NCBI GenBank assembly: GCA_036630325.1
Contig: CP142731.1
Coordinates: forward strand, 372,001-436,000
Length of the DNA stretch: 64,000 nt
Source: Vairimorpha necatrix
Lineage: Eukaryota
Direction of reading: 5' to 3'
Shown: positions 1-64,000 of the stretch, one piece after another
How positions within the stretch are numbered: the first letter of the stretch is position 1
How the letters are laid out: each line of letters begins with the position of its first letter
Translations under genes and position numbers: made by a program
Notes under the pieces: generated by a model
Told to the model about the DNA's origin: nothing
Databases searched by the model: none
The model's input: the letters and a program-made list of their open reading frames with translations, nothing else

Positions 1-3000
1 GATATTTTACCATCAAGAACATAATAAATTATTAAGATTTGATAATATTATATTTTTTAATTAATGTATTATAGGCAAAAAGCCTATTTTACGAGTAAAT
101 TTTAATATTAAAAATATAAAATATTTAGATACATTTAAATTGGTATGTATATTTTAAACATTATAACTCTATGGCAATCTTCTAAAGATACATGTATAAA
201 ATAACAAACAGAAACATACATTTACTTGTGTTATAGTGCGGAGCGACTTGTAATAAATTAGGCCACTGACGAGCTTATGCACATATTGTCGTCTGTCCAT
301 GGAAGCCTTCTTGTAGTAAATATTTTATAGTAAAAACATCTAAAAATGAGTACTAAAAACATTTAAAAACAATACACTTTACGAATAAAAAATTATATTT
401 TGGATTAAAATTTAAAAATATTATACATCTTGTTTTAAAATTGTAAGATTGATATATTAAGAAATTATGAACTACACCAAAATTGAGGCCAATTTACAGT
501 CCATAACTATATTAAGCCTAAAATAATGTATTCTTTAGATTATAAAAGATAATGCACATCTACAGAGAAAGACAGGGGCAAAACAAAGAATTAGCAGCAC
601 TTGGTAGCAAATGGTCGGGAAATACGCCAAATATGAAATAACCAAATTAAACAACACATTTCTATGATTATCTAAATTCAAGCATGAAGATATTGTAATA
701 CTAAAAACTAAAAAAAGTAGAAGTAGAGATACTTTATTAAAATAACTTATAAACTTTGCATGCAGTTTATATTTGAGCTTTTATAGTACTTACTTCGAAA
801 ATTAATAATTACAATAACAAGCATTTCCGTAATTTAAATTACATATCAATTAGGGATAACTCTGGTGAACAAGCGAAATAATAAAAAAATTTAAAATTTT
901 ACAAAAAATCCCGAGCTTCTAAAAACATTGTATATCGAAATCTATAAATAATGGATTTTAATTTATCATATCAAAATGTTTTTATGGAAAAACAATAAGC
1001 CTATAACATTTATTAATATCTTTATATTTTTCGAATTTATAGCACATGTATGCATCAAATCATAAATTTACTTATTGTTGATCGCATTATCATCTTAGTA
1101 ATTCATATATTTCGGCAAAAATAATTTTATTGGAGCATAGTTTGATAATTTTTAAAAATTCTCATATAAATTAAGTCGCGTAGAATTACAAATGTTTTAT
1201 AGGGAGCTTACTTTATATAGACAGCATCGTAAATCAACAAAAAAAATTATTTAAAATTTGAAGAGGGGTAAACATCTAATTCTAAATTTTTTTTAAAATT
1301 TTATTTTACATATAAAAACAGATACTGGCCATAAAAAAATTGTATATAGTTAAACACTGATACGATATTGCAAAATATATACTTATGTAATGTCTTCTTG
1401 GGGTTAAATGAAGTAAAGGCAACAAATCATATCAATTATTTTTTTATTAATAAGTCAATAAATAATCTTGTATGCTGTTAAATGTGCGACTAGAACGGAG
1501 TTATATGTTTATCAGTAATTGATGTACAAACGGACAATTACATAGTCAGAGTATCATACTTTTAATATTGAAAATATTTTGCTGCTATTCTTTTCTTATC
1601 TGTTTTATGATCAAATTAGGAAACTTTCTTTTATAGATATTTTTTTCTTAACATCTAAGCACGTGTATAAATTATTATATCATGATTCTTGTCTATTTTA
1701 TTTTATAGAAGTTCAGATTTACAATAAAAATTATATCTTCTTTATAAATTTCTAGGAACGTGTCCTCAAATTAATATTATTCACATTTTAGAAAACCATA
1801 AACCAACACCGTTTATGTTTGTTTTTACCTTTACTTCATTTTAAACTGTCGTTACCTTATCAATGACGCAATTTTATTCACAATATAGCAAATAGAATGT
1901 TTGAAGCGAAAAAATTTTCAAAAATATAAAAAAATTATTTTTCAAACTTTTACATGAGACAAAATTTAAAGGTTCTTATTAAAATGATGAAAACTCAAAT
2001 AAAGAATATAAATGTTCTTAAATGTCTATTAACAATTATTGCAATTGTGTTAATTGTCTATATAAATCCAGAACAATATAGTGATAATAATGTTTTATAC
2101 AGTAGTAATAGTAAACACAATGATAAGAAATGTATATCTCATGGTAAAAAATATGAATATAATAATAACAAAAACAAAATGATGAAAAAAAAACTGAGAT
2201 TTAAGAATTGACATATATGTTCGGAAAAAAATTAATAAAATATAATTATTTGAGAAAGATATTTATTGAATATAAAATTGGACATGAAATTATATTGCGC
2301 ATAAATATAACCAACAGGTTCTTTTATCTATATATTACCCAGAAAACTCTAAAACCCCTAGAACTACAACATATAATTCTAGCCCAAATGGGATAAAAAA
2401 TTATAGAAGCACAAAATTATTTAATTTACATCGGAAAGTTTTGGTTAATTAACATATACCTATCAAATGTATTCATAAAATAAGAGTCTAGAAATTATTT
2501 CGTGTGCAATTTATAATTTCCCCACTATTTTCTTTTTAATAACAGACTGATAAACGTAAAAGGTACATTATTTCACATCTAAAATATGTAGTCTATGTTT
2601 GAAACTTTTATCACAAAGACATATAGATTTTTCGCTATTATTAGTGGGAGCCTTTTTTCGATGATTTATAAGAACAATAGGAAAAAATAAAATAATTATA
2701 AAATATCTTGAACATTTTTAAAGTAAACGCATGATAGAAAACATCAAAGAGGATGAAGTTGCTCTAGTATTATCTATAATTTAAAATTCTTATCTTATAA
2801 ACATAAAATAGAGCAACAGTAAAAAAATAAGAAATGCTTGATTTTATATAATAGATATTTTATTCAAAAAAATTATGGGCCAGGCAATGCTCGATTTTCT
2901 TTTTAATGTTTGTCTTAACGTACATTCAGACGTCTTATTCGAAAAGAATTTATTTGCATTTTAAAATATGTTACTGAATATTATTAAACTACGAATAAAT

Positions 3001-4863
3001 AAAGGTAAAAAAAGGTAGTATAAAAGATACTTGAATAAGACACGCAAAGAACATTCTACCGACAAATTAAATCATTTTAAGTAAAAATTTTTCAATTTTT
3101 TCTTAAATATCTCTTATTCATTTTTCTTTATAAAATTTCTACGATATTTATGAAGAGTCTCTGGCAAAAAGGTTATTTAGAATTACATACATTATTGACT
3201 AAACATTTTGTCGGTTGTAAATTTACAAATTTCGATTATTCTTAGTATATATTTAATTCATACTTTTACCTTCTATATTCTGATCTTCTTGTTTTACAAT
3301 TAAATAAATGTTTCGTTAAAGTCCACTATATAATTATAGCTGTGTATGAAAAAGCATTCATTTACACGACCAAATATAAATTATGACAATTCTATCTTAG
3401 TAAACATTTTTGTGCTATATATAGATAATTGGCCTATTTTTACATAGCTGAGGGTGATTACTTACCACCTAATATCACGTTGACAACATGATAGTTTTAA
3501 CTGATATTCTATAGGATAGATATGAAAAAGCAAGATATTAGTTTTGAGAATCTATGTAATTTTGCAAATTCATTTTTTAACCCGTATTAAATCATAGAAT
3601 ATTTACTATATATTGGTATATGAAATAGTCACAAAAAACACATAACGAACGCTGTTATAATATCAAATGCAAATAAAATCAACTAAGTCCACAAATAATT
3701 GCAAAAACTTTTCAATTTGGTTAGAAACAAGAGCCGATTTGACTACTGTCAATGCTAATGTCAAAATATATCAATAAACCGGCACTTTTCACGAATTATA
3801 ATTTCCCTTAATCTAAAAACTACTCAACTTATTATAAAAATTTTTTACGCTCTATTTTATCTGTTTAAACTTTAAAATATTTAAAAAATAGAAAATTATA
3901 ATAATAATAACATTAAAAGATCTTATAATGAAAAATATAAATTGTAATTTATAGTTGAAATAAGACAAAAATTTTTTGCATGCATAATTTTTACAATTAG
4001 CCGATTACAATACTTTATAAACTCCTATATTTTCTTTATTGTACTAAAAATCTATAATTTTATAGTTTAATATTCTACTTCAAAAAAATTAAAGATATTT
4101 AGTATGATGTTTTTATATAGTTTTTTTTATCAAATACAAAATGAGTGATAGAATACATAATAAAATATTTTCGCAGTAAAAAACGTGTAATTGTAAGTGA
4201 TGATATTAACATTTTGGTATAGATATAAATTATATTTGTAATTAAGTAACATATGTTGGAATAAAGGTTATGTTTTGATGTATAAAAAAAGTATGTTAAA
4301 GAAACTTATTTAAGCAGAACAATTTGATTCTTTGTCGGAATGTTCTATTCGTAAAGTCAATATAAAAGCTCCGCTTTAAGTTCATAAATAAAATTTATTA
4401 ACTATCTAATGGGCGAAAAAATAGTATTAAATTAAATTGCTTCACTAAGATCAAAATAACACTGACAAATAAAAAATGTATTAATTGTCAATGAATCTGC
4501 ATAACGACGTATACGACATATATGTAATTTTTTTTTATTTTATTCATCATATTCTTATAAATAGTTGCTTAAAGACTGTGGTATTATCCACATGTCAAGA
4601 AAATCATTTTTACTTATAAAAACTTTTTCTAGAAAAATGAATTTTCTAGAATTTTATTTTTTATAAATATTTTTTTTTGATAAGAAGGGCGTGAGCTACG
4701 AGAAGAGGAGTCATAAGCAAAGCTATGACAGTTCGAAACTAAACAAAGACCAATACAGGCCAGAAGAGCCTCAAATAAAAAATTATTTAGAAATGTACTT
4801 TAAACTGGGCAAAGTAACCAGTGATACGTCAAAGACCAAAACATAATTATATTTGTTATATTT

Positions 4864-4912
4864 TGTCTTTATTTATCATAATGGGGGATAGAAATTATAC
4901 AAATATATCACA
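4864..4912 (-). repeat. 3' LTR of copy 1 (49 bp)
   Basis: Direct repeat of 8019-8067 with TG...CA ends, abutting the polypurine tract. Confidence 0.9.
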
Positions 4913-4933
4913 TCCCCCTCAAGACGGGTAGTC

Positions 4934-7900
4934 TCATCCAATTTTCACATCTACCCCAAGCATACTCATCAGGTCATAATGTCTCTTCTTCACAAGCCTA
5001 CCATTACTAAGTTTTACAATATAAGAATCTTTTCCACACTTTTCAACAATTCCCCCTGTATCCACAAATCTTCCTTTTTCATACTTATTACCACCTGCCA
5101 AATTTTCTCGTTTAGCTATTCTTACCATTTGACTTTTACTAAATTTTTCAATCTTTCCTTTTCCAAACCTATTACAATATTTCCCTATAGGCTATTTTCA
5201 AGCATTGCATCTCCAGTTTTATCTTCAGTCGCTTCTATTGGTGTACATTTTATTCCTGTATGATAGCTCTGATTAATATCGATACTTATATAAACTTTAC
5301 CTTCAAAAGTTTGCGCTTCCGACTTAAAATATTTTCTCTCAGTTTCTATAACACGCTCTACTCTACCGTTACTTCTATGCGCTTCTATGATTATTGTTGA
5401 AGTATTATATCCAGATCTCTACAAATTTTTATAAATTCCCGCCAATAAACTCTTTCTCGTTATCTGTAATATTTCTTTCGGTTTCTTCCCTTGCTCACAT
5501 AATCTTTTCAAAAATCCAATAACATTATTACTTGACTTGTTATTTATAACTACTCCTCATACTCTTCGTGTAAAATAATCGATAGCAACTAAAACATATT
5601 TCTTCTCATTTCTAAAGTCTATCAAATCTAATGCAACCTTCTCTAGGTATCTCGACGTATTACAAATTCACAACCACCCATATTTTTTCAGTTATATATC
5701 TGGCATTTCTGACACTGTTTTATAACCTCGTTTATTTCTTTCTTTACTCCTGGCCAATAGTATTCTTCTCTCATTGCATAATAAACACTTGTCATGCATC
5801 TGTGGCCTATTTTTTCATGATATTCTTGGATTAATCGTCTCCTTATATTCTCTGGTGAATCTTCAACTTTACGTCCTGAGTCAAATTGCCAATATTGCTT
5901 TCCATTCTCGGAAGAAACATGTGCTTTCCATTTACCTTCTGTTTGCTTAAGTGTTCGCTCTTTATTTTTCATTTCTTTAATATCCTCTTCCATATTTATT
6001 CGACTCAACGCATCTGCTACCACCATCTCATCAGGTTTTTTATATTCCACGATAAAATCATATTCCTGTATCTTCTCGATTAAGCGATTTATTTTGTTAT
6101 TATTAAAAAACGGTTTATTTCTTATCTCCACCAGTGCTTTGTGGTCCGTTTTTATCTTGAATTTTCTACCTCTTAACTCGTATTTAAATTTATCAATGCC
6201 CCAATATATCGCAAGCATTTCCTTTTCTGATATACCATATCTTACTTCTGTCGGTGTTAGCTTTTTAGATGCCCATTGTATAGCAACTTATTCTCCATTC
6301 TCATTCTTCTGAAGTAACACCGCACCCAATCTCAAATTGCTAGCGTCTGTTCTTAGTATGAACTCCTTATTATAGTCCGGTAATCTTAGTCTTCCCACAT
6401 TTCTTAACACATTTTTGTATTTCAGTAAATTCCTTTTCCATCTCTTTCGTAAATTTCCACGAATTGCTATTTTTCTTCAAACTATCTGTCATTTTCAACG
6501 TCAACCCGGCATAATCATTTATAAATGGTCTGAACCATCAAGTCAATCCTAGAAATCTCCTCAATTCCGTCAAAGTTTTTATATCTGGATACTCCAAGGC
6601 TTCATTTTTCTTTATTTCGTCGGCCATCATGTCTATTCCATTCAGCGTCACACCTAATAATTTTACTTCCGCTTGTCTAAACTGTATTTTCCCAATATTT
6701 AATTTCATTTTATTTCTCTTAATTCTTTCTATAACCTCTATTACTAATTCATCGTGTTTATGTTTATTGTTGGCATGTATTACTATATCGTCCATGTATA
6801 CCTCAACACCATTTCCTCGCAAATCTTCAAAAATCGTATTCATCGTTCTCTGTAGTATCTGTGGGGAATTTTTGTATCCCATCACCATACATTTCCATTC
6901 GTAAACTTTTTTATTAAATTCAAACGCCGTCTTATGTTTATCTTTTTCTTCGATTTCAAAATGGTAAAATGCTTCTTTGCAATCACAACAGTAAATATTA
7001 TCGACCCTTGCGTAGCTCTTATTATTTCTCACATATTAGTTAGCTCATACGGGTCTTTCTCGGCCAAATCATTCAACCCTATAAAATTACTAACTACTCT
7101 TACTTCACCACTTGGTTTAAGTATCGCTCTTATTGGGTTTCGCCATTCCGATGACGATCTTCTAATAAACTTTCTATTTTCTAAATCATTAATATATTCC
7201 TCTGTCTGTTTGATTAAAGCCTGTGGAATCGTCTGTCCCTTTCTGACTATCTTCTTACCCTCAGGAGTATCTATCTTACACTTCTCTAATGTACAATAAC
7301 TTATAACCTCATCTCCTTGTTTAAAAACTTCTTCATATTTCGCTTTAAGATCTTCCAACGTAAATGCCCTCTTCAGTAATCTTCTTTTCGTCTCTTTATT
7401 GCTCGCATATATTCTTTCTTTATGTCTTCTATCACTATTATTACATTCTTTTAAATAACTCGTTTTGTCTTTCCACTTGGTTTATATTCTTTATTATCAT
7501 TACTGCTACTACAAATTTGGTTTTCGTCTAAATTTAAGTACTTATTAAAATTTTTGTAATTTTTCTGACTATTGTTCCTTCCTACATAACAGTTCCTAGC
7601 CATATGGCCGAATTTCCCACAATTAAAACAATTCCTATTTCTTCTTATTTCTTGTACTGTATTCCTCAAAACTAAATCTTTCTCTTGCATTTCTTTTCTC
7701 ACAATTTCTCTGACATTCTCGGCTATAGCCTCCATAAGTTCTCTCCTATTTTCTTCTTCTTTTTTAGTTTTTTCTTCTCTACACATTCCCTCCTCTAATT
7801 TCTAAATTATTATATAATATTCGTCCTCTTTACTAATTCTTTCTACCATGAAATTTTTTATTTCTTCACTTCCTTCCATAAATATTCTCTGTTTCCACAA

Positions 7901-8034
7901 ACTGGATTCTACTTCCTCCATCTCTAACCTATACATGATTCTTCTAACTTCCTTTAATAGCTTTTTGGCCTCTAGACCACAGTCCACACTTGTAAACTGA
8001 CGATTCGGTATAGCCCCATGTCTTTATTTATCAT
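4934..8034 (-). pseudogene. Fragmented gag-RT-RNaseH-integrase polyprotein of LTR copy 1
   Basis: ORFs 7802-7987, 7451-7786, 7029-7358, 6538-7032, 5688-6218 and 4934-5128 are collinear with the copy 2 protein; multiple frameshifts and stops. Confidence 0.9.
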
Positions 8035-8067
8035 AATAAGGGATAGAAATTATACAAATATATCACA
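8019..8067 (-). repeat. 5' LTR of copy 1 (49 bp), contains the gag ATG at 8034
   Basis: TGTGATATATTTGTATAATTTCTATCCCTTATTATGATAAATAAAGACA, followed directly by a TGG PBS. Confidence 0.9.
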
Positions 8068-8533
8068 TTTTATATAAATTCACACCGTTAAAAATTACAC
8101 ATAAATAATTGCAAAAATACACAAACATAAAATAAGTGAAAGTATATGGTTCTATATATAATATATTGATATAATCAACACATGCGATCACAATAATTAG
8201 TAAAAAAATCATTTTATATGCCCCTTAAGAATTCATATTATACTAAAATTTAAACAAAAAATGCGATATATGAAACATAGACTCTAGTTAGGGTCTTCGA
8301 AATTATATTAATTTTTTTGTAAAGCATTTTTTTTATATAATTAATTATAGAAAATCACATTGTAATAATTTTTTTAAATTATTAGGACATTTCGAACCTT
8401 ATGACATATAAATGTATTTTAAACAAACAAAATGCAATAATACATAGTTATTTTGATTATTTGACCATACTTTCGACTCTTCCTTTTCTTTGAATGGATT
8501 TTATGGAAAAGAATACATTTATAAAATATGATA

Positions 8534-8582
8534 TGTATTTAATTATCATAATTGGGGATCAAAAATATAAGAATATATAACA
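8534..8582 (-). repeat. 3' LTR of copy 2 (49 bp)
   Basis: Direct repeat of 11628-11676 with TG...CA ends, next to the PPT. Confidence 0.92.
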
Positions 8583-8599
8583 TCCCCCCTCCAAGACGG

Positions 8600-11500
8600 T
8601 TAGTCTCCTACATCACCATTAACCCCAAGCAGATTTTTCAAGTCATAATGTCTCTTTTTAACATATCGCCCATTAGATAGCTTCACAACATACGAGTCCC
8701 CAGGGCATATCACCATTATAATACCTTCGTCTAAAAACCTTCCCTTTTCATATTTATTACATCCTTTGATGTTTTCTTTCTTAGCTATCCTTATTCGTTG
8801 TCCTTCAATAAACCGCTCTCTATATCTTCTAACAAATCTTTTACTGTAGTCTCCTTCTGGTCCATTTAATATCATCACTTTTCCCGTATTGTCTTTTACC
8901 GCTTCATTGGGAGTACTTCTTATACCTTCATGGTAACTATTATTATAAATTTTAAAGCTTTCCATCACTATGTCTTCAAAACTCGCCGTCTCTTTACTCA
9001 TTTTCAATATTAGCTCTCTAAGCGTTCCTATAACTCTTTCAACTCTACCATTGCTTCTATGAGACTCGACACTCACCTTATTATGGGTAATATCCAATTT
9101 TCAACACAAATCCTTAAAGTCAACATTATCAAATTCCTTTCCATTATCCGTTATTATTTCCTTCGGCCTCCTGCCATTTCTACATAAGTTCTCAATAAAC
9201 TGGGCCACAGAGGATCTCTTCTTATCGTATAATACACATCCCCACGCTATCCTCGTATGGTAATCTATCGCAACTAATACATATTTGCCCTTATCTCTAA
9301 AATCATTTAAATCTAACGCTACTTTTTCTAAATACCTGCTTGTAGCAACAAAATCACATCCTCCAGACTTTTTTCTATTGTAAATTTGACACTCCTCGCA
9401 TCTTTTTATCATTTTCACTATATCTTCTTTTATTCCTGGCCAATAATAATCAAACTTCATGGCATAATACATGCTTCCTAGTCCTCTGTGTCCATGCTCT
9501 TCATGATAACGTCTCATAAGCTCATCTCTTTCTTTTATTTTAGGAATCAATGCTTTCCTCCCCGAATCAAAATTCCAGTATTCTTTACCGTCTATTGTCT
9601 AGACGTGCTTCAACCATTTACCTTCAATTTGACGCTCACTTCTTTTTTTTATCATTTCTTTTCTTGGATCAACCTCCTCGTGTATCCCACTCAAAGCATC
9701 CGCCACGACCATATGTTCTGGTTTCCTGTAATCTATTTGAAAGTCAAATTCTTGGATCTTCTCAATCCATCGATTAATTCTATTATTATTAAAACACGGC
9801 TTTCTTCTTATTTCAGCCAATGCTTTGTGATCCGTTTCTACTTTAAATTTTCGTCCTCTTAACTCATACTCAAATTTTTTTATTCCCCAATATATGGCAT
9901 ACATTTCCTTTTAACTTATACCATATCTAGTTTCCGTCGGGGTGAATTTCTTCGATGCCCATTGTACTGGCACCCACTCTTCTTTATCATTCTTCTGCAT
10001 GAGTACTGCGCCCATTCCTATATTGCTCGCGTCAGTTCTTAATAAAAATTCTTTTCATAGTTTACAATTTTCAACTTACTCATACTTCTTAACGTTTCCT
10101 TCATATTTTCGAACTCTTTATTTAAGTCATCAGTCCAATTCAATACTTTACTTTTACCTTTCAAACTTTCAGTCATATATAATGTCTTCTCCGCATAATT
10201 CTTAATAAATCCTCGAAACCATCCACTCAATCCTAAAAATCTTACTATGTCAGACACATTCTGCGGCGTTGGAAACTCTAGTGCTTGGTTTTTCTTGATT
10301 TCAGACGGCATCATATCATCCCCGTTTAGTGTAACTCCCAATAACTTGACTTCCTTTTGGCAATACTGAATTTCCTTTGAATTTATCCGCATATTATTCC
10401 GTTCTAACAATTTCATCGCTTCTACAAATAATTTATCATGTTCTTTTCTAGTCTTCGCATGAATCACTATATCATCCATGTATACTTCTATTTTACCACC
10501 CAAATGTTTTTCAAAAATCTTATTCATAATTCTCTGCATGATCTGAGGCGAGTTTTTAAACCCCATGACCATACTATTCCATTCATATACTATCTTATCA
10601 TACTCAAATGCAGTCTTATGCTTGTCTTGCTCTTCTATTTCGATTCCATAAAAAGCCTCCTTAAGGTCTATAACACTGAAAAACTTCGATCCTTGCGTGT
10701 TCCTTATGATATCCCTAATGTTCACTAATTCATAAAGTTCTTTCTCCACTAAATCATTTAATGCCATGAGATTGCTAACCAGTCTTATACTTCCATCTGG
10801 CTTAATTAAAGCTTTAATCAAATTTCTCCATTCCGACGTCGATCTTCTTATGACATTCCTTGTCTCTAACCTCTGAATATATTTTCTCAGCTCTTCTTTA
10901 TGCGCTTGTGGCACCTGCTGACCTTTCCTTACAACTTTCTTACCTTCTTCAGTTCTGATTCTGCATTTTTCAATTTTACAATATCTTATTTTCTCTTCTT
11001 CGTTGTCTATAACGTTCCTAAACCTCTTTCTCATGTCTTCTAATGTTAGACCGTTCTTTTCTTCCTCATCATAACATCTTTTATTTCTTGTCTTCCATTC
11101 TTGTTTCTTTTGTCTTTTAGCATCCCATGTGTTCCTATAAGTCCATTCACCACAGCTACTGCTACCTTCTTCTTTAATACTCTCACATTCGTCTTTATTC
11201 TTAACATTTCTATATCTATAATAACACATCTGACTCTTATGTCCCATTCTTGAACAATTATAACATCTCATTGTTCTTCTCTTCTCAAATATTCTTTCCT
11301 CTCTACTAATATTTCTAATCTCCTCTGCCACCATCTTTGTGACCTCCTCAATCATCCGTAATCTCATATCCTTTTCCTCCTGTACTTTAACCAATTCCTC
11401 TAATTTGGTTTTCATAACTTTCCAATGATCTCCAATCTTAATATTCTTAACCATAAATTCTTTCAACTCATCAGTTCTAAGATCAAAAATCTCCTTCTTT

Positions 11501-11643
11501 ACATTTTTCTCAAAATCATAATCAGACAATACTAATCCATAAACAATCCTCTTAAACTCTTCTAATAACCTTCTGGCCTCTTGACCACAGCCAACACTTG
11601 TTAACTCACGATTCGGTATCGCCCCCATGTATTTATTTATCAT
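8600..11643 (-). pseudogene. gag(CCHC)-RT-RNaseH-integrase polyprotein of LTR copy 2, with a few disruptions
   Basis: 10039-11643: CYNCSRMGHKSQMC, IDLKEAF, YMDD. 9599-9904: RNase H (ETDHKAL). 9101-9550: HHCC, ALD, TDNGKEF. 8600-9097: SNGRVER. Confidence 0.93.
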
Positions 11644-11676
11644 AATTGGGGATCAAAAATATAAGAATATATAACA
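11628..11676 (-). repeat. 5' LTR of copy 2 (49 bp), contains CCCC motif, gag ATG (11643) and AATAAA
   Basis: TGTTATATATTCTTATATTTTTGATCCCCAATTATGATAAATAAATACA. Confidence 0.92.
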
Positions 11677-11825
11677 TGATATATACCTAACATCAGTCAA
11701 ATTCAAGGGGTAAAGACTTATAAAAATATTATATTGATTAGATTTTTGCTAAAGGTTAATTTGAACGCAAAAAATAAACAATTACAAACATGATGTCGCT
11801 CAAAATTTTTAATATTGTTTTTTTT

Positions 11826-12957
11826 GGTTAAATTGCGATGTTACCCCCCCCCCACCCCTAAAAAAATAAAAAAAAGGGGAAAAAATAAAAAAAGGGGAAA
11901 AAATAAAAAAAAGGGAAAAAAAATTTATTCAATTAATTCAAAATCAAATTCGGGGGCTAAATCGTAATTTAAAAATGATATATTATCAATCTCAAAAAGC
12001 ATAACATTCTTTCAAGTAGTGATTCTCTATAAATTAACTTAAAACGAGCTATATAAAGTTTTCGAATGAGATTCATCAAGAACCATGGCTTGTTCCTTCT
12101 TTGCGCAATTCCCTTTTAATTACAGACCACATTCCCTCAATTGTTTGGGTGTGGGCGCCTGTTGTTGGATTTACAAACTTTTGGCTATGATTTACAGTTA
12201 AATGTAAATAGTTATAACCCGGAATAGTTCCGAAAACCCTATATAACCTCGCCAACAATCAGTAATAATTGTAAAACCGGGGGCGATTTTTCGTTTTATT
12301 AAATCGACAAGAGTATTTCTTGGTCGATTTTCAACAATTTCGAAAAAAAAAGAATTGCTGTCTCCTAGTACAACCCCACCAACGGCCCAAACTTGGTATT
12401 GAAGGATTCTACCGTTATGGTTTTTACTTTTAACAAGCAATGTCTCGTCTATTTCAACTACGCAATTTAAACCTCCTATGGTTTTGTTTTGAAGGTAGTT
12501 GAAGTAGGATGAGAATACAGCGTTATTAAAACGTGTAAACCAGCGAGATACGGTACTACTATCTATATCCAATTCGATAGTAGCCGAAACATTGCTTACA
12601 CCTTTAACCCATTCAAACAGCAAAATTAAAAGATCTTCGATATCTAATCTAGAACTTTTAAAAATGCTTTCTTTGTAAATGTTACCTTTGTTTGAGCATT
12701 TTCTCCCATTTCGTCGTAAGTAACAACGATATTTGTCCAAATTATTTCTAATTTTGGTCATGTGTGTCATGCACTTATTGCACATTGGTACAAAAATATA
12801 TTTTTTTCAAGAAGAAATAAAAATAATTCCTCATTTTTATATATTAATTTTCTAAAATTTTTATGTTCATTTTAGGGGCATAATTTTTTCCCCTTTTTTT
12901 ATTTTTTCCCCTTTTTTTTATTTTTTTAGGGGTGGGGGGTAACATCGCAATTTAACC
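11826..12957 (-). mobile_element. Merlin (IS1016/IS1595-like) DNA transposon, frameshifted transposase
   Basis: TIR GGTTAAATTGCGATGTTACCCCC... with internal ~19-bp tandem units; 9-bp TSD GTTTTTTTT. Motifs VVEIDET, IITDCWRGY, HTQTIEGMW. CCC-preceded ATG at 12870. Confidence 0.95.
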
Positions 12958-13060
12958 GTTTTTTTTGACAAAAAAATTATTTATAGCCTATTAAAGATGA
13001 AGAATTTGTTATCAATAAAATTTATATTTAAAAAAACTATTTCAAGAATAAAATGTTTAC

Positions 13061-15343
13061 TTAAACATTGTATTTTATCATCTCTTTTTCTTTCTGTTTC
13101 ACTAATTTATAGTTTTTGTTAGAAAATTTCCTTACGACACAAGCCATACTCGCTGCCAAAACTATTATTAGTATAATCAATAATGATATAATCAATCCGC
13201 AATAAATATTGTAAGAAAGTTCTTTTGACATGGTATCAAGATGAAAAAACTGACTTATATTAAAAGGAACATCATCTAAAGTTGTGGTATTCATAATATC
13301 ATGATTGATAGTAGTATAGGCATTAGTTGTATTATATGTATCAGTACTAGTGATAATTGGCTGCATTTCTTCTGAAAAATTACTAATAGATTTAAGATCA
13401 GAATTATCTGTGCTATATTCAGTAGCCATAGCAATAGGACTATTGGTAGTAGTTATCATAACTTCTGAAGGTTTATTAAAATTAATAGTATCAGAAACAT
13501 TGGCATCCTTAGAAAAACTATCAGAATAATTATAGCCCGTATTATTTTTTAAATTATTAAAAGTATTTTCAGAAGTAGAGCTATTAGTCGGCATATTATT
13601 ATTAATAAAGGTCATAATAGTAGGGCTATTGATGGTAGTAGTCATAATACTGATTCGATCAGTGATAGTATTAAAAGTAGAGCCAATAGTAGCAATATTA
13701 CCACTAGTAGCATAAGAACTGTTTGTGGTTTGAGAAATAATATCAATATCATTAGTATCAAAATTGTTAGAGGGGGTATTTATATTAGTAGTACTATATT
13801 CATTAGTTGTTACGTGTTTATAACTATTAGGAGTGGATACAACTTCGGCCACATTAGATTTTGTAGCAGCATTATTGAATGTAAGAATTTTAGTAGTTGT
13901 TACAATTTCAGGACTTTTCGAAGAGGGTATAACTGCAGGACTATTAGCAATTGTATTTTCATTGTCAATACTAGAAATATTCATAGTTTCTACAACTTTG
14001 GAACCATTATAAATCGATATATCATCGGGTATTTCAGTAATTGCAGCGGTATTATTAATGCTAGGAATATAAGTAGTGGTAGTTAGGTAATTAGGACTAT
14101 CAGAAGTGGAGATATCTTCAGGCACACTAGTAATTATATCGGCATTTTTGATGTTGGGAATATTAGTTATTGTTATAATTTCAGGACTATCAGAAGTGGA
14201 GATATCTTCAGGCACACTAGTAATTATATCGGCATTTTTGATGTTAGGAATATTAGTAGTAGTATTATAAATAGGACTCTTAAAAATTGCAGCGAAGCCT
14301 TCTAAATCTTTTGCAAGCTCAGTGGTGTTAAAAGTAGTGGTATTATTAGTCTTAGACATCATAATACCAGAACTATTTGTAGAACCTATCATTTCATATG
14401 TATCATTAGTTGTAGGCTTCATAACATCATATGCATTAATTTCGGAGCTACTGGTGGTATGAATCATAATATCCTGGTCTTTAGCACCAGAGATATTATC
14501 TAGGTCATTTGCCACAGTAGTTATCACTATATTTCTTTCCGTAGGTGTAGTCATATTACTGATCTTTTTAACAGTAAAAGGTGTTTTTATACTATTAGAA
14601 GAAACATCAGATTTTGAATCGTAAATTATGACAATAGAACTATTATTAGTTGTTACTCTCATTTTATCAGAATAAAAATTTATATCAATGCATTTATCAG
14701 ATGATAAAAACTCTTTGTTCTCTTGTAAAGTTTTGTTAAAATTTTTAATGTTTTTTCTTTGACATTTTCGATAATGTTCTAAAAGCTTATCGCACTTCCT
14801 ATAATAGACTGATGGTATTTTATCGCTATCATCATATTTTAAACATAAATTTTTGTTAATAATTTTTCGGATATCGTCTTTTTGAAATAACGATTTAGAA
14901 ATAGATTTCTTATGGCATAAATTTAGCGACCTGAAATTCTCCAATGTCATATTAATCATCTGATCAATAAATGTACTTTCTGCTTTGCTTAATTTTGATG
15001 TTGTATTCGGTATATCATTTGTACTAAATTTTTTTTTAATTTTAATTAGATAAACTTTTTGTAAATGTTGTTTTCTTATATTAAAATTTTTTAATAAGTT
15101 ATTATTTTTTAAGATTAAAATGAAAGACTTATTACTAATCAACGTCTGCCATACAAACCTTCCAAAAATTTCAACAGCTTCCATTGAAAGGTTGGTTTCT
15201 TTCACATTGTTATCTAATATGTTGCAATATTCATCTTTACTAATATTTTGGATATCATTTAACAAACTTGTCGTGTCGTGGCTTGTTGTTATTACAACAG
15301 TAATTAAATTTAACAACTTTGAATAAGAAAATAACGACCTCAT
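13061..15343 (-). CDS. Mucin-like S/T/N-rich type I membrane protein (760 aa) with 30-aa internal repeats
   Basis: Hydrophobic N-terminus, long Thr/Ser-rich region, C-terminal TM helix (GLIISLLIILIIVLAASMACVV) then a basic tail; CCCC motif before ATG. Confidence 0.85.
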   Translation of the reverse strand: MRSLFSYSKLLNLITVVITTSHDTTSLLNDIQNISKDEYCNILDNNVKETNLSMEAVEIFGRFVWQTLISNKSFILILKNNNLLKNFNIRKQHLQKVYLIKIKKKFSTNDIPNTTSKLSKAESTFIDQMINMTLENFRSLNLCHKKSISKSLFQKDDIRKIINKNLCLKYDDSDKIPSVYYRKCDKLLEHYRKCQRKNIKNFNKTLQENKEFLSSDKCIDINFYSDKMRVTTNNSSIVIIYDSKSDVSSNSIKTPFTVKKISNMTTPTERNIVITTVANDLDNISGAKDQDIMIHTTSSSEINAYDVMKPTTNDTYEMIGSTNSSGIMMSKTNNTTTFNTTELAKDLEGFAAIFKSPIYNTTTNIPNIKNADIITSVPEDISTSDSPEIITITNIPNIKNADIITSVPEDISTSDSPNYLTTTTYIPSINNTAAITEIPDDISIYNGSKVVETMNISSIDNENTIANSPAVIPSSKSPEIVTTTKILTFNNAATKSNVAEVVSTPNSYKHVTTNEYSTTNINTPSNNFDTNDIDIISQTTNSSYATSGNIATIGSTFNTITDRISIMTTTINSPTIMTFINNNMPTNSSTSENTFNNLKNNTGYNYSDSFSKDANVSDTINFNKPSEVMITTTNSPIAMATEYSTDNSDLKSISNFSEEMQPIITSTDTYNTTNAYTTINHDIMNTTTLDDVPFNISQFFHLDTMSKELSYNIYCGLIISLLIILIIVLAASMACVVRKFSNKNYKLVKQKEKEMIKYNV

Positions 15344-15374
15344 TATATGGGGTTTTAAGAAAGTAAAAAATATT

Positions 15375-16395
15375 GGCTAAAGTAAGCATTAGCTACAAAA
15401 AATCGATATAGGGTTTTTTTGTTTTTTTTTGCCCCTTTTTTTTAAAAATGGAGGAAAGAAAATGATGAGGAAGGAACAAAAATAAAAACTAGAATAAATA
15501 TTTTAATAAATCTTCAAACACTGGAGTTGTGGAGTTTCTTTGGATTTTATATCTAAATAAATAAAGTTTAGTGCTATTCGATGATCTGTTTCTATTTGGT
15601 ATAGAATGGTTTTGAGATAACCAAATACTTTCTATGGTATTGGTATGTACTCCTGTAAGTGGGTCTCTAAAGTGTAGAGAATGATTTAACATTTGATGTT
15701 GGTTTAATATAAAGCCTAAATTACGGTAGGCTCTCCACATATCGCTATAAATTATACTATTTCTGTCTACATATTTTAACAAAAGATTAGTTAGCGTTAT
15801 TTGGTCTTTTTTCTTAATATATATATAAATATAATTCGGCGGTGTATGGTACGTTCGACCATAACAAAACACCAGAAACCTTTCACAATTCTACCTCTAT
15901 TATTCTTATTCTTGCCAATCTTCGTCTCGTCGATTTCCACTATAGTATCATCGCCCCCAAGAGTCCCTATACTAGATAAATACTTATCATAAAGACTCAT
16001 TTCTTTTACTTTTTTAGCACGAAAGATATAGAAGGTTTAGTACAACCTAAAACATGAGAAATGGACTTACGCGAATAACCTAGAATCAATATATTTAGTA
16101 TTTGTAATATTGTACTTTAATTTAGCCTAGGATCCTGAAAGAAAGTTTCATTCCAAATCGAAGTTGTGTGTTTACATGAGCTCCATGGACACCTTATGAA
16201 CTTCTTTGCTCCACACCTTGCTTCGTTTTTCGGTTACAGACGCTACAAATTTTATTTTGTTTCTTAATTATTAGATCATTATATATGATCTCCAATTCTT
16301 CTCTTGTCCGAATTCTTTCCTCCATTTTTAAAAAAAAGGGGCAAAAAAACAAAAAACCCTATATCGATTTTTTGTAGCTAATGCTTACTTTAGCC
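15375..16395 (-). mobile_element. Merlin DNA transposon, disrupted transposase; related to 54389-55412
   Basis: ~85-bp TIRs starting GGCTAAAGTAAGCATTAGC; IVEIDET, IYSDMWRAY, HTNTIE. Both flanks share AATATT; an 8-bp TSD is not exact. Confidence 0.93.
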
Positions 16396-17299
16396 AATAT
16401 TTTTTCGAAAAAGACAAACAAAAATATTTTATTGATCAAAATTTTGAAATATCAAAACAAATTGTGAGAATATACGTCAAATTTGTGTTCTAATATGTAA
16501 ATTGTTGCAATTTGTTTACGAATCTGGGTGTTCTAAGCTATATTTGTGCCGAGCGTTCTGCAACTAATTTTAATTTGAATGATATTATCTACAATATTTA
16601 GTCCATAGATAAAAACTTAGTTCTATTTGCTGTTTTGTGTATATGAAGCCCGTATTCGTTTGTTTTTGAGCTACTTTTTGTTTTAAAGTGAATTTATTCA
16701 TGGTATCCGCCCATATTTACACAATTAAAATTCTTAAAGATTAAATGTATCGAACAAATCAATTTTAAATTAAACATTATTCTGTTTTTTCCGTTCCGTT
16801 GGTTATTGATTATTTTGTAACGCCGCTTATACATATTAAATTTACTTTTTTAATTGTTGAATGCATGCGTGTTCTGTTTGTTATATTTTAAAATTGCCAG
16901 GTTTGATCCTATACTACATGTTTATTTACAATTTTTCCTGATAAAAATGATATTTTATTAAAAATTGTTTGTAACATTAAAATCAACAAATGTAAAAACT
17001 TACATAAATTTAGCAAATAAAATCCATAGATTTTAGTTTGTAACAAGATTTATTCAATTTTGATTTACATTAGGTAAAAAAATTAATATTTTATGTACTT
17101 ATCTTATAAATTTTTAAAATATTTCAAAATTTTATTTTTGGGACAGGATCAAAATACTTACCTAGATTCGAAATGGAAATGGGCCTCATAAGTATGTTCT
17201 GAATTAAATCATAAAACATTATATGTGTTTTTAATAGCATATAAGACGGTCAGCGACACTTAAAGTAAAAGTGAGGAGAAAATTTAACTCGCTTACAAT

Positions 17300-18360
17300 C
17301 AACGAGTATCTAAGGATTAGGTATAGTTTTGTAGAAGAGATAACTCAACAGATGCTAAAGAATCGTAGAGAGAAGTGCTGTACAACAACATCGACAAATC
17401 AATAAACTAGTCAAGAATGTTTAAAGATAGTGGTAGTGTTTTAGTAAGCATTGGGAACCCTTCTACCTGTCTGGTCGAAGAAACAATCAAGCTAGCTTCG
17501 AAGTAATTCATTGTTTACTAAGATAGAAATATTTTCTAAGGAAAAGAAAGCCAATGTCCTCATTGTGGATCTCATAGGAAGATCGTGGATCGTATAGCTC
17601 TCAAGTGTTATCGAATGTTGGGGTTGATTATATGAAAAGACATAACGAGGTAGTTAGAAGCATTCATTTCTTAGTATGTATTATATATGGGTTTAAGAAG
17701 ACAAAGAAAATACGTGGACACTCAGTACAAGAGATCATGGAAAATGATCGTGCAGAAATATGAGTAGATACAGAATATCCACCAATATAAAGTTGACATA
17801 TAATAAGCCTGATATTCTTGTGTTTGACAAGAAGAAGAAAGAAATTTTAATAGTTGAGGTTGGTATAACTAACCAGGATCGACTTACTATAGTTGAGAAT
17901 GAAAAACTAAGAAAATATAATTTCTTGCAAATGAATTAGGACTAATACACAAATCCACAAAAAATAGTTTCTTTATGTAATGACATAATATGTTGGTAAC
18001 CAAATATCACAGAAAGTACATCAGGGAGCTGGAAATCCTAACCTACCTTGAAGCATATATTTAGTCTATTGTGATGAATTAGACTCTAGAGTCCATCTCT
18101 TTGGAACGACGACGAGGATACGATCAGGAAGATGCAGGAGAAGAAGAAGTGGCTAGAGCTGTAAGCGCACTAGCGAATATGGTGACTGTTAAAGAAGTGG
18201 TGTCGGCAAAGGGGAATGAAGCAGCTAAAGTGAAGTTGGAAAACATTAATAATTCCACAGAAACCAAAGTCTGTGAAGAGCCGAATCACATGAGCGATAT
18301 CGGGGAAAGCTGGTCTATATATATCCAATCTTAATGATAAATTAACATAATAAATCATTT
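17300..18360 (+). mobile_element. Degenerate 5'-truncated R4/Dong-like non-LTR retrotransposon
   Basis: Collinear with ~28360-29405 (CCHC, KPDILV, MERRRG...AVSALANM 3' region); many indels and stops. Confidence 0.88.
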
Positions 18361-19882
18361 CTTACTTATTGCTTGATTTTATTCTATAATTTCGAATTAA
18401 TGATTGAGACATTTCTGTATGCCTTATAACGCTCAAATTCTCTTATCGCCCAAAATAGAAGTGATGGATTTTCAGAGTTGTAGATGTTTCAGAATGTATT
18501 TCAAGGAGTTAGTTTTTTGATCTTCTTTCATAGCCTTCGTTTTAAACGATATTAAACGTTTTTATATGTGGTTTTATTTATAATCATATTCATAAAAATA
18601 CTACGTATAAATTTATTTATGAAACATTTACCATCATTTATATGTTCCACGCCGTTTTATTAAATGAATCAAATAAAAAATTTTCTTATGGTTTAGTAAC
18701 AAATTTATATATATGATTCATAATAATTCATATACGAGAAATTTGACAACTTAAAATAAATCTTTTGTTTATTACAATTTATTATATTAAAATGAAAGTT
18801 TTTTTTTTTTGAAATATCAAAGTACATAACCCCCCTATTTTTTACTTTATTCATAAGGATATCTGTAATTTCATTGGTTTTTATTGTAATTGTAAAAAAA
18901 ATTCAAATGGAAAATTTATAATATTATCATAATTGAAGTCGCACAAAATTCAAATTATAGCGAATTTGTACATAATAAATTAATTTTATCATTTTCTGCC
19001 CGCAAAAATACAAGTATATCATGGTAATTTATTTTCGGAAATTCTTATTATATATTTAGAGATTACGTTTTTAGCTTAAAAAGCTTTAATGAAAATTGTG
19101 GAAAATTAAAACAAATTTTCCTCTTAATATTGTAATCTAAAAATCTTCATAATAAAATAAGAAATGATAGGAAATGATGAACAAAAATTTTGAAATAACC
19201 ATATTAAATGTCAAAAACGAATATATTTTGGGAGCACAAATTATTTATAAAACCAATTAAAATTATTTTTAACTATCGTATGATTTCTCGGTTTGTATAT
19301 TGATGTTCGTTTTATATATAAAAAACAAACTTGAGTTTTATATTTTAAAGATATAAAATAAGAAAATTGATTCTTTAAAATCAAAGAATTTCTAATGCGA
19401 AATGATTAAAATAATTAAACTGTTTTGTATTTGAAAATAACTAGATCTAAATTTTTTGTTTGTCTTAAGGTTCTATTTTCAGCAATTTATTTTTTAATTT
19501 AGAGGATTAAACGTTTGTACAATTGTTTTTATTTCTTTGGATATTTTAAATTATCTTTGATAGAATAAATAACCAAAAATAAGAGTTTTTACACTAAGAT
19601 TAGGCAATCATAAAAGAAAGTTTAGATGGGTATGTATTTAATCTATAATTTACAAACGTTATTGATACAATTGGTAGATATTTCATAAAACTATGAATGA
19701 GAGCGTCAAAAAATCACATAAATACTTTTTACACATTCATTAAAAAGTAAAATAAAGTAGTGTGCTTAGGTATATAATATCTTTTGGTGTGTACATATAT
19801 AATTAAATGTGCATGATAAAAAATAATGTGGTTCTAGAGACTACTAGTATTTTAAGGATAATCGAAATACCGTATTAGTTTT

Positions 19883-20500
19883 TTATTTATTATGGATGTT
19901 TTTGTCGATCAAAGCATTTTGCAATATTTTGACACAATTACTCAAAGATTTGATGTGGTCATTTTGTTCGACAACATAGTTACAAACCTTTTGCAAGTCT
20001 TGTAGAGAGTTATGATCAAAATTATGGTTTTTTTCATCCTTTAACTCGTTAAAAAATCTTAAAAAATCTATACTATATTCTTTAACTTTCAAAATATATT
20101 CTTCAAATGTTTGTAAAAAGTTATATATTTCTTGTAAACTCTTTTGATCTTTAATCATAGAAATATTTTTTTTTTTCAATTTTTGTACAGTCTGGTTCAA
20201 ATACCATTTCCCTGCATCATTATACAGCTTAATTTTTAAACTTTTAATAATAGATGTCAAATCTGAACTAGATTTTTGTGTTGAAGAATCTTGTCTTTTT
20301 GATTTTAAATTTTTATAAGATTTGATTTTAAGAATAGATAAAGAATGATTGTTATTATAGTAAGTTAAATCTTTGATCAATATCAATACAAAAGATAAAT
20401 TGCAATTAAATTCATTAGAATCGTGATTTTCAATGGTTTTTCTTTCACATCTCACGTTACTTCTGTATACTCCTAAAGTTAGCAAATAAACCAAATTCAT
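19883..20500 (-). CDS. Hypothetical protein, probably secreted (205 aa)
   Basis: Open ORF, CCCC immediately before ATG, short hydrophobic N-terminus. Confidence 0.7.
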   Translation of the reverse strand: MNLVYLLTLGVYRSNVRCERKTIENHDSNEFNCNLSFVLILIKDLTYYNNNHSLSILKIKSYKNLKSKRQDSSTQKSSSDLTSIIKSLKIKLYNDAGKWYLNQTVQKLKKKNISMIKDQKSLQEIYNFLQTFEEYILKVKEYSIDFLRFFNELKDEKNHNFDHNSLQDLQKVCNYVVEQNDHIKSLSNCVKILQNALIDKNIHNK

Positions 20501-21723
20501 TGGGGTATAAAAAAATATAAATTTGAATTCTAATTTTTATATTTTAGGGACGAAAACTATTATAAAGAATCTTCTATTATTTTATTATATATTTGAGTGT
20601 CAAATTGCAAATGACAATAAATTAAAAGGTGAAATATTTGACAGGCACGGAACTACACAGATAAAGGCATGTCTGTAATATGTAATTATGAGAAATATTG
20701 CTACTAAAGATTTAAACATTTAAGTATTTGGGAGCTAATTTTTTTAATGCTTTTAACATAAAGAATTTGATCCATAATTATGCGCCTCCTAAAGCTTTAC
20801 AAAATCGAAATCTATCCTAAATTTTTTAGAAACACTTTAAAAAAAAAAAAAAAATTTTGGGGAAAAAGCAAAATCATTTCTTAGTTTTTACTTGTTTTTT
20901 GGCTAAGATGTAAGAAAGTAGGAATTAATAACGATTGCATATAGAAGTTTTACTGAGTTACAAACAGTCAATCAATTTTGTTTATGGAAAGACAATAATT
21001 GATTTTAGAGCAGAACAATATGTATCTCGAAATAACTACCAATGGAATCACAGAACTAACGGCAAGGCTAAAAGTAGGTTTATATATATTAAATATCCTA
21101 CATAAGAATTCATCTATAAGTCTAAGCCGATTTTATAAAATTGATTAAGGTTAAAATGTGTATTTGCGACAAAAAAATTGTAGCCAATATGCAAACAAGT
21201 TTATGTTGTAAATGAAAAGAAATCTATGGTTAAAAATTTTCGGAATATTTTTCATATAAAGATAGCTCAATTAACTAACTCGGGCTTAGAATAATTGTAT
21301 TCAAATCGCTTGTAGAGAATTATACTCCTGATTTGAAAGTATTCTTTTATCACAACTCTATGATGAATATAAATAGTTATTGAATGTAGAATTTGTTACG
21401 AAATAGTGCTTAACGACTTATTGAGTGATAAAATGCATAATTTATTAAGACTTTTAGACATTTGTAGCTTATTCATACTTCTTATTGGAAAGGCAGTAAT
21501 ATTTTGATCAAATAGTTATCATTTTTTATCTAAAGTTTAAAAAAACTTGTAAGATGGAAAGATTTGTGTTTAAGTTCACAAGCCGATAGAAAAATGCATT
21601 TAAACTAGAAATTGTGGATATTAATACTCTATGTGCATTTTTATTGTATACATACATAAATAAGAAGAATTTGTCGGACTGTATAGTAATATTAAAATAT
21701 AAAAACAAGATAAACAATATTCC

Positions 21724-22537
21724 GGAGGTGGGGTACCACAGATTCCCCCTTTTGGGTGTGTTCACTTTATTTTTTTGCTCACCAAAAACGAAGTGCAAAA
21801 TAAAGGAGGAGCAGGAAGGAGACAAAAATTACTAAGCACTTATGACATTAAAAACAATAAATATATATTTATGTACACAATTATATTTTAATACACGTTT
21901 TTACAATAATATAAACTAATAAGCATTTTTGCCCTTCTGATTTTTTAGAATTGGAGACCAAAACGCCCCCCTCGGAGGGTGTTCACTTTATTTATTATAA
22001 CCCCCAAAAGAAAGTGCAAAATAAAGGAGAAGCAATCATTATCACCTAAAATACTTGCATCTTTGACAGTAGAAATACCAAATAAATATATATTTGTATG
22101 CGAAATTTAATTGAAAAAAAGTATATAACCATAAACCAACAATTAAAATATAAACAACGTTTATATAAGAAAAATTAGATTTTTTGATTTAACAATCTAT
22201 ATAGATCGTTTATTCATTTAATTTTTCTTATATAAACGTTATTTATATTTTAATTGTTAGTTTATTATAAAAAAAGATTTTCTTCAAAATCTACTTTTAT
22301 AATAAACTAAAAATGAAAAATATGAGGGCAAAAAAGATACAATACCATAAATGATTATTATAACTAAATCAGAAATTAATTTTCGTTTAAGCATAAATTT
22401 TTTTTTTGTTTTTAATGTCATAAGTGCTTAGTAATTTTTGTCCCTTTCTTGCCCCTCTTTTTTTTACACTTCAATTTTGGGGTTCGAAAAAAAAATCGAA
22501 GCTTCAAAAGTGGGATCTAATGTATCCTTCCCCCCCC
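21724..22537. mobile_element. Non-autonomous foldback/MITE, probably Merlin-related
   Basis: GG...CC ends and imperfect ~140-bp TIRs (core GACAAAAATTACTAAGCACTTATGACATTAAAAACAA inverted at ~22407-22443). Near-perfect 8-bp TSD AATATTCC/AATTTTCC. Nested internal palindromes. Confidence 0.7.
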
Positions 22538-25146
22538 AATTTTCCTATATAATTGTTAAGCACATTATAGAATTTTTGACTAGTCGAAATTACTATTGTT
22601 TTAGCTATTAACGCCGGTGAAAAGTTATATGATTATGAGGAAAATAGTATAAATGTGGCATATTAGCTCTTTAATTTTGCATATCTGACTTGATAGATTC
22701 ATCAATTGGTGTTGTTACCATCATGCATCTTTTACCTTGATACGTTTATGTTCTTTGAACATTTGCCCATTGATCTTCTGCATATAGAAGAAAGTGGAAT
22801 ATATATAGAAAAATAAGTATTAAAGGTTTAGATACTCGACAATACTCATATTTCGTATTTCTATAATAATCGTACAATTTTTTGCCTAAAAATACATAAA
22901 CATTAAATATAGTTACTTACATTACACAAACATTATACATTTGATTTGAAAAGGATGTACAAAAAATTAAAAAAACTTTCCATTTATAAGACATCAAACT
23001 TCAGTTCTAAGATTGGCGGTACCATACAAATGTTCTAAAACATTTCATTCTTTTTTTTTCGACATGCACATCAAAGATACAAAAGAAAAATTACCTACCA
23101 AAATAAAGGGGTTTAGTTCCGTCGTTAAAAATAATGTATTTAATTTTAAATTCATATTTTTTTCTTGTGAATGACCCTTTGCAACCCATATCGAAAATTT
23201 AAAAAAAAACTATGTAGAATATACTTAACGATTTATTATAAAAAAATGATTGATACTGTGGTATTATTTACCACATTATTTTATTTTTATTTATTTCCCT
23301 CCAAATGAATTTTCTAGAAAATATTTTACTATAAATATACTTCATTTTACTTTGCCCCAATTTTTGGAAGATGAGAAGAACTGGAAACAAAGACAGATAT
23401 AATGACATCGGGATGGCCTCTCATACCTTACCCCCTCACATGAGGAACCAAACTAGCCTACGGGGGAAAACAATAAACACAATTTAAATAAAAATATTGT
23501 CAATTGCTTTATTCGAATTTTCCATGCCCTCTTTTAAATGGTTTTTTAGTTTAAGTAGCCAATCAAATACGTCTATTTGTCGAAAGATGATTGGCTGGAC
23601 CTGATGGGCTACGACAGTCTTACGATTGGAAAAGCCCTAAAATAAAAATTATAGTATTAAGTTTTAAGACAAAAATACTCATAGGAGCAGAGGACACTAA
23701 TAGGATTTCAAGCATACGAATGCTTTAGAACAAGTCGTACCTTGATTAGCACACAATTGTAACAAAGATAATGTTTTTAACTTAAAGTACAAATTTGACA
23801 AATTTGTAATTTAAAAAATTAAAATCTGAAAATTTTTATTTCATTAAAATTATTTTATTATTACATTTTCGGTTTATTTAATGTCAATTAGTTATTTTTG
23901 CAAAGTTCTAATTCTATACTTAGTTCTATGATTCCTAGTTTCTAAGAATAATGTGCAAAAATAACTAGAACTATATATGCAAAAAACACATTTTCATACT
24001 ATATGTTCAAAACCGTCAAAACCCATTTGCAACCAAAGTCGTATTTGTGATATTTTACTTTTTGTAGTAGATTGTACTAATGCTTTAAAGACATTACATC
24101 TCTAAGTCGATTATAATATTTTTTTCTTCTAAATGCTTTTGTGGGGTTATTGAATGTCTCAAAAGGAAAATGAGTAGAATACATATTTATAATATATATA
24201 TAAGATATGAAACATAAAGTAAGTTGATCGTGGTTCGAATTTTATCGGAGTGGCACAAGCGCAAAGTCCGTAACTTATATTGACTTTTATTCGAGTTCAG
24301 AGAAATCTTTGGTTTAGTATCAAACTCATGTTTAATCTTAGTGTTTTTATATGTACAAAATGTTTTTTTCGAATGCGAATTGCTCATCAATTGTTCTGAT
24401 TTGTATAGATTAGAAATTATAAAAAAAATCATTTATGCGGCATTTAAACTAAACTGCGTTAAATTTAGTTTGATTAATTTTAATTTATTTTCCTATATAT
24501 CCTATGATATTGTATCTTTTTTTAATAAATATTTAGATTTGGAGTTAGCTCGTTTCTAAAATTTAAAAAGAAAGTTTAAAGTTTTGACATGTGCAATTGA
24601 ACTATTTTTTATTCAACTGGACATAAATGTCATTTTTTTTGGCAAAGACTGCACATAAACACGCCTTACAACTTCTTTTGACAAGAATTTGAGGAGAAAT
24701 ATAAATCAGAAAATATTTAGAATAGACGGCCCGAAGCTTATAGTAAAGCTTTATATAAAAATTATCCTTATTTTAATGCCAAATTAAAAATTTTCTAATG
24801 TGAATCCTAAAAAAGCAACAGAAAATCTTCATATAATATCATGTCAATAAATATGCTCTAATAATGGTCTTATTAATTGTTAGTTTTGGTATTTAACAAA
24901 CATAAACTCGTTTTTAGTAGTACGAGCTAAAATTTAAAAAAAAATTTATTTTCATTTTTGTACCCGTCAAATAAAACATCCAATCTAATGAGCTGTCATT
25001 GTCATCTGAGTGTTTGACGTCTGTCAAGTTTGACTTTAAGTCCATGGTTAAGTATTATACTTGACTATTCTAATTTACATATAAAACTTTTCATTCTATT
25101 TTTGTTGTTTATATTTTATATTTAAAAAATTTATTTTTTACCCTAT

Positions 25147-27459
25147 ATGAATTTCGTTAAAATATTTGCTCTATTATTATTTATACAGTCATATATTAGA
25201 GTATATGACAAAGAAGAAATTAATAAGAAAATTTATGAGGAACTTAAGAAAATGATGATGAAAAAAATAGAAAAAAAAGAATATGTTGAATTTAATAGCA
25301 GCGAAGAATTTATTAAAGTACATATTTATCTTAATGAAGAAAATCACATTTTAAACATAAATATTGAGAATATCAAAACGCCTGAAGCCAATGCAAGCAT
25401 AGAGAAATTTGAATTTCATTATGATGATAAATCCATTAATGAAATTACTGAATATATTGAATTTTATGTAGAACAATATTCCCAAAAAAAAAATAATGAT
25501 TCTATAATTTTGGTCTACGATAGTGAATGTTTTGAAGCTTGTCCTATCTTGAAAGATGTCATAAAACATATTAAAAGTATTAACGAAAATAGAAAAATAA
25601 ATAATAAATGTTGGGGAGAATATTACAATTACATATGTGCAACAGATTGTTATCTGCTTAAAATGTTAATGGGCATAAAATGCGGTATTGTTTTGAACGA
25701 ATATGATATAAGTATATTTGATTTTCATTTTTATTACATTTCTAAATATAATGACAGATGCATAAGATTTTACATCAAGAAAGGAGAGTTATGTTATTTA
25801 TTTGAATTAAATATTGAGGAACTTAATATTGACGCACTAATATCTTTGAATGATACAAACATAAAGCTAAATAGTGATTTTGATGGGATTATTATAAATA
25901 AATTATTGATATTATGTAAACTATCTGATATGGATGATATTGAGAAATACGAGACAACAACAGAATATATTTTTACACCTAATATGATCAATATCCCCGA
26001 ATTTAACTTCAAACTTGTTATGGAATCAAATAAAATAAGCTTTAATCTTTCTTCTGGTACATACGAATATTTCATTATGAATAAATCAATTAATGAGGAT
26101 TGTAAATTATACATCGAAGAAAAAAAATTTCTTGATGTGAAATTTTTTTTTGAAAACACACCTATAACCCAGAACGTATTAGATGATTTTAAGGCAGTCG
26201 AATTATTGTTCAGAATATTTAGAAATAATAATAAAATAGAATTTCTGATAACTAAAATATTTAAAAATAAGGGTTCTGGCTTAAATTTAATATGCGCACA
26301 TTTACTGTTGTCTATGGAGATAATAAATCAAAATGACCATAATTTATTGTTAAGAGGCAATGAAGAATCAGAAAATGAAGTTATATCAAGGTGTATGGAT
26401 ATTATAAAGAAAAATTATTTAATAATTAATGGATTACAGTTCTATTTATTTAAAAAATGTTTACTCATGGAAGCAGCAAAATTTGTATGCGAAAATAATG
26501 TAGAAGATGATTTGGTATATAAAACTTTGAAAGAAATATATCATCTTAATGAAAAAAAAAATGTTACAAACATAATTGACTTAAGTACTAAAAAAGAAGA
26601 TATATATTTTTTGAAAACAATACAAGAAGCAATACTTACTTATAAAGATCATATTAGATATTACAAATATTCAATTTTGTCACATTTGTGCAGAATAAGT
26701 TTTATGTTTATAGAAATGGATGATTTTTTTGGTAATGCATACGAGCAATATAAACATCAAAAAGATAAGTTTATTCATTTTTTAAAATTGGATAAAAATG
26801 AGGTTGATAAAAATACTAAAATTATAATGAATAATCTATCGAAAAATACAATGATAGAATATAAATATCAAGAGAAAAGAAAACAAAAAAAGAAAACCTT
26901 CCAAAAGCTTAAAGAAATATTCGATAAATATTTATTAGGCGAGGAATTAAGTAAAATTATAGAAAATTCTCAAAATTTAGATATTAAAAATATTTATATG
27001 GAAAAAATAAGGTCAAATTTAGAAAATAATTTGATAAGTGAAGGAATACAAAAAATTGAAGCTGCTTTTTATAATTATAAACTGATTAAAGAAGAAAAAT
27101 ATTTTGGACAAATATCTATTGAATTAAAAAAGCTAATGTTCTCGGTGAGCTTAAACGAAGAAGAAGTATTTGAATATAAAATTAAACAAGAAGATTGTTT
27201 TAAGAAAAAAATATATATTGTACTAAAAAATAAGACAATAGAAGCAGGAAAAACGGAACTGTTGAAAATTTTTAAAATTTTATTTAATAGTTTCTTTGAA
27301 AAAGATACAAGTAAAAGAGAGAAGAATGAAAAATACTTGGAAACTATAAAATTGGTTTTGAAGAGGCAACAATTAGAAGATTTTATAAATGAGGAACTTG
27401 GTTTAGATCTCCATAGCGAATTGGTAAAAGTACTCAAAATGTATGACCAAACTGAATAA
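25147..27459 (+). CDS. Hypothetical secreted protein (770 aa)
   Basis: Long ORF, CCC before ATG, signal-peptide-like MNFVKIFALLLFIQS; no family recognised. Confidence 0.85.
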   Translation: MNFVKIFALLLFIQSYIRVYDKEEINKKIYEELKKMMMKKIEKKEYVEFNSSEEFIKVHIYLNEENHILNINIENIKTPEANASIEKFEFHYDDKSINEITEYIEFYVEQYSQKKNNDSIILVYDSECFEACPILKDVIKHIKSINENRKINNKCWGEYYNYICATDCYLLKMLMGIKCGIVLNEYDISIFDFHFYYISKYNDRCIRFYIKKGELCYLFELNIEELNIDALISLNDTNIKLNSDFDGIIINKLLILCKLSDMDDIEKYETTTEYIFTPNMINIPEFNFKLVMESNKISFNLSSGTYEYFIMNKSINEDCKLYIEEKKFLDVKFFFENTPITQNVLDDFKAVELLFRIFRNNNKIEFLITKIFKNKGSGLNLICAHLLLSMEIINQNDHNLLLRGNEESENEVISRCMDIIKKNYLIINGLQFYLFKKCLLMEAAKFVCENNVEDDLVYKTLKEIYHLNEKKNVTNIIDLSTKKEDIYFLKTIQEAILTYKDHIRYYKYSILSHLCRISFMFIEMDDFFGNAYEQYKHQKDKFIHFLKLDKNEVDKNTKIIMNNLSKNTMIEYKYQEKRKQKKKTFQKLKEIFDKYLLGEELSKIIENSQNLDIKNIYMEKIRSNLENNLISEGIQKIEAAFYNYKLIKEEKYFGQISIELKKLMFSVSLNEEEVFEYKIKQEDCFKKKIYIVLKNKTIEAGKTELLKIFKILFNSFFEKDTSKREKNEKYLETIKLVLKRQQLEDFINEELGLDLHSELVKVLKMYDQTE

Positions 27460-27515
27460 AACAATTTATTTTTTTTTTGTAAACATATAAATATATGTCT
27501 ATTTTAGCATGTTAT

Positions 27516-29414
27516 AATTCTTAGAAGTGACTGTTAAAAGGTGGCACATTGAGATAAAATCAGGATCGGAAACGATACTGAATAAGAAGATTGAAAGAGG
27601 GATATTACAAGGGGATTCCTTGTCGTTGCTTTTGTTTGTACTATGTATGGACCCGTTGAGCAGGAAACTGAATTCAACTTACCCAAAAGTAGAAATACAG
27701 ACCCACGAAAGTGTTTATGTAACAAACCAATTTCTATTTATTGATGACCTAAAGCTCCTCGCAGAGAACGATGACGTTTTAAAACTGATGAAAGAGGAGA
27801 CTAAAAAGGTTTTCTCTGCTGTAGGTTTAGAAATGAACAGGAGTAAGTCTGCAACTAACTGTAATGAGTGTAGTGAAGATGCAGTAGTACTAGAATACTT
27901 TTAAGGATACAAATACCTTGGAATAACAGAAGATGCCTCTAGTGCTATCAAAAGAGAGACTTTTGAAAAATTAAGAAGCGAGATCAACAGAGGGGTGAAA
28001 AACTGTGCAAGAATCAATTAGATGGTAAGAATATAATTCAAGCTATCAATGAGCATGCAATATCAGTAATAAACTATCATATAGGATTTATAAAATTAGA
28101 ACCAATAGATTTAAAAATCGAGATTTTGATATCCGACAGTTACTTTTTAAGTACCAGGTCCATCTACGGCAAGCCTGAAAGGAAAGACTATACCTACCTA
28201 GATCCGAAATGGGAAGAGGCCTCATAAGTATCGAAGATAGAGCCGGAAGTATGCTTCTGAATATATATAAAACCTTAGATGGGTCTAGAAATAGCTCACT
28301 AAGACGGGCAGCGATACTTAAAGCAGAAGCCGATAGCAAATCTAACTTGGATACAATAAGCGAGTATCTAAGGATTAGGTATAGCTTTGTAGGAGAGGTA
28401 ACACAGAAGATGCTAATAGAATTCTAAAAAGAAGCGCTTTACAACAAAATTAACATAAGGACAAACCATGGAAAGTTGTTTAAAGTTAGGGACAATGATT
28501 TAGTAAGCATTAGGGATTCTTCTACCTGGCTGGTTAAAGGAAACAATCGGGCTAGATCCGAAGCAATTTACTGCTTCCTACAGGATAGAAATATCTTCTG
28601 TGGGCAAGAGGGACAATGTCCCCATTGTGGATCTCATAGGAAGACCGTGGATCATTTAGCTACCAAGTGTGATCGAATGTTGGGTTTTGATTATATGAAA
28701 AGACACAACGAGGTAGTTAGATGCATTCATCTCTTACTATGTATTAAATATGGGTTTAAGAAGACAAAGAAAATACGTGGACACTCAGTACAAGGGATCA
28801 TGGAAAATGATCGTGCAGAAATAAGAGTAGATACGAGAATATCCACTAGTATAAAGGTGACCCATAATAAGCCTGATATTCTAGTGTTTGACAAGAAGAA
28901 GAAAGAAATTTTAATAGTTGAAGTAGGTATAACCAACCAGGATCGACTTACTATAGTTGAGAATGAAAAACTAAGAAAACATGACCTTCTTGCAAATGAA
29001 CTGGGACTAATACATAAATCCCGGACAAGAATAGTTCCTTATGTAATGACATGGGATGGAGTGGTGACCAAATATCACAGAAAGTACATCAGGGAGCTAG
29101 AAATCCAACCCTACCTGGAAGCATATATCCAATCTATTGTGATGAAGAAGACTCTAGAGTCCATCTCTTTGGAACGACGACGAGGATAAGATCAGGAGGA
29201 TGCAGAAGAAGTGGCTAGAGCTGTAAGCGCACTAGCGAATATGGCGACTGTTAAAGAAGTGGTGCCGGCAAAGGGGAATGAAGCTGAAAAAGTGAATAAT
29301 TCCACAGAAACCAAAGTCTGTGAAAAAGCCGAATCCCATGAGCGATACCGGGGAAAGCTGTGCTATGAATATCTAATCTTAATGCTAAATTAACTCAATA
29401 AATCTTTTATTTTT
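27516..29414 (+). mobile_element. 5'-truncated R4/Dong-like non-LTR retrotransposon (RT + CCHC + REL endonuclease), 14-bp TSD
   Basis: GILQGDSLS, FIDD, YKYLG, YLPRSEMGRGL, CPHC..H..C, RHNEV, KPDILVFD..E..K. TTTTAGCATGTTAT at 27502-27515 and 29415-29428. Stops and frameshifts. Confidence 0.93.
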
Positions 29415-32400
29415 TTTTAGCATGTTATTATTTGATTTCACAAAAAAAGATATCATGCTATACCTTATTATTTTAATAAACACAAATTTTTCTTAACAGT
29501 AATTTATAATAATAAAAAATTCAGCAATCAACTTAAATACCATGTATTGTAAAACTAATTGTAATGCGAGCTCCGCTTGCAGCTCGTTGCTTTTAAATTT
29601 TTTTTATTTTTATTGATTCTTATAAATCTCATGCGATGACGAAGAGCTAGAATATTCGCTTTTTTTTCATGATTGATTAATGTAATTGGTAATATTTGTT
29701 AGGATAAAGTAAATATATTATATCACTTTTCTTATTTGGACATTTATTCTTAGGCAGACACTTTATGATATGTAATTCGTCTGTCCCCGATGACGTATTT
29801 GTTTACGTCGACTATTTGGCTGTATTAAAATACGTCAGCCGATGTAAGAGGGTCTTAAATTATCGTAAAAGCACTTAATAAATGTCGTATGGAATAGTAA
29901 TATCGCTCTTTAAAATTTTCAACCCCCAACCCAAATTCTTTATCCTAATGAAATATATATAATGGGGGGGGGGGTTGTCATATTAAGTTAGATAAATTTC
30001 TTATGCTAATTTTCTCTGATTGTTTTATCTCGGCCTTTATTTACAACGTAATTCGCTTAAAAAATATAGATCTAGCATGTTTTGTGTTTTATTTCTTTTA
30101 CTGAAATTCGGCAAACGATTAAAGGTAACGATGATGTATAGATAGCCCTTGTTAACATATCATAACAATATTTTATTATTTTAAACGTATTTTTTGATGT
30201 TGGAACCAACACAAAAACAACTTATCCACATTTACAAGTATAATATTATATTAATTTATATGTGTCTGATTTTTAATAAACAGGAAAACAGTGACTTCTG
30301 TTTTTTTACGCATTAAATGAAGAATAATCGAAGATTTTTTTGTCAATTCCCATGGTTCACGAGTTTTTAGCATCTTTAGCATTTTAAAAATAGAGGTCAA
30401 CGAGAATTATTTGTATAGTAAAAATAAAATAGAGAAATTTGATAACTGAACAATGATGTAAGAAGGACAAAATGGATCTTAGCCCCTTTTTTATACTAGT
30501 TTTTTTGCTAACAGTAAATATAAATTTTATCTAAAATATGAATCAGAAGCGCTTGGCAAGTGTTTTCGTCGTTTTATATTGGAAAATTACAACTGCTCAG
30601 ATCTCATACCATATATTTATCAGTATAACAGGCTCCAATGTTTCTATTTGACTTTGGTTCCAGATAAATCGGCTATCATTTGTATCAATATCGAGTCCAA
30701 AAGTATTCACAGCAGATAAAATCAACGGTTACGGCGCATCCTTCGAAAAAAGATACCATTTACAAACACGGAAGACATCATTATATCACCATCTCGTACA
30801 CGCATTTTTGCCCCGCCACGTCATTAACTCGGCATTTTGTGAACTGAATTGATAATTTGTAATTCAAGTTCTGTAGCTTATTTCAAAATCCCTTATAAAG
30901 TGGTCGAACGAGCTTTATAATCTACTTCGCCAAGTATTAAATTTAACTAAAAGGATACCTACAACATAGACTGTCAAATGAATCTTGTAGCCCATGTAGT
31001 GAAGGCGGTCATTAAAGTAAAACCGAGTCTACATTATTTCTGTCATTTGATTGCGTTCCTAAAACAGAAGATGTTCTCTCTCTTTCTTAACTTCGAAAAT
31101 TGCATAACTAAAAAATGATGTCCATGTACACATTTCATAATTTGAATTATACAAATCCTTTTATAACTTATAATGTGCTGTTATTGTCGGAATTTTTTAC
31201 GTTTCTTTTTGCATTCTAATAATATCTTCGAACACTACACTAAAGCTGCTGTATTACATAAATGCATAATAAAAATTCATTTTCTAAATTAAAAATATCA
31301 TATAATCAAAACACAATTTGGTGATTAATTGTCATAAAACATTTAGTACAAGAGAAGACAATATAAATTTCGATTTTGTAAGAATGTTCATTTCGCCTAT
31401 TTCCAGATACGAGAGGTTATAATGTAATACATAATTCAAGGAAGATTTTTGCTAATTTCTAAAAAAATATGCATTTTTTATAAATGATGTAAAACTAGAA
31501 GAAACCTATATAAATTTATTTCGCTTACTTTACTTTTCCGAATATTTCCGACTAATAATTAAAGATGACAAGTAATGTTTTATATTATGAATTTTCCTTT
31601 TTTATGGCCTAAATATTCTAATTATGTACCAAAATGTTATCTGAATTAGAAGACATAATGCAATTGTGTGATAACTATAAATACTTATTGTTGAGAATAT
31701 ATATTTTTAATAAATTTAACCCCTAACTTACCTTTATCTTTAACACTTTTTTTTTTTTTTTTATTATTGGTCGTTTTTTTGTTGAACAACAAATATAAAT
31801 TGTATTTTAATTATGCTTGTATAATGATTTATAAATAAAATTTAAAAAGCAATTTTTTTAAAAAAATATAACGAAAATATGACCCGAACAATTTAAATAA
31901 GTATCTGAAGGTCTGAGAATGCCGAGATTATAAATCACTCTGAACACCGAATTTAGCGCATAATAAAAGTATCTCCAAATAATATTTTTATGAACTTTTT
32001 TCTGAGAAGACATTTAAAAGTTCGATAGAATGATAATGACGGGAGAATATAAACCAAAGATAAAATATGAATACCTCTCTTAAGCTCAATCTTTTACGTC
32101 TAAGATGAAAAATTTCGTTTATTATTTTGAATGATTTATTTGATAGAACTTGTACATCTTAGTTTTAATTTCGAGCTTAATTTTTCCTTAAAAAATAATG
32201 ATTTCTGCAAAAGATTGTAGGACTTAAACGTCTAATTTTGATTTTTTGTATGTTTATGGAGATTTTTACGTATTTGATAATAATACCTCGTTTATATAAC
32301 TATAATTTAGTATTGTTTTATATAAAAGATTTATTTAGTGAGAATTTTATATGCAGATTATACATTTATAATACATACGATTTATGTATAAAAGAAACTT

Positions 32401-32751
32401 TAATATCATACATATAAATATTATATTGTATAAAAATATAAGCCCTATTGAAATAGCACACAAAATATAGAGTATTCTGTTAATTTTTTCAACATGTTAT
32501 ATTTTTTTCTGAAAAAAATAAAAATACAATGTAAAATTTAAGTTATTTATAACAATGTTGAGTAAGAACAATGACGTAAATATAAAAATTAAATAATAAT
32601 TTACATTGCATGTTTATTAAGATATTTGCGACAATTTTAAAATGAATTCATTTGGCCTTGATAATCAAAGGTTGTTGGACAGTTTGTTCTACTGCCGATG
32701 TTTCTCTCTATTTACATTTCTTATTTAATTGGTTAATTTTTTTTTTATTTT

Positions 32752-33424
32752 ATGTTTTTTTGCTTTTTAATAGTGCTGAAACGTAGTAATTTTTGCGATA
32801 TTGGAACAACAGAAAAAATTTAACCTCAAATTTAATATAATACCCGCGATAGACACCAATATTCAATCCAAAAATATGTTTATAATAATGCGGGTGTCAT
32901 TAAAAAATACAACGTATTTCTAAAGACACATTATTCCTATATGATGAAATTTTTAATATTCAATGAAAATGTATCGGATTTGTTATATTGTGATTATGAA
33001 TATAAAGATGATAATAATATGTTATTTAGAAATTAATGTGAAACAATTGAGATAAGATATTGTTTAACTAATCAGAAAGGTGGTTTAATTTTACTGATTT
33101 CAAAAAGGTTAAAAGATATTTAACAATATTGAAGATTTGAAGTCAAAAAAAAAGTTTACGCCGACCATTTAATATCCAAATTTTTTTCTAAATATCAAAA
33201 TTGCGCTTATACATCATATCGACTGTGTGATATCACAAAAAGTTTGTATGCACAGATGTGCAAAAAATCTAAATATAACCCACATATATACATGATACTT
33301 TATTTAACTAATTTTGTAAAACGTTAACGAAAAACTAGATTTTAGACAATTTAAAACAATATAATGATAAATAAATTTTTTTAGAAAACAAATATTATCA
33401 TAATCTTGACTTGAGAAAATGTGG
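32752..33424 (+). pseudogene. Pseudogene paralog of 39159-39848
   Basis: Nucleotide alignment to 39159-39848 (e.g. ATACAACGTATTTCTAAA, TATCGACTGTGTGATA); frameshifts and stops; CCC before ATG lost. Confidence 0.85.
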
Positions 33425-34397
33425 CAAATGTGGCAGATAACTTTGGAAGATTGTCTAAAATGAATAATTATGTTTTTCGCCGTTGAGAGATCTTATAAGA
33501 ACTCATATTGTTTTAAAAACATTTGTTTGTTTGTTGCATAAGAATAATGACAAAAAAACCTAAGATGTTATTAAGTAAATCCTAAAATTTCTCAGAAAAA
33601 AGTAAAAAACGGTTGATTAATTATATCATAAGGTTTAGAAGCTTGTTCTTAAATTATAATACTATAATTATACAGATAACTGTGATATTATTTTATATAA
33701 AACATATTTGTGGACGGCGAATAGTCGGACGGAACAGATTGTCTTCTTGACATCTGCAACATAATAATGATAAAAAAAAAATTTCAAAATTAAATAGAAT
33801 GCATCTTCATATTAACGAGGATGGGCAATAGTAAAAAGTATACATTAAAACCTCATATTTCGGTTAAAGTCAACACATATGATTATAAAACGATGTAAAA
33901 TTCGTGTAGATGTCTTGTAAACTATAAGTTGATATCCTCTTAAAATAATAAGTAAATTTTTTATTTTTCTACTTTTGACATATCTTTATGAATTTAAAAG
34001 AAATACAAAGTAGTGTTTAAATACAGTAAATTTCTTGTTGCAATTTTAGAATCTAAAATTGATATTACTGAACCCCCACATGAACTCTAAAATTAGTTTT
34101 TGTTCGTTTTCAAACTTTGATTTCAATGAGACAGTCTATTTTGAAAATTATACAATCTCGCGCTTCGTTTTTTTTAAAACTTTTTGTTGGTTATATAAAA
34201 AAAATTTATCTAATACTTTTGTAATTTAATTATTATTCGACTCTAATTAATTTTTTAATCTCTTATATATTATTTAAATAAATTGTATTCATAGCGATAA
34301 TACATATATAAATATATAAAAAATGCTACAATGAATGTTCTAAATTAAATAGGAATGAAAGTAAAACTACAATAAAGAAAGTAAATAAAAAAATTTA

Positions 34398-35060
34398 TTA
34401 AAGTATAAAAGTTTGAACATATTTAGAAAACATAAGTTCGGCAGGTGATATGAATTTTAGTTCTTCTTCGGTGGTCTGTATAGATTTTCCGAGAAGTTTA
34501 TTAATCAAATTTTCTTCATATTGGATTTGTGAATCAAAAATGCAAGCTTCAATGAGTAATCTATTGTTAAGTATTATAAATTTGTCTCGTTCACTCAAAT
34601 TAAATAAAACATTTCCATCAACATTTTCCACGGAAAACAATAATAACTTTTTTAACCAATCATTTCCCGTTGATTTTTCTTGATTCTTTTTTAAAGGAGT
34701 TTCCGATTTTGTCAGTTTTAAATCAAGTAATCTATACTCTAACGCATTTTGATTTATAGAATTTCTTTGGTTTTTGAAAACAACAACACCACTTTCAAAT
34801 GTTTTATAATTTTTTAATATTGAATAAAAAGAAATATATAATAGACGCAATATTTCCTTATCAATATCTGGATTAAGTTTTTTTATTTTGTTGATACGTG
34901 ATGTAATATTTAATTCAGTTATTCGATCTGGATATATTTTTATTCTATTTTTTTTGCAACAAAATTTTATAAATTTAAAAATTAGATACAAACAAATAGC
35001 AACAAAACAAATCAAGCATGCATCTAAAATCAACTCTTTTGTCACTGACCCGATTTTCAT
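34398..35060 (-). CDS. Hypothetical protein with N-terminal TM anchor (220 aa), paralog of 40578-41243
   Basis: Intact ORF, CCCC before ATG, strong protein similarity to the paralog. Confidence 0.85.
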   Translation of the reverse strand: MKIGSVTKELILDACLICFVAICLYLIFKFIKFCCKKNRIKIYPDRITELNITSRINKIKKLNPDIDKEILRLLYISFYSILKNYKTFESGVVVFKNQRNSINQNALEYRLLDLKLTKSETPLKKNQEKSTGNDWLKKLLLFSVENVDGNVLFNLSERDKFIILNNRLLIEACIFDSQIQYEENLINKLLGKSIQTTEEELKFISPAELMFSKYVQTFIL

Positions 35061-35676
35061 AGGGGTTAAATTTTACATTATGTAACCCGCCAAAAACTTA
35101 CCTCCTTTTTCAATAGTTGATCGAAGATAATTTTTTTTCTTTTCAAATTTGAAAAGTATTTTGATTTGGGGTTGCTATGTTTTGATTTAAAAGTTTAGTT
35201 TATTTCGTAAAATCATCAAATTGTTAGTTAGTGCTTATTAAGTAATACAACAAACTAGTGTCTTAATAGAAAATATAATAACAAAGTTACTTTATCATAA
35301 ATTAAAAAAATCGAAAATGTCTGTATGTAAAAAATATTGTTGTCTTATACAATAAAAATATAAAGCCATACTTGTCAGTAACTAAAAGAGAGACTTCGTA
35401 ATGGAATTTAAAATTGTTTTATATTCATTGTCGCGCACCCGGCGCGTCCGGATTTTTTTGTAAAAAAATTGTCCATAAGCATAGAATGTGTTTAATCTAA
35501 CTTTTCATTTGGGGTTTAAAATGTATTATAGACAAGGTTCTATACAAAATGAGATTATTTTTATAGAAACACTTTACTAACACACATTTACATTATGTAC
35601 ATGAAAACATGAAATTTAGATTTTTAAATTAAAAATAGTTTTTTTCAAATTGGGGCATGCTTTATGTGATTTTATA

Positions 35677-36470
35677 GAGGTGCCATTAGCACAGTGGTAG
35701 AATGCAATGCTTCCATTGAGCAATGGCTGAATTCGATTCCCAGGGGCACCAAAATTGTTTCTACTTTCTATGATGCAGTTGGAACAACTCAGATGATGAA
35801 AATGTCCACGATAATCATTAAGTTGATTCAATGAAACTTGTGTGTGTCCAGCCACAAGGGGATTAGCATCTTGTGTAGAAACGCACCTCAAGGCCAAAAA
35901 GCAGTATCACTCTTTGGTGACTTAATGATACATAAAAGTATCTAATGGGTACGGCCTAGTTGGAGCCCATGGCTGGTGCACTCTAGAGTGGGATTCTAGA
36001 GCTAACTAAGAGACTAGACGAAGTAGGGCAATAGAAGGTCTCATGGACCCTATCCTACATGATTCTGTAACACGGTGGCCGAAACTAGTGGGAGACTGGT
36101 GGTCAACGCAGCCCAATAAAAACGCCGGGCTGGGGATGTGGTCGTGTAAGGAGCCGTGTGTGCAATACGGATGATTGTAGGGACCTTTGAGTCAGTACGA
36201 TGATGTCTCTCCTCGGGTTATAGATAACCATGCCCATTAAGTATATCCGCTGTGAGGTCACTCTGGACGCGATTTGAGGTATAAATGGAAAGTGTTCTCC
36301 TGGAGCCAAAGTCCAATGGATACGGCGGAGCTTGCTGCACCGGCAAGTGTATGGAGGGAGTTTTAGTGAGTAAGAATCTCACAGTACCAGTTGGATGAGG
36401 ATCACACCCAAATCCCTCTGGTCCCTATGTAAGGTTTCTCCCTACCTCTTACTTGCAAGAAAAAAAAAAA
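35677..36470 (+). mobile_element. tRNA-derived SINE (794 bp) with poly(A) tail and 14-bp TSD
   Basis: tRNA-like head 35679-35751: GGTGCC/GGCACC acceptor stem, A-box TAGCACAGTGG, B-box-like ATTCGATTCC. A-tail at ~36460-36470. TATGTGATTTTATA at 35663-35676 and 36471-36484. Confidence 0.9.
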
Positions 36471-36898
36471 TATGTGATTTTATAAGCGCGTTAAGATTAT
36501 AACAAAGAGCAGTTGTCTAATAATTCTTTAAGCTATTTATTAATTTGCATATGCATCAAAAAAATTATTTTTACAAATTTATGGGTACATTGCATTCCAT
36601 ATTTTTTATTTCATTTTACATTAATTAGCCCTATTTTTTTTGTTTGATTTTTCTAGATTAGCTTCAGAATTTCTTAGAACTTAATTAAACCTCATTTTAT
36701 AAGAATTTTTTAAACAATAAAAAAAATAAAAAGAATTTTATAAATTAACTTACACAATTTTTTCTACATGAAAAAGCTTTAACATCAAGTATTGATTATT
36801 ATAAATAAGTTAGAAAAATTTAAAAAAGAAAAATTGATGTTGTGTCTAATTAAAAAGTTTTAGAAAGAAATGAAAAAAATTTGAGTTCACAAAATAAT

Positions 36899-38258
36899 TG
36901 AGTTTTGCATTTTTTTGTCCAACTTTTGCATTTTTATAGTCCAACTTTTGCATTTTTATAGTCCAACTTTTGCATTTTTTATAGTCCAACTTTTGCATTT
37001 TTTATAGTCCATTTTTTAGAAAAAAATAACAAAAAACCCAGAATTTGATATATAATGAACAATTAATAGAATTATGTTGCAAATAATTACAACCTTATTT
37101 AATTTTAAAAACTCGTTTTTCTGTCTTGCCATTTCCAGTCATCTTACCATATTAGTGCAGAAACCATTACACGAAAGGCTAAAACTATCGTTTACCACTT
37201 GTTCCAAATCCATTTCTACTGTATTATTTAAGTTTCGTATAGCACAAAACCTCGATTTTATCATAGAAAAAAATTCTTTAATAGGATTAAGCTGTGGGGA
37301 ATATGGGAGCAAAAAATTATAAGATATGCCTAATTCTCTTAGCTACTCAAAACTTCTTTATATGATGAAATTTGGCATTATCTATTATTAAAATCTTTTG
37401 AGGATTTGTTTGAAAAAAATTTACAAGATTTCTTATAATAAATTCGACGAATGGAGCTGAATTATATGCGCCCCTTTTCATTTCGTATGCTATAATATTC
37501 GATTTTGAAATCACGCAAAGACAACTTAAATTGTTGCCTCGATTTGCGGGGACTGTTTAGAATGCTTTTTTATTTTTATAAGAAAACCCATAAGTCCTTG
37601 TGGTATGGGCATTAAATCCAGTTTCGTCCAAAAAAATCAAATTTTCTAGTGAATACCCCGATATTTCCATGGCATATTCGACTCTTTTATCAATTTTGTC
37701 CTGAATATTACGCTCTGCAGGAATTAGAGATAGTCTTTTTCTTGTTATATTGAGATATTTCAACTTTCAAGAAATAGTCAACAAAGGCATTGAAACATTA
37801 GCTATTGTATTTAGCTCTTCTTTGATTTCACTTTGAATCTTGTCATTACTGCGTGCAATAATGTTTTTTAGCACAAGGTCAATAGGCTTTAATACTCTAG
37901 GAGATAAAACTTTAGAACGATTTATTAAATTTGCAGAAAAAATAGATTCTCCCTCAACATTTTCCTATGGCTCATCCCAACTGTTTTATAACTTAAATCT
38001 AATGTCGTTGCAATATTTGTACAGGTCAAATTTTCGTTTTTTATTGTCTTTCAATCAGTTTTAAGACATCCGGAGTGACTGTAGATCTCGCTTTTTTAGG
38101 CATAAGGGAGGAGGGGTTTAAAAAAAGGCCATTGAGATAAAAAAAAATGGACTATAAAAATGCAAAGTTGGACCATGCAAATGCAAAATTTGGACTATAA
38201 AAAATGCAAAAGTTGGACCATGCAAATGCAAAAGTCGGACTAAAAAAATGCAAACCCC
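36899..38258 (-). mobile_element. Tc1/mariner-IS630 superfamily transposon relic with tandem-repeat TIRs
   Basis: IFLDETGF, IIDNAKFH, PYSPQLNPI on the minus strand. ~22-bp units TTTTGCATTTTTATAGTCCAAC repeated at the left end and inverted at the right. CCC-ATG at 38103. Left end approximate. Confidence 0.88.
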
Positions 38259-39158
38259 TATAAAATTCTAATTAAAAATGACCTTTTGAAAAACCTACGA
38301 AGTATTGAAAGGTCTGAGCAATGTCGGGGGTTTATATCATTCTGAACACCGAAAATGCAAAAATAAAAGGAATTTGAATAAATATTCCTGAAAATGATTC
38401 GTGAAGACCTCAAAAATTCGATAAAGTATTATGACGGTATGAATGTAAAACAACTAGAAAAAAAACAATTAAGACAAAACTTGTAGAGCCACAGATAAAA
38501 AGGCTTTGAAAAGTATATTTCAATTGATCTGTTTGTTAACAACTTGTATACTAAAGATTCAATCTTGGCAAAATGTTGCTTTAAAATATTTAAAGATTTA
38601 TGCAAACAATGTATGAAAATTTAAACGGTCATTTCTGAGGTTTTTTTGTTTTTACATGAGGATTTATACTTCTTGATATCAATACATCGTTTAGATATAT
38701 TATAACTTAGTATTGCTGCCATATGAAATATTATTTTGGCAAAAAAATTGCTAAACAACTTATATAAGTTTAAGATATATAAATTACTTTTTATAAAAAA
38801 AGCTTCAATCATATAGATACAAAAATTGTCTCATTTAAAAATATACGCCTTGTTGAAATAGCACATCAAAGAATAGAGTATTCTGTAAATTTCATTGAAA
38901 TATTATTTTTTCAATATATAGTAAATGTACAATACAACATATAACTTATTTATAATACTTTGAATAAAAACAATAACATAAACATAATTTTACAATAAAT
39001 ATTTTTTCCGTGTTTAATGAAATATTTGTGACAATCATAAATTAATTTATGTGGCCTTGATTATCAAAGTTTATTGGGTATTGTGATATAATTTTCAATG
39101 TCATTTTTTTGTTTTATTTTGTTTAATTGGTTAAGATTTTTTTTTCTTTTTTTACCCT

Positions 39159-39848
39159 ATGTTTTTTGGCTTAATAATAGTTTTGAAATGTAGTAATTTC
39201 CGCGATCTTAAAACGACAGAAAAAAGATGTAAACTTAAATTAAATATAATACCTGTCATAGACAACCAATCGTCAATTGAAAAATATGTTTATAATAATG
39301 CTGATGTCATTAAAAGATACAACGTATTTCTAAAAACACATTATTCCGATATATTGAAATTTTTACTATTCAATGAAAAGCTATCAAATTTGTTAAAAAG
39401 TGATAATGAATATAAAAATGATAATATTATTATTAATTTAAAAAACAATGTGAAACAATTGAGGAAGATATTGTTTAACGAATCAGATAGATGGTTCAAT
39501 TCTACTGATTTTAAAGATGTGAAGAGATATTTAAACAACATTGACGATTTGAAAATCAAAAAAAAAGAAGACCTGAAGTCAAATATGTTTATATACAAAT
39601 ATTTGTCTAAATATCAAAATTACGCTTATGAATTGTATCGACTGTGTGATAACACAAAACATTTGTGTGCCCAAATGTGTAAAAAATCTAAATATAAAAC
39701 ACATTTTGAGGCAATAATTTATTTATCTAATTTTGTAAAACGCGTTAAACCAAAAACTGTAACTTTAGATGATTTGGAAAAATATATCGATATCTTAATC
39801 TTTTTGGAAAACGAATATTTTTATAATTCCGCATTAGAGAATATGTGA
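39159..39848 (+). CDS. Hypothetical secreted protein (229 aa)
   Basis: CCCT before ATG, short hydrophobic N-terminus MFFGLIIVLKCS, pseudogene paralog at 32752. Confidence 0.8.
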   Translation: MFFGLIIVLKCSNFRDLKTTEKRCKLKLNIIPVIDNQSSIEKYVYNNADVIKRYNVFLKTHYSDILKFLLFNEKLSNLLKSDNEYKNDNIIINLKNNVKQLRKILFNESDRWFNSTDFKDVKRYLNNIDDLKIKKKEDLKSNMFIYKYLSKYQNYAYELYRLCDNTKHLCAQMCKKSKYKTHFEAIIYLSNFVKRVKPKTVTLDDLEKYIDILIFLENEYFYNSALENM

Positions 39849-40577
39849 CAAAAGTTTGAGAAACTTCAAAAATTGCCTATAATAAATAATTGGTTTTTTT
39901 TTATTTTTTTAGAACTCATTGTTTTTTTTTTATTATTTGTTTGTTTATTAAAATGAGTAATAATGACGAATAAACACGCAAGATTGATAAGTAAATATCC
40001 ATATTTTTAAAGAATTTAAAAATTAATGAATACTATAATGTTTATAACTCTTATTTTTGTATTTAATTCTAGGTCTTAACAGGCAACTGTGCGTGTATTT
40101 TATGCTGAACAAATGATTAATCTGCGATGTAAATTTTAAGTGGATGTTTTTGTAAAATTAAGTTGATATTATCTTAAAAAAAATATTATTTCTTAATTTT
40201 TACTTTTAATCTGTTTTTATAAACTAAAAAAAAAGATACAAAAAACTTGATGCAATTTTAGAATTTTTTATTGATCTTTCCGAAGCTCTATATCTATTCT
40301 GTAGAATTGACAGTTTTGAATATTTTTAGATAGGTTAATTAAATTGATGCAGTCAACTTCGGAAATTTAAAACTAAGTGTTTTATTTTATCAGAAGCATA
40401 TTTTTTAGATTTAATACGAAAACTTATACAAATACTTTTTATATTAACTTAATATTCGACTTTAATTTAATTTTTTACTCTTGAATATTGTTTAGATAAA
40501 TTGTATTTTTAGCGATGGTGCTAGGTGTATATAAATGCTGTAATGAATGTATCTAATTATAAACGGATAAAAAAAAA

Positions 40578-41243
40578 CTATTTAAGTATAAAAGTTTGAA
40601 CATGTTTAGAAAACATAAGTTCGGCAGGAGATATAAATTTTAGTTCTTCATCGGTAGTCTGTATGGATTTTTCAAGAAGTTTACCAATCAAATTTTCTTC
40701 ATATTGGATTTGTGAATCAAAAATGCAAGCTTCTATAAGATATCTATTGTTGAGTATTAAAAATTTGTCTCGTTCACTCAAATGAAATAAAACGTTTCCA
40801 TCAACTTTTTCCACAGAAAATAATAGTAACTTTTTGAACCAATCATTTTCCGTAATTTTTTCCTGATCAATTAAAAAAGGAGTTTCCGATTTTGCCGGTT
40901 TCAAATCAAGTAATGTAAACTCTAATGGAGTTTGGTCTTCAGAATTTCTTTTGGTTTTGTAAACAACTACACCACTCTCAAATGTTTTATAATTTAATAA
41001 TATCGAATAAAAAGAAATGTAAAGTAGACGTAATGTTTCTTTATCAATATCTGGATTGTGTTTTTTCATTTTGTTGATATGTGATGTAATATCTTTTTTA
41101 CATATTGAATCTATATTTATCTCAATTGTATTTTTTCGGCAACATGATCTTATAATTTTAAAAATTAAATATAAAACAACAGTGCCTAAACAAGTTAGGC
41201 CCGCTTCTACGAACAACTTTTTTTTTTCTGTATCGATTTTCAT
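40578..41243 (-). CDS. Hypothetical protein with N-terminal TM anchor (221 aa), paralog of 34398-35060
   Basis: Intact ORF, CCC before ATG. Confidence 0.85.
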   Translation of the reverse strand: MKIDTEKKKLFVEAGLTCLGTVVLYLIFKIIRSCCRKNTIEINIDSICKKDITSHINKMKKHNPDIDKETLRLLYISFYSILLNYKTFESGVVVYKTKRNSEDQTPLEFTLLDLKPAKSETPFLIDQEKITENDWFKKLLLFSVEKVDGNVLFHLSERDKFLILNNRYLIEACIFDSQIQYEENLIGKLLEKSIQTTDEELKFISPAELMFSKHVQTFILK

Positions 41244-43606
41244 TAAGGGTAAAAATATACATCATTAAAACCCGCCAAATGATTACCTCCTTTTTTTTTA
41301 ATTTGCTTTTTTAAGAAATTTCTTTTTTTATACAGGAGTTAAATAAGTAACTTTTAATATGGAACTTTGTGATGAATTGTTTATTTTGTAAATAACAAAT
41401 TATTAGATAGTGATTATCAAGTAATACCCCAAATTAATTTCTAAGGTAGTAGTTTCAGTAACAAAGTTACTTAAATATTTTCTTATCAAAGGCGGATAAT
41501 AGATTTGGGTTAATATTATTGCTTAAATTTTAACTTAGCTTCCTTACCGATATTACTATAAATTTTTTATTTAGCCCTGTTTCTAAGAGACTAAGCAGCA
41601 AGGACAAGAAGGGGCAAGTAAAATTACATAGTAGAATAATGCTTATAATATGGTATAATTTGTTTACTTTGGGATTTAAGGGTAACAATAAAAAGCTTTT
41701 ATGATGTATTTGTTAAAAATTAGTATTTAAAAGATTTCAAAATTTATGAAAATATATATTTAATTTTTTTTGTTCTTGTGTCGTTATAATAAATTATTCT
41801 ATTGTTTTAGATATTTTCAATTAGTTTAGGTGAATAAAGCAACTTTTAGGTATAAATAATATTGTTTTATAAAAATACATTAATTTGTTTTTTAGTAATT
41901 TTGGGGGGTTTTCGACGGATGAAAAAGAAAATTGAATTTTCGTGCTTATTAAGCTTTCTTAGCATATCTTACAATTTTATAGGTCGTGTTTATATTTTTC
42001 TTCTATTTTTATAATTGTTTTTTTTTATTGCATAATGTCGTTTAAGCAATTTAACTCACTTATAATATTGCCTGTACAAATATTGCAAGACATATCTTTA
42101 TTGTAAATATCAATGTACAATAAAGATATGTCTTGATCAGAAGAGCAGAAAAAAAAGAAAAATATATTTAAAATGAACCATTTTTTAGTTTTTTTGTAAC
42201 TATGCGTGTTATCATGTTTTTTTTGTTTTTTGCGCCTCCGAATTTTTTCGCTTTGATTTAAAAAAACAGGTCATAAATCTCCTTATATATATCGGTTGGA
42301 TCTAAATTGAAAATGCACCTTATTGTTTATTTTTGCATAAATTTCTACGCCGTTTTTGTTAATTTAAAAAAAAAGATTCCGAGTTGCAATTTATTGTTAC
42401 TTGATGAATACAATAAGATATGTGTGAGTTAATCGGTGCGCCCTCACATATGAAAACAATTGGAAAAACTAACTAATTGTTTTTGTTATCTAATGTGAAA
42501 AAATGTTCTCTTAATGAAAAAAACGCAAAAGAGAAAGAAGAGTTACATATGATTTGTCATTATTCTATATGAACATATTAAGAAAATATATAAATTGTAT
42601 ATTGTCGATTAAAAGATTGCAAAGTAAAAAATATAATTAGTAAAATATATTTATTTTTTATGGAACATTCCATCGAGATTGAGTTCCGTAATTCTTTTTA
42701 TAACATAGAAAATCTTTGTAGTTTATATCGAACAAAAGAAGTTGTTTCTTATAGCTTCTTTTAATTATAAAGATAACATGTATACATAATAAATATAAAA
42801 GTTTTTTTTTATAATCCCATGTTTTCTTTACTTTGTCATGTTTTACATGTGCCGTGTTTATAATTCAAATTAATGAATTGAGTTCTTCTTTGTGTAAAAT
42901 GCAATGTTGTCGTACTAAATTATTAAAAATAAGCTATATTGCAACAAATTTCTAAGATTTTTACTAATCATTGATAAAAAGATTTGATAATAATTCTAAT
43001 ATAACCACAAAAAATAAAGTTAATAGAGATTTGGAAAAAAAAATTGATTACAAATACAAAAAAAATAAGTAGTTATTATGAATTGATTTTGATAACAGGT
43101 TTATTTCGTAATTACAATATTCTTTATTTATAGTATCGCTTTTTAAATGATAAAAATTAGTTTAATTTGCATCTAGTATCTAAATCTTATTTCTCTGACG
43201 ATTGAAGTAGATATAGATTTATTGGTTTTTTTTATTTAATTAAAAATTAGTACTAGTTTAATAGTAAAAAAATAAATTAAAAAAATATTGTAGTTTAAGT
43301 TATTTTTGAAAAATGAAAAATTTTTTAAACTCAAAATAAAAAACATAGCTTTAATTACTACAGAGTTGCTTATTCTTTACTTACATTTTAAATCTATATA
43401 TCTAACCCCCCTCCCCTTTTTAATATAGAAGATATATTTAGTGCATCATCTGTACTCAATTGACCTTAATAAAATATTTCTAAAAACTTAAATATGTTTA
43501 ATACTTCTATATTGTAGTGATGTATTTACATGCAATTCGATAAATTAAGGAGTAAATTCGATATAGGAGAACATTATTATTTATAATCTATAATGATAAA
43601 AACACT

Positions 43607-44440
43607 ATGAGAAACAGAAATTTAATCTTTTTTGGAATATTTGTCGCAGGGTTTATAGCACACTTATGTTTGTTATTATACTTGAATGATATAAAATTGG
43701 GTGAAATTTATTCAATATATACTGATAAAGAACAGAATGGGCAACTAGAAGATCAAGCAAAATTAAAACAAGATCGGGATGTCTCTTATAGTGATGATAC
43801 TCAGCTAGTAAATGTAATGAATCAGTATATGAAAATGCATAGAATTAGAAAAAACGATAAAAAATTACAATACTCTATTACCAACGATTTGATAACAGTT
43901 TTCTGCACGAACGAAGATGATGATTTACCTTTTATGATAAATTTATTGTCGCAATATCACAAAACTGGCATGTTTTTTTTACCGCAAAATAATTTAATGT
44001 CAAATATAATTAATAGATCATGCATACCTCAAGAAGATTTCATTCAACCTTTATTTAAGATGAGTTATGTGAGATTCTACAATTTAATATGTACATTTCT
44101 TTATGTACAAAAGAAATTTATACAATTAGAATATATTTGTACACCGATATTTGAATATGATAAAACTGAATCCAATGAAGTAGATAGTAAATATAAACTA
44201 CCAAATAATATTAATCAAATAATTAAATGGATTGATATAATGTATTATCCAATGGGAATTGATAAAATATACATGAATAGAGGAGATGAAAAGGTAAAGG
44301 AAAAATTTTTAAAAAATGAAATCTTGAACGAAATGAATAGAGAGTTGCTTATATTAGATCGTAGATTTTATGTAAAACTAAGTGTATTAGATTATCTAAT
44401 AGCAACATATAGCCAATGTGATTATATTTTTCCAAATTAA
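43607..44440 (+). CDS. Hypothetical signal-anchored protein (277 aa), paralog of 48975-49829
   Basis: N-terminal hydrophobic helix; shared blocks LLSxYHKT, PQNNL, CTFLYV, YICTP, WIDxMY, LDYLxAT. Confidence 0.85.
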   Translation: MRNRNLIFFGIFVAGFIAHLCLLLYLNDIKLGEIYSIYTDKEQNGQLEDQAKLKQDRDVSYSDDTQLVNVMNQYMKMHRIRKNDKKLQYSITNDLITVFCTNEDDDLPFMINLLSQYHKTGMFFLPQNNLMSNIINRSCIPQEDFIQPLFKMSYVRFYNLICTFLYVQKKFIQLEYICTPIFEYDKTESNEVDSKYKLPNNINQIIKWIDIMYYPMGIDKIYMNRGDEKVKEKFLKNEILNEMNRELLILDRRFYVKLSVLDYLIATYSQCDYIFPN

Positions 44441-45849
44441 TGATAAAAAGTACTAAAACAGAGAACTTGAAGAAAATCTTACATTTTTGATGTTTTTTTC
44501 TAAATAAACATAAAAATACTAATTATTTTACTTTTGATCATAAGACGACCTACAGCAAGCAGCTTATTCAACAATCTAATAGGCAAATTTTGAAATAAAA
44601 AACAAAGCAGAGGTATAGAACAAGTCGTCGCTTGATGCATGCATAGCCTTTCTTAGTATTGCAATCTCGCAGACAATTTCTAAAACGTAGAGGCAAACTA
44701 TTCTTACACGACATACTGGGATTTTTCATAAAAAACAAGGATAAATTTTACTATAGATGGAATGTTTAGTGTTAAATAACTACATTTTTTACTTTCTTAA
44801 ATTCTAGCATTTATAGGATAAAAATAAAATTTTTTAGTTCCTTTGAAAACTTTTTACATAGTTTTTACTTTGGTATCGATATTATTAGTATGATATGGAG
44901 TAAAATTATATATCTAACTACAATTTAAGTAACAAAGCGAATTAATATACTTCTTTTATTAAAAAATAAAACATACCTAGGTTTTATCACAAATATGATA
45001 TATTCTATAACTTATATGGGCTCGCTTAAGACGAAAGAATTCCAAGCAATGATGTCTAATAACGCTAAAACCATATTATATAAAAATAAAAAAATCAATC
45101 TTATAATACTACTTACATAGAGACGTACAAATACAAGGCATTTGTTGCGTCGAATAAAAGAAAGGCAATATCAATAAACCAACTTACACAATTTAAAACA
45201 CTAAACAAATGAATTAAATGCTATATGTATGAATGCAAGGTGGAGAACTTGACAATGCTGCTCTTTATTCATAGGATTTGATTTAAAAATTCTCTGTGCT
45301 GTTCTTTAAAATTTTTAAGAGGTAACAAAGTGGTTCTTTATGTGTAATTCCAAGAAAGAAATATTTACCTTCTATATGACGCAAACAAATGCTATAACTT
45401 GTCCTAGAGTTACAAGAAAATATCTACTTTATAATAGGTACAATAATTTTCACTAGTGTGAATGCTATTCGTAAGCTTTTATTAAAAAACATTATAAATG
45501 AATTACATTATGAGATTAAACGTGAAATACGTTGCTACAGTAGTTTTTCTGGAATTAGTGTATAAAAGTCCACACATCCAAAAAATATAGATCAGATAAA
45601 ACCCCATTCTAAGTAAAATTCTTGTCTGTAAGCATACTACATGTTATTGAGCTCTTTACAAATTATACATACGGGCTCAAATCTAGAAGTAAATATGCTA
45701 TGCTTGCTCTTATAACGCAAAGTAATTTAGGTTAAATAGACAATTTATCTAAAGAATGAAAATACATGGACAATATATAAATTAGCCACAATTTTTAAAA
45801 AAATCAAAAATGTATATGTAGCTTTAAAATTAAAAAGAATGTTAAAATA

Positions 45850-47960
45850 CAGTCACTATGGCTTAAAGTAGGTAACACGAATACCAAGACAGAGAGTAAG
45901 TTATGTGCCCTACAAGACCGAAATCTATTTAATGGATCGATTGGAAATTGCCCCCATTGTAATAAATCAGCAAAGACCGTGGATCATCTGGCGACGAGGT
46001 GCGAAAAAATGCTAGGACACGATTATATGAGAAGGCATAATGAAATAGTGAAATGCATCCACCTACTACTGTGTGAAAAAATATAAAGTGCAGTTTAAGA
46101 AGAGATTAAAAAACCACTCAGTACAACAGATAGTTGCCAACAAAGATGTGGAAATAAGAATAAACACGACGATAAAAACAGACATAAAGAAAAAATATAA
46201 TAAACCGGACATTGTCGTAGTAGATAAAAAGAACAAATTGATACGAATAATCGAAATAGGTGTCACATCACAAGAGAATCTACAGCAAGTAGAAAACGAT
46301 AAGTTAAGAAAGTATGATGTCCTTGCGAACGAACTGAGCCTAATATATGGTTTTAAAACAGAAATAATTCCCTACGTAATCACTTGGGACGGTATAGTGA
46401 CTAAGTTTCACAAATCTTATACCACAAGACTTGAAATCCCTAAGAACGTAGAAGCGTACATCCAGATGATCACGCTAAAAAAGACGCTAGAAAGCATTTC
46501 TCTTGACTACCGAAGGAGAGGAGACGAAGCCGATGTGGAAAGAACTATGGAGACGAGAAGCCATAACAAGCAGGAGACGCCAACGCGGAATTTATCCTTG
46601 TTAAACTATAAATATAAACTTCGGCGCTACTTAAAAATTCGCACCCCCCTAAAAAATACGTTCACTGAAAAAAAATTATTTTGTATAAAATGAGATAAAA
46701 TCAAATTTTAAAGGATTTTTTTTCCGGGGGGTGCGAATTTTTAAGTAATGGTATTTTGAACGTGAAATTTTTTTATTTTATCTATCCCTTATAATGAACA
46801 GAATGATGGACGAAATGCTTCAATTCAATCCATACAATCCTATTTTCACTGATAATGACAGGGCAATCGACTACGGATTGAAGAACAACTTGTTATATCC
46901 TTGTATTCCCTGTACTAATGATCAGTGCAAAGGAATTATGTTTATTAGAAACATATCTTTGTTTTCTCAAGGAAAGGGGTAAAAATGTAGCAAAAAAATT
47001 TGTAAACGAAGATGTTCATTAAATAAAGGTCCTAAATTTGAATCTTTAGATATTGAATTGAAAAAAATTCTTCGTTGCATTTATTGTTGGTGTTTGTCAT
47101 ATACTAATTTTCAGGCCATCAACATGTGTGAAACTTCTGAACCAACATATATTTCTGTAAAAGAAATAATAATGGAAACAATTTCCAAGTGTTCTACTGT
47201 TGTTACAATGATAGGTGGAGTTGGCCAGAGGATACAAATAGACGAAACAGATATTTGTAATGGAATTATTTATCGAATCCGTCTAGTCGATTGGATTCTG
47301 AACCTGGAATTCAGTGGATAATAGGAGGTGTGTTGGAAGGAAATTTTAGAGAGTTTTTTGTGGAACTAATACCCAATAGAAAATGGGAAACGATTTTACT
47401 AGTATTAAAAATATATGTAAAAGTAGGCACGGATATAGTAACTGATGGTTATCCATCCTATTTACGTGCTATAAGTGAATTTGGTTCTCACCATAGTGTG
47501 GTAAATCACTCTATGGGATTTTGTAATGAAGAAGGACAAAATACAAATTATGTAGAAAATATGTGGTCGCATCTTAAGCATGATTATAGAAAGCGTGGAG
47601 GAATAAATAAAATAAGAATTAAATGTTGGTTAGATGAGTTTAAATGGAAAAAAGAAAATATAGAATATTCAAAACCATTTACAATCAAATTAGCCTTCGT
47701 AAAAATAATTGATATTTTTTCTATGTTGTAGTAATTAAATTTTTGAACTAAATAATATGTTATAACTGTTTTTTTTAAATATTTTAACTTTTGTAAATTC
47801 ATATTTTCATAAAAATATTGTTTTAAATATAATTTTAAGGGTTAAAAATATTTTTTTTTATATAAATTTAATTGGTCAATGTAATTTTTTTTAGGGGGTG
47901 CGAATTTTTAAGTAGCGCCTAAACTTCAATAAGCATGCCCTAATTAAATTCATTTACTTA
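45850..47960 (+). mobile_element. 5'-truncated R4/Dong-like LINE (second subfamily) with a Merlin nested in its 3' UTR
   Basis: LQDRN..CPHC..TVDHLATRC..RHNEI, KPDIVVVD, LRKYDVLANEL. The 3' UTR resumes after 47919 (CAATAAGCATGCCCTAATTAAAT) and matches ~61449-61470. 5' boundary approximate. Confidence 0.88.
46623..47919 (+). mobile_element. Merlin DNA transposon (third family), disrupted transposase, 8-bp TSD TAAACTTC
   Basis: TIR GGCGCTACTTAAAAATTCGCACCCCC; IQIDET, IVTDGYPSY, NTNYVENMW; CCC-preceded ATG at 46794. Confidence 0.95.
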
Positions 47961-48974
47961 AAATACAGTAATTTATTAAAAAAAAATTGTTCAAATTTTC
48001 TTAAATTGATTATTACTGTTTACATGTCTACTTAAAAATTCTTAAGACTGTAAATTTATTATTTAAATTGTGTTTACTTAAGACTATAATAAAGTTTATG
48101 ATATAGCTATTCGTAGTTATTTATATAAATAATGATTTTGATTCTATATTTTCCAAAGAAGTTTTATAGCGATACATAAATTATGTTAAAGAGTTTTTTA
48201 TAATTATTTGAATTTTCTCCATATTGTAATAAACCATGTATAACGTGTTAAATACAAACATAATAAAAAACTAGTTAAGGGTAATATAAAATGTACGAAT
48301 TTAATAATTTTAACTATAGAATAATTTTAGCTGATACTAAAGTAAATAGCCCATGATTGTACTGATTAGTAATAATTATAAAGTAACACATTAATCCATA
48401 CGTAACGAAATATATTTAAAGGCAAGGAATAATCACTTCGTTTTAATGTTAAAGTTAATTTATATGCAGGCTATGCAAATTTTTCTAATTTATATGGAAT
48501 GATAAATTATATCTTCTTTTGTCGTAGTCAATAAATTTGCTTACAAAAAGAATAGTTTGCTTAGGGTTTAACATAGATTTAAAAACTTAACTTTTCTCAG
48601 TAAAATTTATTTGTGTGTTTAATATATTATTTACATATCAATAAAGATACATTTCAGTATATTTCAAAGTTATTTAACTTTATTATGAGCAGAATTTCGT
48701 AGGTTATATCTTTTTCAACGGCTTTTTGGTAATTTTTTATTTAAACTAGAAATAAAAGTACATTTAAATTAAAAACATGGTTTAATGGATTAAAATATAA
48801 TTTAATCATCTGATATTTCTTGGATCAATATTATATTATAAAGCTTTTACGTAGAGTTTACGACATTAAAATTGTAATGAACTATGTACACGCATTTCCG
48901 ATTCAGGATTAAGGAGTAATTGATATAGGAGATAAAAAATAAATTTTAAAATTCTTTAATAAACACATATCGTT

Positions 48975-49829
48975 ATGAAAAATGAAATTTTATCCTGTTT
49001 AGGATTATTTATCGCAGGTTTGTATACACACTTATGTTTAATTTTATACTTGAATGGCAAAAAATTAAATGAAATATTCTTTATACACACCAATAAAGAA
49101 GATAATGAACAACTAGTTGATGAAATTATAGTAAATCAACCAGAGAATGTCTCTATAAGAAATGATGAACTCTTAGAAATATCAATGAATGCCTATACTA
49201 GAATGTATAAAAATGTAAAAAACAATAATAATCTACAATATTCTATCAATAATGGTTCTTTAACAGTAGTTTGTACAAACGAAGGAGAAGATAAACTTTT
49301 TCTAATAAATTTATTATCAGAATACCACAAAACTAGTAGATTTTTCATACCACAAAACAATTTGATAACAAGTTTAATCAAGAAATCTGTTAGACCCAAA
49401 GAAGAATATGTTCAACCATTTTTTAAAATGAGTTCAGTTAAAATTATACATTGGATTTGTACATTTCTTTATGTACACAAGGAATACACACAATTATCAT
49501 ATATTTGTACACCAGATTTCCAATATATTGAACCTAAAACAATGGAAAATTTAGAGTTTTATAAAAAATCAGCTAAAAATAATCCGGCTAAGCTGTCATT
49601 GATTGCATGGATTGATGTAATGTATCATCCGATTGAAATAAAAAGATTCTTCCAATTAAGATTTAAGCGTCGATATGATAAAAAAAATTATTTGCTAGAT
49701 ATTACATTAAAAAATTTAGATGAAAAAATACTTCTTACAGATAGCACTGGTGTAATGGAAATGAGTATTTTAGATTATTTGCTAGCGACACATCTTTTAA
49801 GTGATCCTAATTTTAAAGAAGATGAGTAA
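48975..49829 (+). CDS. Hypothetical signal-anchored protein (284 aa), paralog of 43607-44440
   Basis: Intact ORF with conserved blocks shared with the paralog. Confidence 0.85.
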   Translation: MKNEILSCLGLFIAGLYTHLCLILYLNGKKLNEIFFIHTNKEDNEQLVDEIIVNQPENVSIRNDELLEISMNAYTRMYKNVKNNNNLQYSINNGSLTVVCTNEGEDKLFLINLLSEYHKTSRFFIPQNNLITSLIKKSVRPKEEYVQPFFKMSSVKIIHWICTFLYVHKEYTQLSYICTPDFQYIEPKTMENLEFYKKSAKNNPAKLSLIAWIDVMYHPIEIKRFFQLRFKRRYDKKNYLLDITLKNLDEKILLTDSTGVMEMSILDYLLATHLLSDPNFKEDE

Positions 49830-52530
49830 ATAGTTAACTAAGTTATATTATTAAAAGTTTTAGATATAGAGATAGTTATTCATATTATAAAAGCAATACA
49901 TGATTAATGCAATTCTTATCAAATTTTTTTTCATGTCGGCATACATAGGATATTTAGTACACATTTAAGAGTTCTTTACTTTTTAAGATTAAGCACTATT
50001 AAGTGCAGAGTGATTTTATAACTAATAGGTAAACATTGCTTAAAGTTTTGCTGCTGAGCTGCGCATCAAACTTATGCAAAAACATTAATTTGCATGCATA
50101 CACAATGTGCGATATCAACCGAGTGAAGTTTTCATTAAAATCTCTTCTTTATATCTATTGTCTAGTGCATCAATAGCATTACCGCAAAAAGCTAAATTTT
50201 ACCTAAATATAGTATTAATCGGAAAAAATGCAATTATAATTTAACAAAAAGGATTGAATAAAATTTTATTGTTTTAGTTCCAATATTTTATAAATTTAAT
50301 AAAAAAAGATGCAGCTTATGAAGCCGAATTTTAACTAAGGTCAAACTGATAATTCTAAGTTTAAATGCGTTACTAATATAATAAATGATGCAGTGCTAAC
50401 TATTATATATAGGGGGTTTATTAAATATATGTGCATGTTTTTCAAAAAATCGGTAAATATATTTGGCGCTTGTCTAAATTAAACTTCTGTATTGTTTTTA
50501 ATCAATGCTGTTTAAGCTGCAGATTATGAATTGTTTTTTTTTTTTTTTTTTGTGAAATACACACCGGAGATAATGTATTCTAACAAAAATTCTGTTAAAA
50601 TTTTGTAAAAATAGTTTTGATTAATATTTTTGTGTTTTTAAACTCAAATGTAATATCCAAATCATCTTGATTATCAAAATAAACATAAAACATTTAATCG
50701 ACAAATAAAATTAAGTCTATACGTCACTAATTGACGCTTTATTGCACTATAGATTTGATATTACTGTCTAACAACACGTTTTTTAATAGTATATATATAA
50801 ATCTTGTAAAATAATAAGTATTGGAAGTGCAGATGATAGTACGGTATAAGAACAGAATCATTTATATGTTTACTCGTGTATATTGTATTTTGCAATAAAA
50901 GACGGGATGATTAAAACATAAATTAAAATGCGGATTTCAGCTTTTGCCGTCTTTGAGACTAAAATGTTATCATTTTAAAGCAATAAAAAAGAATATAATA
51001 CCAACCTCGAATAATTATTTTGATGGTGTGAAATAAATCTAAGAAAAGATGTAAAAGCGGGGAATTCCTACAATTTAAATCTGAATAGCTAAAGCACTCT
51101 AATAATTATGTCTGTATTATAACTCTATATTCTTACTGATCATGAAATTTAGAATTGAAAGTATGCCAGGCCACAAAATTATTTAAATCAAATAAAACCC
51201 AATCTGTCTTTATTGAGTAATAAAATATTTTTCAGTGCAGTCGAATCTATTAATGAAGAACATTGGGATGTAGTCATACAAGTTTAAATTTTTACGAAGG
51301 CGTTTGTCCACTTAACAAATAAAAAGTCCAAATAGCATAATAATGTTGTATTTTATCTATAAAAGAGTGTACGAACATACTCAGTTTTTATAAATTAACA
51401 TTGCAATTGTAGAAAAAATTTTAAATCATCACCTCATGTCAGAAAAAATCTTAAAATTCTCGTTACAGGTAGTAAAATATTGAGATTTTGTTGTTTTTTA
51501 TAAGACTTTAAAGAAATTATAATTTTTTGTTTAGACCCAATATTCCTTTCTCTTACATTTCGATCTATATATCTTCATATAAAAACTAGTTAAAATACTC
51601 AAAAAATAACTCGATTTCTTATTCTTACATTTTCAATGTATCGTATGGCCTAAAATACATGTTTAAGCCAATTATTTATATTCTATAAGTTGGCATTATC
51701 ATCTTAAAGATCAAGTCTTTAGTATATTTAAATTCATTTCTAAGACTTTTTTTAAGCATCTTCACAAGTGATGATATTCTCCTCGTGTTTTAGCTATTCT
51801 ATTATGATATCATGGTAGGTGTTTATTTCATTGTCTCAGTACTAATAAAATTATTATATCAAAATTAATATACTTTATTGAGCAAACATAAAGACTTAGT
51901 TAAATAAAGTTTACAGCAAGATGTAAAATTATATATAACACGAATTTACAATGATCGAAAGAATTTTATTTTAAAATGCTGTAAATGAATCTGGAATTTT
52001 GGTATTATTGAAATGTAAGTGATAGTGCAATATACTCTAATATACTAGAAATAAAATACAAATATAATTTTTCGCCATAAAAATTTTTAAAAGAATTTTT
52101 GAAAATAATATTTTATTACATATTAAATGCAACAGTCTAATTTGAATCCGCTAGAATGTATCAAAGATCGCCTTAAGCAGTCTCAGATTTTCCCAGGCAT
52201 ACCCCCAAAAGATAATGACAAAGAACATGATCTTCTCTTCTCTTACGTATGTATAATAAATTAAGGCAGTAGTAATCACAAAAAATCCATTCGTCTTTCT
52301 GCAAATTGACGCATTTGATTGGCTACTAAAACTATTTAATTTATAAGTAAAATGAAGCCTACGTATCAATTCTGACGAAGTCTTAAAGGTATGTCCCACA
52401 AAATCTGTTTCTTACTTTTATTAATATTCGATCACATATTAAAAATGTTAATTTTTATTCATAATTTCCCCCTACTCTGTAAATCCTTAAAATATTTTCC
52501 CCATATAATAGTATATTCTTCTATTTTTAT

Positions 52531-52612
52531 GGCAGTGTGGCCGAGTGGTTAAGGCGGTTGATTCGAAATTAATTAAGTTTATCTTGCGCTGGTTCGAATC
52601 CAGCCACTGTCG
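52531..52612 (+). tRNA. tRNA-Ser(CGA)
   Basis: GGCAGTG/CACTGTC acceptor stem, TGGCCGAGTGG A-box, anticodon loop TTCGAAA, long variable arm, GGTTCGAATCC, downstream T-run. Confidence 0.93.
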
Positions 52613-52704
52613 ATTTTTTATATTTATAAAAAAGTATAAATTTAAGTTTTATTTTATCTATAAAGCACATTCTTCTTAATTATCGAACTTTAGTTCGATT
52701 TTGT

Positions 52705-54378
52705 TTAGTCAAGTCCGCCTGTTATAAATTTATCTTTTAATAAATCTTTCACTGTCGGTCTTTTCCTACAGTCTTCATTGAGACATGAACTTATAACAAA
52801 GTCTATTTGGTTTTTTATCTTTATATTCTTCCTTATATTTATTATATTCTCTTTCTTCTCTAAATATGTCTTATATGAGTCTAGAGGCGTCTTACCATAC
52901 CACAGTTCATAGAGAATTATCCCCAAAGACCAGACGTCACTGCTTCTTCTTTTCTTATTCTCAAAGAAGAGTTCTGGCGCGCAGTAGTTTAGAGTCCCGC
53001 ATACCATGTCCAGATCGAGTCTGGTTGTATTACTGCTGAGTATTTTTGATATGCCGAAGTCTATGATTTTAAGTTTGTTCTTTACAAATACAAAGTTTGC
53101 TGGTTTTAGGTCCCCGTGGATGATCCTGTTCTCGTGTATTCTGTACACGATAAGGAGTATCTCCTGCCAGATGTACCTGACTCTATTAAAATGAATGTGT
53201 AAATGTGCCCTTTGGCTCTTTATAAATGTACTCAAGACTAGTTCTCCGTATTCTAATAGGATAAATATGTTATCTGTCAATATTTCATAATCTACCATTT
53301 TGATAATCCCGTCTACATTCTCAAGTTTCTTAAGTAAATCTATCTCTTCCAGGAGTAGGCCCTTCAGGGTACTGTCCATTTCTATATTTATGATCTTTAA
53401 GGCGTAGAACTCGTTCTCGTAAAATACCTTGTAGACTTTACTACTTCCTCCTTTGCCTATGATATTTATCTTCATAAGCTTCTTTTTATTTATATAAAAA
53501 TAGTCTCTTTCTTTATTTACTGGTATATTCTCTTTGTCTTGTACTATTCTTAGTAGATTTGTATCTTCTCCGAATGTACAATCTTCTATTTTACATTTTA
53601 TTACATTTTCTTTATTTACTACTTCGTCCATATATGAATACTTATTTACATCATCAGTAATGGGCGTATTGGGGAAGATTCTATAATTCCTCTTTAAAGA
53701 AGGAGAATAAGAGACATCAGTAAACTGGACTTTAATATTTTCCATGACATTATTTTTAATCTTGATATTTTCAATATTTATGTTCTCTGTATCATTCTTC
53801 TTTATTTCATGAATATTTATATCGTTCTTAGTTATAAAATTATTCTTTATATAATTTATATCAATATTCTTTATATCGTCGTTATTCGTTATAATATTTG
53901 TATTAATATTCTCTTTTTCAATATTGTTTTGATCATCATTATTTTTTATATCTTCTTTATAATTTGGTGCATCGTTGATCTCTTCTATGGTCAACCACTC
54001 CTTTCTCCAAGTATAAACAAACTTCTCCCTATCTTGACTATTTCTAACTTCTTGTAAAAACCTCAATATCTTTTCTTTATCTTTAAACTCCTTAACATTC
54101 AGGAACTTTATACCTTCATCAACAATCTTATCAACTTTACTTTTACTAATTATCAAAAAACTAACATATTCTCTCCAAAAACACCAGTACTTAAAATATT
54201 TCAATTTACTAGTCTTAAATATCACCAATATGTCATCGCTCTGAATATAAATCAAACATTTTATATAATTCAAAAAGATGATTACCATGTAATCATCAAC
54301 AAGAAAATCTTTCTGGATACTTTTAAACAAGAGACTCAGTTTTTGGGAAGAAGATTTTGGTTCATTTAACTTGTCCAT
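52705..54378 (-). CDS. MPS1: Mps1/TTK family spindle checkpoint kinase
   Basis: C-terminal kinase with IGKGGSSKVYKV, HGDLKPANF, LKIIDFGIS, GTLNYCAPE, SDVWSLG (Mps1-type signatures). Confidence 0.88.
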   Translation of the reverse strand: MDKLNEPKSSSQKLSLLFKSIQKDFLVDDYMVIIFLNYIKCLIYIQSDDILVIFKTSKLKYFKYWCFWREYVSFLIISKSKVDKIVDEGIKFLNVKEFKDKEKILRFLQEVRNSQDREKFVYTWRKEWLTIEEINDAPNYKEDIKNNDDQNNIEKENINTNIITNNDDIKNIDINYIKNNFITKNDINIHEIKKNDTENINIENIKIKNNVMENIKVQFTDVSYSPSLKRNYRIFPNTPITDDVNKYSYMDEVVNKENVIKCKIEDCTFGEDTNLLRIVQDKENIPVNKERDYFYINKKKLMKINIIGKGGSSKVYKVFYENEFYALKIINIEMDSTLKGLLLEEIDLLKKLENVDGIIKMVDYEILTDNIFILLEYGELVLSTFIKSQRAHLHIHFNRVRYIWQEILLIVYRIHENRIIHGDLKPANFVFVKNKLKIIDFGISKILSSNTTRLDLDMVCGTLNYCAPELFFENKKRRSSDVWSLGIILYELWYGKTPLDSYKTYLEKKENIINIRKNIKIKNQIDFVISSCLNEDCRKRPTVKDLLKDKFITGGLD

Positions 54379-54388
54379 AACAAAATTG

Positions 54389-55412
54389 GGCTAATGTCGG
54401 CTTTAGGAGAAAATTTTCGATATAGGGTTTTTTTGTTTTTTTTTGCCCCTTTTTTTCAAAAATGGAGGAGAAAAAATGTGGAGGAAGAAACAAAAATAAA
54501 AATTAAAACAATAAATTTATTAATGCTTCAAACACAGAACTAGAAGAATTTCTTTGAAGCATATACCCGAATAAATAAAGTTTCGCGCTCCGAACTGATC
54601 TATTTCTATTTGGTATAGAATTTTTTAAAGATCGCCAATTACCTTCTATGGTATTGGTATGAACTCCAGTAAGTGGGTCTCTAAAGTGTAGAGAATGATT
54701 TACCATTAGATGTTGGTTAAATATTAAGCCTAAATTATGGTAGGCTCTCCACATATCGCTATAAATTATACTATTTCTGTCTACATATTTTAACAAAAGA
54801 TTAGTTAGCGTTATTTGGTCTCTTTTCTTAATATATATAAATATAATTCGGCGGTGTATGGTACGTTCGACCATACCAAAACACCAGAAACCTTTCACAA
54901 TTCTACCTCTATTATTCTTATTCTTGCCAATCTTCGTCTCATCGATTTCCACTACTGTGTTTTCACCGCCTATAACGCCAATACTAGATAAATATTTTTT
55001 ATAAATATCCAATTCTTTTAACTTTTTTAGTATAAATGACACAGATTCCGCTGAACAACCCAAAATTTGACAAATAGATTTTCGAGGATATCCTAGAATC
55101 CACATATTAAGTATTTGTAATACTGTAATATGGTTAAGTCTAGAATCTTGGAATAAAGTACCTTTCCATATTGAAACTGTTTTTTTACAAGTACTCCATT
55201 TACACTTCAAGATAAGTTTTTGTTTATTCTTTATTATCATCTGACCATCACATAATTCACAATATTTTATTTTATTTTTGGTTATTAATGCATTATAAAT
55301 GTTTTCTAATTGCTCTCTTGTTTGAATTTTCTCCTCCATTTTTGAAAAAAAGGGGCAAAAAAAAACAAAAAAACCCTATATCGAAAATTTTCTCCTAAAG
55401 CCGACATTAGCC
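54389..55412 (-). mobile_element. Intact, probably young Merlin transposon (1024 bp, ~86-bp TIRs, 8-bp TSD CAAAATTG)
   Basis: TIRs GGCTAATGTCGGCTTTAGGAG... match by eye; TSD at 54381-54388 and 55413-55420; uninterrupted transposase. Confidence 0.97.
54503..55339 (-). CDS. Merlin/IS1595-family DDE transposase (278 aa)
   Basis: N-terminal CxxC...CxxxxC zinc ribbon, VVEIDET, IYSDMWRAY, HTNTIEGNW. Confidence 0.93.
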   Translation of the reverse strand: MEEKIQTREQLENIYNALITKNKIKYCELCDGQMIIKNKQKLILKCKWSTCKKTVSIWKGTLFQDSRLNHITVLQILNMWILGYPRKSICQILGCSAESVSFILKKLKELDIYKKYLSSIGVIGGENTVVEIDETKIGKNKNNRGRIVKGFWCFGMVERTIHRRIIFIYIKKRDQITLTNLLLKYVDRNSIIYSDMWRAYHNLGLIFNQHLMVNHSLHFRDPLTGVHTNTIEGNWRSLKNSIPNRNRSVRSAKLYLFGYMLQRNSSSSVFEALINLLF

Positions 55413-55624
55413 CAAAATTGTATAAGTCAAGTGAAGTGAAAATTGATTCCATAAAGATGGGTGAAAAATTCGGAACTTGGATTATGCGAAAAAAAATTTA
55501 TTTATGCTTTTTTGCATAAACAGTTTGTTTGTTAACAAACAAAGTGAAATAAACCAAATATTTAATTTTAAACAAGGATTTATGTATTTATTAGATGCTG
55601 CATTACTATGATGATCTTTAATAT

Positions 55625-55909
55625 TTAGTCAAATTTTATTACATCTCCTTCATTAAAAGCAGGCATTCCCAAATATGGACACCCACTACATCTGAAAGCA
55701 TCTCCTTTGTAACACCCTCCACATGCACTTTTTACTTCTTCTTTTTTGTCTCTTAATTCACATGTACAATTTGCACACTTTTTCTTGTTTATTTTTCTCT
55801 CTGTAGGTTGTTTGACTATTTTGTCTTCTTCTTCTAGAAAGTCGTCATCATTTAAAATGTCTGGATTTTCCATGGCTTCTTTTAGTAATTTTTTCAAGTG
55901 TTCGTTCAT
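55625..55909 (-). CDS. DRE2: Minimal Dre2/anamorsin (cytosolic Fe-S assembly)
   Basis: KKCANCTC and [26 protein letters not shown] (CIAPIN1 motif); CCC upstream of ATG. Confidence 0.92.
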
Positions 55910-56119
55910 TTTGATGGGTAAAAAAACAACTCTTTAATTTTTCATAGTTTTGTCAAATATTTGCTATAATTTTCACTTCTAGTTCAGTAACATGCCAATT
56001 CAAAATATAAAATTATGTAATATATTATCAATGTATATTATTGTAAGAGACATTTAAACATTTCTATACAGAAAGAATACTTAGTGCATTTTTCAAAATT
56101 TTATTTTTTTTCTGTCCCC

Positions 56120-56473
56120 ATGAAATTAGTAAGTTGGTGTAAACCTCCTCTAAAATCTCAATATTCTATTCCTCAAATCCCAAAAGATTACAAAATTTTC
56201 GGTATAAAATACTCTTCTAAGAAAATGCCTCTTTCTAATATTAAAGAAATGGTAAAAGAGAGTTTTAGTAAATATTTACTCTTATTAGAGACTTCTGATA
56301 ATAAATATGTAGAAGAAATAGAGAATATTCATTTGCAGATAAATGAAATATTGAATGAGAATAAAGATTTAGAAGTAAAAGCCAAATTTGATAAATTGAA
56401 AAATGAGACAATAAAAGAAAAAAATAGAATATTGGAAGAAATAGAGAGCGAAATGAATAGTAACATATTCTAA
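56120..56473 (+). CDS. Probable Mediator subunit Med7-like protein
   Basis: True start likely the ATG at 56120 after CCCC. N-terminal PP...P.IP..Y..FG, then helices with IHLQINEILN, resembling Med7. Confidence 0.55.
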   Translation: MKLVSWCKPPLKSQYSIPQIPKDYKIFGIKYSSKKMPLSNIKEMVKESFSKYLLLLETSDNKYVEEIENIHLQINEILNENKDLEVKAKFDKLKNETIKEKNRILEEIESEMNSNIF

Positions 56474-56646
56474 GTAAACTTAAAATTGTTCTATAGCTTT
56501 TAATAAAAAAAATCAATATAAAAAAAAATTAATTTAAAAAATTTTACAAATCATGTATGGAATAAAATAGGAAACTTAAGTTAATTAACACTAATATTGT
56601 GTGTTTTTTATTATATTAAAAATAAGGACAACTCTAAATATTTTAT

Positions 56647-57036
56647 TTAATTAAAATCTGCACTCTTTTTAGACATGTCATACCAGGCTTGCTTAATAAA
56701 CTCACTCTCCACTTCTACTTTATTCTTTAACTCATTGTTTTCCTTAATTAAATATTCAAGAATCTCTCCGTCTTTCATTTGGTACTGAGACAAGATCTCA
56801 AAGTAATAGTCAAGTAAATTATCATCTAAAGATATATTATTTATATCGCAGTGCATGACCAGAGCTAAGCCAAGCAGATCATCTTTACCGACTTGAGATG
56901 ATAAAAATATCTTATATTTAGACTTATAATATGAATTTACACTAGAAAATAAATCAAAAGGAGAAATGTTCAACAGCTTGGCGACTTCAGAAGGACGCGC
57001 TTTTACAGACAAAATATCTTCCAAGGCGTCTAACAT
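56647..57036 (-). CDS. Hypothetical protein (129 aa) with C-terminal coiled coil
   Basis: Intact ORF in the compact core, CCCC upstream. Confidence 0.75.
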   Translation of the reverse strand: MLDALEDILSVKARPSEVAKLLNISPFDLFSSVNSYYKSKYKIFLSSQVGKDDLLGLALVMHCDINNISLDDNLLDYYFEILSQYQMKDGEILEYLIKENNELKNKVEVESEFIKQAWYDMSKKSADFN

Positions 57037-57068
57037 AAAAACAAGAGGGGTAATAAGTTAATCATTTA

Positions 57069-57809
57069 TTATATGTGAGACAACATTAATATCAATATTT
57101 CAACAATAAACTGTTTATAATTTACGACACCACTAGTAACCTCAGGTTCATCAGCCGGGTCATCGTCGTCATCTGTTTTCTTCTTTTTCTTCTTATCTTT
57201 CTTGTCTTTTGAAGTCTTAGACTTGGATTTGTCATTTGGATCTTTAGAACTTCCTTCTTTGGTCTGTGGATCGGAACTTGTAGTGCTTCCTAAAACACCG
57301 CCAATTAGATTTTGAGAAGGTGGATCTGAACTACCTTGTCCTGCTGTGCCTTGTGAAGATGTGTAACTACCTTGTCCTATTTGACTCTGAGACGGTGGAT
57401 CATATCTGACTTGTCCTGTTGTGTTTGGTGGTACTGAAGAATAATTAGACAGTGCTTGTCCTCCACTTGACCATGCGTTATTATGACTTGGTTGATAGTC
57501 TGACACTTTGATTATAGGATGATTCATCGAATTAGTAATCTCTTCTGCTGTAGGTGCATAAGTCTGGAATTCTTGCTCTACAGTTCCATATCTATTTGCT
57601 GCTGGATTTACTTCAGTCTGCGCGACACTTGTATTAGTCCCTTGATCCAATGTAGTGACAGTAATTACTCCTCTATCATCTGTACTGATATTATAAGTAA
57701 CACTATCATTCATAGGAAGTATTTCTGGAGCTGTATCAGTAATTACTATTTGTGGTCCACTGGTATTAGACTTGGCTAAAATGGTGGGAGACACCAGAAA
57801 AAATAACAT
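57069..57809 (-). CDS. Secreted or GPI-type S/T/G/Q-rich surface protein with a poly-Lys/Asp segment (246 aa)
   Basis: Hydrophobic N-terminus, low-complexity core, KDKKDKKKKKKTDDDDD, hydrophobic C-terminal tail. Confidence 0.8.
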   Translation of the reverse strand: MLFFLVSPTILAKSNTSGPQIVITDTAPEILPMNDSVTYNISTDDRGVITVTTLDQGTNTSVAQTEVNPAANRYGTVEQEFQTYAPTAEEITNSMNHPIIKVSDYQPSHNNAWSSGGQALSNYSSVPPNTTGQVRYDPPSQSQIGQGSYTSSQGTAGQGSSDPPSQNLIGGVLGSTTSSDPQTKEGSSKDPNDKSKSKTSKDKKDKKKKKKTDDDDDPADEPEVTSGVVNYKQFIVEILILMLSHI

Positions 57810-58467
57810 TAAAAAGTGTAAAAAATTTTTCTTTTATTTTTTATTTTTGGAAAATGATCATGGACTGGTCTTGTACAAACAAACTGGGAAAAAGGAAACA
57901 AACTACATTTATATCCTATTAGGAAAAAATATGCGAATTTTAAGAATTAATTAATTTTTTAAATGTTAAGTCTTAGGTACTTTAAAAATGCTCCATAGAT
58001 ATATTCTTTAAATATGAGCTTAAATTGTGTTAAAATCATAAGTAAAATATTGTGTTATGCATGTTTTTATGACTTTATTATTTCAAAGTAAATTTTTACA
58101 TATATTTATGTCTTAAAATTTATTTTTTATTACAAATCTAAAAAAATAATGATGCTAGCTTTAAAAAAAATATAAATCATATATAGACAACATATAATAA
58201 GTATGTAAACAATTTTTTACGTTTAATGTACATACACAGAAGACTAGGATATTCATAAACAATTTTATATATGACCCATAAAGACTAATTTTTTTATGTC
58301 TAAAATATTCCTTTTAAAATCTCAATTATCTCTTAGACTCTTGGTTTTTAATAGACAAAAGTGTAAATATAGACTAAAATGCTTAAAATTATTTCTATAC
58401 AAAATGATGTTTAAAATTTTTTTCTATACAAAATGATACTCTAAAGTTCCTGCTTATAAAATAATTT

Positions 58468-58565
58468 ACTATGAAAGTTTTTAAAAATAAAGTACTATGG
58501 AAGTTTTTAAAAATAAAGTACTATGGAAGTTTTCAAAAATAAAGTACTATGGAAGTTTTTAAAAA
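58468..58565. repeat. Minisatellite, ~26-bp unit x ~4
   Basis: TACTATGGAAGTTTTTAAAAATAAAG in tandem. Confidence 0.85.
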
Positions 58566-58609
58566 TTAATTACTTAACTTTTCAATATAAAATACTATAA
58601 ATTTTTTTT

Positions 58610-60355
58610 TTATTTATAAATTTTCTTAATCAGTAAATCCCTTTGTATCCTCATTATTCTTATATCTTTCTCATCAATACATTCCCTTTCTTTCTTCATT
58701 TCATCCCTCAATATCTCTATATATTTATAAATATCTTTCCCATTAATTTTCACTTTTTTTAATATTTTTTTATATTTATTACTTAATTCCTCTATTCTAA
58801 GTTCTAATTCTTCTTTCCTTTTTTCTTGTCTTAATATTCTCTCGTTTACTTTCTTATATAATTCATCTATCTTCTGTTTTTTTAATATTAAACTGTCATT
58901 TGTCGTTATTAATTCGTAATAAAATTTCCTATATTTGTCTAATACTTCTTGATCAAATTTCTTAAGAATTTGTTTGTTATCTTTACTATCAATTATAAAT
59001 GTAGTCCTGAGATTATCCAAATTATTTATTATCTTCGGTATATAAGATATCTTTTCATTTTTATCTTTTTTAATTTCTTTACTATTTATTATTATTTGGT
59101 CTTTACTTAATAAAATATCTTCGTCTTGATCTTTATAAATACATTCCATTCTTCCTCTGATTATGATACTAGGATAATCTTTTAGTACTATAGTATCTTT
59201 ATCTACTAAATATAATTTATTACAATTATATATTTTATAATCTGAAGTATTATATTTATATTTTAGTATTAGTATTTTATCAGATATTTCGTATACTTCT
59301 ACACTAGATTTATAAAATAAGAAGATGTTTTTATTTACTTCTATAAATTCAATGGACTCTTCTGAGTCCATTTTGATTATATTTAATGGATTATTAAGAT
59401 TTATACTAGTCATATTAGTATAGAAATATTTCTTATATACCTTATTATTAGTATCTACTACCCAGATAAATTGAGAATCAAGTGTAAAATCTCTAATATT
59501 TTCTGATAAAATATAAGAGACGGTTTTTAATATACCTACTAATTGGTTTTTATTATTAATAATTAAAATGAGATCCCCGAAAATAGAATATTTTTTTATA
59601 ATTATACTAGCGTATGCTTTCCCGTTTTGAAAACGGGATCTAAATGTTTAGTTTTATAATATGTCTTTGATCCTTAAATTTTGTTGAGTTTCCATTTTGG
59701 GATGATTGAATTTGGCAGATTTAGACGTGATTTTAAAACATACTTTTTAGTGACATATAAGGTAGTATTGTTGTTTTAAAACATTTAATAATCTCAATAA
59801 AATATATTTGAAAACTTATAAGCTCAATTTTTGACGCTTACATTCAATTTCTTCTTTTGTCAATTGTTTTTAAAATTTTTGTAGAAGGGTTAAATAAATT
59901 CTAAAAAACGATTCTGACGATATTTTGGAACTGAGTTTCACAAAAGTAATAATCATAATAAAAATGTATTAACTAATAACATACACACTTAGAATAGTCA
60001 AATTAAAGCAATAAATTTATATTTGATATTTAAATAACATAGTAAGCTATAATAAAAAGTTTAAAGTTTACAAAATCATAAAAAAGAGGGGTAAAAAATT
60101 AAATAAAATTCTTTTATATATATGATTTATAGAGTTAGAATTGTATAAGATTTTATCTTTATAAATAAAAATGAGATCTGAGCCCAAGAAGTCCAGGCCG
60201 AGAAGGTTTAGAGTTTCTACTTTATTAATGAGTTCTGATGAATTTTTGAATAAATTTTGTTTATACAGTTCGCCGTTGCGAATGAAATATAAGAAAGGGT
60301 TTTTGTATACAGAATGAGAGAGATCTTTGAGAGAAGTGTTTTTATAAAAATGCAT
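58610..60355 (-). pseudogene. ~408-aa host gene (beta-rich N-terminus, C-terminal coiled coil) interrupted by a Helitron
   Basis: CCC-preceded ATG at 60355. Removing 59607-60125 joins ORFs 60068-60382 and 58610-59413 in frame (...NSI-N-IIIKKYSIFGDL...NMTS). Confidence 0.8.
59607..60125 (-). mobile_element. Non-autonomous Helitron (519 bp)
   Basis: 5' TCATATATATAAAA; 3' hairpin TCCCGTTTT-C-AAAACGGGA 9 nt before the terminal CTAG; inserted between A and T with no TSD. Confidence 0.87.
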
Positions 60356-60409
60356 TTGGGGCTTGAAAAAGGAAACAAACAAAATTGAATATTATTTATA
60401 AATTCAAAG

Positions 60410-60498
60410 ATGTTTTTAATAAGCTTTAAATATTTTCAATAAACTTTAAATATTTACAATAAACTTTAAATGTTTTCAATAAACTTTAAATATTTACA
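60410..60498. repeat. Minisatellite, 20-bp unit x ~4
   Basis: TTTAAATATTTTCAATAAAC in tandem. Confidence 0.8.
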
Positions 60499-60562
60499 TT
60501 TTGCATAAACAAGAAAATTATTTTGAAACTTCCATAAGATACATCGAAATTTTATTTTTTTC

Positions 60563-60655
60563 TAGTGTAAAGATAAACACTAATATGACTAATGTAGAGA
60601 TAAACACTAATATGACTAGTGTAAAGATAAACACTATTATGACTAGTGTAGAGAT
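60563..60655. repeat. Minisatellite, 27-bp unit x ~3.5
   Basis: TAGTGTAAAGATAAACACTAATATGAC in tandem. Confidence 0.85.
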
Positions 60656-60783
60656 TGCTTTCCTTAAATTCAAAATCACATAAGCTTTTGGCTTTTTTTT
60701 TGTAGAATGTTTACAAGTTCATGCTTTTTAAACTAATGCGTAATTTCACATGAAGTCTTTTTAATGGGCGTTATTATTAGAAA

Positions 60784-61012
60784 CATACTAAGTAGTCATA
60801 CGCCAAAGTGGTTATATGCCCATGTCTTATACGCCAAAATGGTCATATGCTATGTCTCATAAGCCAAAATGGTCATATGCTATAAAGTCAAATACAAAGT
60901 AGTCATATGCTATGTAGTCATATACTAAGTAGTCATACGCTAAAGTGGACATATGCCTATGTAGTCATACGCCAAAGTAGTCAGTTATGTAATCATATAC
61001 AAAGTAGTCATG
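60784..61012. repeat. Degenerate 15-16-bp tandem array (~15 units)
   Basis: Alternating GTAGTCATACGCCAAA / GTGGTCATATGCTAT variants. Confidence 0.85.
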
Positions 61013-61284
61013 TTTATTGAGGACTGTATTCCGTATGAGCTTACAGGCAAGTTAATATTAGTCGTAAATATATTCTAAAATACCATTTTTTAGGAGATAT
61101 TTATCCATACAGACAATTATGACTCCTTGACTTTACTGAGTCTAAAACACTTTGTTATGATTTTATTAGCATATTTTTATAGACTTAACTCATTGTCATT
61201 CAATTTTTATATCTTATTTTATATCATTTATTATAAAAATATCTAACTTGCTAAATTATATAATTTTAGAATGTAAAAAATATC

Positions 61285-61475
61285 TCACAAATCTTATACC
61301 ACAAGACTCAAATCCCTAAGAAGGTAGAAGCGTACATCCAGATGATCACACTAGAAAGCATTTCTCTGGACTACCGAGGCCGATGTGGAAAGGACTATAG
61401 AGACGCCAACGTGGAAACTATTCATGTTATACATAAAATATAAATTACAATAAGCATACCCTAATTAAATTTATT
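61285..61475 (+). mobile_element. Short, internally deleted 3' fragment of the 45850-47960 LINE subfamily
   Basis: Matches ~46408-46622 plus 47920-47955, with deletions and without the Merlin insert. Confidence 0.85.
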
Positions 61476-61520
61476 TATATATCTTAAAACAAAATTGTAT
61501 TATTAATTGAAGTTTATAAA

Positions 61521-61973
61521 TTATTTTTTTAATTTAAGTTTACTACTAAATATCTCATAATCCCATACTAAATACACACCATCCTCCACATTGATCTTTA
61601 TACTCGACTCCATTGCCTTTTTAAACTCGTCACTTATTAAATACACAAATTCCATATCTTCCACTACAATATTCTCAAGTATGAATACTGTCTCATAAGC
61701 CAGTAAGTACAGTAAAGTATTATCAGAGCAAATATTCCCACCAAATATCTTCTTAATAATGTCCCAGTACACGGGGAAAGACAAAGAAGAAGAGTTTAAT
61801 TTACTGATTAAAATGTCATAAATCACTTTTGAGACTAATTTACTCATATTATAAGTAAACTTGTCTAGAAAAAGACTGTATTTAGTAGGAGGAAGATAAG
61901 ATATCTCCTGACTTGAGTCTTTTAGAGATGGTATAGCAAGAAATGAGAGAAGAAATAATTGAATTAGGCACAT
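61521..61973 (-). CDS. Hypothetical secreted protein (150 aa)
   Basis: CCCCT-ATG, signal-peptide-like MCLIQLFLLSFLAIPS. Confidence 0.78.
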   Translation of the reverse strand: MCLIQLFLLSFLAIPSLKDSSQEISYLPPTKYSLFLDKFTYNMSKLVSKVIYDILISKLNSSSLSFPVYWDIIKKIFGGNICSDNTLLYLLAYETVFILENIVVEDMEFVYLISDEFKKAMESSIKINVEDGVYLVWDYEIFSSKLKLKK

Positions 61974-62308
61974 AGGGGACTAAAAAATATTATATGTAAT
62001 CAAATTTGTCTTATTTGACATATATGATATTTATGACGTGTTTTATCCTTAAGATTTTGTTTGTTTACACCAATAAAAAATTTTACTTAAAAATATTGAC
62101 AATTTAATCTTGTTTATATTGATAAGTATGATATTTATAGTATACTCTTGTATATAATTATATGTTAGAATAATGTAGTCTTGTTTTCATATATAAGTAT
62201 GATATTGTTTATATAATCTTGTTTATAATACAATATTCCTTGTTTGTTTATATTGATAAATTAAAGAAAATATAATCTTGTTCTTAAATCTTTTATAGTA
62301 ATTTTTTA

Positions 62309-63187
62309 TTAAGTGCTCTCCTCTCGTTTCGCTTTCTTTATTAATCCTTTATATTTCTTATAATCCCATTTAATTTCCACTCTTTCATTCTCATACCAAA
62401 TATCTACACACTCTTCCAGTATATTTTTATACTTCTCAGATTGAATTATCTCCAAGACTAAAGTGGGGACCATCACATCTTTAAGGAATCCTGCTGCTAC
62501 TTTCGCCATATCATTTTCCAGGGGATTTATGAAGTCATAATTTACTCCTATTCCATTATAAGCGATCTCTTGACTACACAGCCTCCAGAATTTCTCATAA
62601 GAATCTTTAAAGAAGATACTTCCTTGATATTTAATATCTTTTTGATTTTTCTCATGATATTTGGTTTTTAATATATCGAAGAAGAGTTTCCCTAAGACTT
62701 GACATCTGTAAGTTTCTTTATTCCTGTTTACTTTTTCAGGTTTGTCGTTTTTCCAGGGATTTACAGTTAAGGCGACTAGACCCTCCTCATTTGCTACTAT
62801 GTGGTAAATTGGGGTAAAACATAGAGTCTTACTTTCTTCATTTTCAGCTTTCTCTAGTTCATTTGTAATTGTCGAGTCGTCTTCAGCTTCCTCTAGTTCA
62901 TTTGTAATTGTCGAGTCGTCTTCTTCTTCATCTTGTTCATTTGCTATTGTCGAATCTTCGTCGTCGTAGTCTTCTTCTTCTGCTTCGTCTTGTTCATTTT
63001 CGCCGCCATGATCTTGTTTTTCTTCAACTTTGTCCAGTTGTTCATCTAGTTTTTCGCCTTGTTGTTCTTTATTATATAAATCGAGTCCCTTGCTTTTTCC
63101 TTTGATTTTCTCAAGTCCCCCTGGTTTTCCCGTTGCTGTACACATTTCCAGTAGATACAAAAATGATATTTTTTCCAGTACCTTCAT
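62309..63187 (-). CDS. Hypothetical secreted protein with acidic 13-aa repeats (292 aa)
   Basis: CCC before ATG, hydrophobic N-terminus, EDDSTITNELEEA-type unit x3. Confidence 0.82.
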   Translation of the reverse strand: MKVLEKISFLYLLEMCTATGKPGGLEKIKGKSKGLDLYNKEQQGEKLDEQLDKVEEKQDHGGENEQDEAEEEDYDDEDSTIANEQDEEEDDSTITNELEEAEDDSTITNELEKAENEESKTLCFTPIYHIVANEEGLVALTVNPWKNDKPEKVNRNKETYRCQVLGKLFFDILKTKYHEKNQKDIKYQGSIFFKDSYEKFWRLCSQEIAYNGIGVNYDFINPLENDMAKVAAGFLKDVMVPTLVLEIIQSEKYKNILEECVDIWYENERVEIKWDYKKYKGLIKKAKREEST

Positions 63188-63359
63188 TTTAGGGTGTAAA
63201 TATTACAATATAATATAATAATATAAAAAGTATATTTAAAATGTAAATATTAAAATGTTAATATTAATATCTACCATAATCTAAAAAGTATATTTAAAAT
63301 GTAAATATTACATTATAATATAATAATATATAAATATGCGTTTTTTATAAAATCCACTT

Positions 63360-64000
63360 TTATTTCTTAATGAAATACACCCCTGGGAAATTTAGCCCTG
63401 TCTCTTCCATTTGTAAAAGTGTACACCTCCCTCCACTTTTTATTTCTTCATCAGCTTTACTTATTTTTTCTTCTTCTACCACTGGTCTCGCTTTAAATTT
63501 CCTACTCTTTTTCAAATCTGGTACTTTTATTAATTCATTATCATAATTCTTATTATATTTCACATTTCTTTCTTGTAGATCTAAATTCTGATCAAATACA
63601 AAGAAGCCTGTTTCTTTCATATTTAGACTTATTAGATTTATAAAAGGATACCAGTACCAGTAATTTAGAAATAAGACTGCTCCGCATATTCTTTCTTTAG
63701 TAATTTTATTACATAGATTAGTAATACTAAATATTATATTTCTACCACCTGCTTCACTTAATCCTCTACCCAGCATAGCACCAAATTTGACAGAATTCTC
63801 TTCTGATCTGTCTATTATGATTTTATTAATTCTGTTTATAATTCTCTTGTAGTTTTTTACTAAGTGGTCATTACATTGCATGAGGACGAGGCCTATGCCA
63901 ATTAGAGCAGACTGCCTTACTAAAGGACATGAGTCATAAATGAGACCTTCTAGTAGATCACAGACCTTATTATTCCCTGTACCAGAGAAGAAGAATCCCA
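63360..64000 (-). CDS. RPN2: 26S proteasome regulatory subunit Rpn2/PSMD1, C-terminal part (5' end outside the window)
   Basis: Frame open to the window edge: GTGNNKVCDLLE..D..VRQSALIG (PC repeat), KFGAMLGRGLSEAGGRN, YWYWYPF. Confidence 0.92.
   Translation of the reverse strand, partial: GFFFSGTGNNKVCDLLEGLIYDSCPLVRQSALIGIGLVLMQCNDHLVKNYKRIINRINKIIIDRSEENSVKFGAMLGRGLSEAGGRNIIFSITNLCNKITKERICGAVLFLNYWYWYPFINLISLNMKETGFFVFDQNLDLQERNVKYNKNYDNELIKVPDLKKSRKFKARPVVEEEKISKADEEIKSGGRCTLLQMEETGLNFPGVYFIKK

Follow-up and report, generated by a model that had tools for sequence, protein, structure and literature searches.

The 64,000-nt stretch of Vairimorpha necatrix DNA analysed here (the window) holds, at 8534-11676 on its minus strand, a complete LTR element of 3143 bp, E2, which belongs to a microsporidian clade of Ty3/gypsy-type retrotransposons that appears to have lost its protease as a whole. 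We put the probability of this joint claim, the anatomy of the element together with the family-wide loss of the protease, at about 0.9. Judging from profile and HMM comparisons, the retropepsin is absent from the entire clade, though the nearest sister lineage keeps one, and its loss is a family trait and not a one-off deletion.

Results

Anatomy of E2

The initial annotation had described a complete LTR-PBS-ORF-PPT-LTR element with a 5-bp target duplication, and each of these parts was found (Table 1): two LTRs of 49 bp, the duplication TATCA, the primer-binding-site-like TGGGGGCGATACCGAATC and the polypurine tract GGAGGGGGGA. The LTRs differ from each other at 1 of 49 positions, and a 40-nt word taken from the LTR is found at exactly two places in the window, with zero expected from 100 shuffles. 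The open frame of 534 aa (10039-11643, minus strand) contains the predicted CCHC knuckle, here placed at aa 127-140, so that 126 residues precede it, in keeping with the ~127 aa first attributed to the pre-knuckle Gag. This knuckle matches Pfam zf-CCHC with an E-value of 0.016, below the curated cut-off, and about half of the ~55 aa before it are charged, with few Pro or Gly. Beyond the 534-aa ORF the frame continues into RNase H and integrase, interrupted by a frameshift at one place and by in-frame stops at three. The order of the Pfam domains in the element polyprotein is RVT_1, RT_RNaseH_2, RT_RNaseH, Integrase_H2C2 and rve. The cis block GAGACTAACCGTCTTGGAGGGGGGA at the 3′ end is common to E2, to the sister element E1 and to two related loci, L003 and L005, despite proteins that are only ~45-50% identical. 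RNA folding of the 111 nt at the 5′ end of E2 gave a z of -0.99, which is not significant.

Table 1. Features of E2 and position of its sister element E1, in window coordinates.
Feature	Position	Strand	Remark
Target-site duplication, 5′ side, TATCA	11677..11681	-	Read directly; equals 8529-8533
Target-site duplication, 3′ side, TATCA	8529..8533	-	Read directly
E2 5′ LTR, 49 bp, TG..CA	11628..11676	-	
E2 3′ LTR, 49 bp, TG..CA	8534..8582	-	
First ATG of the polyprotein ORF	11641..11643	-	Within the 5′ LTR
Primer-binding-site-like TGGGGGCGATACCGAATC, TGG-led	11610..11627	-	Directly after the 5′ LTR; translated within the ORF
Gag-like N-terminal region, aa 1-126	11266..11643	-	
CCHC zinc knuckle, aa 127-140	11224..11265	-	C-X2-C-X4-H-X4-C
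Variable charged linker, aa 141-207	11023..11223	-	Usual place of the protease; KRQKK basic cluster
Reverse transcriptase	10039..11022	-	Includes conserved N-terminal lead (L..L...F..V...I.FC..EKC.I.T)
Pfam RVT_1, aa 281-439 of the 534-aa ORF	10327-10803	-	E 9.8e-29
Single-base frameshift lesion	10041..10051	-	In T-run, end of the 534-aa ORF
RNase H region	9599..10038	-	In-frame stops at 9911-9913 and 9599-9601
Integrase	8600..9598	-	In-frame stop 9101-9103; ORF stop codon 8600-8602
Integrase H2C2 zinc domain	~9374-9517	-	
Integrase DDE core	~9104-9304	-	Followed by the C-terminal domain
Conserved cis block GAGACTAACCGTCTTGGAGGGGGGA	8583..8607	-	3′ part is the polypurine tract
Polypurine tract GGAGGGGGGA	8583-8592	-	Adjoins the 3′ LTR directly
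Sister element E1, 3204 bp, Gag(CCHC)-RT-RH-IN	4864..8067	-	Many stops and frameshifts

The sister element and selection on the coding region

A second element, E1, had been noted as a clearly diverged sister with the same layout. It shares 66.5% identity with E2 over 2524 nt and the order of its parts is alike, E1 being far more decayed; its 49-bp LTRs differ at 2 of 49 positions and no clean target duplication flanks them (TAAAA vs AAATA). Between the two copies pN lies well below pS, at 0.26 vs 0.81 in the reverse transcriptase and 0.26 vs 0.82 in the RNase H-integrase part, a comparison given in place of a proper dN/dS because synonymous sites are saturated (pS ~0.8). Reverse transcriptase, RNase H and integrase of the element are under purifying selection. 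On balance, E1 and E2 are probably two old, broken copies of a microsporidia-specific branch of Ty3/gypsy type, stripped down to ~3.1 kb.

Contigs ~99% identical to E2 were found in the public run X1, and in these all four lesions that break the E2 ORF are absent. Three of the records (2, 3 and 6) show 9, 13 and 7 differences over 1086, 993 and 841 nt, respectively; there are sense codons at all three stop positions of E2, and at the frameshift site a one-base indel at 10050 keeps the frame. The comparison covers the lesion sites, and with 97 further differences beyond those listed it does not speak for openness along the whole ORF. Word depth on these contigs is 15-20, vs 1.4 in the flank, which is not a copy number, and X1 may be the window's own sample. 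The four lesions could be assembly errors in the window instead of decay; alternatively, the X1 contigs could be collapsed paralogues.

Family and distribution

The top 30 of the longer public protein matches (P0059-P0088) measure 948-1188 aa, 22 of them carried by contigs of 3.0-3.8 kb. No retropepsin stands among the Pfam families listed for any of these 30, and the first relative with a listed one is P0089, at 30% identity. Family members are 34-67% identical to the query and come from several genera; the named ones are V. necatrix, N. granulosis, V. apis, Enteropsectra breve, Pseudoloma and V. ceranae. All named members of the clade are microsporidian, apart from contigs filed in bacterial MAGs. 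The single-ORF copies of ~1010 aa that the initial annotation proposed looking for do exist: intact members of ~1000-1040 aa occur in several microsporidia, and in the V. ceranae cluster, with its 31 members, 10 of the 15 listed have 1014-1019 aa. Three metagenome loci (L001, L002, L004) and one MAG locus (L006) are rearranged or decayed, with no LTR pair found, and a scan of viral contigs returned no relative.

In a tree built without a copia or BEL reference, a branch with an SH-aLRT of 100 sets the 27 family rows apart, within a 30-row clade that also includes P0086, P0087 and P0088, and the nearest relatives beyond the clade are Ty3/gypsy-type polyproteins. This clade, with its intact members in several microsporidia, bears out the proposal of a streamlined lineage as opposed to a single deletion event.

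Absence of a protease

No D[ST]G motif occurs anywhere in the 534-aa ORF of E2. In the 27 of 29 family sequences that have both motifs, the knuckle and the conserved RT motif are separated by 50-99 aa (median 68), which is too short for a protease of ~100 aa, as had been argued from E2 itself. About 20 of these residues belong to the conserved RT lead, and the alignment of the 29 sequences reveals neither sequence nor length conservation in the interval, with zero invariant residues between the knuckle and the RT lead.

Pfam, profile-profile comparison and a custom HMM all failed to detect a retropepsin in the family members searched. With Pfam at E<=1, the 29 family members yielded no retropepsin among the 25 families listed of 61 matched, where a weak retropepsin match of one member could sit among the others; the full Pfam lists of P0059, P0062, P0071 and P0313 are without one. 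In the control P0089, Asp_protease_2 was located at 264-344, between knuckle and RT. Profile-profile comparison of retropepsin with the family gave a probability of 0.03% for the N-terminus and 0.8% for the full length, while control halves reached 99.5%. The same retropepsin profile matches residues 204-294 of the sister protein P0087 (E 6e-5), where three Pfam retropepsin models also match weakly. All 11 held-out proteins that carry a protease were recovered by the custom retropepsin HMM (E 3e-16 to 2e-3), but none of the 6 proteins from the family or close to it (E >= 0.19); in the six frames of loci L001-L006 the best E-value of this HMM was 2.3, with no retropepsin found, and a retropepsin search of the six frames of the 64-kb window found none either (best E 0.8).

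The Gag region

Across the family 121-167 aa precede the knuckle. The ORF codes for a short Gag-like part of ~130 aa with a single CCHC knuckle, after which comes a charged, unconserved linker of 30-80 aa; zf-CCHC is matched at E<=1 in 22 of 29 members (best 1.2e-5). No Pfam capsid domain was detected in the Gag-like region, and hhalign of the Gag-N profile against the Gag regions of 17 relatives and outgroups gave at best 15-17% probability (N-termini of P0086 and P0088). A sequence search of the PDB with residues 1-215 of E2 returned only zinc-knuckle matches to retroviral nucleocapsids (E 0.045-5), and no capsid or protease chain.

LTR, promoter signals and priming

Within its 49 bp the E2 LTR contains TATA-like words at positions 4-10 and 14-17, a T-run at 18-22, CCCC at 26-29, ATG at 34-36 and AATAAA at 40-45. 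Relative to the start codon, CCCC lies at -8 and the TATA words at about -30. For Nosema ceranae genes, the accessible part of Cornman 2009 describes a T-run and CCC lying no more than 15 nt from the start codon, with a peak of TATA around -27; the motif layout of the E2 LTR agrees with this pattern. In the window, CCC is found at -15 to -3 in 10 of 17 ORFs, vs 4.2% of random 15-mers. By its motifs the LTR, and this is new here, is a minimal promoter of host type (TATA, T-run plus CCC) with a start codon and AATAAA.

Also new is a second Met codon that spans the junction of LTR and primer site (..CA|TGG..). It consists of the last A of the LTR followed by TG, hence the primer site is translated. 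Twenty-four of 29 family proteins begin with, or soon reach, M[AGT], and in 17 of 29 an upstream Met lies 3-9 residues before the junction Met; at the other end, the ORF stops at the polypurine tract or within a few bases of it. LTR length is 38-49 bp across E2, E1, L003 and L005: L003 has 39-bp LTRs 3124 bp apart with the duplication TTATA, and the 3′ LTR of L005 is 38 bp.

The shortness of the E2 LTR is itself unusual, and the initial annotation made no remark on it; the shortest LTRs turned up by our literature search are of 76-90 bp. As to the primer, the tRNA-Ser of the window is not complementary to TGGGGGCGATACCGAATC, and self-priming as in Tf1, by pairing of LTR RNA with the primer site, would involve only 5-6 base pairs by eye.

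Discussion

Canonical Ty elements need their protease for transposition, and the main issue raised by this family is how it could do without. We infer that the family is autonomous and was recently active. We tentatively favour, at a little under even odds, a mechanism in which the ~118-kDa product would act uncleaved. The nucleic-acid-binding N-terminus would stay fused to RT-RH-IN, and the polyprotein would form a ribonucleoprotein in cis with the RNA that encodes it, with no Gag shell maturing by proteolysis; the element would keep the integrase, tRNA priming and LTR strand transfers, the latter across an R of only ~10-20 nt. To our knowledge, a working uncleaved polyprotein has no close precedent among LTR elements. 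A stronger form of this proposal is possible but rather doubtful: an autonomous LTR lineage without proteolytic maturation and probably without a capsid shell, in which one ~118-kDa knuckle-RT-RH-IN protein works in cis. Such an element would have a LINE-like lifestyle, yet with tRNA priming, LTR strand transfers and an integrase, and its LTR of 38-49 bp would comprise a host-type promoter, a start codon, a poly(A) signal and an integrase end.

The most serious rival holds that the element has outsourced its maturation and that a protease of the microsporidian host cleaves the flexible linkers. The linker between knuckle and RT is long enough for access, highly charged and free to vary, which makes it a plausible target, and the element already relies on signals of host type for other functions, the promoter motif being one. 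However, the alignment contains no conserved cleavage-like site, either in this linker or at the borders of RT, RH and IN, and we regard this explanation as unlikely.

A retropepsin could also be borrowed in trans from protease-bearing Ty3/gypsy elements of the same genome. A sister lineage with a protease exists (P0087), and the accessible passages of Parisot 2014 (PMC4202319) list several LTR families for each Nosema genome, with 3 counted in N. ceranae and 14 in N. bombycis. But the loss of the protease is old, clade-wide and spread over several genera, and a compatible donor must therefore have co-persisted everywhere. No retropepsin was found in the six frames of the 64-kb window or of the related loci, no protease family is listed for any microsporidian-named match, the family alignment contains no conserved cleavage motif, and the protease region of P0087, used as a query, found only itself. 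Supply in trans thus seems distinctly improbable.

That the Gag-RT interval, or another part of the ORF, conceals a cryptic protease or one not of retropepsin type is hardly credible: the interval is short, unconserved and devoid of invariant residues, the profile and HMM searches were negative with working controls, and the remainder of the ~1015 aa is taken up by the Pfam RT, RNase H and integrase domains. Nor is there much to recommend the view that these are dead deletion derivatives, non-autonomous relics without a working life cycle; both window copies are indeed broken and their LTR pairs have diverged, but many intact ORFs of ~1015 aa exist in several species, pN falls far short of pS in both RT and RH-IN, and the X1 contigs lack the lesions of E2. 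Taken together, the sequence data weigh against a protease in trans and a cryptic protease, and do not decide among the uncleaved, host-protease and trans mechanisms that the initial annotation had proposed.

A clade without a protease and with LTRs of 38-49 bp would move the minimal requirements of an LTR element far down, and the family offers a natural system for asking if reverse transcription and integration depend on cleavage of Gag-Pol and on a capsid shell. The family is also a striking case of a mobile element that tracks the compaction of its host genome, using the T-run/CCC start motif of the host and translating its primer-binding site. If the capsid-less proposal is true, protease and capsid would be dispensable for the LTR life cycle, and this would be, within the accessible literature, the smallest autonomous LTR retrotransposon with the shortest LTRs described. 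Standard LTR finders have a default minimum LTR of ~100 bp and would miss these repeats, and the elements therefore enter annotations as isolated 'reverse transcriptase' or 'krab-a domain' genes. Misannotated elements of the family sometimes end up in bacterial MAGs.

The closest known systems are the microsporidia-specific Ty3/gypsy groups of Parisot et al. 2014 (PMC4202319), which share with the E2 family the same hosts, an RT-RH-IN of Ty3/gypsy type and, as the accessible passages of that study state, one polyprotein in place of separate gag and pol. In the E2 family this single gag-pol polyprotein measures ~1015 aa in intact members. The main text of that study contains the word 'protease' 0 times, and its accessible passages do not give LTR lengths. 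As for the Nbr elements of Nosema bombycis, a secondary source, Williams 2008 (PMC2474625), states in its accessible part that nearly all Ty3/gypsy elements of this species have a protease, along with Gag, RT, RNase H and integrase. It is almost certain that the E2 family and the Parisot groups or Nbr elements are either one family or sisters. In the accessible literature we found no description of a protease loss, of 38-49 bp LTRs or of an in-LTR start codon in them, nor of any protease-less LTR element or protease-lacking microsporidian element.

With Ty3 of S. cerevisiae and the canonical Metaviridae, E2 shares the LTR-PBS-ORF-PPT-LTR plan, the tRNA-type primer site, the CCHC nucleocapsid knuckle, the RT-RH-IN order, the DDE integrase with its H2C2 zinc domain and the 5-bp target duplication. 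The ICTV profile of the Metaviridae (PMC7879559) gives a U3 of 200-1200 nt, a U5 of 75-250 nt, non-coding LTRs and a protease as a pol domain, whereas in the E2 family the whole LTR is of 38-49 nt and partly coding, with no protease and no detectable capsid domain. E2 thus has the TG..CA repeats with target duplication, the PBS-like and PPT sites and the RT-RNase H-integrase order of Ty3/gypsy elements (Metaviridae), and lacks the retropepsin between Gag and RT and a U3-R-U5 of canonical size. For LTR retrotransposons and retroviruses alike, the protease is regarded as one of the core genes that define them, and LTRs are portrayed as repeats that do not code and span hundreds of bases. Tf1 of Schizosaccharomyces pombe is, like the E2 family, a compact fungal-type Ty3/gypsy element with a single Gag-Pol ORF, but at ~4.9 kb it has kept, and needs, its protease, and its LTRs are longer, of a few hundred bp.

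LTRs approaching this shortness are known from grasses, where the accessible part of Gao et al. 2012 (PMC3281118) reports 85 bp for FRetro129 (SMART) and 76/90 bp for FRetro64, both with TG..CA ends and 5-bp duplications as in E2. These elements are Ty1/copia-related, and the 292-bp element is non-coding and non-autonomous; the E2-family LTRs are about half as long and the family encodes its own RT and integrase. It is not a TRIM, LARD or TR-GAG, since it codes for RT, RNase H and integrase and purifying selection acts on them. DIRS/Ngaro elements and LINEs are working retroelements without a protease, which operate as RNA-protein complexes and not as matured capsids; DIRS elements use a tyrosine recombinase and have different repeats, and LINEs use target-primed reverse transcription, without LTRs, PBS or integrase. 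E2 is not DIRS-like, having a DDE integrase (rve) with an H2C2 zinc domain, and its likeness to both groups would lie in the proposed mode of working only, not in membership.

Results

Anatomy of the two elements

As the initial annotation held, E2 is a complete 3143-bp element with primer site, polypurine tract and a 5-bp duplication of its target site (TSD). Its two 49-bp long terminal repeats (LTRs) differ at 1 of 49 positions, both ends are bordered by TATCA, TGGGGGCGATACCGAATC adjoins the 5′ LTR immediately downstream, and GGAGGGGGGA lies immediately upstream of the 3′ LTR. A 40-nt word of this LTR occurs exactly twice in the 64 kb, against none expected (100 shuffles). Near 10041-10051 a frameshift of one base, in a T-run, switches the frame; past it RNase H, an H2C2 zinc domain and a DDE integrase core are readable in another frame, interrupted by three stops. 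In the neighbouring element E1, 66.5% identical to E2 over 2524 nt and much more heavily decayed, the parts follow one another as in E2; it is the sister of matching layout noted in the initial annotation.

Within the 64-kb window no further retroelement fragments were found; the surroundings hold orphan ORFs, one protein kinase, two Merlin/IS1595-type transposase ORFs and one tRNA-Ser. GC content over both elements (4001-12000) is 0.29-0.33, against 0.23 upstream, and the plus-strand GC skew there is strongly negative (-0.24 to -0.42) because the coding strand is purine-rich.

Features of the elements and their surroundings (window coordinates; LTR motifs by position within the LTR)
Feature	Position	Strand	Remarks
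E1, sister element	4864-8067	-	3204 bp; part order and 49-bp repeat size as in E2
E2, LTR element	8534-11676	-	3143 bp, complete
E2 LTRs	11628-11676 and 8534-8582	-	49 bp each, TG..CA ends
E2 534-aa ORF	10039-11643	-	CCHC knuckle aa 127-140; Pfam RVT_1 aa 281-439
E2 LTR TATA words	LTR 4-10, 14-17		
E2 LTR TTTTT	LTR 18-22		
E2 LTR CCCC	LTR 26-29		
E2 LTR ATG	LTR 34-36		polyprotein frame
E2 LTR AATAAA	LTR 40-45		
ISXO2/IS1595-like (Merlin-type) transposase ORF	12198-12785	-	weak, partial, E 2e-4; directly adjoins E2
tRNA-Ser(CGA) gene	52530-52613	+	
ISXO2/IS1595-like (Merlin-type) transposase ORF	54503-55339	-	clearer match, E 7e-16

Relatives

Close relatives of the 534-aa ORF include proteins named as those of Vairimorpha necatrix, Nosema granulosis, V. 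apis and Pseudoloma. Among longer proteins, the best 30 matches measure 948-1188 aa; 22 of them lie on contigs of 3.0-3.8 kb, and one is from Enteropsectra breve. Intact single-ORF copies of about 1010 aa, whose existence had been left to be checked, do occur: in the V. ceranae cluster of P0062 (31 members), 10 of the 15 proteins listed have 1014-1019 aa. Public annotation calls such proteins 'reverse transcriptase', 'krab-a domain-containing protein' or 'Transposon Tf2-9 polyprotein'.

Family members are also carried by contigs of bacterial MAGs, L005 (Clostridium sp.; a 911-aa ORF and a 38-bp LTR, 37% GC) and L006 (Turicibacter sp.), most likely through microsporidian contamination of gut-metagenome bins. 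Three relatives of the 534-aa ORF also bear the names of bacterial MAGs (P0014 Clostridium sp., P0029 Bacteroidales bacterium, P0035 Aeromonas sp.). On two further contigs (L001, 50-2578; L002, 1092-3620) an 843-aa open frame runs from the RNase H of another retroelement into a family member with no stop between; the insertion is nested or rearranged, and its junction yielded no LTR.

Absence of a retropepsin

Twenty-nine family members were aligned (A1) and five separate protease tests applied. None of the best 30 longer matches lists a retropepsin Pfam family, which upholds the earlier view that a one-off deletion is unlikely; the first match to list one is P0089 (30% identity), a control with Asp_protease_2 at 264-344, the knuckle upstream and the reverse transcriptase (RT) downstream. 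At E<=1, the 25 families listed, of 61 matched across the 29 members, include no retropepsin, and the full Pfam lists of P0059, P0062, P0071 and P0313 show none either. A retropepsin profile built from 12 outgroup proteins matched the family at 0.03% probability (N-terminal part) and 0.8% (full length), while the two halves of its own alignment matched each other at 99.5%. The same profile detects a protease in P0087, the nearest sister (residues 204-294, DTGS ... LIGNE, E 6e-5), at a site where three Pfam retropepsin models match weakly, and is also positive in outgroups without a precomputed protease family; against P0059, P0062, P0071, P0086 and P0088 it gave at most 0.4%. A custom HMM made from the profile's alignment recovered 11/11 held-out protease-bearing controls (E 3e-16 to 2e-3) and 0/6 family or near-family proteins (E at least 0.19); in six frames it found nothing in the window (best E 0.8) or in six related loci (best E 2.3).

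The distance from the knuckle to the RT motif FC..EKC.I.T is 50-99 aa (median 68; 27 of 29 members have both motifs). About 20 aa of it are conserved RT lead, and the remainder is free in length and sequence. D[ST]G occurs upstream of RT in a single member of 29, inside a low-complexity run. Judged from these alignments, the interval cannot house a retropepsin of about 100 aa, and the missing protease is a trait of the family. Pfam, profile and HMM searches, with their controls positive, agree with the initial annotation that no protease lies between knuckle and RT.

Clade, selection and intact copies

An RT phylogeny, which had been called for, was computed from 516 RT-RNase H columns and 58 rows (P0085, P0098 and P0118, not picked up by the motif anchor, were left out); the unrooted tree comes from a quick search and has several long outgroup branches. 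The 27 family rows form one side of a branch (SH-aLRT 100), nested in a 30-row clade (SH-aLRT 100) that adds P0086, P0087 and P0088. A protease is present in P0087 and absent from P0086 and P0088; the loss therefore fell within this radiation and occurred once or twice.

The proposed dN/dS between the copies was barred by saturation of synonymous sites, and E1 and E2 were compared only by the proportions pN and pS. These are 0.26 and 0.81 in RT, 0.26 and 0.82 in RNase H-integrase, 0.39 and 0.68 in the Gag-like part, and 0.49 and 0.90 in the knuckle-RT linker. With pN well below pS, the RT-RNase H-integrase part is, by this comparison, under purifying selection.

The public run X1, which may be the window's own sample, contains 66% of the sampled words of the stretch. 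Its contigs cover E2 at about 99% identity (9, 13 and 7 differences over 1086, 993 and 841 nt), have sense codons at all three stop positions, and at the frameshift site show a one-base indel by which the frame is preserved. None of the 37 other substitutions listed creates a stop; 97 more differences lie beyond those listed. Word depth, which is not copy number, is 15-20 on E2 and 1.4 on the flank; the LTR bins (8514-8627, 11592-11705) stand at 84-97, compared with 15-45 inside the element, which would fit solo LTRs or LTRs common to subfamilies. On this reading, E2-type sequence free of the lesions exists, probably in several copies; alternatively, the lesions in the window are assembly errors.

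Micro-LTRs as promoter and start site

For N. ceranae, Cornman et al. (2009) report a T-run and then CCC within 15 nt upstream of the start codon (CCC peak at -10 to -3) and a TATA peak near -27. In the window, CCC lies at -15..-3 from the ATG in 10 of the 17 ORFs that reach 150 aa, mostly behind a T-run (13061-15343, 19883-20500, 25147-27459, 34398-35060, 39159-39848, 40578-41243, 61521-61973, 62309-63187 and others), against 4.2% of random 15-mers with CCC in them; reports from N. ceranae and E. cuniculi place this motif at start sites. The motif positions in the E2 LTR therefore put CCC at -8 and TATA at about -30 from the in-frame polyprotein ATG, and the E1 LTR has the same layout. By its motifs, the E2 LTR is a miniature host-type promoter that also starts the polyprotein ORF.

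A second in-frame Met consists of the last A of the LTR and the TG of the putative primer site. An upstream Met with M[AGT] 3-9 residues behind it occurs in 17 of the 29 family proteins; 7 start directly with M[AG], and 5 show neither pattern. The primer site is thus translated and the first few residues are LTR-encoded. The complement of the tRNA-Ser(CGA) 3′ end, with CCA added, would be TGGCGACAGTGGC; translated from the terminal A of the LTR it gives M-A-T-V-A, the N-terminus of P0079 (MATVAK..) and P0069 (..HMATVV..). By back-translation only, tRNA-Ser may thus be the primer in some subfamilies, with the primer site visible in the protein.

At the 3′ end a block of 23-25 nt is conserved in E2, E1, L003 and L005, the proteins being only about 45-50% identical. 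In E2 it reads GAGACTAACCGTCTTGGAGGGGGGA (8583-8607), with the polypurine tract at its end, and abuts the 3′ LTR; the ORF stop falls within the block or just upstream of it. The block carries a small inverted repeat, AGAC ... GTCT, from which a hairpin of 4-5 bp could fold just upstream of the plus-strand primer. The locus L003 has TG..CA repeats of 39 bp, 3124 bp apart, with TSD TTATA; in L005 the stop lies inside the 38-bp 3′ repeat.

Discussion

E2-type elements show the cis signs of LTR-type replication in full. Transcripts would start just past the CCC motif of the 5′ LTR and end close to the CA that closes the 3′ LTR, so that the first strand transfer would have an R of about 10-20 nt. 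We infer, at a probability of roughly 0.45, that the single polyprotein is not cleaved and works in cis as a ribonucleoprotein. The Gag-like part is as short as first described (about 127 aa; family median 133, range 121-167 before the knuckle), about half of its last 55 residues are charged, with 4% Pro+Gly, and behind it comes a single CCHC knuckle that could act as a nucleic-acid chaperone. In 17 of 27 members the charged linker contains a cluster of basic residues that may serve nuclear import.

Cleavage by a host protease is the foremost rival, though an unlikely one. Less likely still is a protease borrowed from elsewhere, for which the protease-bearing sister P0087 shows that such enzymes exist in the radiation. 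A cryptic protease in the polyprotein is very improbable given the full-length profile result, and the same low standing falls to dead relics, which the lesions of E2 and decay of E1 would suit and the purifying selection speaks against. The remaining probability is kept for explanations not thought of.

The E2 family belongs to the microsporidian Ty3/gypsy radiation of Parisot et al. (2014, PMC4202319), described there as having one polyprotein, a point repeated in a 2026 genome paper; the main text of the former does not contain the word 'protease'. Nearly all N. bombycis elements are stated to have Gag, protease, RT, RNase H and integrase (Williams et al. 2008, PMC2474625, citing Xu et al. 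2006). Our search for literature on protease-less LTR elements, or on microsporidian elements with no protease, returned nothing relevant. The family sequences are already public, and some of this description may already stand in published supplements or an earlier paper. In the ICTV profile (PMC7879559), Metaviridae have a U3 of 200-1200 nt, a U5 of 75-250 nt, non-coding LTRs and a protease in pol, whereas the E2 family has no protease and a whole LTR of 38-49 bp that is partly coding. The shortest LTRs that we met in the literature, those of grass copia-type elements in Gao et al. (2012, PMC3281118), measure 76-90 bp, compared with 49 bp in E2 and E1, 39 bp in L003 and 38 bp in L005. The family thus departs from its class in two textbook features, the protease and the LTR architecture, and agrees with it in the TG..CA ends, target duplication, primer site, polypurine tract and RT-RNase H-integrase order.

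Follow-up and report, generated by a model that had tools for sequence, protein, structure and literature searches.

Miniature LTRs resembling host gene boundaries in a compact Ty3/gypsy-type retrotransposon lineage of microsporidia

The gag start codon of Ty1 lies inside its LTR, which is a few hundred bp long, and the 5' UTR comprises some tens of nt. In the available text on this element, the PBS and neighboring cis signals are located within the GAG open reading frame (ORF) (PMC4974528). A start of gag downstream of the PBS, which a preliminary description of the DNA studied here had taken as known, is thus not a general rule. Ty3/gypsy elements of microsporidia, i.e., Nbr from Nosema bombycis and those of Anncaliia algerae, are described as encoding a single polyprotein in the accessible parts of two reports (PMC13174016, which cites Parisot 2014, and PMC4202319), and the Nbr polyproteins comprise gag, protease, reverse transcriptase (RT), RNase H and integrase according to the available text of a third (PMC2474625). 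LTR lengths of the described microsporidian Ty3/gypsy elements are not given in the portions of text found. Programs for de novo LTR detection presuppose a minimum LTR length of 100 bp (PMC1858694, in the part available). A short R is workable, as judged from the 10 bp and 11 bp listed for Sire and MMTV, respectively, in the accessible text of PMC3601003.

Here, we describe two related elements, A and B, found in the window, which denotes the whole stretch of 64,000 nucleotides that was analyzed. From their sequence we consider it fairly probable that their 49-bp repeats are complete, miniaturized LTRs of an ultra-compact, protease-less Ty3/gypsy lineage of Nosema/Vairimorpha-type microsporidia, in which the LTR would constitute a host-style gene boundary. 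The likeness to Ty3/gypsy (Metaviridae) comprises the order RT-RNase H-integrase, a CCHC gag, LTRs with TG...CA ends, a TGG-type PBS, a PPT and a 5-bp TSD. The elements differ from this group by LTRs of 49 bp instead of hundreds, a single ORF, a PBS inside this ORF and a total length of 3.1 kb; moreover, the protease expected of Ty3/gypsy elements was not detected in the lineage. As in Ty1, the PBS and nearby cis signals would lie in gag coding sequence, whereas the integrase of Ty1 precedes the RT (Ty1/copia) and here follows the RNase H. The elements of N. bombycis and A. algerae share the host group, the superfamily and the single polyprotein, but a protease is described for Nbr in the available text and none was detected here. 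Sire and MMTV are comparable in that their first-strand-transfer redundancy amounts to only ~10-20 nt, yet their LTRs reach hundreds of bp through a long U3 and U5. Finally, TRIMs are likewise miniaturized LTR elements and tend to escape default LTR finders, but they are non-coding and helper-dependent, while the present lineage encodes gag, RT, RNase H and integrase.

Both elements, with all of their features given below, lie on the minus strand. They are arranged head-to-tail and separated by 466 bp, with element A at 8534-11676 (3143 bp) and element B at 4864-8067 (3204 bp). The anatomy follows the order TSD, 49-bp LTR, TGG-type PBS, gag(CCHC)-RT-RNase H-integrase, PPT, 49-bp LTR and TSD. 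Four LTRs of exactly 49 bp with TG...CA ends had been claimed, and all four fit this statement: the 5' LTR (11628-11676, TGTTA...TACA) and the 3' LTR (8534-8582) of element A differ at 1/49 positions, and those of element B (8019-8067 and 4864-4912) at 2/49. Element A is flanked by a perfect 5-bp TSD, TATCA, at 11677-11681 (5') and 8529-8533 (3'), a match for which we roughly estimate a chance of ~0.002 given the local base composition; the flanks of element B, TAAAA and AAATA, agree at 3/5 positions. The first ORF piece of element A (10042-11643, 534 aa) fuses gag, with a CCHC knuckle at aa 127-140 (nt 11224-11265), to the reverse transcriptase without a protease. The remaining pol (8603-10054) continues in a different frame and encodes RNase H, the H2C2 and core domains of integrase and a C-terminal part. 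Along element A, the Pfam domains RVT_1, RT_RNaseH, Integrase_H2C2 and rve appear in gypsy order, full-length relatives match the elements colinearly by tblastn, and the top solved-structure relative is the Ty3 reverse transcriptase (4ol8, E 1e-29). Elements A and B are dead copies of a gypsy-type LTR retrotransposon, because A contains a single frame change (near 10045-10054) and three in-frame stops (9911-9913, 9599-9601 and 9101-9103), and the decayed gag-pol region of B (4913-8001) contains at least five frame changes together with several stops. A tblastn search with three full-length relatives matched no part of the window other than elements A and B.

Sequence comparison of the two elements yielded an overall identity of 63% with 111 gap columns, while the LTRs align gap-free with 40/49 identical positions. 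The best-conserved parts are the LTR (82%), the PBS (89%, 16/18) and the next 53 nt (79%), as compared to 69% for RNase H, 64% for RT, 60% for integrase and 45% for gag. This conservation of the LTR, PBS and post-PBS block above the coding parts argues that the repeats are not decaying stumps. The closest proteins derive from Vairimorpha necatrix (64% identity), Nosema granulosis, V. apis and Pseudoloma, which assigns the host to the microsporidia of the Nosema/Vairimorpha type. Elements of the lineage are 3.0-3.2 kb long and amount to little more than a single ORF; among the 42 family matches, 11 originate from contigs of 2.7-3.2 kb, and the intact relatives P0006, P0009, P0010 and P0026 (~880-935 aa) nearly fill a 3.1-kb element. 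Three further contigs, L001 (3024 bp, another host), L002 and L003, are of a microsporidian retrotransposon type and are filed under bacterial MAGs (Clostridium, Turicibacter and Thermoguttaceae bins), probably owing to binning contamination.

The 49-bp LTR combines several short motifs, which had been recognized in the preliminary description and which we could recover. A C-run and an ATG are present in 4/4 LTRs at LTR positions 26-28/30 and 34-36, corresponding to 11648-11651 and 11641-11643 in the 5' LTR of element A. The C-run is weak in the 5' LTR of element B, where it reads only CCC, and degenerate in L002. AATAAA, which had been attributed to three of the four LTRs, is indeed found in these (11632-11637 in the 5' LTR of A), and the fourth, the 3' LTR of A, in which AATTAAA replaces AAATAAA of the 5' LTR, still contains ATTAAA. 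Host genes were represented by all 18 ORFs outside the elements that were called mechanically from ATG to stop with a minimum length of 120 aa, among them two Merlin-type transposase ORFs. In 11 of these 18 ORFs, a C-run of at least three C is located no more than 20 nt upstream of the first ATG, compared to a background of 5-6%, whether random 20-nt windows or all ATGs of the window are considered, so that the arrangement in the LTR is of the host type as proposed. The spacer between C-run and ATG measures 1-5 nt in 8/11 host ORFs and 12 nt at maximum; in the four LTRs, the C-run precedes the LTR-internal ATG by 3-5 nt and the ATG formed at the junction of LTR and PBS by 18-20 nt. Downstream, A[AT]TAAA occurs at -9 to +40 nt of the stop codon in 10/18 host ORFs (background, 22-23% of 55-nt windows). 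In 8/18 it overlaps or immediately precedes the stop (e.g., TAATAAA; 34398, 57069 and 62309), and host genes thus merge their stop with the poly(A) signal. For E. cuniculi, the available text of PMC2803860 gives 5' UTRs of less than 7 nt, places a CCC-like motif immediately before the start and names AUUAAA as a frequent signal variant. Because of the C-run/ATG and A[AT]TAAA patterns of the host ORFs in the window, the LTR string CCCC-AATT-ATG-ATAAATAAA reads as if the start of a host gene had been joined to the end of one. The two transposase ORFs within the host set, at 54503-55339 (-) and 12198-12785 (-), carry an ISXO2-like/Merlin-type DDE transposase domain (E 7e-16 and 2e-4, respectively), and the former has a host-type C-run upstream.

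The frame that had been described as running out of the LTR straight through the PBS is confirmed by the 534-aa ORF (11643-10042), which opens with M-I-N-K-Y-M-G-A-I-P-N-R (peptide MINKYMGAIPNR) and covers the PBS. An in-frame TGA three codons upstream of the LTR-internal ATG (11641-11643) closes this frame, which rules out a gag start further upstream. A second ATG in the same frame spans the junction (11626-11628), where the terminal A of the LTR meets the initial TG of the PBS. The PBS of element A (TGGGGGCGATACCGAATC, 18 nt, 11610-11627) is read as (M)GAIPN(R); that of element B (TGGGGCTATACCGAATC, 8002-8018) shows the difference noted earlier, i.e., one missing G, which shifts the frame, and one G/T change. 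The open frame across the PBS is retained in relatives. In L002, an LTR of 47 nt (TGTT...CACA), as inferred from a single copy, is followed by TGGCAACACC with the frame MIGNDHMATPIK. We compared 21 gag N-termini including that of element A, which are gene-caller predictions, many of them from close kin, and hence not independent events. M-[G/A/E], the translation of (C)A followed by TGG, is found at the LTR/PBS junction in 19/21, and an in-frame M is located 2-6 codons upstream of the junction in 15/21. Judging by these predicted N-termini, a common layout holds throughout the family, in which the reading frame begins either within the final LTR codons or right at the LTR border and always includes the PBS.

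The same anatomy is compatible with a gag start at the junction ATG, in which case the LTR-internal ATG would be a dispensable in-frame extension or remain unused. This alternative deserves serious consideration, although we judge it to be unlikely. It draws on the prevalence of the junction M and on six of the 21 N-termini (P0012, P0020, P0062, P0064, P0065 and P0069), which begin at this residue without an upstream M; furthermore, the LTR-terminal CA and the TGG of the PBS generate an ATG automatically. In A and B, however, the distance of 18-20 nt from the C-run places the junction ATG outside the 1-12 nt of the host ORFs, while the LTR-internal ATG follows after 3-5 nt. An upstream in-frame ATG is also far more frequent among the N-termini than the background suggests, which is 9.6% of 354 ATGG sites in the window. 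In addition, R would become too short for strand transfer, unless transcription started well upstream. The host-like spacing therefore favors the LTR-internal ATG as the probable start in A and B. The earlier claim that the ATG opening gag lies in the LTR stands in that this codon is present in the LTRs of A and B, but has to be qualified for the relatives, in which the junction ATG is the commoner of the two.

Coding sequence also reaches the opposite end of some elements. In L001 (P0014), the pol frame crosses the PPT into the 3' LTR and ends with ...EEGMLGY* (2700-2740 of L001), as does that of P0026 with ...GGGMLDPI. In elements A and B, pol ends 18 and 28 nt short of the 3' LTR, respectively. 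All three reading frames are closed within the LTR. As judged from the pol frames that terminate inside the 3' LTR, the LTR is predicted to be coding at both element ends in some relatives.

With the LTR as a host-style gene boundary, a plausible model of expression can be drawn, in which the LTR would provide a promoter and a terminator of the host type. U3 would extend from LTR position 1 to ~29 and comprise the integrase end, with the AT-rich tract and the C-run acting as a micro-promoter. Transcription would start in the 3-5-nt spacer that separates the C-run from the ATG (LTR positions 34-36). With such a start just after the C-run, R(+U5) would comprise only ~16-20 nt and the minus-strand strong-stop DNA would be equally short. 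Translation of gag could begin with either of the two in-frame ATGs, the one in the LTR or the one at the junction, and the PBS would serve as codons in both cases. The 3' end of a host tRNA would prime on the PBS, its CCA pairing with TGG (pairing stretch TGGGGGCGATACC), and the first strand transfer would proceed via the ~20-nt AT-rich redundancy. At the 3' LTR, A(A/T)TAAA would direct polyadenylation. Only 4 nt separate the AATAAA from the terminus of the LTR, and the usual distance between signal and cleavage is ~20 nt in the available text of PMC2803860; cleavage would thus probably take place in flanking DNA, a few nt past the LTR, which would leave the 3' LTR complete in the RNA and possibly no conventional U5. 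Retroviruses with the signal in R ignore the cap-proximal copy, and the poly(A) signal in the 5' LTR would here be too near the cap for use. As almost no untranslated RNA would be left, priming and packaging signals would have to reside inside the coding region, i.e., over ~70 nt at the start of gag and over the ~30 nt that lead up to the PPT. The proposal that U3-R-U5 has collapsed into a host-style micro-promoter is sustained as far as the complete 49-bp LTR and the host-style C-run and ATG are concerned, and requires modification with regard to U5, which may be absent in its classical form.

Alternatively, the LTR could be promoterless and the elements could be transcribed by read-through from neighboring host genes, the likeness of the C-run, ATG and AATAAA to host signals being coincidental. 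Transcription overrun and multi-gene transcripts are indeed reported for microsporidia in the accessible text of PMC2803860, and AATAAA is frequent by chance in this AT-rich DNA. We nevertheless consider read-through improbable: the C-run recurs at host spacing in 4/4 LTRs and in L001, against the low background described above, and the LTR is conserved above the RT. Non-homologous 5' ends of read-through RNA would also be expected to hinder the first strand transfer.

A TGG-type PBS follows directly 3' of the 5' LTR in both elements, with TGGGGGCG... at 11627 in A and TGGGGCT... at 8018 in B. An Rfam search of the window found a tRNA alone, tRNA-Ser(CGA) at 52530-52613 (+), which adjoins a protein-kinase ORF (52705-54378). 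This tRNA, the single one present, pairs with the PBS solely at CCA and was rejected as primer for this limited match. A primer tRNA matching the PBS was found neither in the window nor in L001-L003. The preliminary description had also brought up priming of the PBS by the LTR itself. In such a Tf1-like scheme, the 5' end of the RNA (LTR ...CCCCA) would fold back on the PBS (TGGGG...), and in both A and B, CCCCA can base-pair with the opening 5 nt of the PBS. Self-priming of Tf1 uses ~11 nt of complementarity, but here the match is confined to these 5 nt and extended in neither copy. Moreover, every PBS known from the family begins with TGG, as is seen in A, B and L002 and from the junction codons for M-[G/A/E], and this is the start expected for pairing with the CCA-3' of a tRNA. 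Self-priming thus appears quite improbable, and we favor priming by a host tRNA.

The expectation that further signals are embedded in coding sequence agrees with the 5' 120 nt of the elements, which are far better conserved than the remaining gag. The post-PBS block within gag (11557-11609 in element A) accounts for part of this region, with its 79% identity between A and B versus 45% in the remaining gag. This pattern fits cis functions within the initial ~70 nt of gag. A similar case may be made for the 3' end, where G-rich PPTs directly precede the 3' LTR: GGAGGGGGGA in A (8583-8592), GAGGGGGA at the end of the gag-pol region in B (4913-4920) and GGAGGAGGGGA in L001. Just 5' of the PPT, A, B and L001 have in common the block GAGACTA[A/C]CCGTCT[T/G], which reads GAGACTAACCGTCTT in A (8593-8607) and is located at 4921-4936 in B and at 2699-2714 in L001. 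The pol stop lies inside this block in A (TAA, 8600-8602); pol of B ends immediately ahead of the block and that of L001 beyond it. Its conservation despite the shifting pol stops argues for a function of the nucleic acid rather than of the protein, and the block is probably a cis-acting signal. Folding predictions yielded two small 5' hairpins common to A and B, with z-scores of -0.6 and -0.3 against shuffles, which is not significant; one base pair is changed on both sides between A and B, a comparison of two sequences only. Likewise, 5'-3' cyclization of the RNA (first ~118 nt versus last 127 nt) was no better than in shuffles, with duplex energies of -39.5 kcal/mol for A (shuffles -35.8 ± 4.9) and -39.3 kcal/mol for B (shuffles -36.3 ± 4.3).

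The homology between 5' and 3' repeats ends exactly at TG and CA, where the PPT, the PBS or the flank begins. A comparable arrangement is seen in L001, in which the PPT is followed by a 38-nt TGTT...AACA stretch, TGTTGGGTTATTAGCCCCTATTAAATAAATGACTAACA, that contains CCCC, AATAAA and ATG-ACT-AAC-A and fits the MTYMA N-termini of the closest protein relatives; the LTR lengths of 38 nt in L001 and 47 nt in L002 are inferred from one LTR apiece. A fifth LTR copy was found neither in the window, at up to 16/49 mismatches, nor in five mononucleotide shuffles under the same threshold, and the proposed search for solo LTRs of 49 bp therefore yielded none within the window. Our comparisons support the view that the 49-bp repeats are the complete LTRs of a real LTR retrotransposon, in agreement with the reading put forward initially. 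That they represent remnants of longer LTRs, through truncation of these copies or a mis-called boundary, is extremely improbable: LTRs are generally considered longer than 100 bp (PMC1858694, available text) and both copies in the window are defective, but the repeats have the same length in two elements of just 63% identity, abut the PBS and the PPT with homology ending precisely at their TG and CA, are enclosed by a perfect TSD immediately outside in A, and have equivalents of 38 and 47 nt in relatives of other hosts, whose predicted proteins begin 0-6 codons ahead of the junction.

The complete 49-bp LTRs set these elements apart from those described. The location of a PBS inside gag is not new, as seen for Ty1, and an LTR this short is the feature without a match in the literature found. 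To our knowledge, the shortest LTRs usually quoted are ~77-85 bp. A search of the full-text literature returned no description of LTRs below 100 bp in microsporidia, where an earlier one may still exist. We tentatively propose that the lineage could represent the smallest kind of autonomous LTR retrotransposon, i.e., a protease-less gypsy element of 3.0-3.2 kb with 38-49-bp LTRs that combine a host gene start and end, and with all cis signals in coding sequence. If true, a single ORF would begin within the 5' LTR, span the PBS and, in some members, extend past the PPT into the 3' LTR, and replication would proceed with a strong-stop DNA of no more than 20 nt. LTR length would then be set by the size of the host promoter and terminator and not by the replication mechanism, with a lower bound given by the integrase ends, a promoter of ~25 nt and a redundancy of no more than 20 nt. 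Such an element would have shrunk alongside the extreme compaction of host gene signals, which makes the lineage of interest for the study of retroelements and genome compaction. As anticipated in the preliminary description, LTR finders with a minimum of at least 100 bp, as given in the available text of PMC1858694, would not call elements with 49-bp LTRs intact. The LTR-retrotransposon content, insertion ages and solo-LTR counts of microsporidia may be mis-estimated under this assumption.

The lineage further seems to lack an aspartic protease, both in element A (8534-11676) and in the relatives P0001-P0042. No protease family of Pfam matched element A, even at E-values up to 10, and a protease domain was detected in 0/42 family matches. 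Three weaker outgroup matches appear to carry one, judging by their Pfam accessions. The motif D[ST][GA] is absent between CCHC and YxDD in 22/23 relatives, and 228 aa precede the RT homology here, compared to 587 in the Gag-Pol of Ty3 (7q5b). With no protease, it is a separate matter whether the polyprotein is cleaved at all and, if so, by what means. L003, a more distant gypsy element included for contrast only, retains a protease-like DSA motif. Just upstream of element A, at 11846-11925, we observed a C-rich homopolymer stretch together with three tandem A-rich/GGGG units of 18-19 nt.

Follow-up and report, generated by a model that had tools for sequence, protein, structure and literature searches.

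The 794-nt non-coding segment at positions 35677–36470 (+) of the 64-kb window (the whole stretch of DNA analysed here) is very probably a full-length and recently inserted member of a family of tRNA-derived SINEs. A LINE would have copied it by target-primed reverse transcription, and the genome that it lies in is that of a microsporidian of the Vairimorpha/Nosema group. Its anatomy can be read directly from the DNA and comprises a tRNA-like head, promoter boxes, a non-coding body, a predicted structured 3′ end, an A-tail and a target-site duplication (TSD), with an older copy of the family nearby. Three features by which tRNA-derived SINEs are recognised, namely a tRNA head with boxes, no coding capacity, and an A-tail with a TSD, are present. 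Together with the lack of an ORF, the promoter boxes, the A-tail and the TSD also support two claims of a preliminary description of this DNA, that the element is a Pol III-type, tRNA-headed, non-autonomous retroposon, and that it integrated into an AT-rich genome by retrotransposition. The parts of the element, in order along the window, are as follows.

35663–35676 (no strand): 5′ copy of the TSD, TATGTGATTTTATA, 14 bp
35679–35751 (+): degenerate tRNA-like head (cloverleaf), detected by ARAGORN in relaxed mode, beginning 2 nt past the first base of the SINE
35687–35697 (+): A box TAGCACAGTGG of a putative type-2 Pol III promoter, an exact match to the consensus
35730–35740 (+): B-box-like AATTCGATTCC, with consensus positions 1–2 unmatched
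35752–36329 (+): non-coding body, GC 38–56%, with no detectable family or excess structure
36330–36459 (+): 3′ tail domain, with a predicted multibranch fold closed by a long-range helix
36361–36364 (+): T4 run, the only one inside the SINE and a possible premature Pol III stop
36460–36470 (+): A11 tail, an eleven-A run read from the sequence
36471–36484 (no strand): 3′ copy of the TSD, TATGTGATTTTATA, holding a T4 run that could terminate a Pol III read-through transcript

Target-site duplication and boundaries

The ends of the element are sharply defined. The sequence TATGTGATTTTATA occurs exactly twice in the 64-kb window, at 35663–35676 and 36471–36484, and these two copies match perfectly (14/14 bp) and adjoin the first base of the SINE and the final A of its tail. 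The perfect 14-bp TSD and the A-tail that had been described beforehand are thereby confirmed, both at the exact ends of the element. Exact 14-mer direct repeats are not unusual in this AT-rich DNA, with 19 k-mer pairs lying 300–1500 bp apart in the window and between 0 and 11 in 30 Markov controls, and the TSD is persuasive because it is placed exactly against head and tail.

The base composition rises and falls together with the same two ends. The SINE has a GC content of 46.1%, compared with 24.2% and 27.9% in its 2-kb flanks and 27.4% in the window, and the GC excess over the flanks reported in the preliminary description is therefore confirmed. Upstream of the element lies one arm of a segmental duplication:

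32855–35292 and 39265–41472: ~2.4-kb segmental duplication, 68–89% identity, ending ~370 bp before the SINE site

This neighbouring duplication stops at ~35292, short of the SINE insertion site, and so provides no paralogous empty site. Each arm carries one of two paralogous ORFs (220 and 221 aa), and a Pfam scan of the 220-aa copy found no family.

The tRNA-like head and promoter boxes

In relaxed mode, ARAGORN folded the head into a 73-nt cloverleaf whose acceptor stem has 6 bp and whose anticodon position reads CAT. The default run on the window did not call the head and found only a tRNA-Ser at 52530–52613. Relaxed ARAGORN calls are weak alone, because the loosest setting gave four candidates in an 860-nt extract. 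The Rfam tRNA model, whose gathering score is 29, gave the head 12.9 bits (E = 2.6, 101 nt) and the real tRNA-Ser of the window 57.8 bits. A functional tRNA gene was considered for the head and rejected on these grounds (12.9 bits against a gathering score of 29, and no call by default ARAGORN). A tRNA score so far under the Rfam threshold, and a cloverleaf that needs the relaxed ARAGORN mode, also speak against the SINE reading; a low Rfam tRNA score is what is expected of a degenerate SINE head.

As read from the sequence, the putative promoter boxes support the head independently of ARAGORN. The A-box consensus has two matches in the 64 kb, one in the head and one in the real tRNA-Ser, where 0.22 would be expected. 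An A-box core and a B-box core at tRNA spacing have a single match in the window, in the head itself (0.01 expected). The relaxed cloverleaf and these pattern statistics bear out the original observation of a tRNA-like head with A and B boxes, and the head is best read as a real but degenerate tRNA derivative whose amino-acid identity cannot be named. The label ‘Gly-like’, which the preliminary description had attached to it, finds nothing in our analysis to support it.

Coding capacity and structure of the body

Of the stop-to-stop frames in the SINE, 22 reach 25 aa or more; the longest has 96 aa and extends into the flank. None of the seven longest frames had a Pfam match at E < 0.1. A non-coding body, as first described, is thus borne out by a longest frame of only 96 aa that has no Pfam match. 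Rfam assigned the body to no family, either at gathering thresholds across the whole window or at E ≤ 10 in a 1.2-kb scan.

The predicted folding energy of the whole SINE, −251.1 kcal/mol, is close to that of shuffled sequences (−239.6 ± 10.8 kcal/mol; z = −1.06), with 4 of 20 shuffles as stable, and the impression that the element is rich in short hairpins fails for the element as a whole. When the fold was assessed in seven sub-windows, six were unremarkable (z from +0.49 to −1.67). The suggestion that the body is a structured RNA did not hold up, as these six sub-windows fold like their shuffles and an Infernal/Rfam-type scan found no family. The element had also been thought long for a SINE. 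In a comparison with fungal-style lengths, its 794 nt fall within a range of 700–900 bp, and ~800 bp is normal among the fungal SINEs covered in the text of PMC5063351.

The 3′ tail domain

The seventh sub-window, 36330–36459, was the only one to beat all of its shuffles (z = −2.98; 0 of 200 as stable). Its predicted fold is a three-way junction, and we propose that it is the tail recognised by a LINE. The best Rfam match in a scan of the tail only was RF00524 (R2 RNA element) at 36355–36443 (+), spanning model positions 90–204 of 212 with 19.2 bits and E = 0.042 (226-nt search) against a gathering score of 38. In a 176-nt scan the same family reached 13.7 bits (E = 0.68), and the match was absent from the 1.2-kb scan and from the whole-window Rfam scan. 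The helices in the covariance-model alignment are those predicted by free energy, and comparable short-stretch Rfam scans gave best E values of 1.3–1.4, for unrelated families. Because the score is half the gathering value and the match is missing from the larger scans, we treat the modelled resemblance to RF00524 as a lead and not as membership. The RF00524 model was presumably built from insect R2 elements.

The 3′ motif quoted in the preliminary description was found at 36361–36399. Its idea of a LINE-like 3′ end gains from the sub-threshold R2 element match (19.2 bits), a lead that points to R2 and not to the R1 clade named there. We also considered whether the tail could be an R2 RNA element in the strict sense and rejected this, the score being 19.2 against 38 bits, the flanks being AT-rich intergenic DNA, and the window containing no rRNA according to Rfam. 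Two properties of this region count against the SINE reading. The T4 run at 36361–36364 could halt Pol III ~110 nt ahead of the end of the SINE, and the R2-element match is sub-threshold.

A second, decayed copy

The preliminary description had proposed a check of copy number, and within the 64-kb window this yielded one further copy, partial and decayed:

30500–30877 (−): old AT-decayed family copy, element positions ~431–794, detected by nhmmer and local alignment

This copy lies 5 kb from the SINE, on the minus strand, and shares its 3′ ~360 nt. In blastn and nhmmer searches against the rest of the window, element positions 431–752 align to 30848–30536 (nhmmer E = 3.1e-9). The old copy ends in TTACTGTTAGC followed by A7 (at 30500), and the young copy ends in TTACTTGCAAG followed by A11. 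Local-alignment shuffle tests gave z = 17.3 for the 3′ part and z = 3.4 for the 5′ 430 nt, for which 1 of 200 shuffles scored higher. A head was not established in the old copy (z = 3.4; nhmmer E = 4.9), which is either 5′-truncated or has a 5′ part decayed past recognition. A second copy without a convincing head could instead represent the 3′ terminus of some related element, and this argues against the SINE reading. No third copy was found in the window with a two-copy profile (next best E = 7.2), and five LINE proteins used as tblastn queries revealed no remnant of LINE coding sequence next to the old copy.

The young and old copies are identical at 208 of 385 aligned positions (54%). Where they differ, G/C in the young copy stands opposite A/T in the old one at 100 sites, with the reverse at 45 sites, a pattern that would be expected from long decay under the AT bias of the genome. 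The decayed state of this second copy, 5 kb away, indicates that the SINE family has long been resident in this genome.

We also considered a one-off event in which no SINE family is involved, a LINE reverse transcriptase copying a polyadenylated RNA, such as the 3′ end of a LINE or some non-coding RNA, and switching template onto a tRNA. A chimeric retrocopy of this kind would account for a tRNA-like part lying exactly at the 5′ end of a copy with a TSD and an A-tail, and for homology to the second locus that is limited to the 3′ ~360 nt. A fresh chimera would, however, have a near-intact tRNA, and the head scores 12.9 against 57.8 bits for the real tRNA while the TSD and A-tail are undecayed. 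Rfam also offers no parent RNA family for the body. We therefore regard this origin as very unlikely; because the head is degenerate while the TSD and A-tail are undecayed, a SINE master gene fits better than a fresh tRNA chimera. The sole AATAAA/ATTAAA in the SINE is at element position 439, with no poly(A) signal near the tail. A processed pseudogene or chimeric retrocopy was rejected on the position of this signal, the lack of coding remnants and the degenerate head.

LINEs in the window

LINE machinery is present in the genome, in the form of three 5′-truncated non-LTR copies of one family found in the window by tblastn:

17241–18250 (+): non-LTR copy, 5′-truncated
27437–29240 (+): non-LTR copy, 5′-truncated
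45838–46540 (+): non-LTR copy, 5′-truncated, more divergent

Each copy has a reverse-transcriptase fragment (RVT_1) and a C-terminal region with a CCHC motif and a KPD-x14-E motif, which we take, reading from R2-type elements, to be a restriction-like endonuclease (RLE). A PDB sequence search with this C-terminal region returned noise only. In the Pfam listing for full-length relatives of the LINE, reverse transcriptase is the sole LINE-related domain and no APE endonuclease domain appears. These relatives include V. apis proteins with 83% and 81% identity, another protein with 84% identity, and Hamiltosporidium proteins with ~60% identity. Matches also occur in Polistes, Megalopta, Octopus and moth assemblies, where they could reflect transfer or microsporidian contamination of the assemblies. 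Close downstream of the third LINE copy, a 21-bp sequence recurs exactly and in direct orientation 1167 bp further on (46727–46747 and 47894–47914); the pair may mark the ends or the TSD of another insertion.

A search suggested in the preliminary description, for a LINE sharing the 3′ tail of the SINE, found none within the 64-kb window. The aligned 3′ ends of the three LINE copies have neither an A-tail nor similarity to the SINE tail, and the LINE 3′ UTR has no R2-element match in Rfam. That the window holds only two copies of the SINE, and no partner LINE with a matching tail, counts against the SINE reading.

The LINE family bears on a further reading, in which the element descends from an R2-like, RLE-type LINE that lost its interior and became non-autonomous. 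Its transcription would then rely on Pol II or on read-through, and its tRNA-like 5′ end would be captured or fortuitous rather than a promoter. The weak match of the tail to the R2 3′ element, the LINE family of the window, read as RLE-type, and the long body (~700 nt) with its internal T4 run would all be consistent with such a derivative. Yet the element resembles none of the LINE sequences in the window, the old copy aside, and contains no ORF remnants, and its A and B boxes lie at canonical tRNA positions directly at the 5′ end. We consider this reading very unlikely and retain that of a tRNA-derived SINE.

Composition and a possible host origin

No other feature of the window approaches the GC content of the SINE; genes have ~30%, the LTR element 32% and the LINE copies 31–38%. 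The CpG observed/expected ratio of the SINE is 0.51 and its TpG ratio 1.32, compared with a CpG ratio of 0.88 for the window, and CpG was as scarce as this in 1 of 5000 shuffles.

A foreign source is one possible explanation of this composition, in which the SINE family, or a GC-rich subfamily of it, reached the parasite by horizontal transfer from an animal (probably an arthropod host), after which the LINEs of the parasite mobilised it. Besides a GC content (46%) far exceeding that of every other window feature, and CpG and TpG ratios that set the element apart from the window, this explanation can draw on the tail, which among database entries resembles only the R2 3′ element, a model presumably built from insect sequences. 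The relatives of the window LINE in Polistes, Megalopta, Octopus and moth assemblies point the same way, with contamination a possibility there. Transposon exchange between microsporidia and animals is moreover documented in the texts of PMC3614468 and PMC4202319.

The composition signal is not specific to foreign DNA, however, because the resident LINE shows the same trend, its younger copy being GC-rich (GC 38%, CpG 0.62) and its older copy GC-poor (GC 31%, CpG 0.88). The old copy of the SINE, 54% identical and AT-decayed, implies long residence and counters a single recent arrival, although a transfer that was older, or that happened more than once, would still be compatible with it. Taking these points together, we think a host origin unlikely. 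A fuller version, in which a GC-rich, CpG-depleted SINE with an insect-R2-like tail crossed from an animal host, possibly repeatedly, and is still mobilised by an RLE-type LINE, we find more doubtful still.

Searches for relatives outside the window were made by proxy. A phmmer search with a 91-aa minus-strand frame of the SINE against 1,835,955,588 representative proteins returned no matches, which is weak evidence, since this is one frame covering one third of the SINE and gene callers rarely call such frames. A 35-nt degenerate pattern kept in both copies had no matches in bacterial and archaeal genome contigs. An 18-nt pattern matched 51 loci in such contigs, about the number expected by chance, none of which was similar beyond the seed (best nhmmer E = 0.15). 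Three short SINE motifs had no match in full-text literature. These protein, prokaryotic-contig and literature proxies could hardly have yielded a host-side homologue.

Genomic surroundings

The window is crowded with mobile elements, comprising Ty3/gypsy, ISXO2-type DDE elements, a TIR element and the non-LTR copies. Those not yet described are:

~4850–12000 (−): pieces of Ty3/gypsy-type LTR retrotransposon, with RT, RNase H and integrase zinc finger
11826–12957: ~1-kb element with terminal inverted repeats
15365–16405: ~1-kb element with terminal inverted repeats
54361–55440: ~1-kb element with terminal inverted repeats
36903–38254: TIR element of ~1.35 kb with 76-nt TIRs made of short subrepeats, 430 bp downstream of the SINE

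Within the Ty3/gypsy region, segments of 63–82 nt are repeated at 4859, 8014, 8529 and 11623, which suggests two nested or tandem copies. Two of the three ~1-kb elements contain ORFs, at 12198–12785 and 54503–55339, that encode an ISXO2-like DDE transposase domain (PF12762); the window holds two or three elements of this type. The PF12762 domain is typical of Merlin-type elements. The interior of the TIR element downstream of the SINE (37250–37829, −) weakly resembles in tblastn (28–50% identity) the C-terminal portion of a protein from Hamiltosporidium with a listed DDE_3 domain, and the element is probably a decayed Tc1/mariner-type transposon.

Among the genes, the kinase domain of a TTK/Mps1 kinase (52705–54378) is 81% identical to that of Vairimorpha bombi, and the more distant named matches are to other microsporidia, which places the window within the Vairimorpha/Nosema group. 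Two ORFs, 43607–44440 and 48975–49829 (+), encode proteins of 277 and 284 aa whose hydrophobic N-terminal segments look alike, and they may represent a lineage-specific membrane or secreted protein family; Pfam found no family in the 277-aa ORF (43607–44440). A 760-aa ORF rich in Ser, Thr and Asn (13061–15343, −) contains five 90-nt repeats at 13801–14253.

The intergenic DNA holds short tandem arrays with units of 26, 20 and 27 nt, the listed loci including 58458–58587 and 60410–60655. A short GC-rich inverted repeat followed by seven T's (35430–35460), 220 bp upstream of the SINE in AT-rich intergenic DNA, looks like a terminator. Also upstream of the SINE, the 65 nt at 35262–35326 are 75% identical to the reverse complement of 52598–52665, which comprises the 3′ end of the tRNA-Ser(CGA) gene (52530–52613) together with its downstream flank.

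Mechanism and relation to known elements

For a tRNA-derived SINE of this anatomy, we infer transcription by Pol III, a partner LINE and current activity. Pol III would start from the A and B boxes inside the degenerate head and transcribe the body and the A-tail. A LINE reverse transcriptase/endonuclease would then recognise the structured 3′ tail, the A-tail or both, nick AT-rich target DNA and copy the RNA by target-primed reverse transcription, an insertion that would leave the 14-bp TSD.

The closest parallels in architecture are with fungal SINEs. PMC5063351 names in its Introduction mgsr1 (800 bp) and Mg-SINE (472 bp) in Magnaporthe, Foxy in Fusarium, and Egr1 (700 bp) and EGH24 (900 bp) in powdery mildew. 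Like these, the Vairimorpha element has a small-RNA-derived head with Pol III boxes, a non-coding body in the range of 0.5–0.9 kb, an A-rich 3′ end and a TSD. Fungal SINEs also have low to moderate copy numbers in small genomes; the comparison is one of published descriptions. Unlike them, the Vairimorpha SINE lies in a microsporidian and has a GC content ~20 points over that of its genome.

The abstract of PMC5786205 sets out the head and tail model of SINEs, in which the 3′ tail is common to the partner LINE, and that of PMC5135761 names a ‘stringent’ SINE/LINE type. Like the SINEs of such tail-sharing pairs, the element has a structured 3′-terminal domain directly before its tail; unlike in those pairs, the 3′ end of the LINE in the window is unrelated and has no A-tail. 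With the R2 3′ UTR element (RF00524) it shares a three-way junction, the same helices, short sequence matches, the strand and the 3′-terminal position. It differs from R2 in lying outside rDNA, in its A-tail, 14-bp TSD and tRNA-like head, and in its score (19.2 against 38 bits).

Transfers from hosts to microsporidia are described for piggyBac and others in Nosema bombycis (text of PMC3614468) and for Merlin, mariner, piggyBac and LTR elements in Anncaliia (text of PMC4202319). The Vairimorpha SINE resembles these cases in being a mobile element of unusual composition in the transposon-rich genome of an insect parasite. The Nosema bombycis and Anncaliia cases differ from the SINE in resting on protein phylogenies or on high identity with animal copies. 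We found no transfer involving a SINE in the texts of PMC3614468 or PMC4202319.

For the N. bombycis genome, a table in PMC3614468 lists SINE at 0.18% and LINE Dong-R4 at 1.04%, and Table 1 of PMC4202319 gives 4–15 LINE families for Nosema species. The word ‘SINE’ does not occur in the main text of PMC4202319, the main microsporidian transposon survey. In the main texts searched, that single table line in PMC3614468 was the only mention of SINEs in microsporidia that we found.

If a host origin were true, host–parasite transposon exchange would extend to non-autonomous Pol III retroposons. In the fuller version, with mobilisation by an RLE-type LINE, the element would be the first SINE shown to move between a host and a microsporidian, and part of the first characterised microsporidian SINE/LINE pair. 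As a tRNA-derived SINE, the Vairimorpha copy is a well-formed example of a familiar class in a group of parasites whose SINEs are barely described. The intact TSD and A-tail of this young copy imply recent LINE reverse-transcription activity in a compact parasite genome, and the SINE may be used for tracing that activity and as a marker of strains or lineages.
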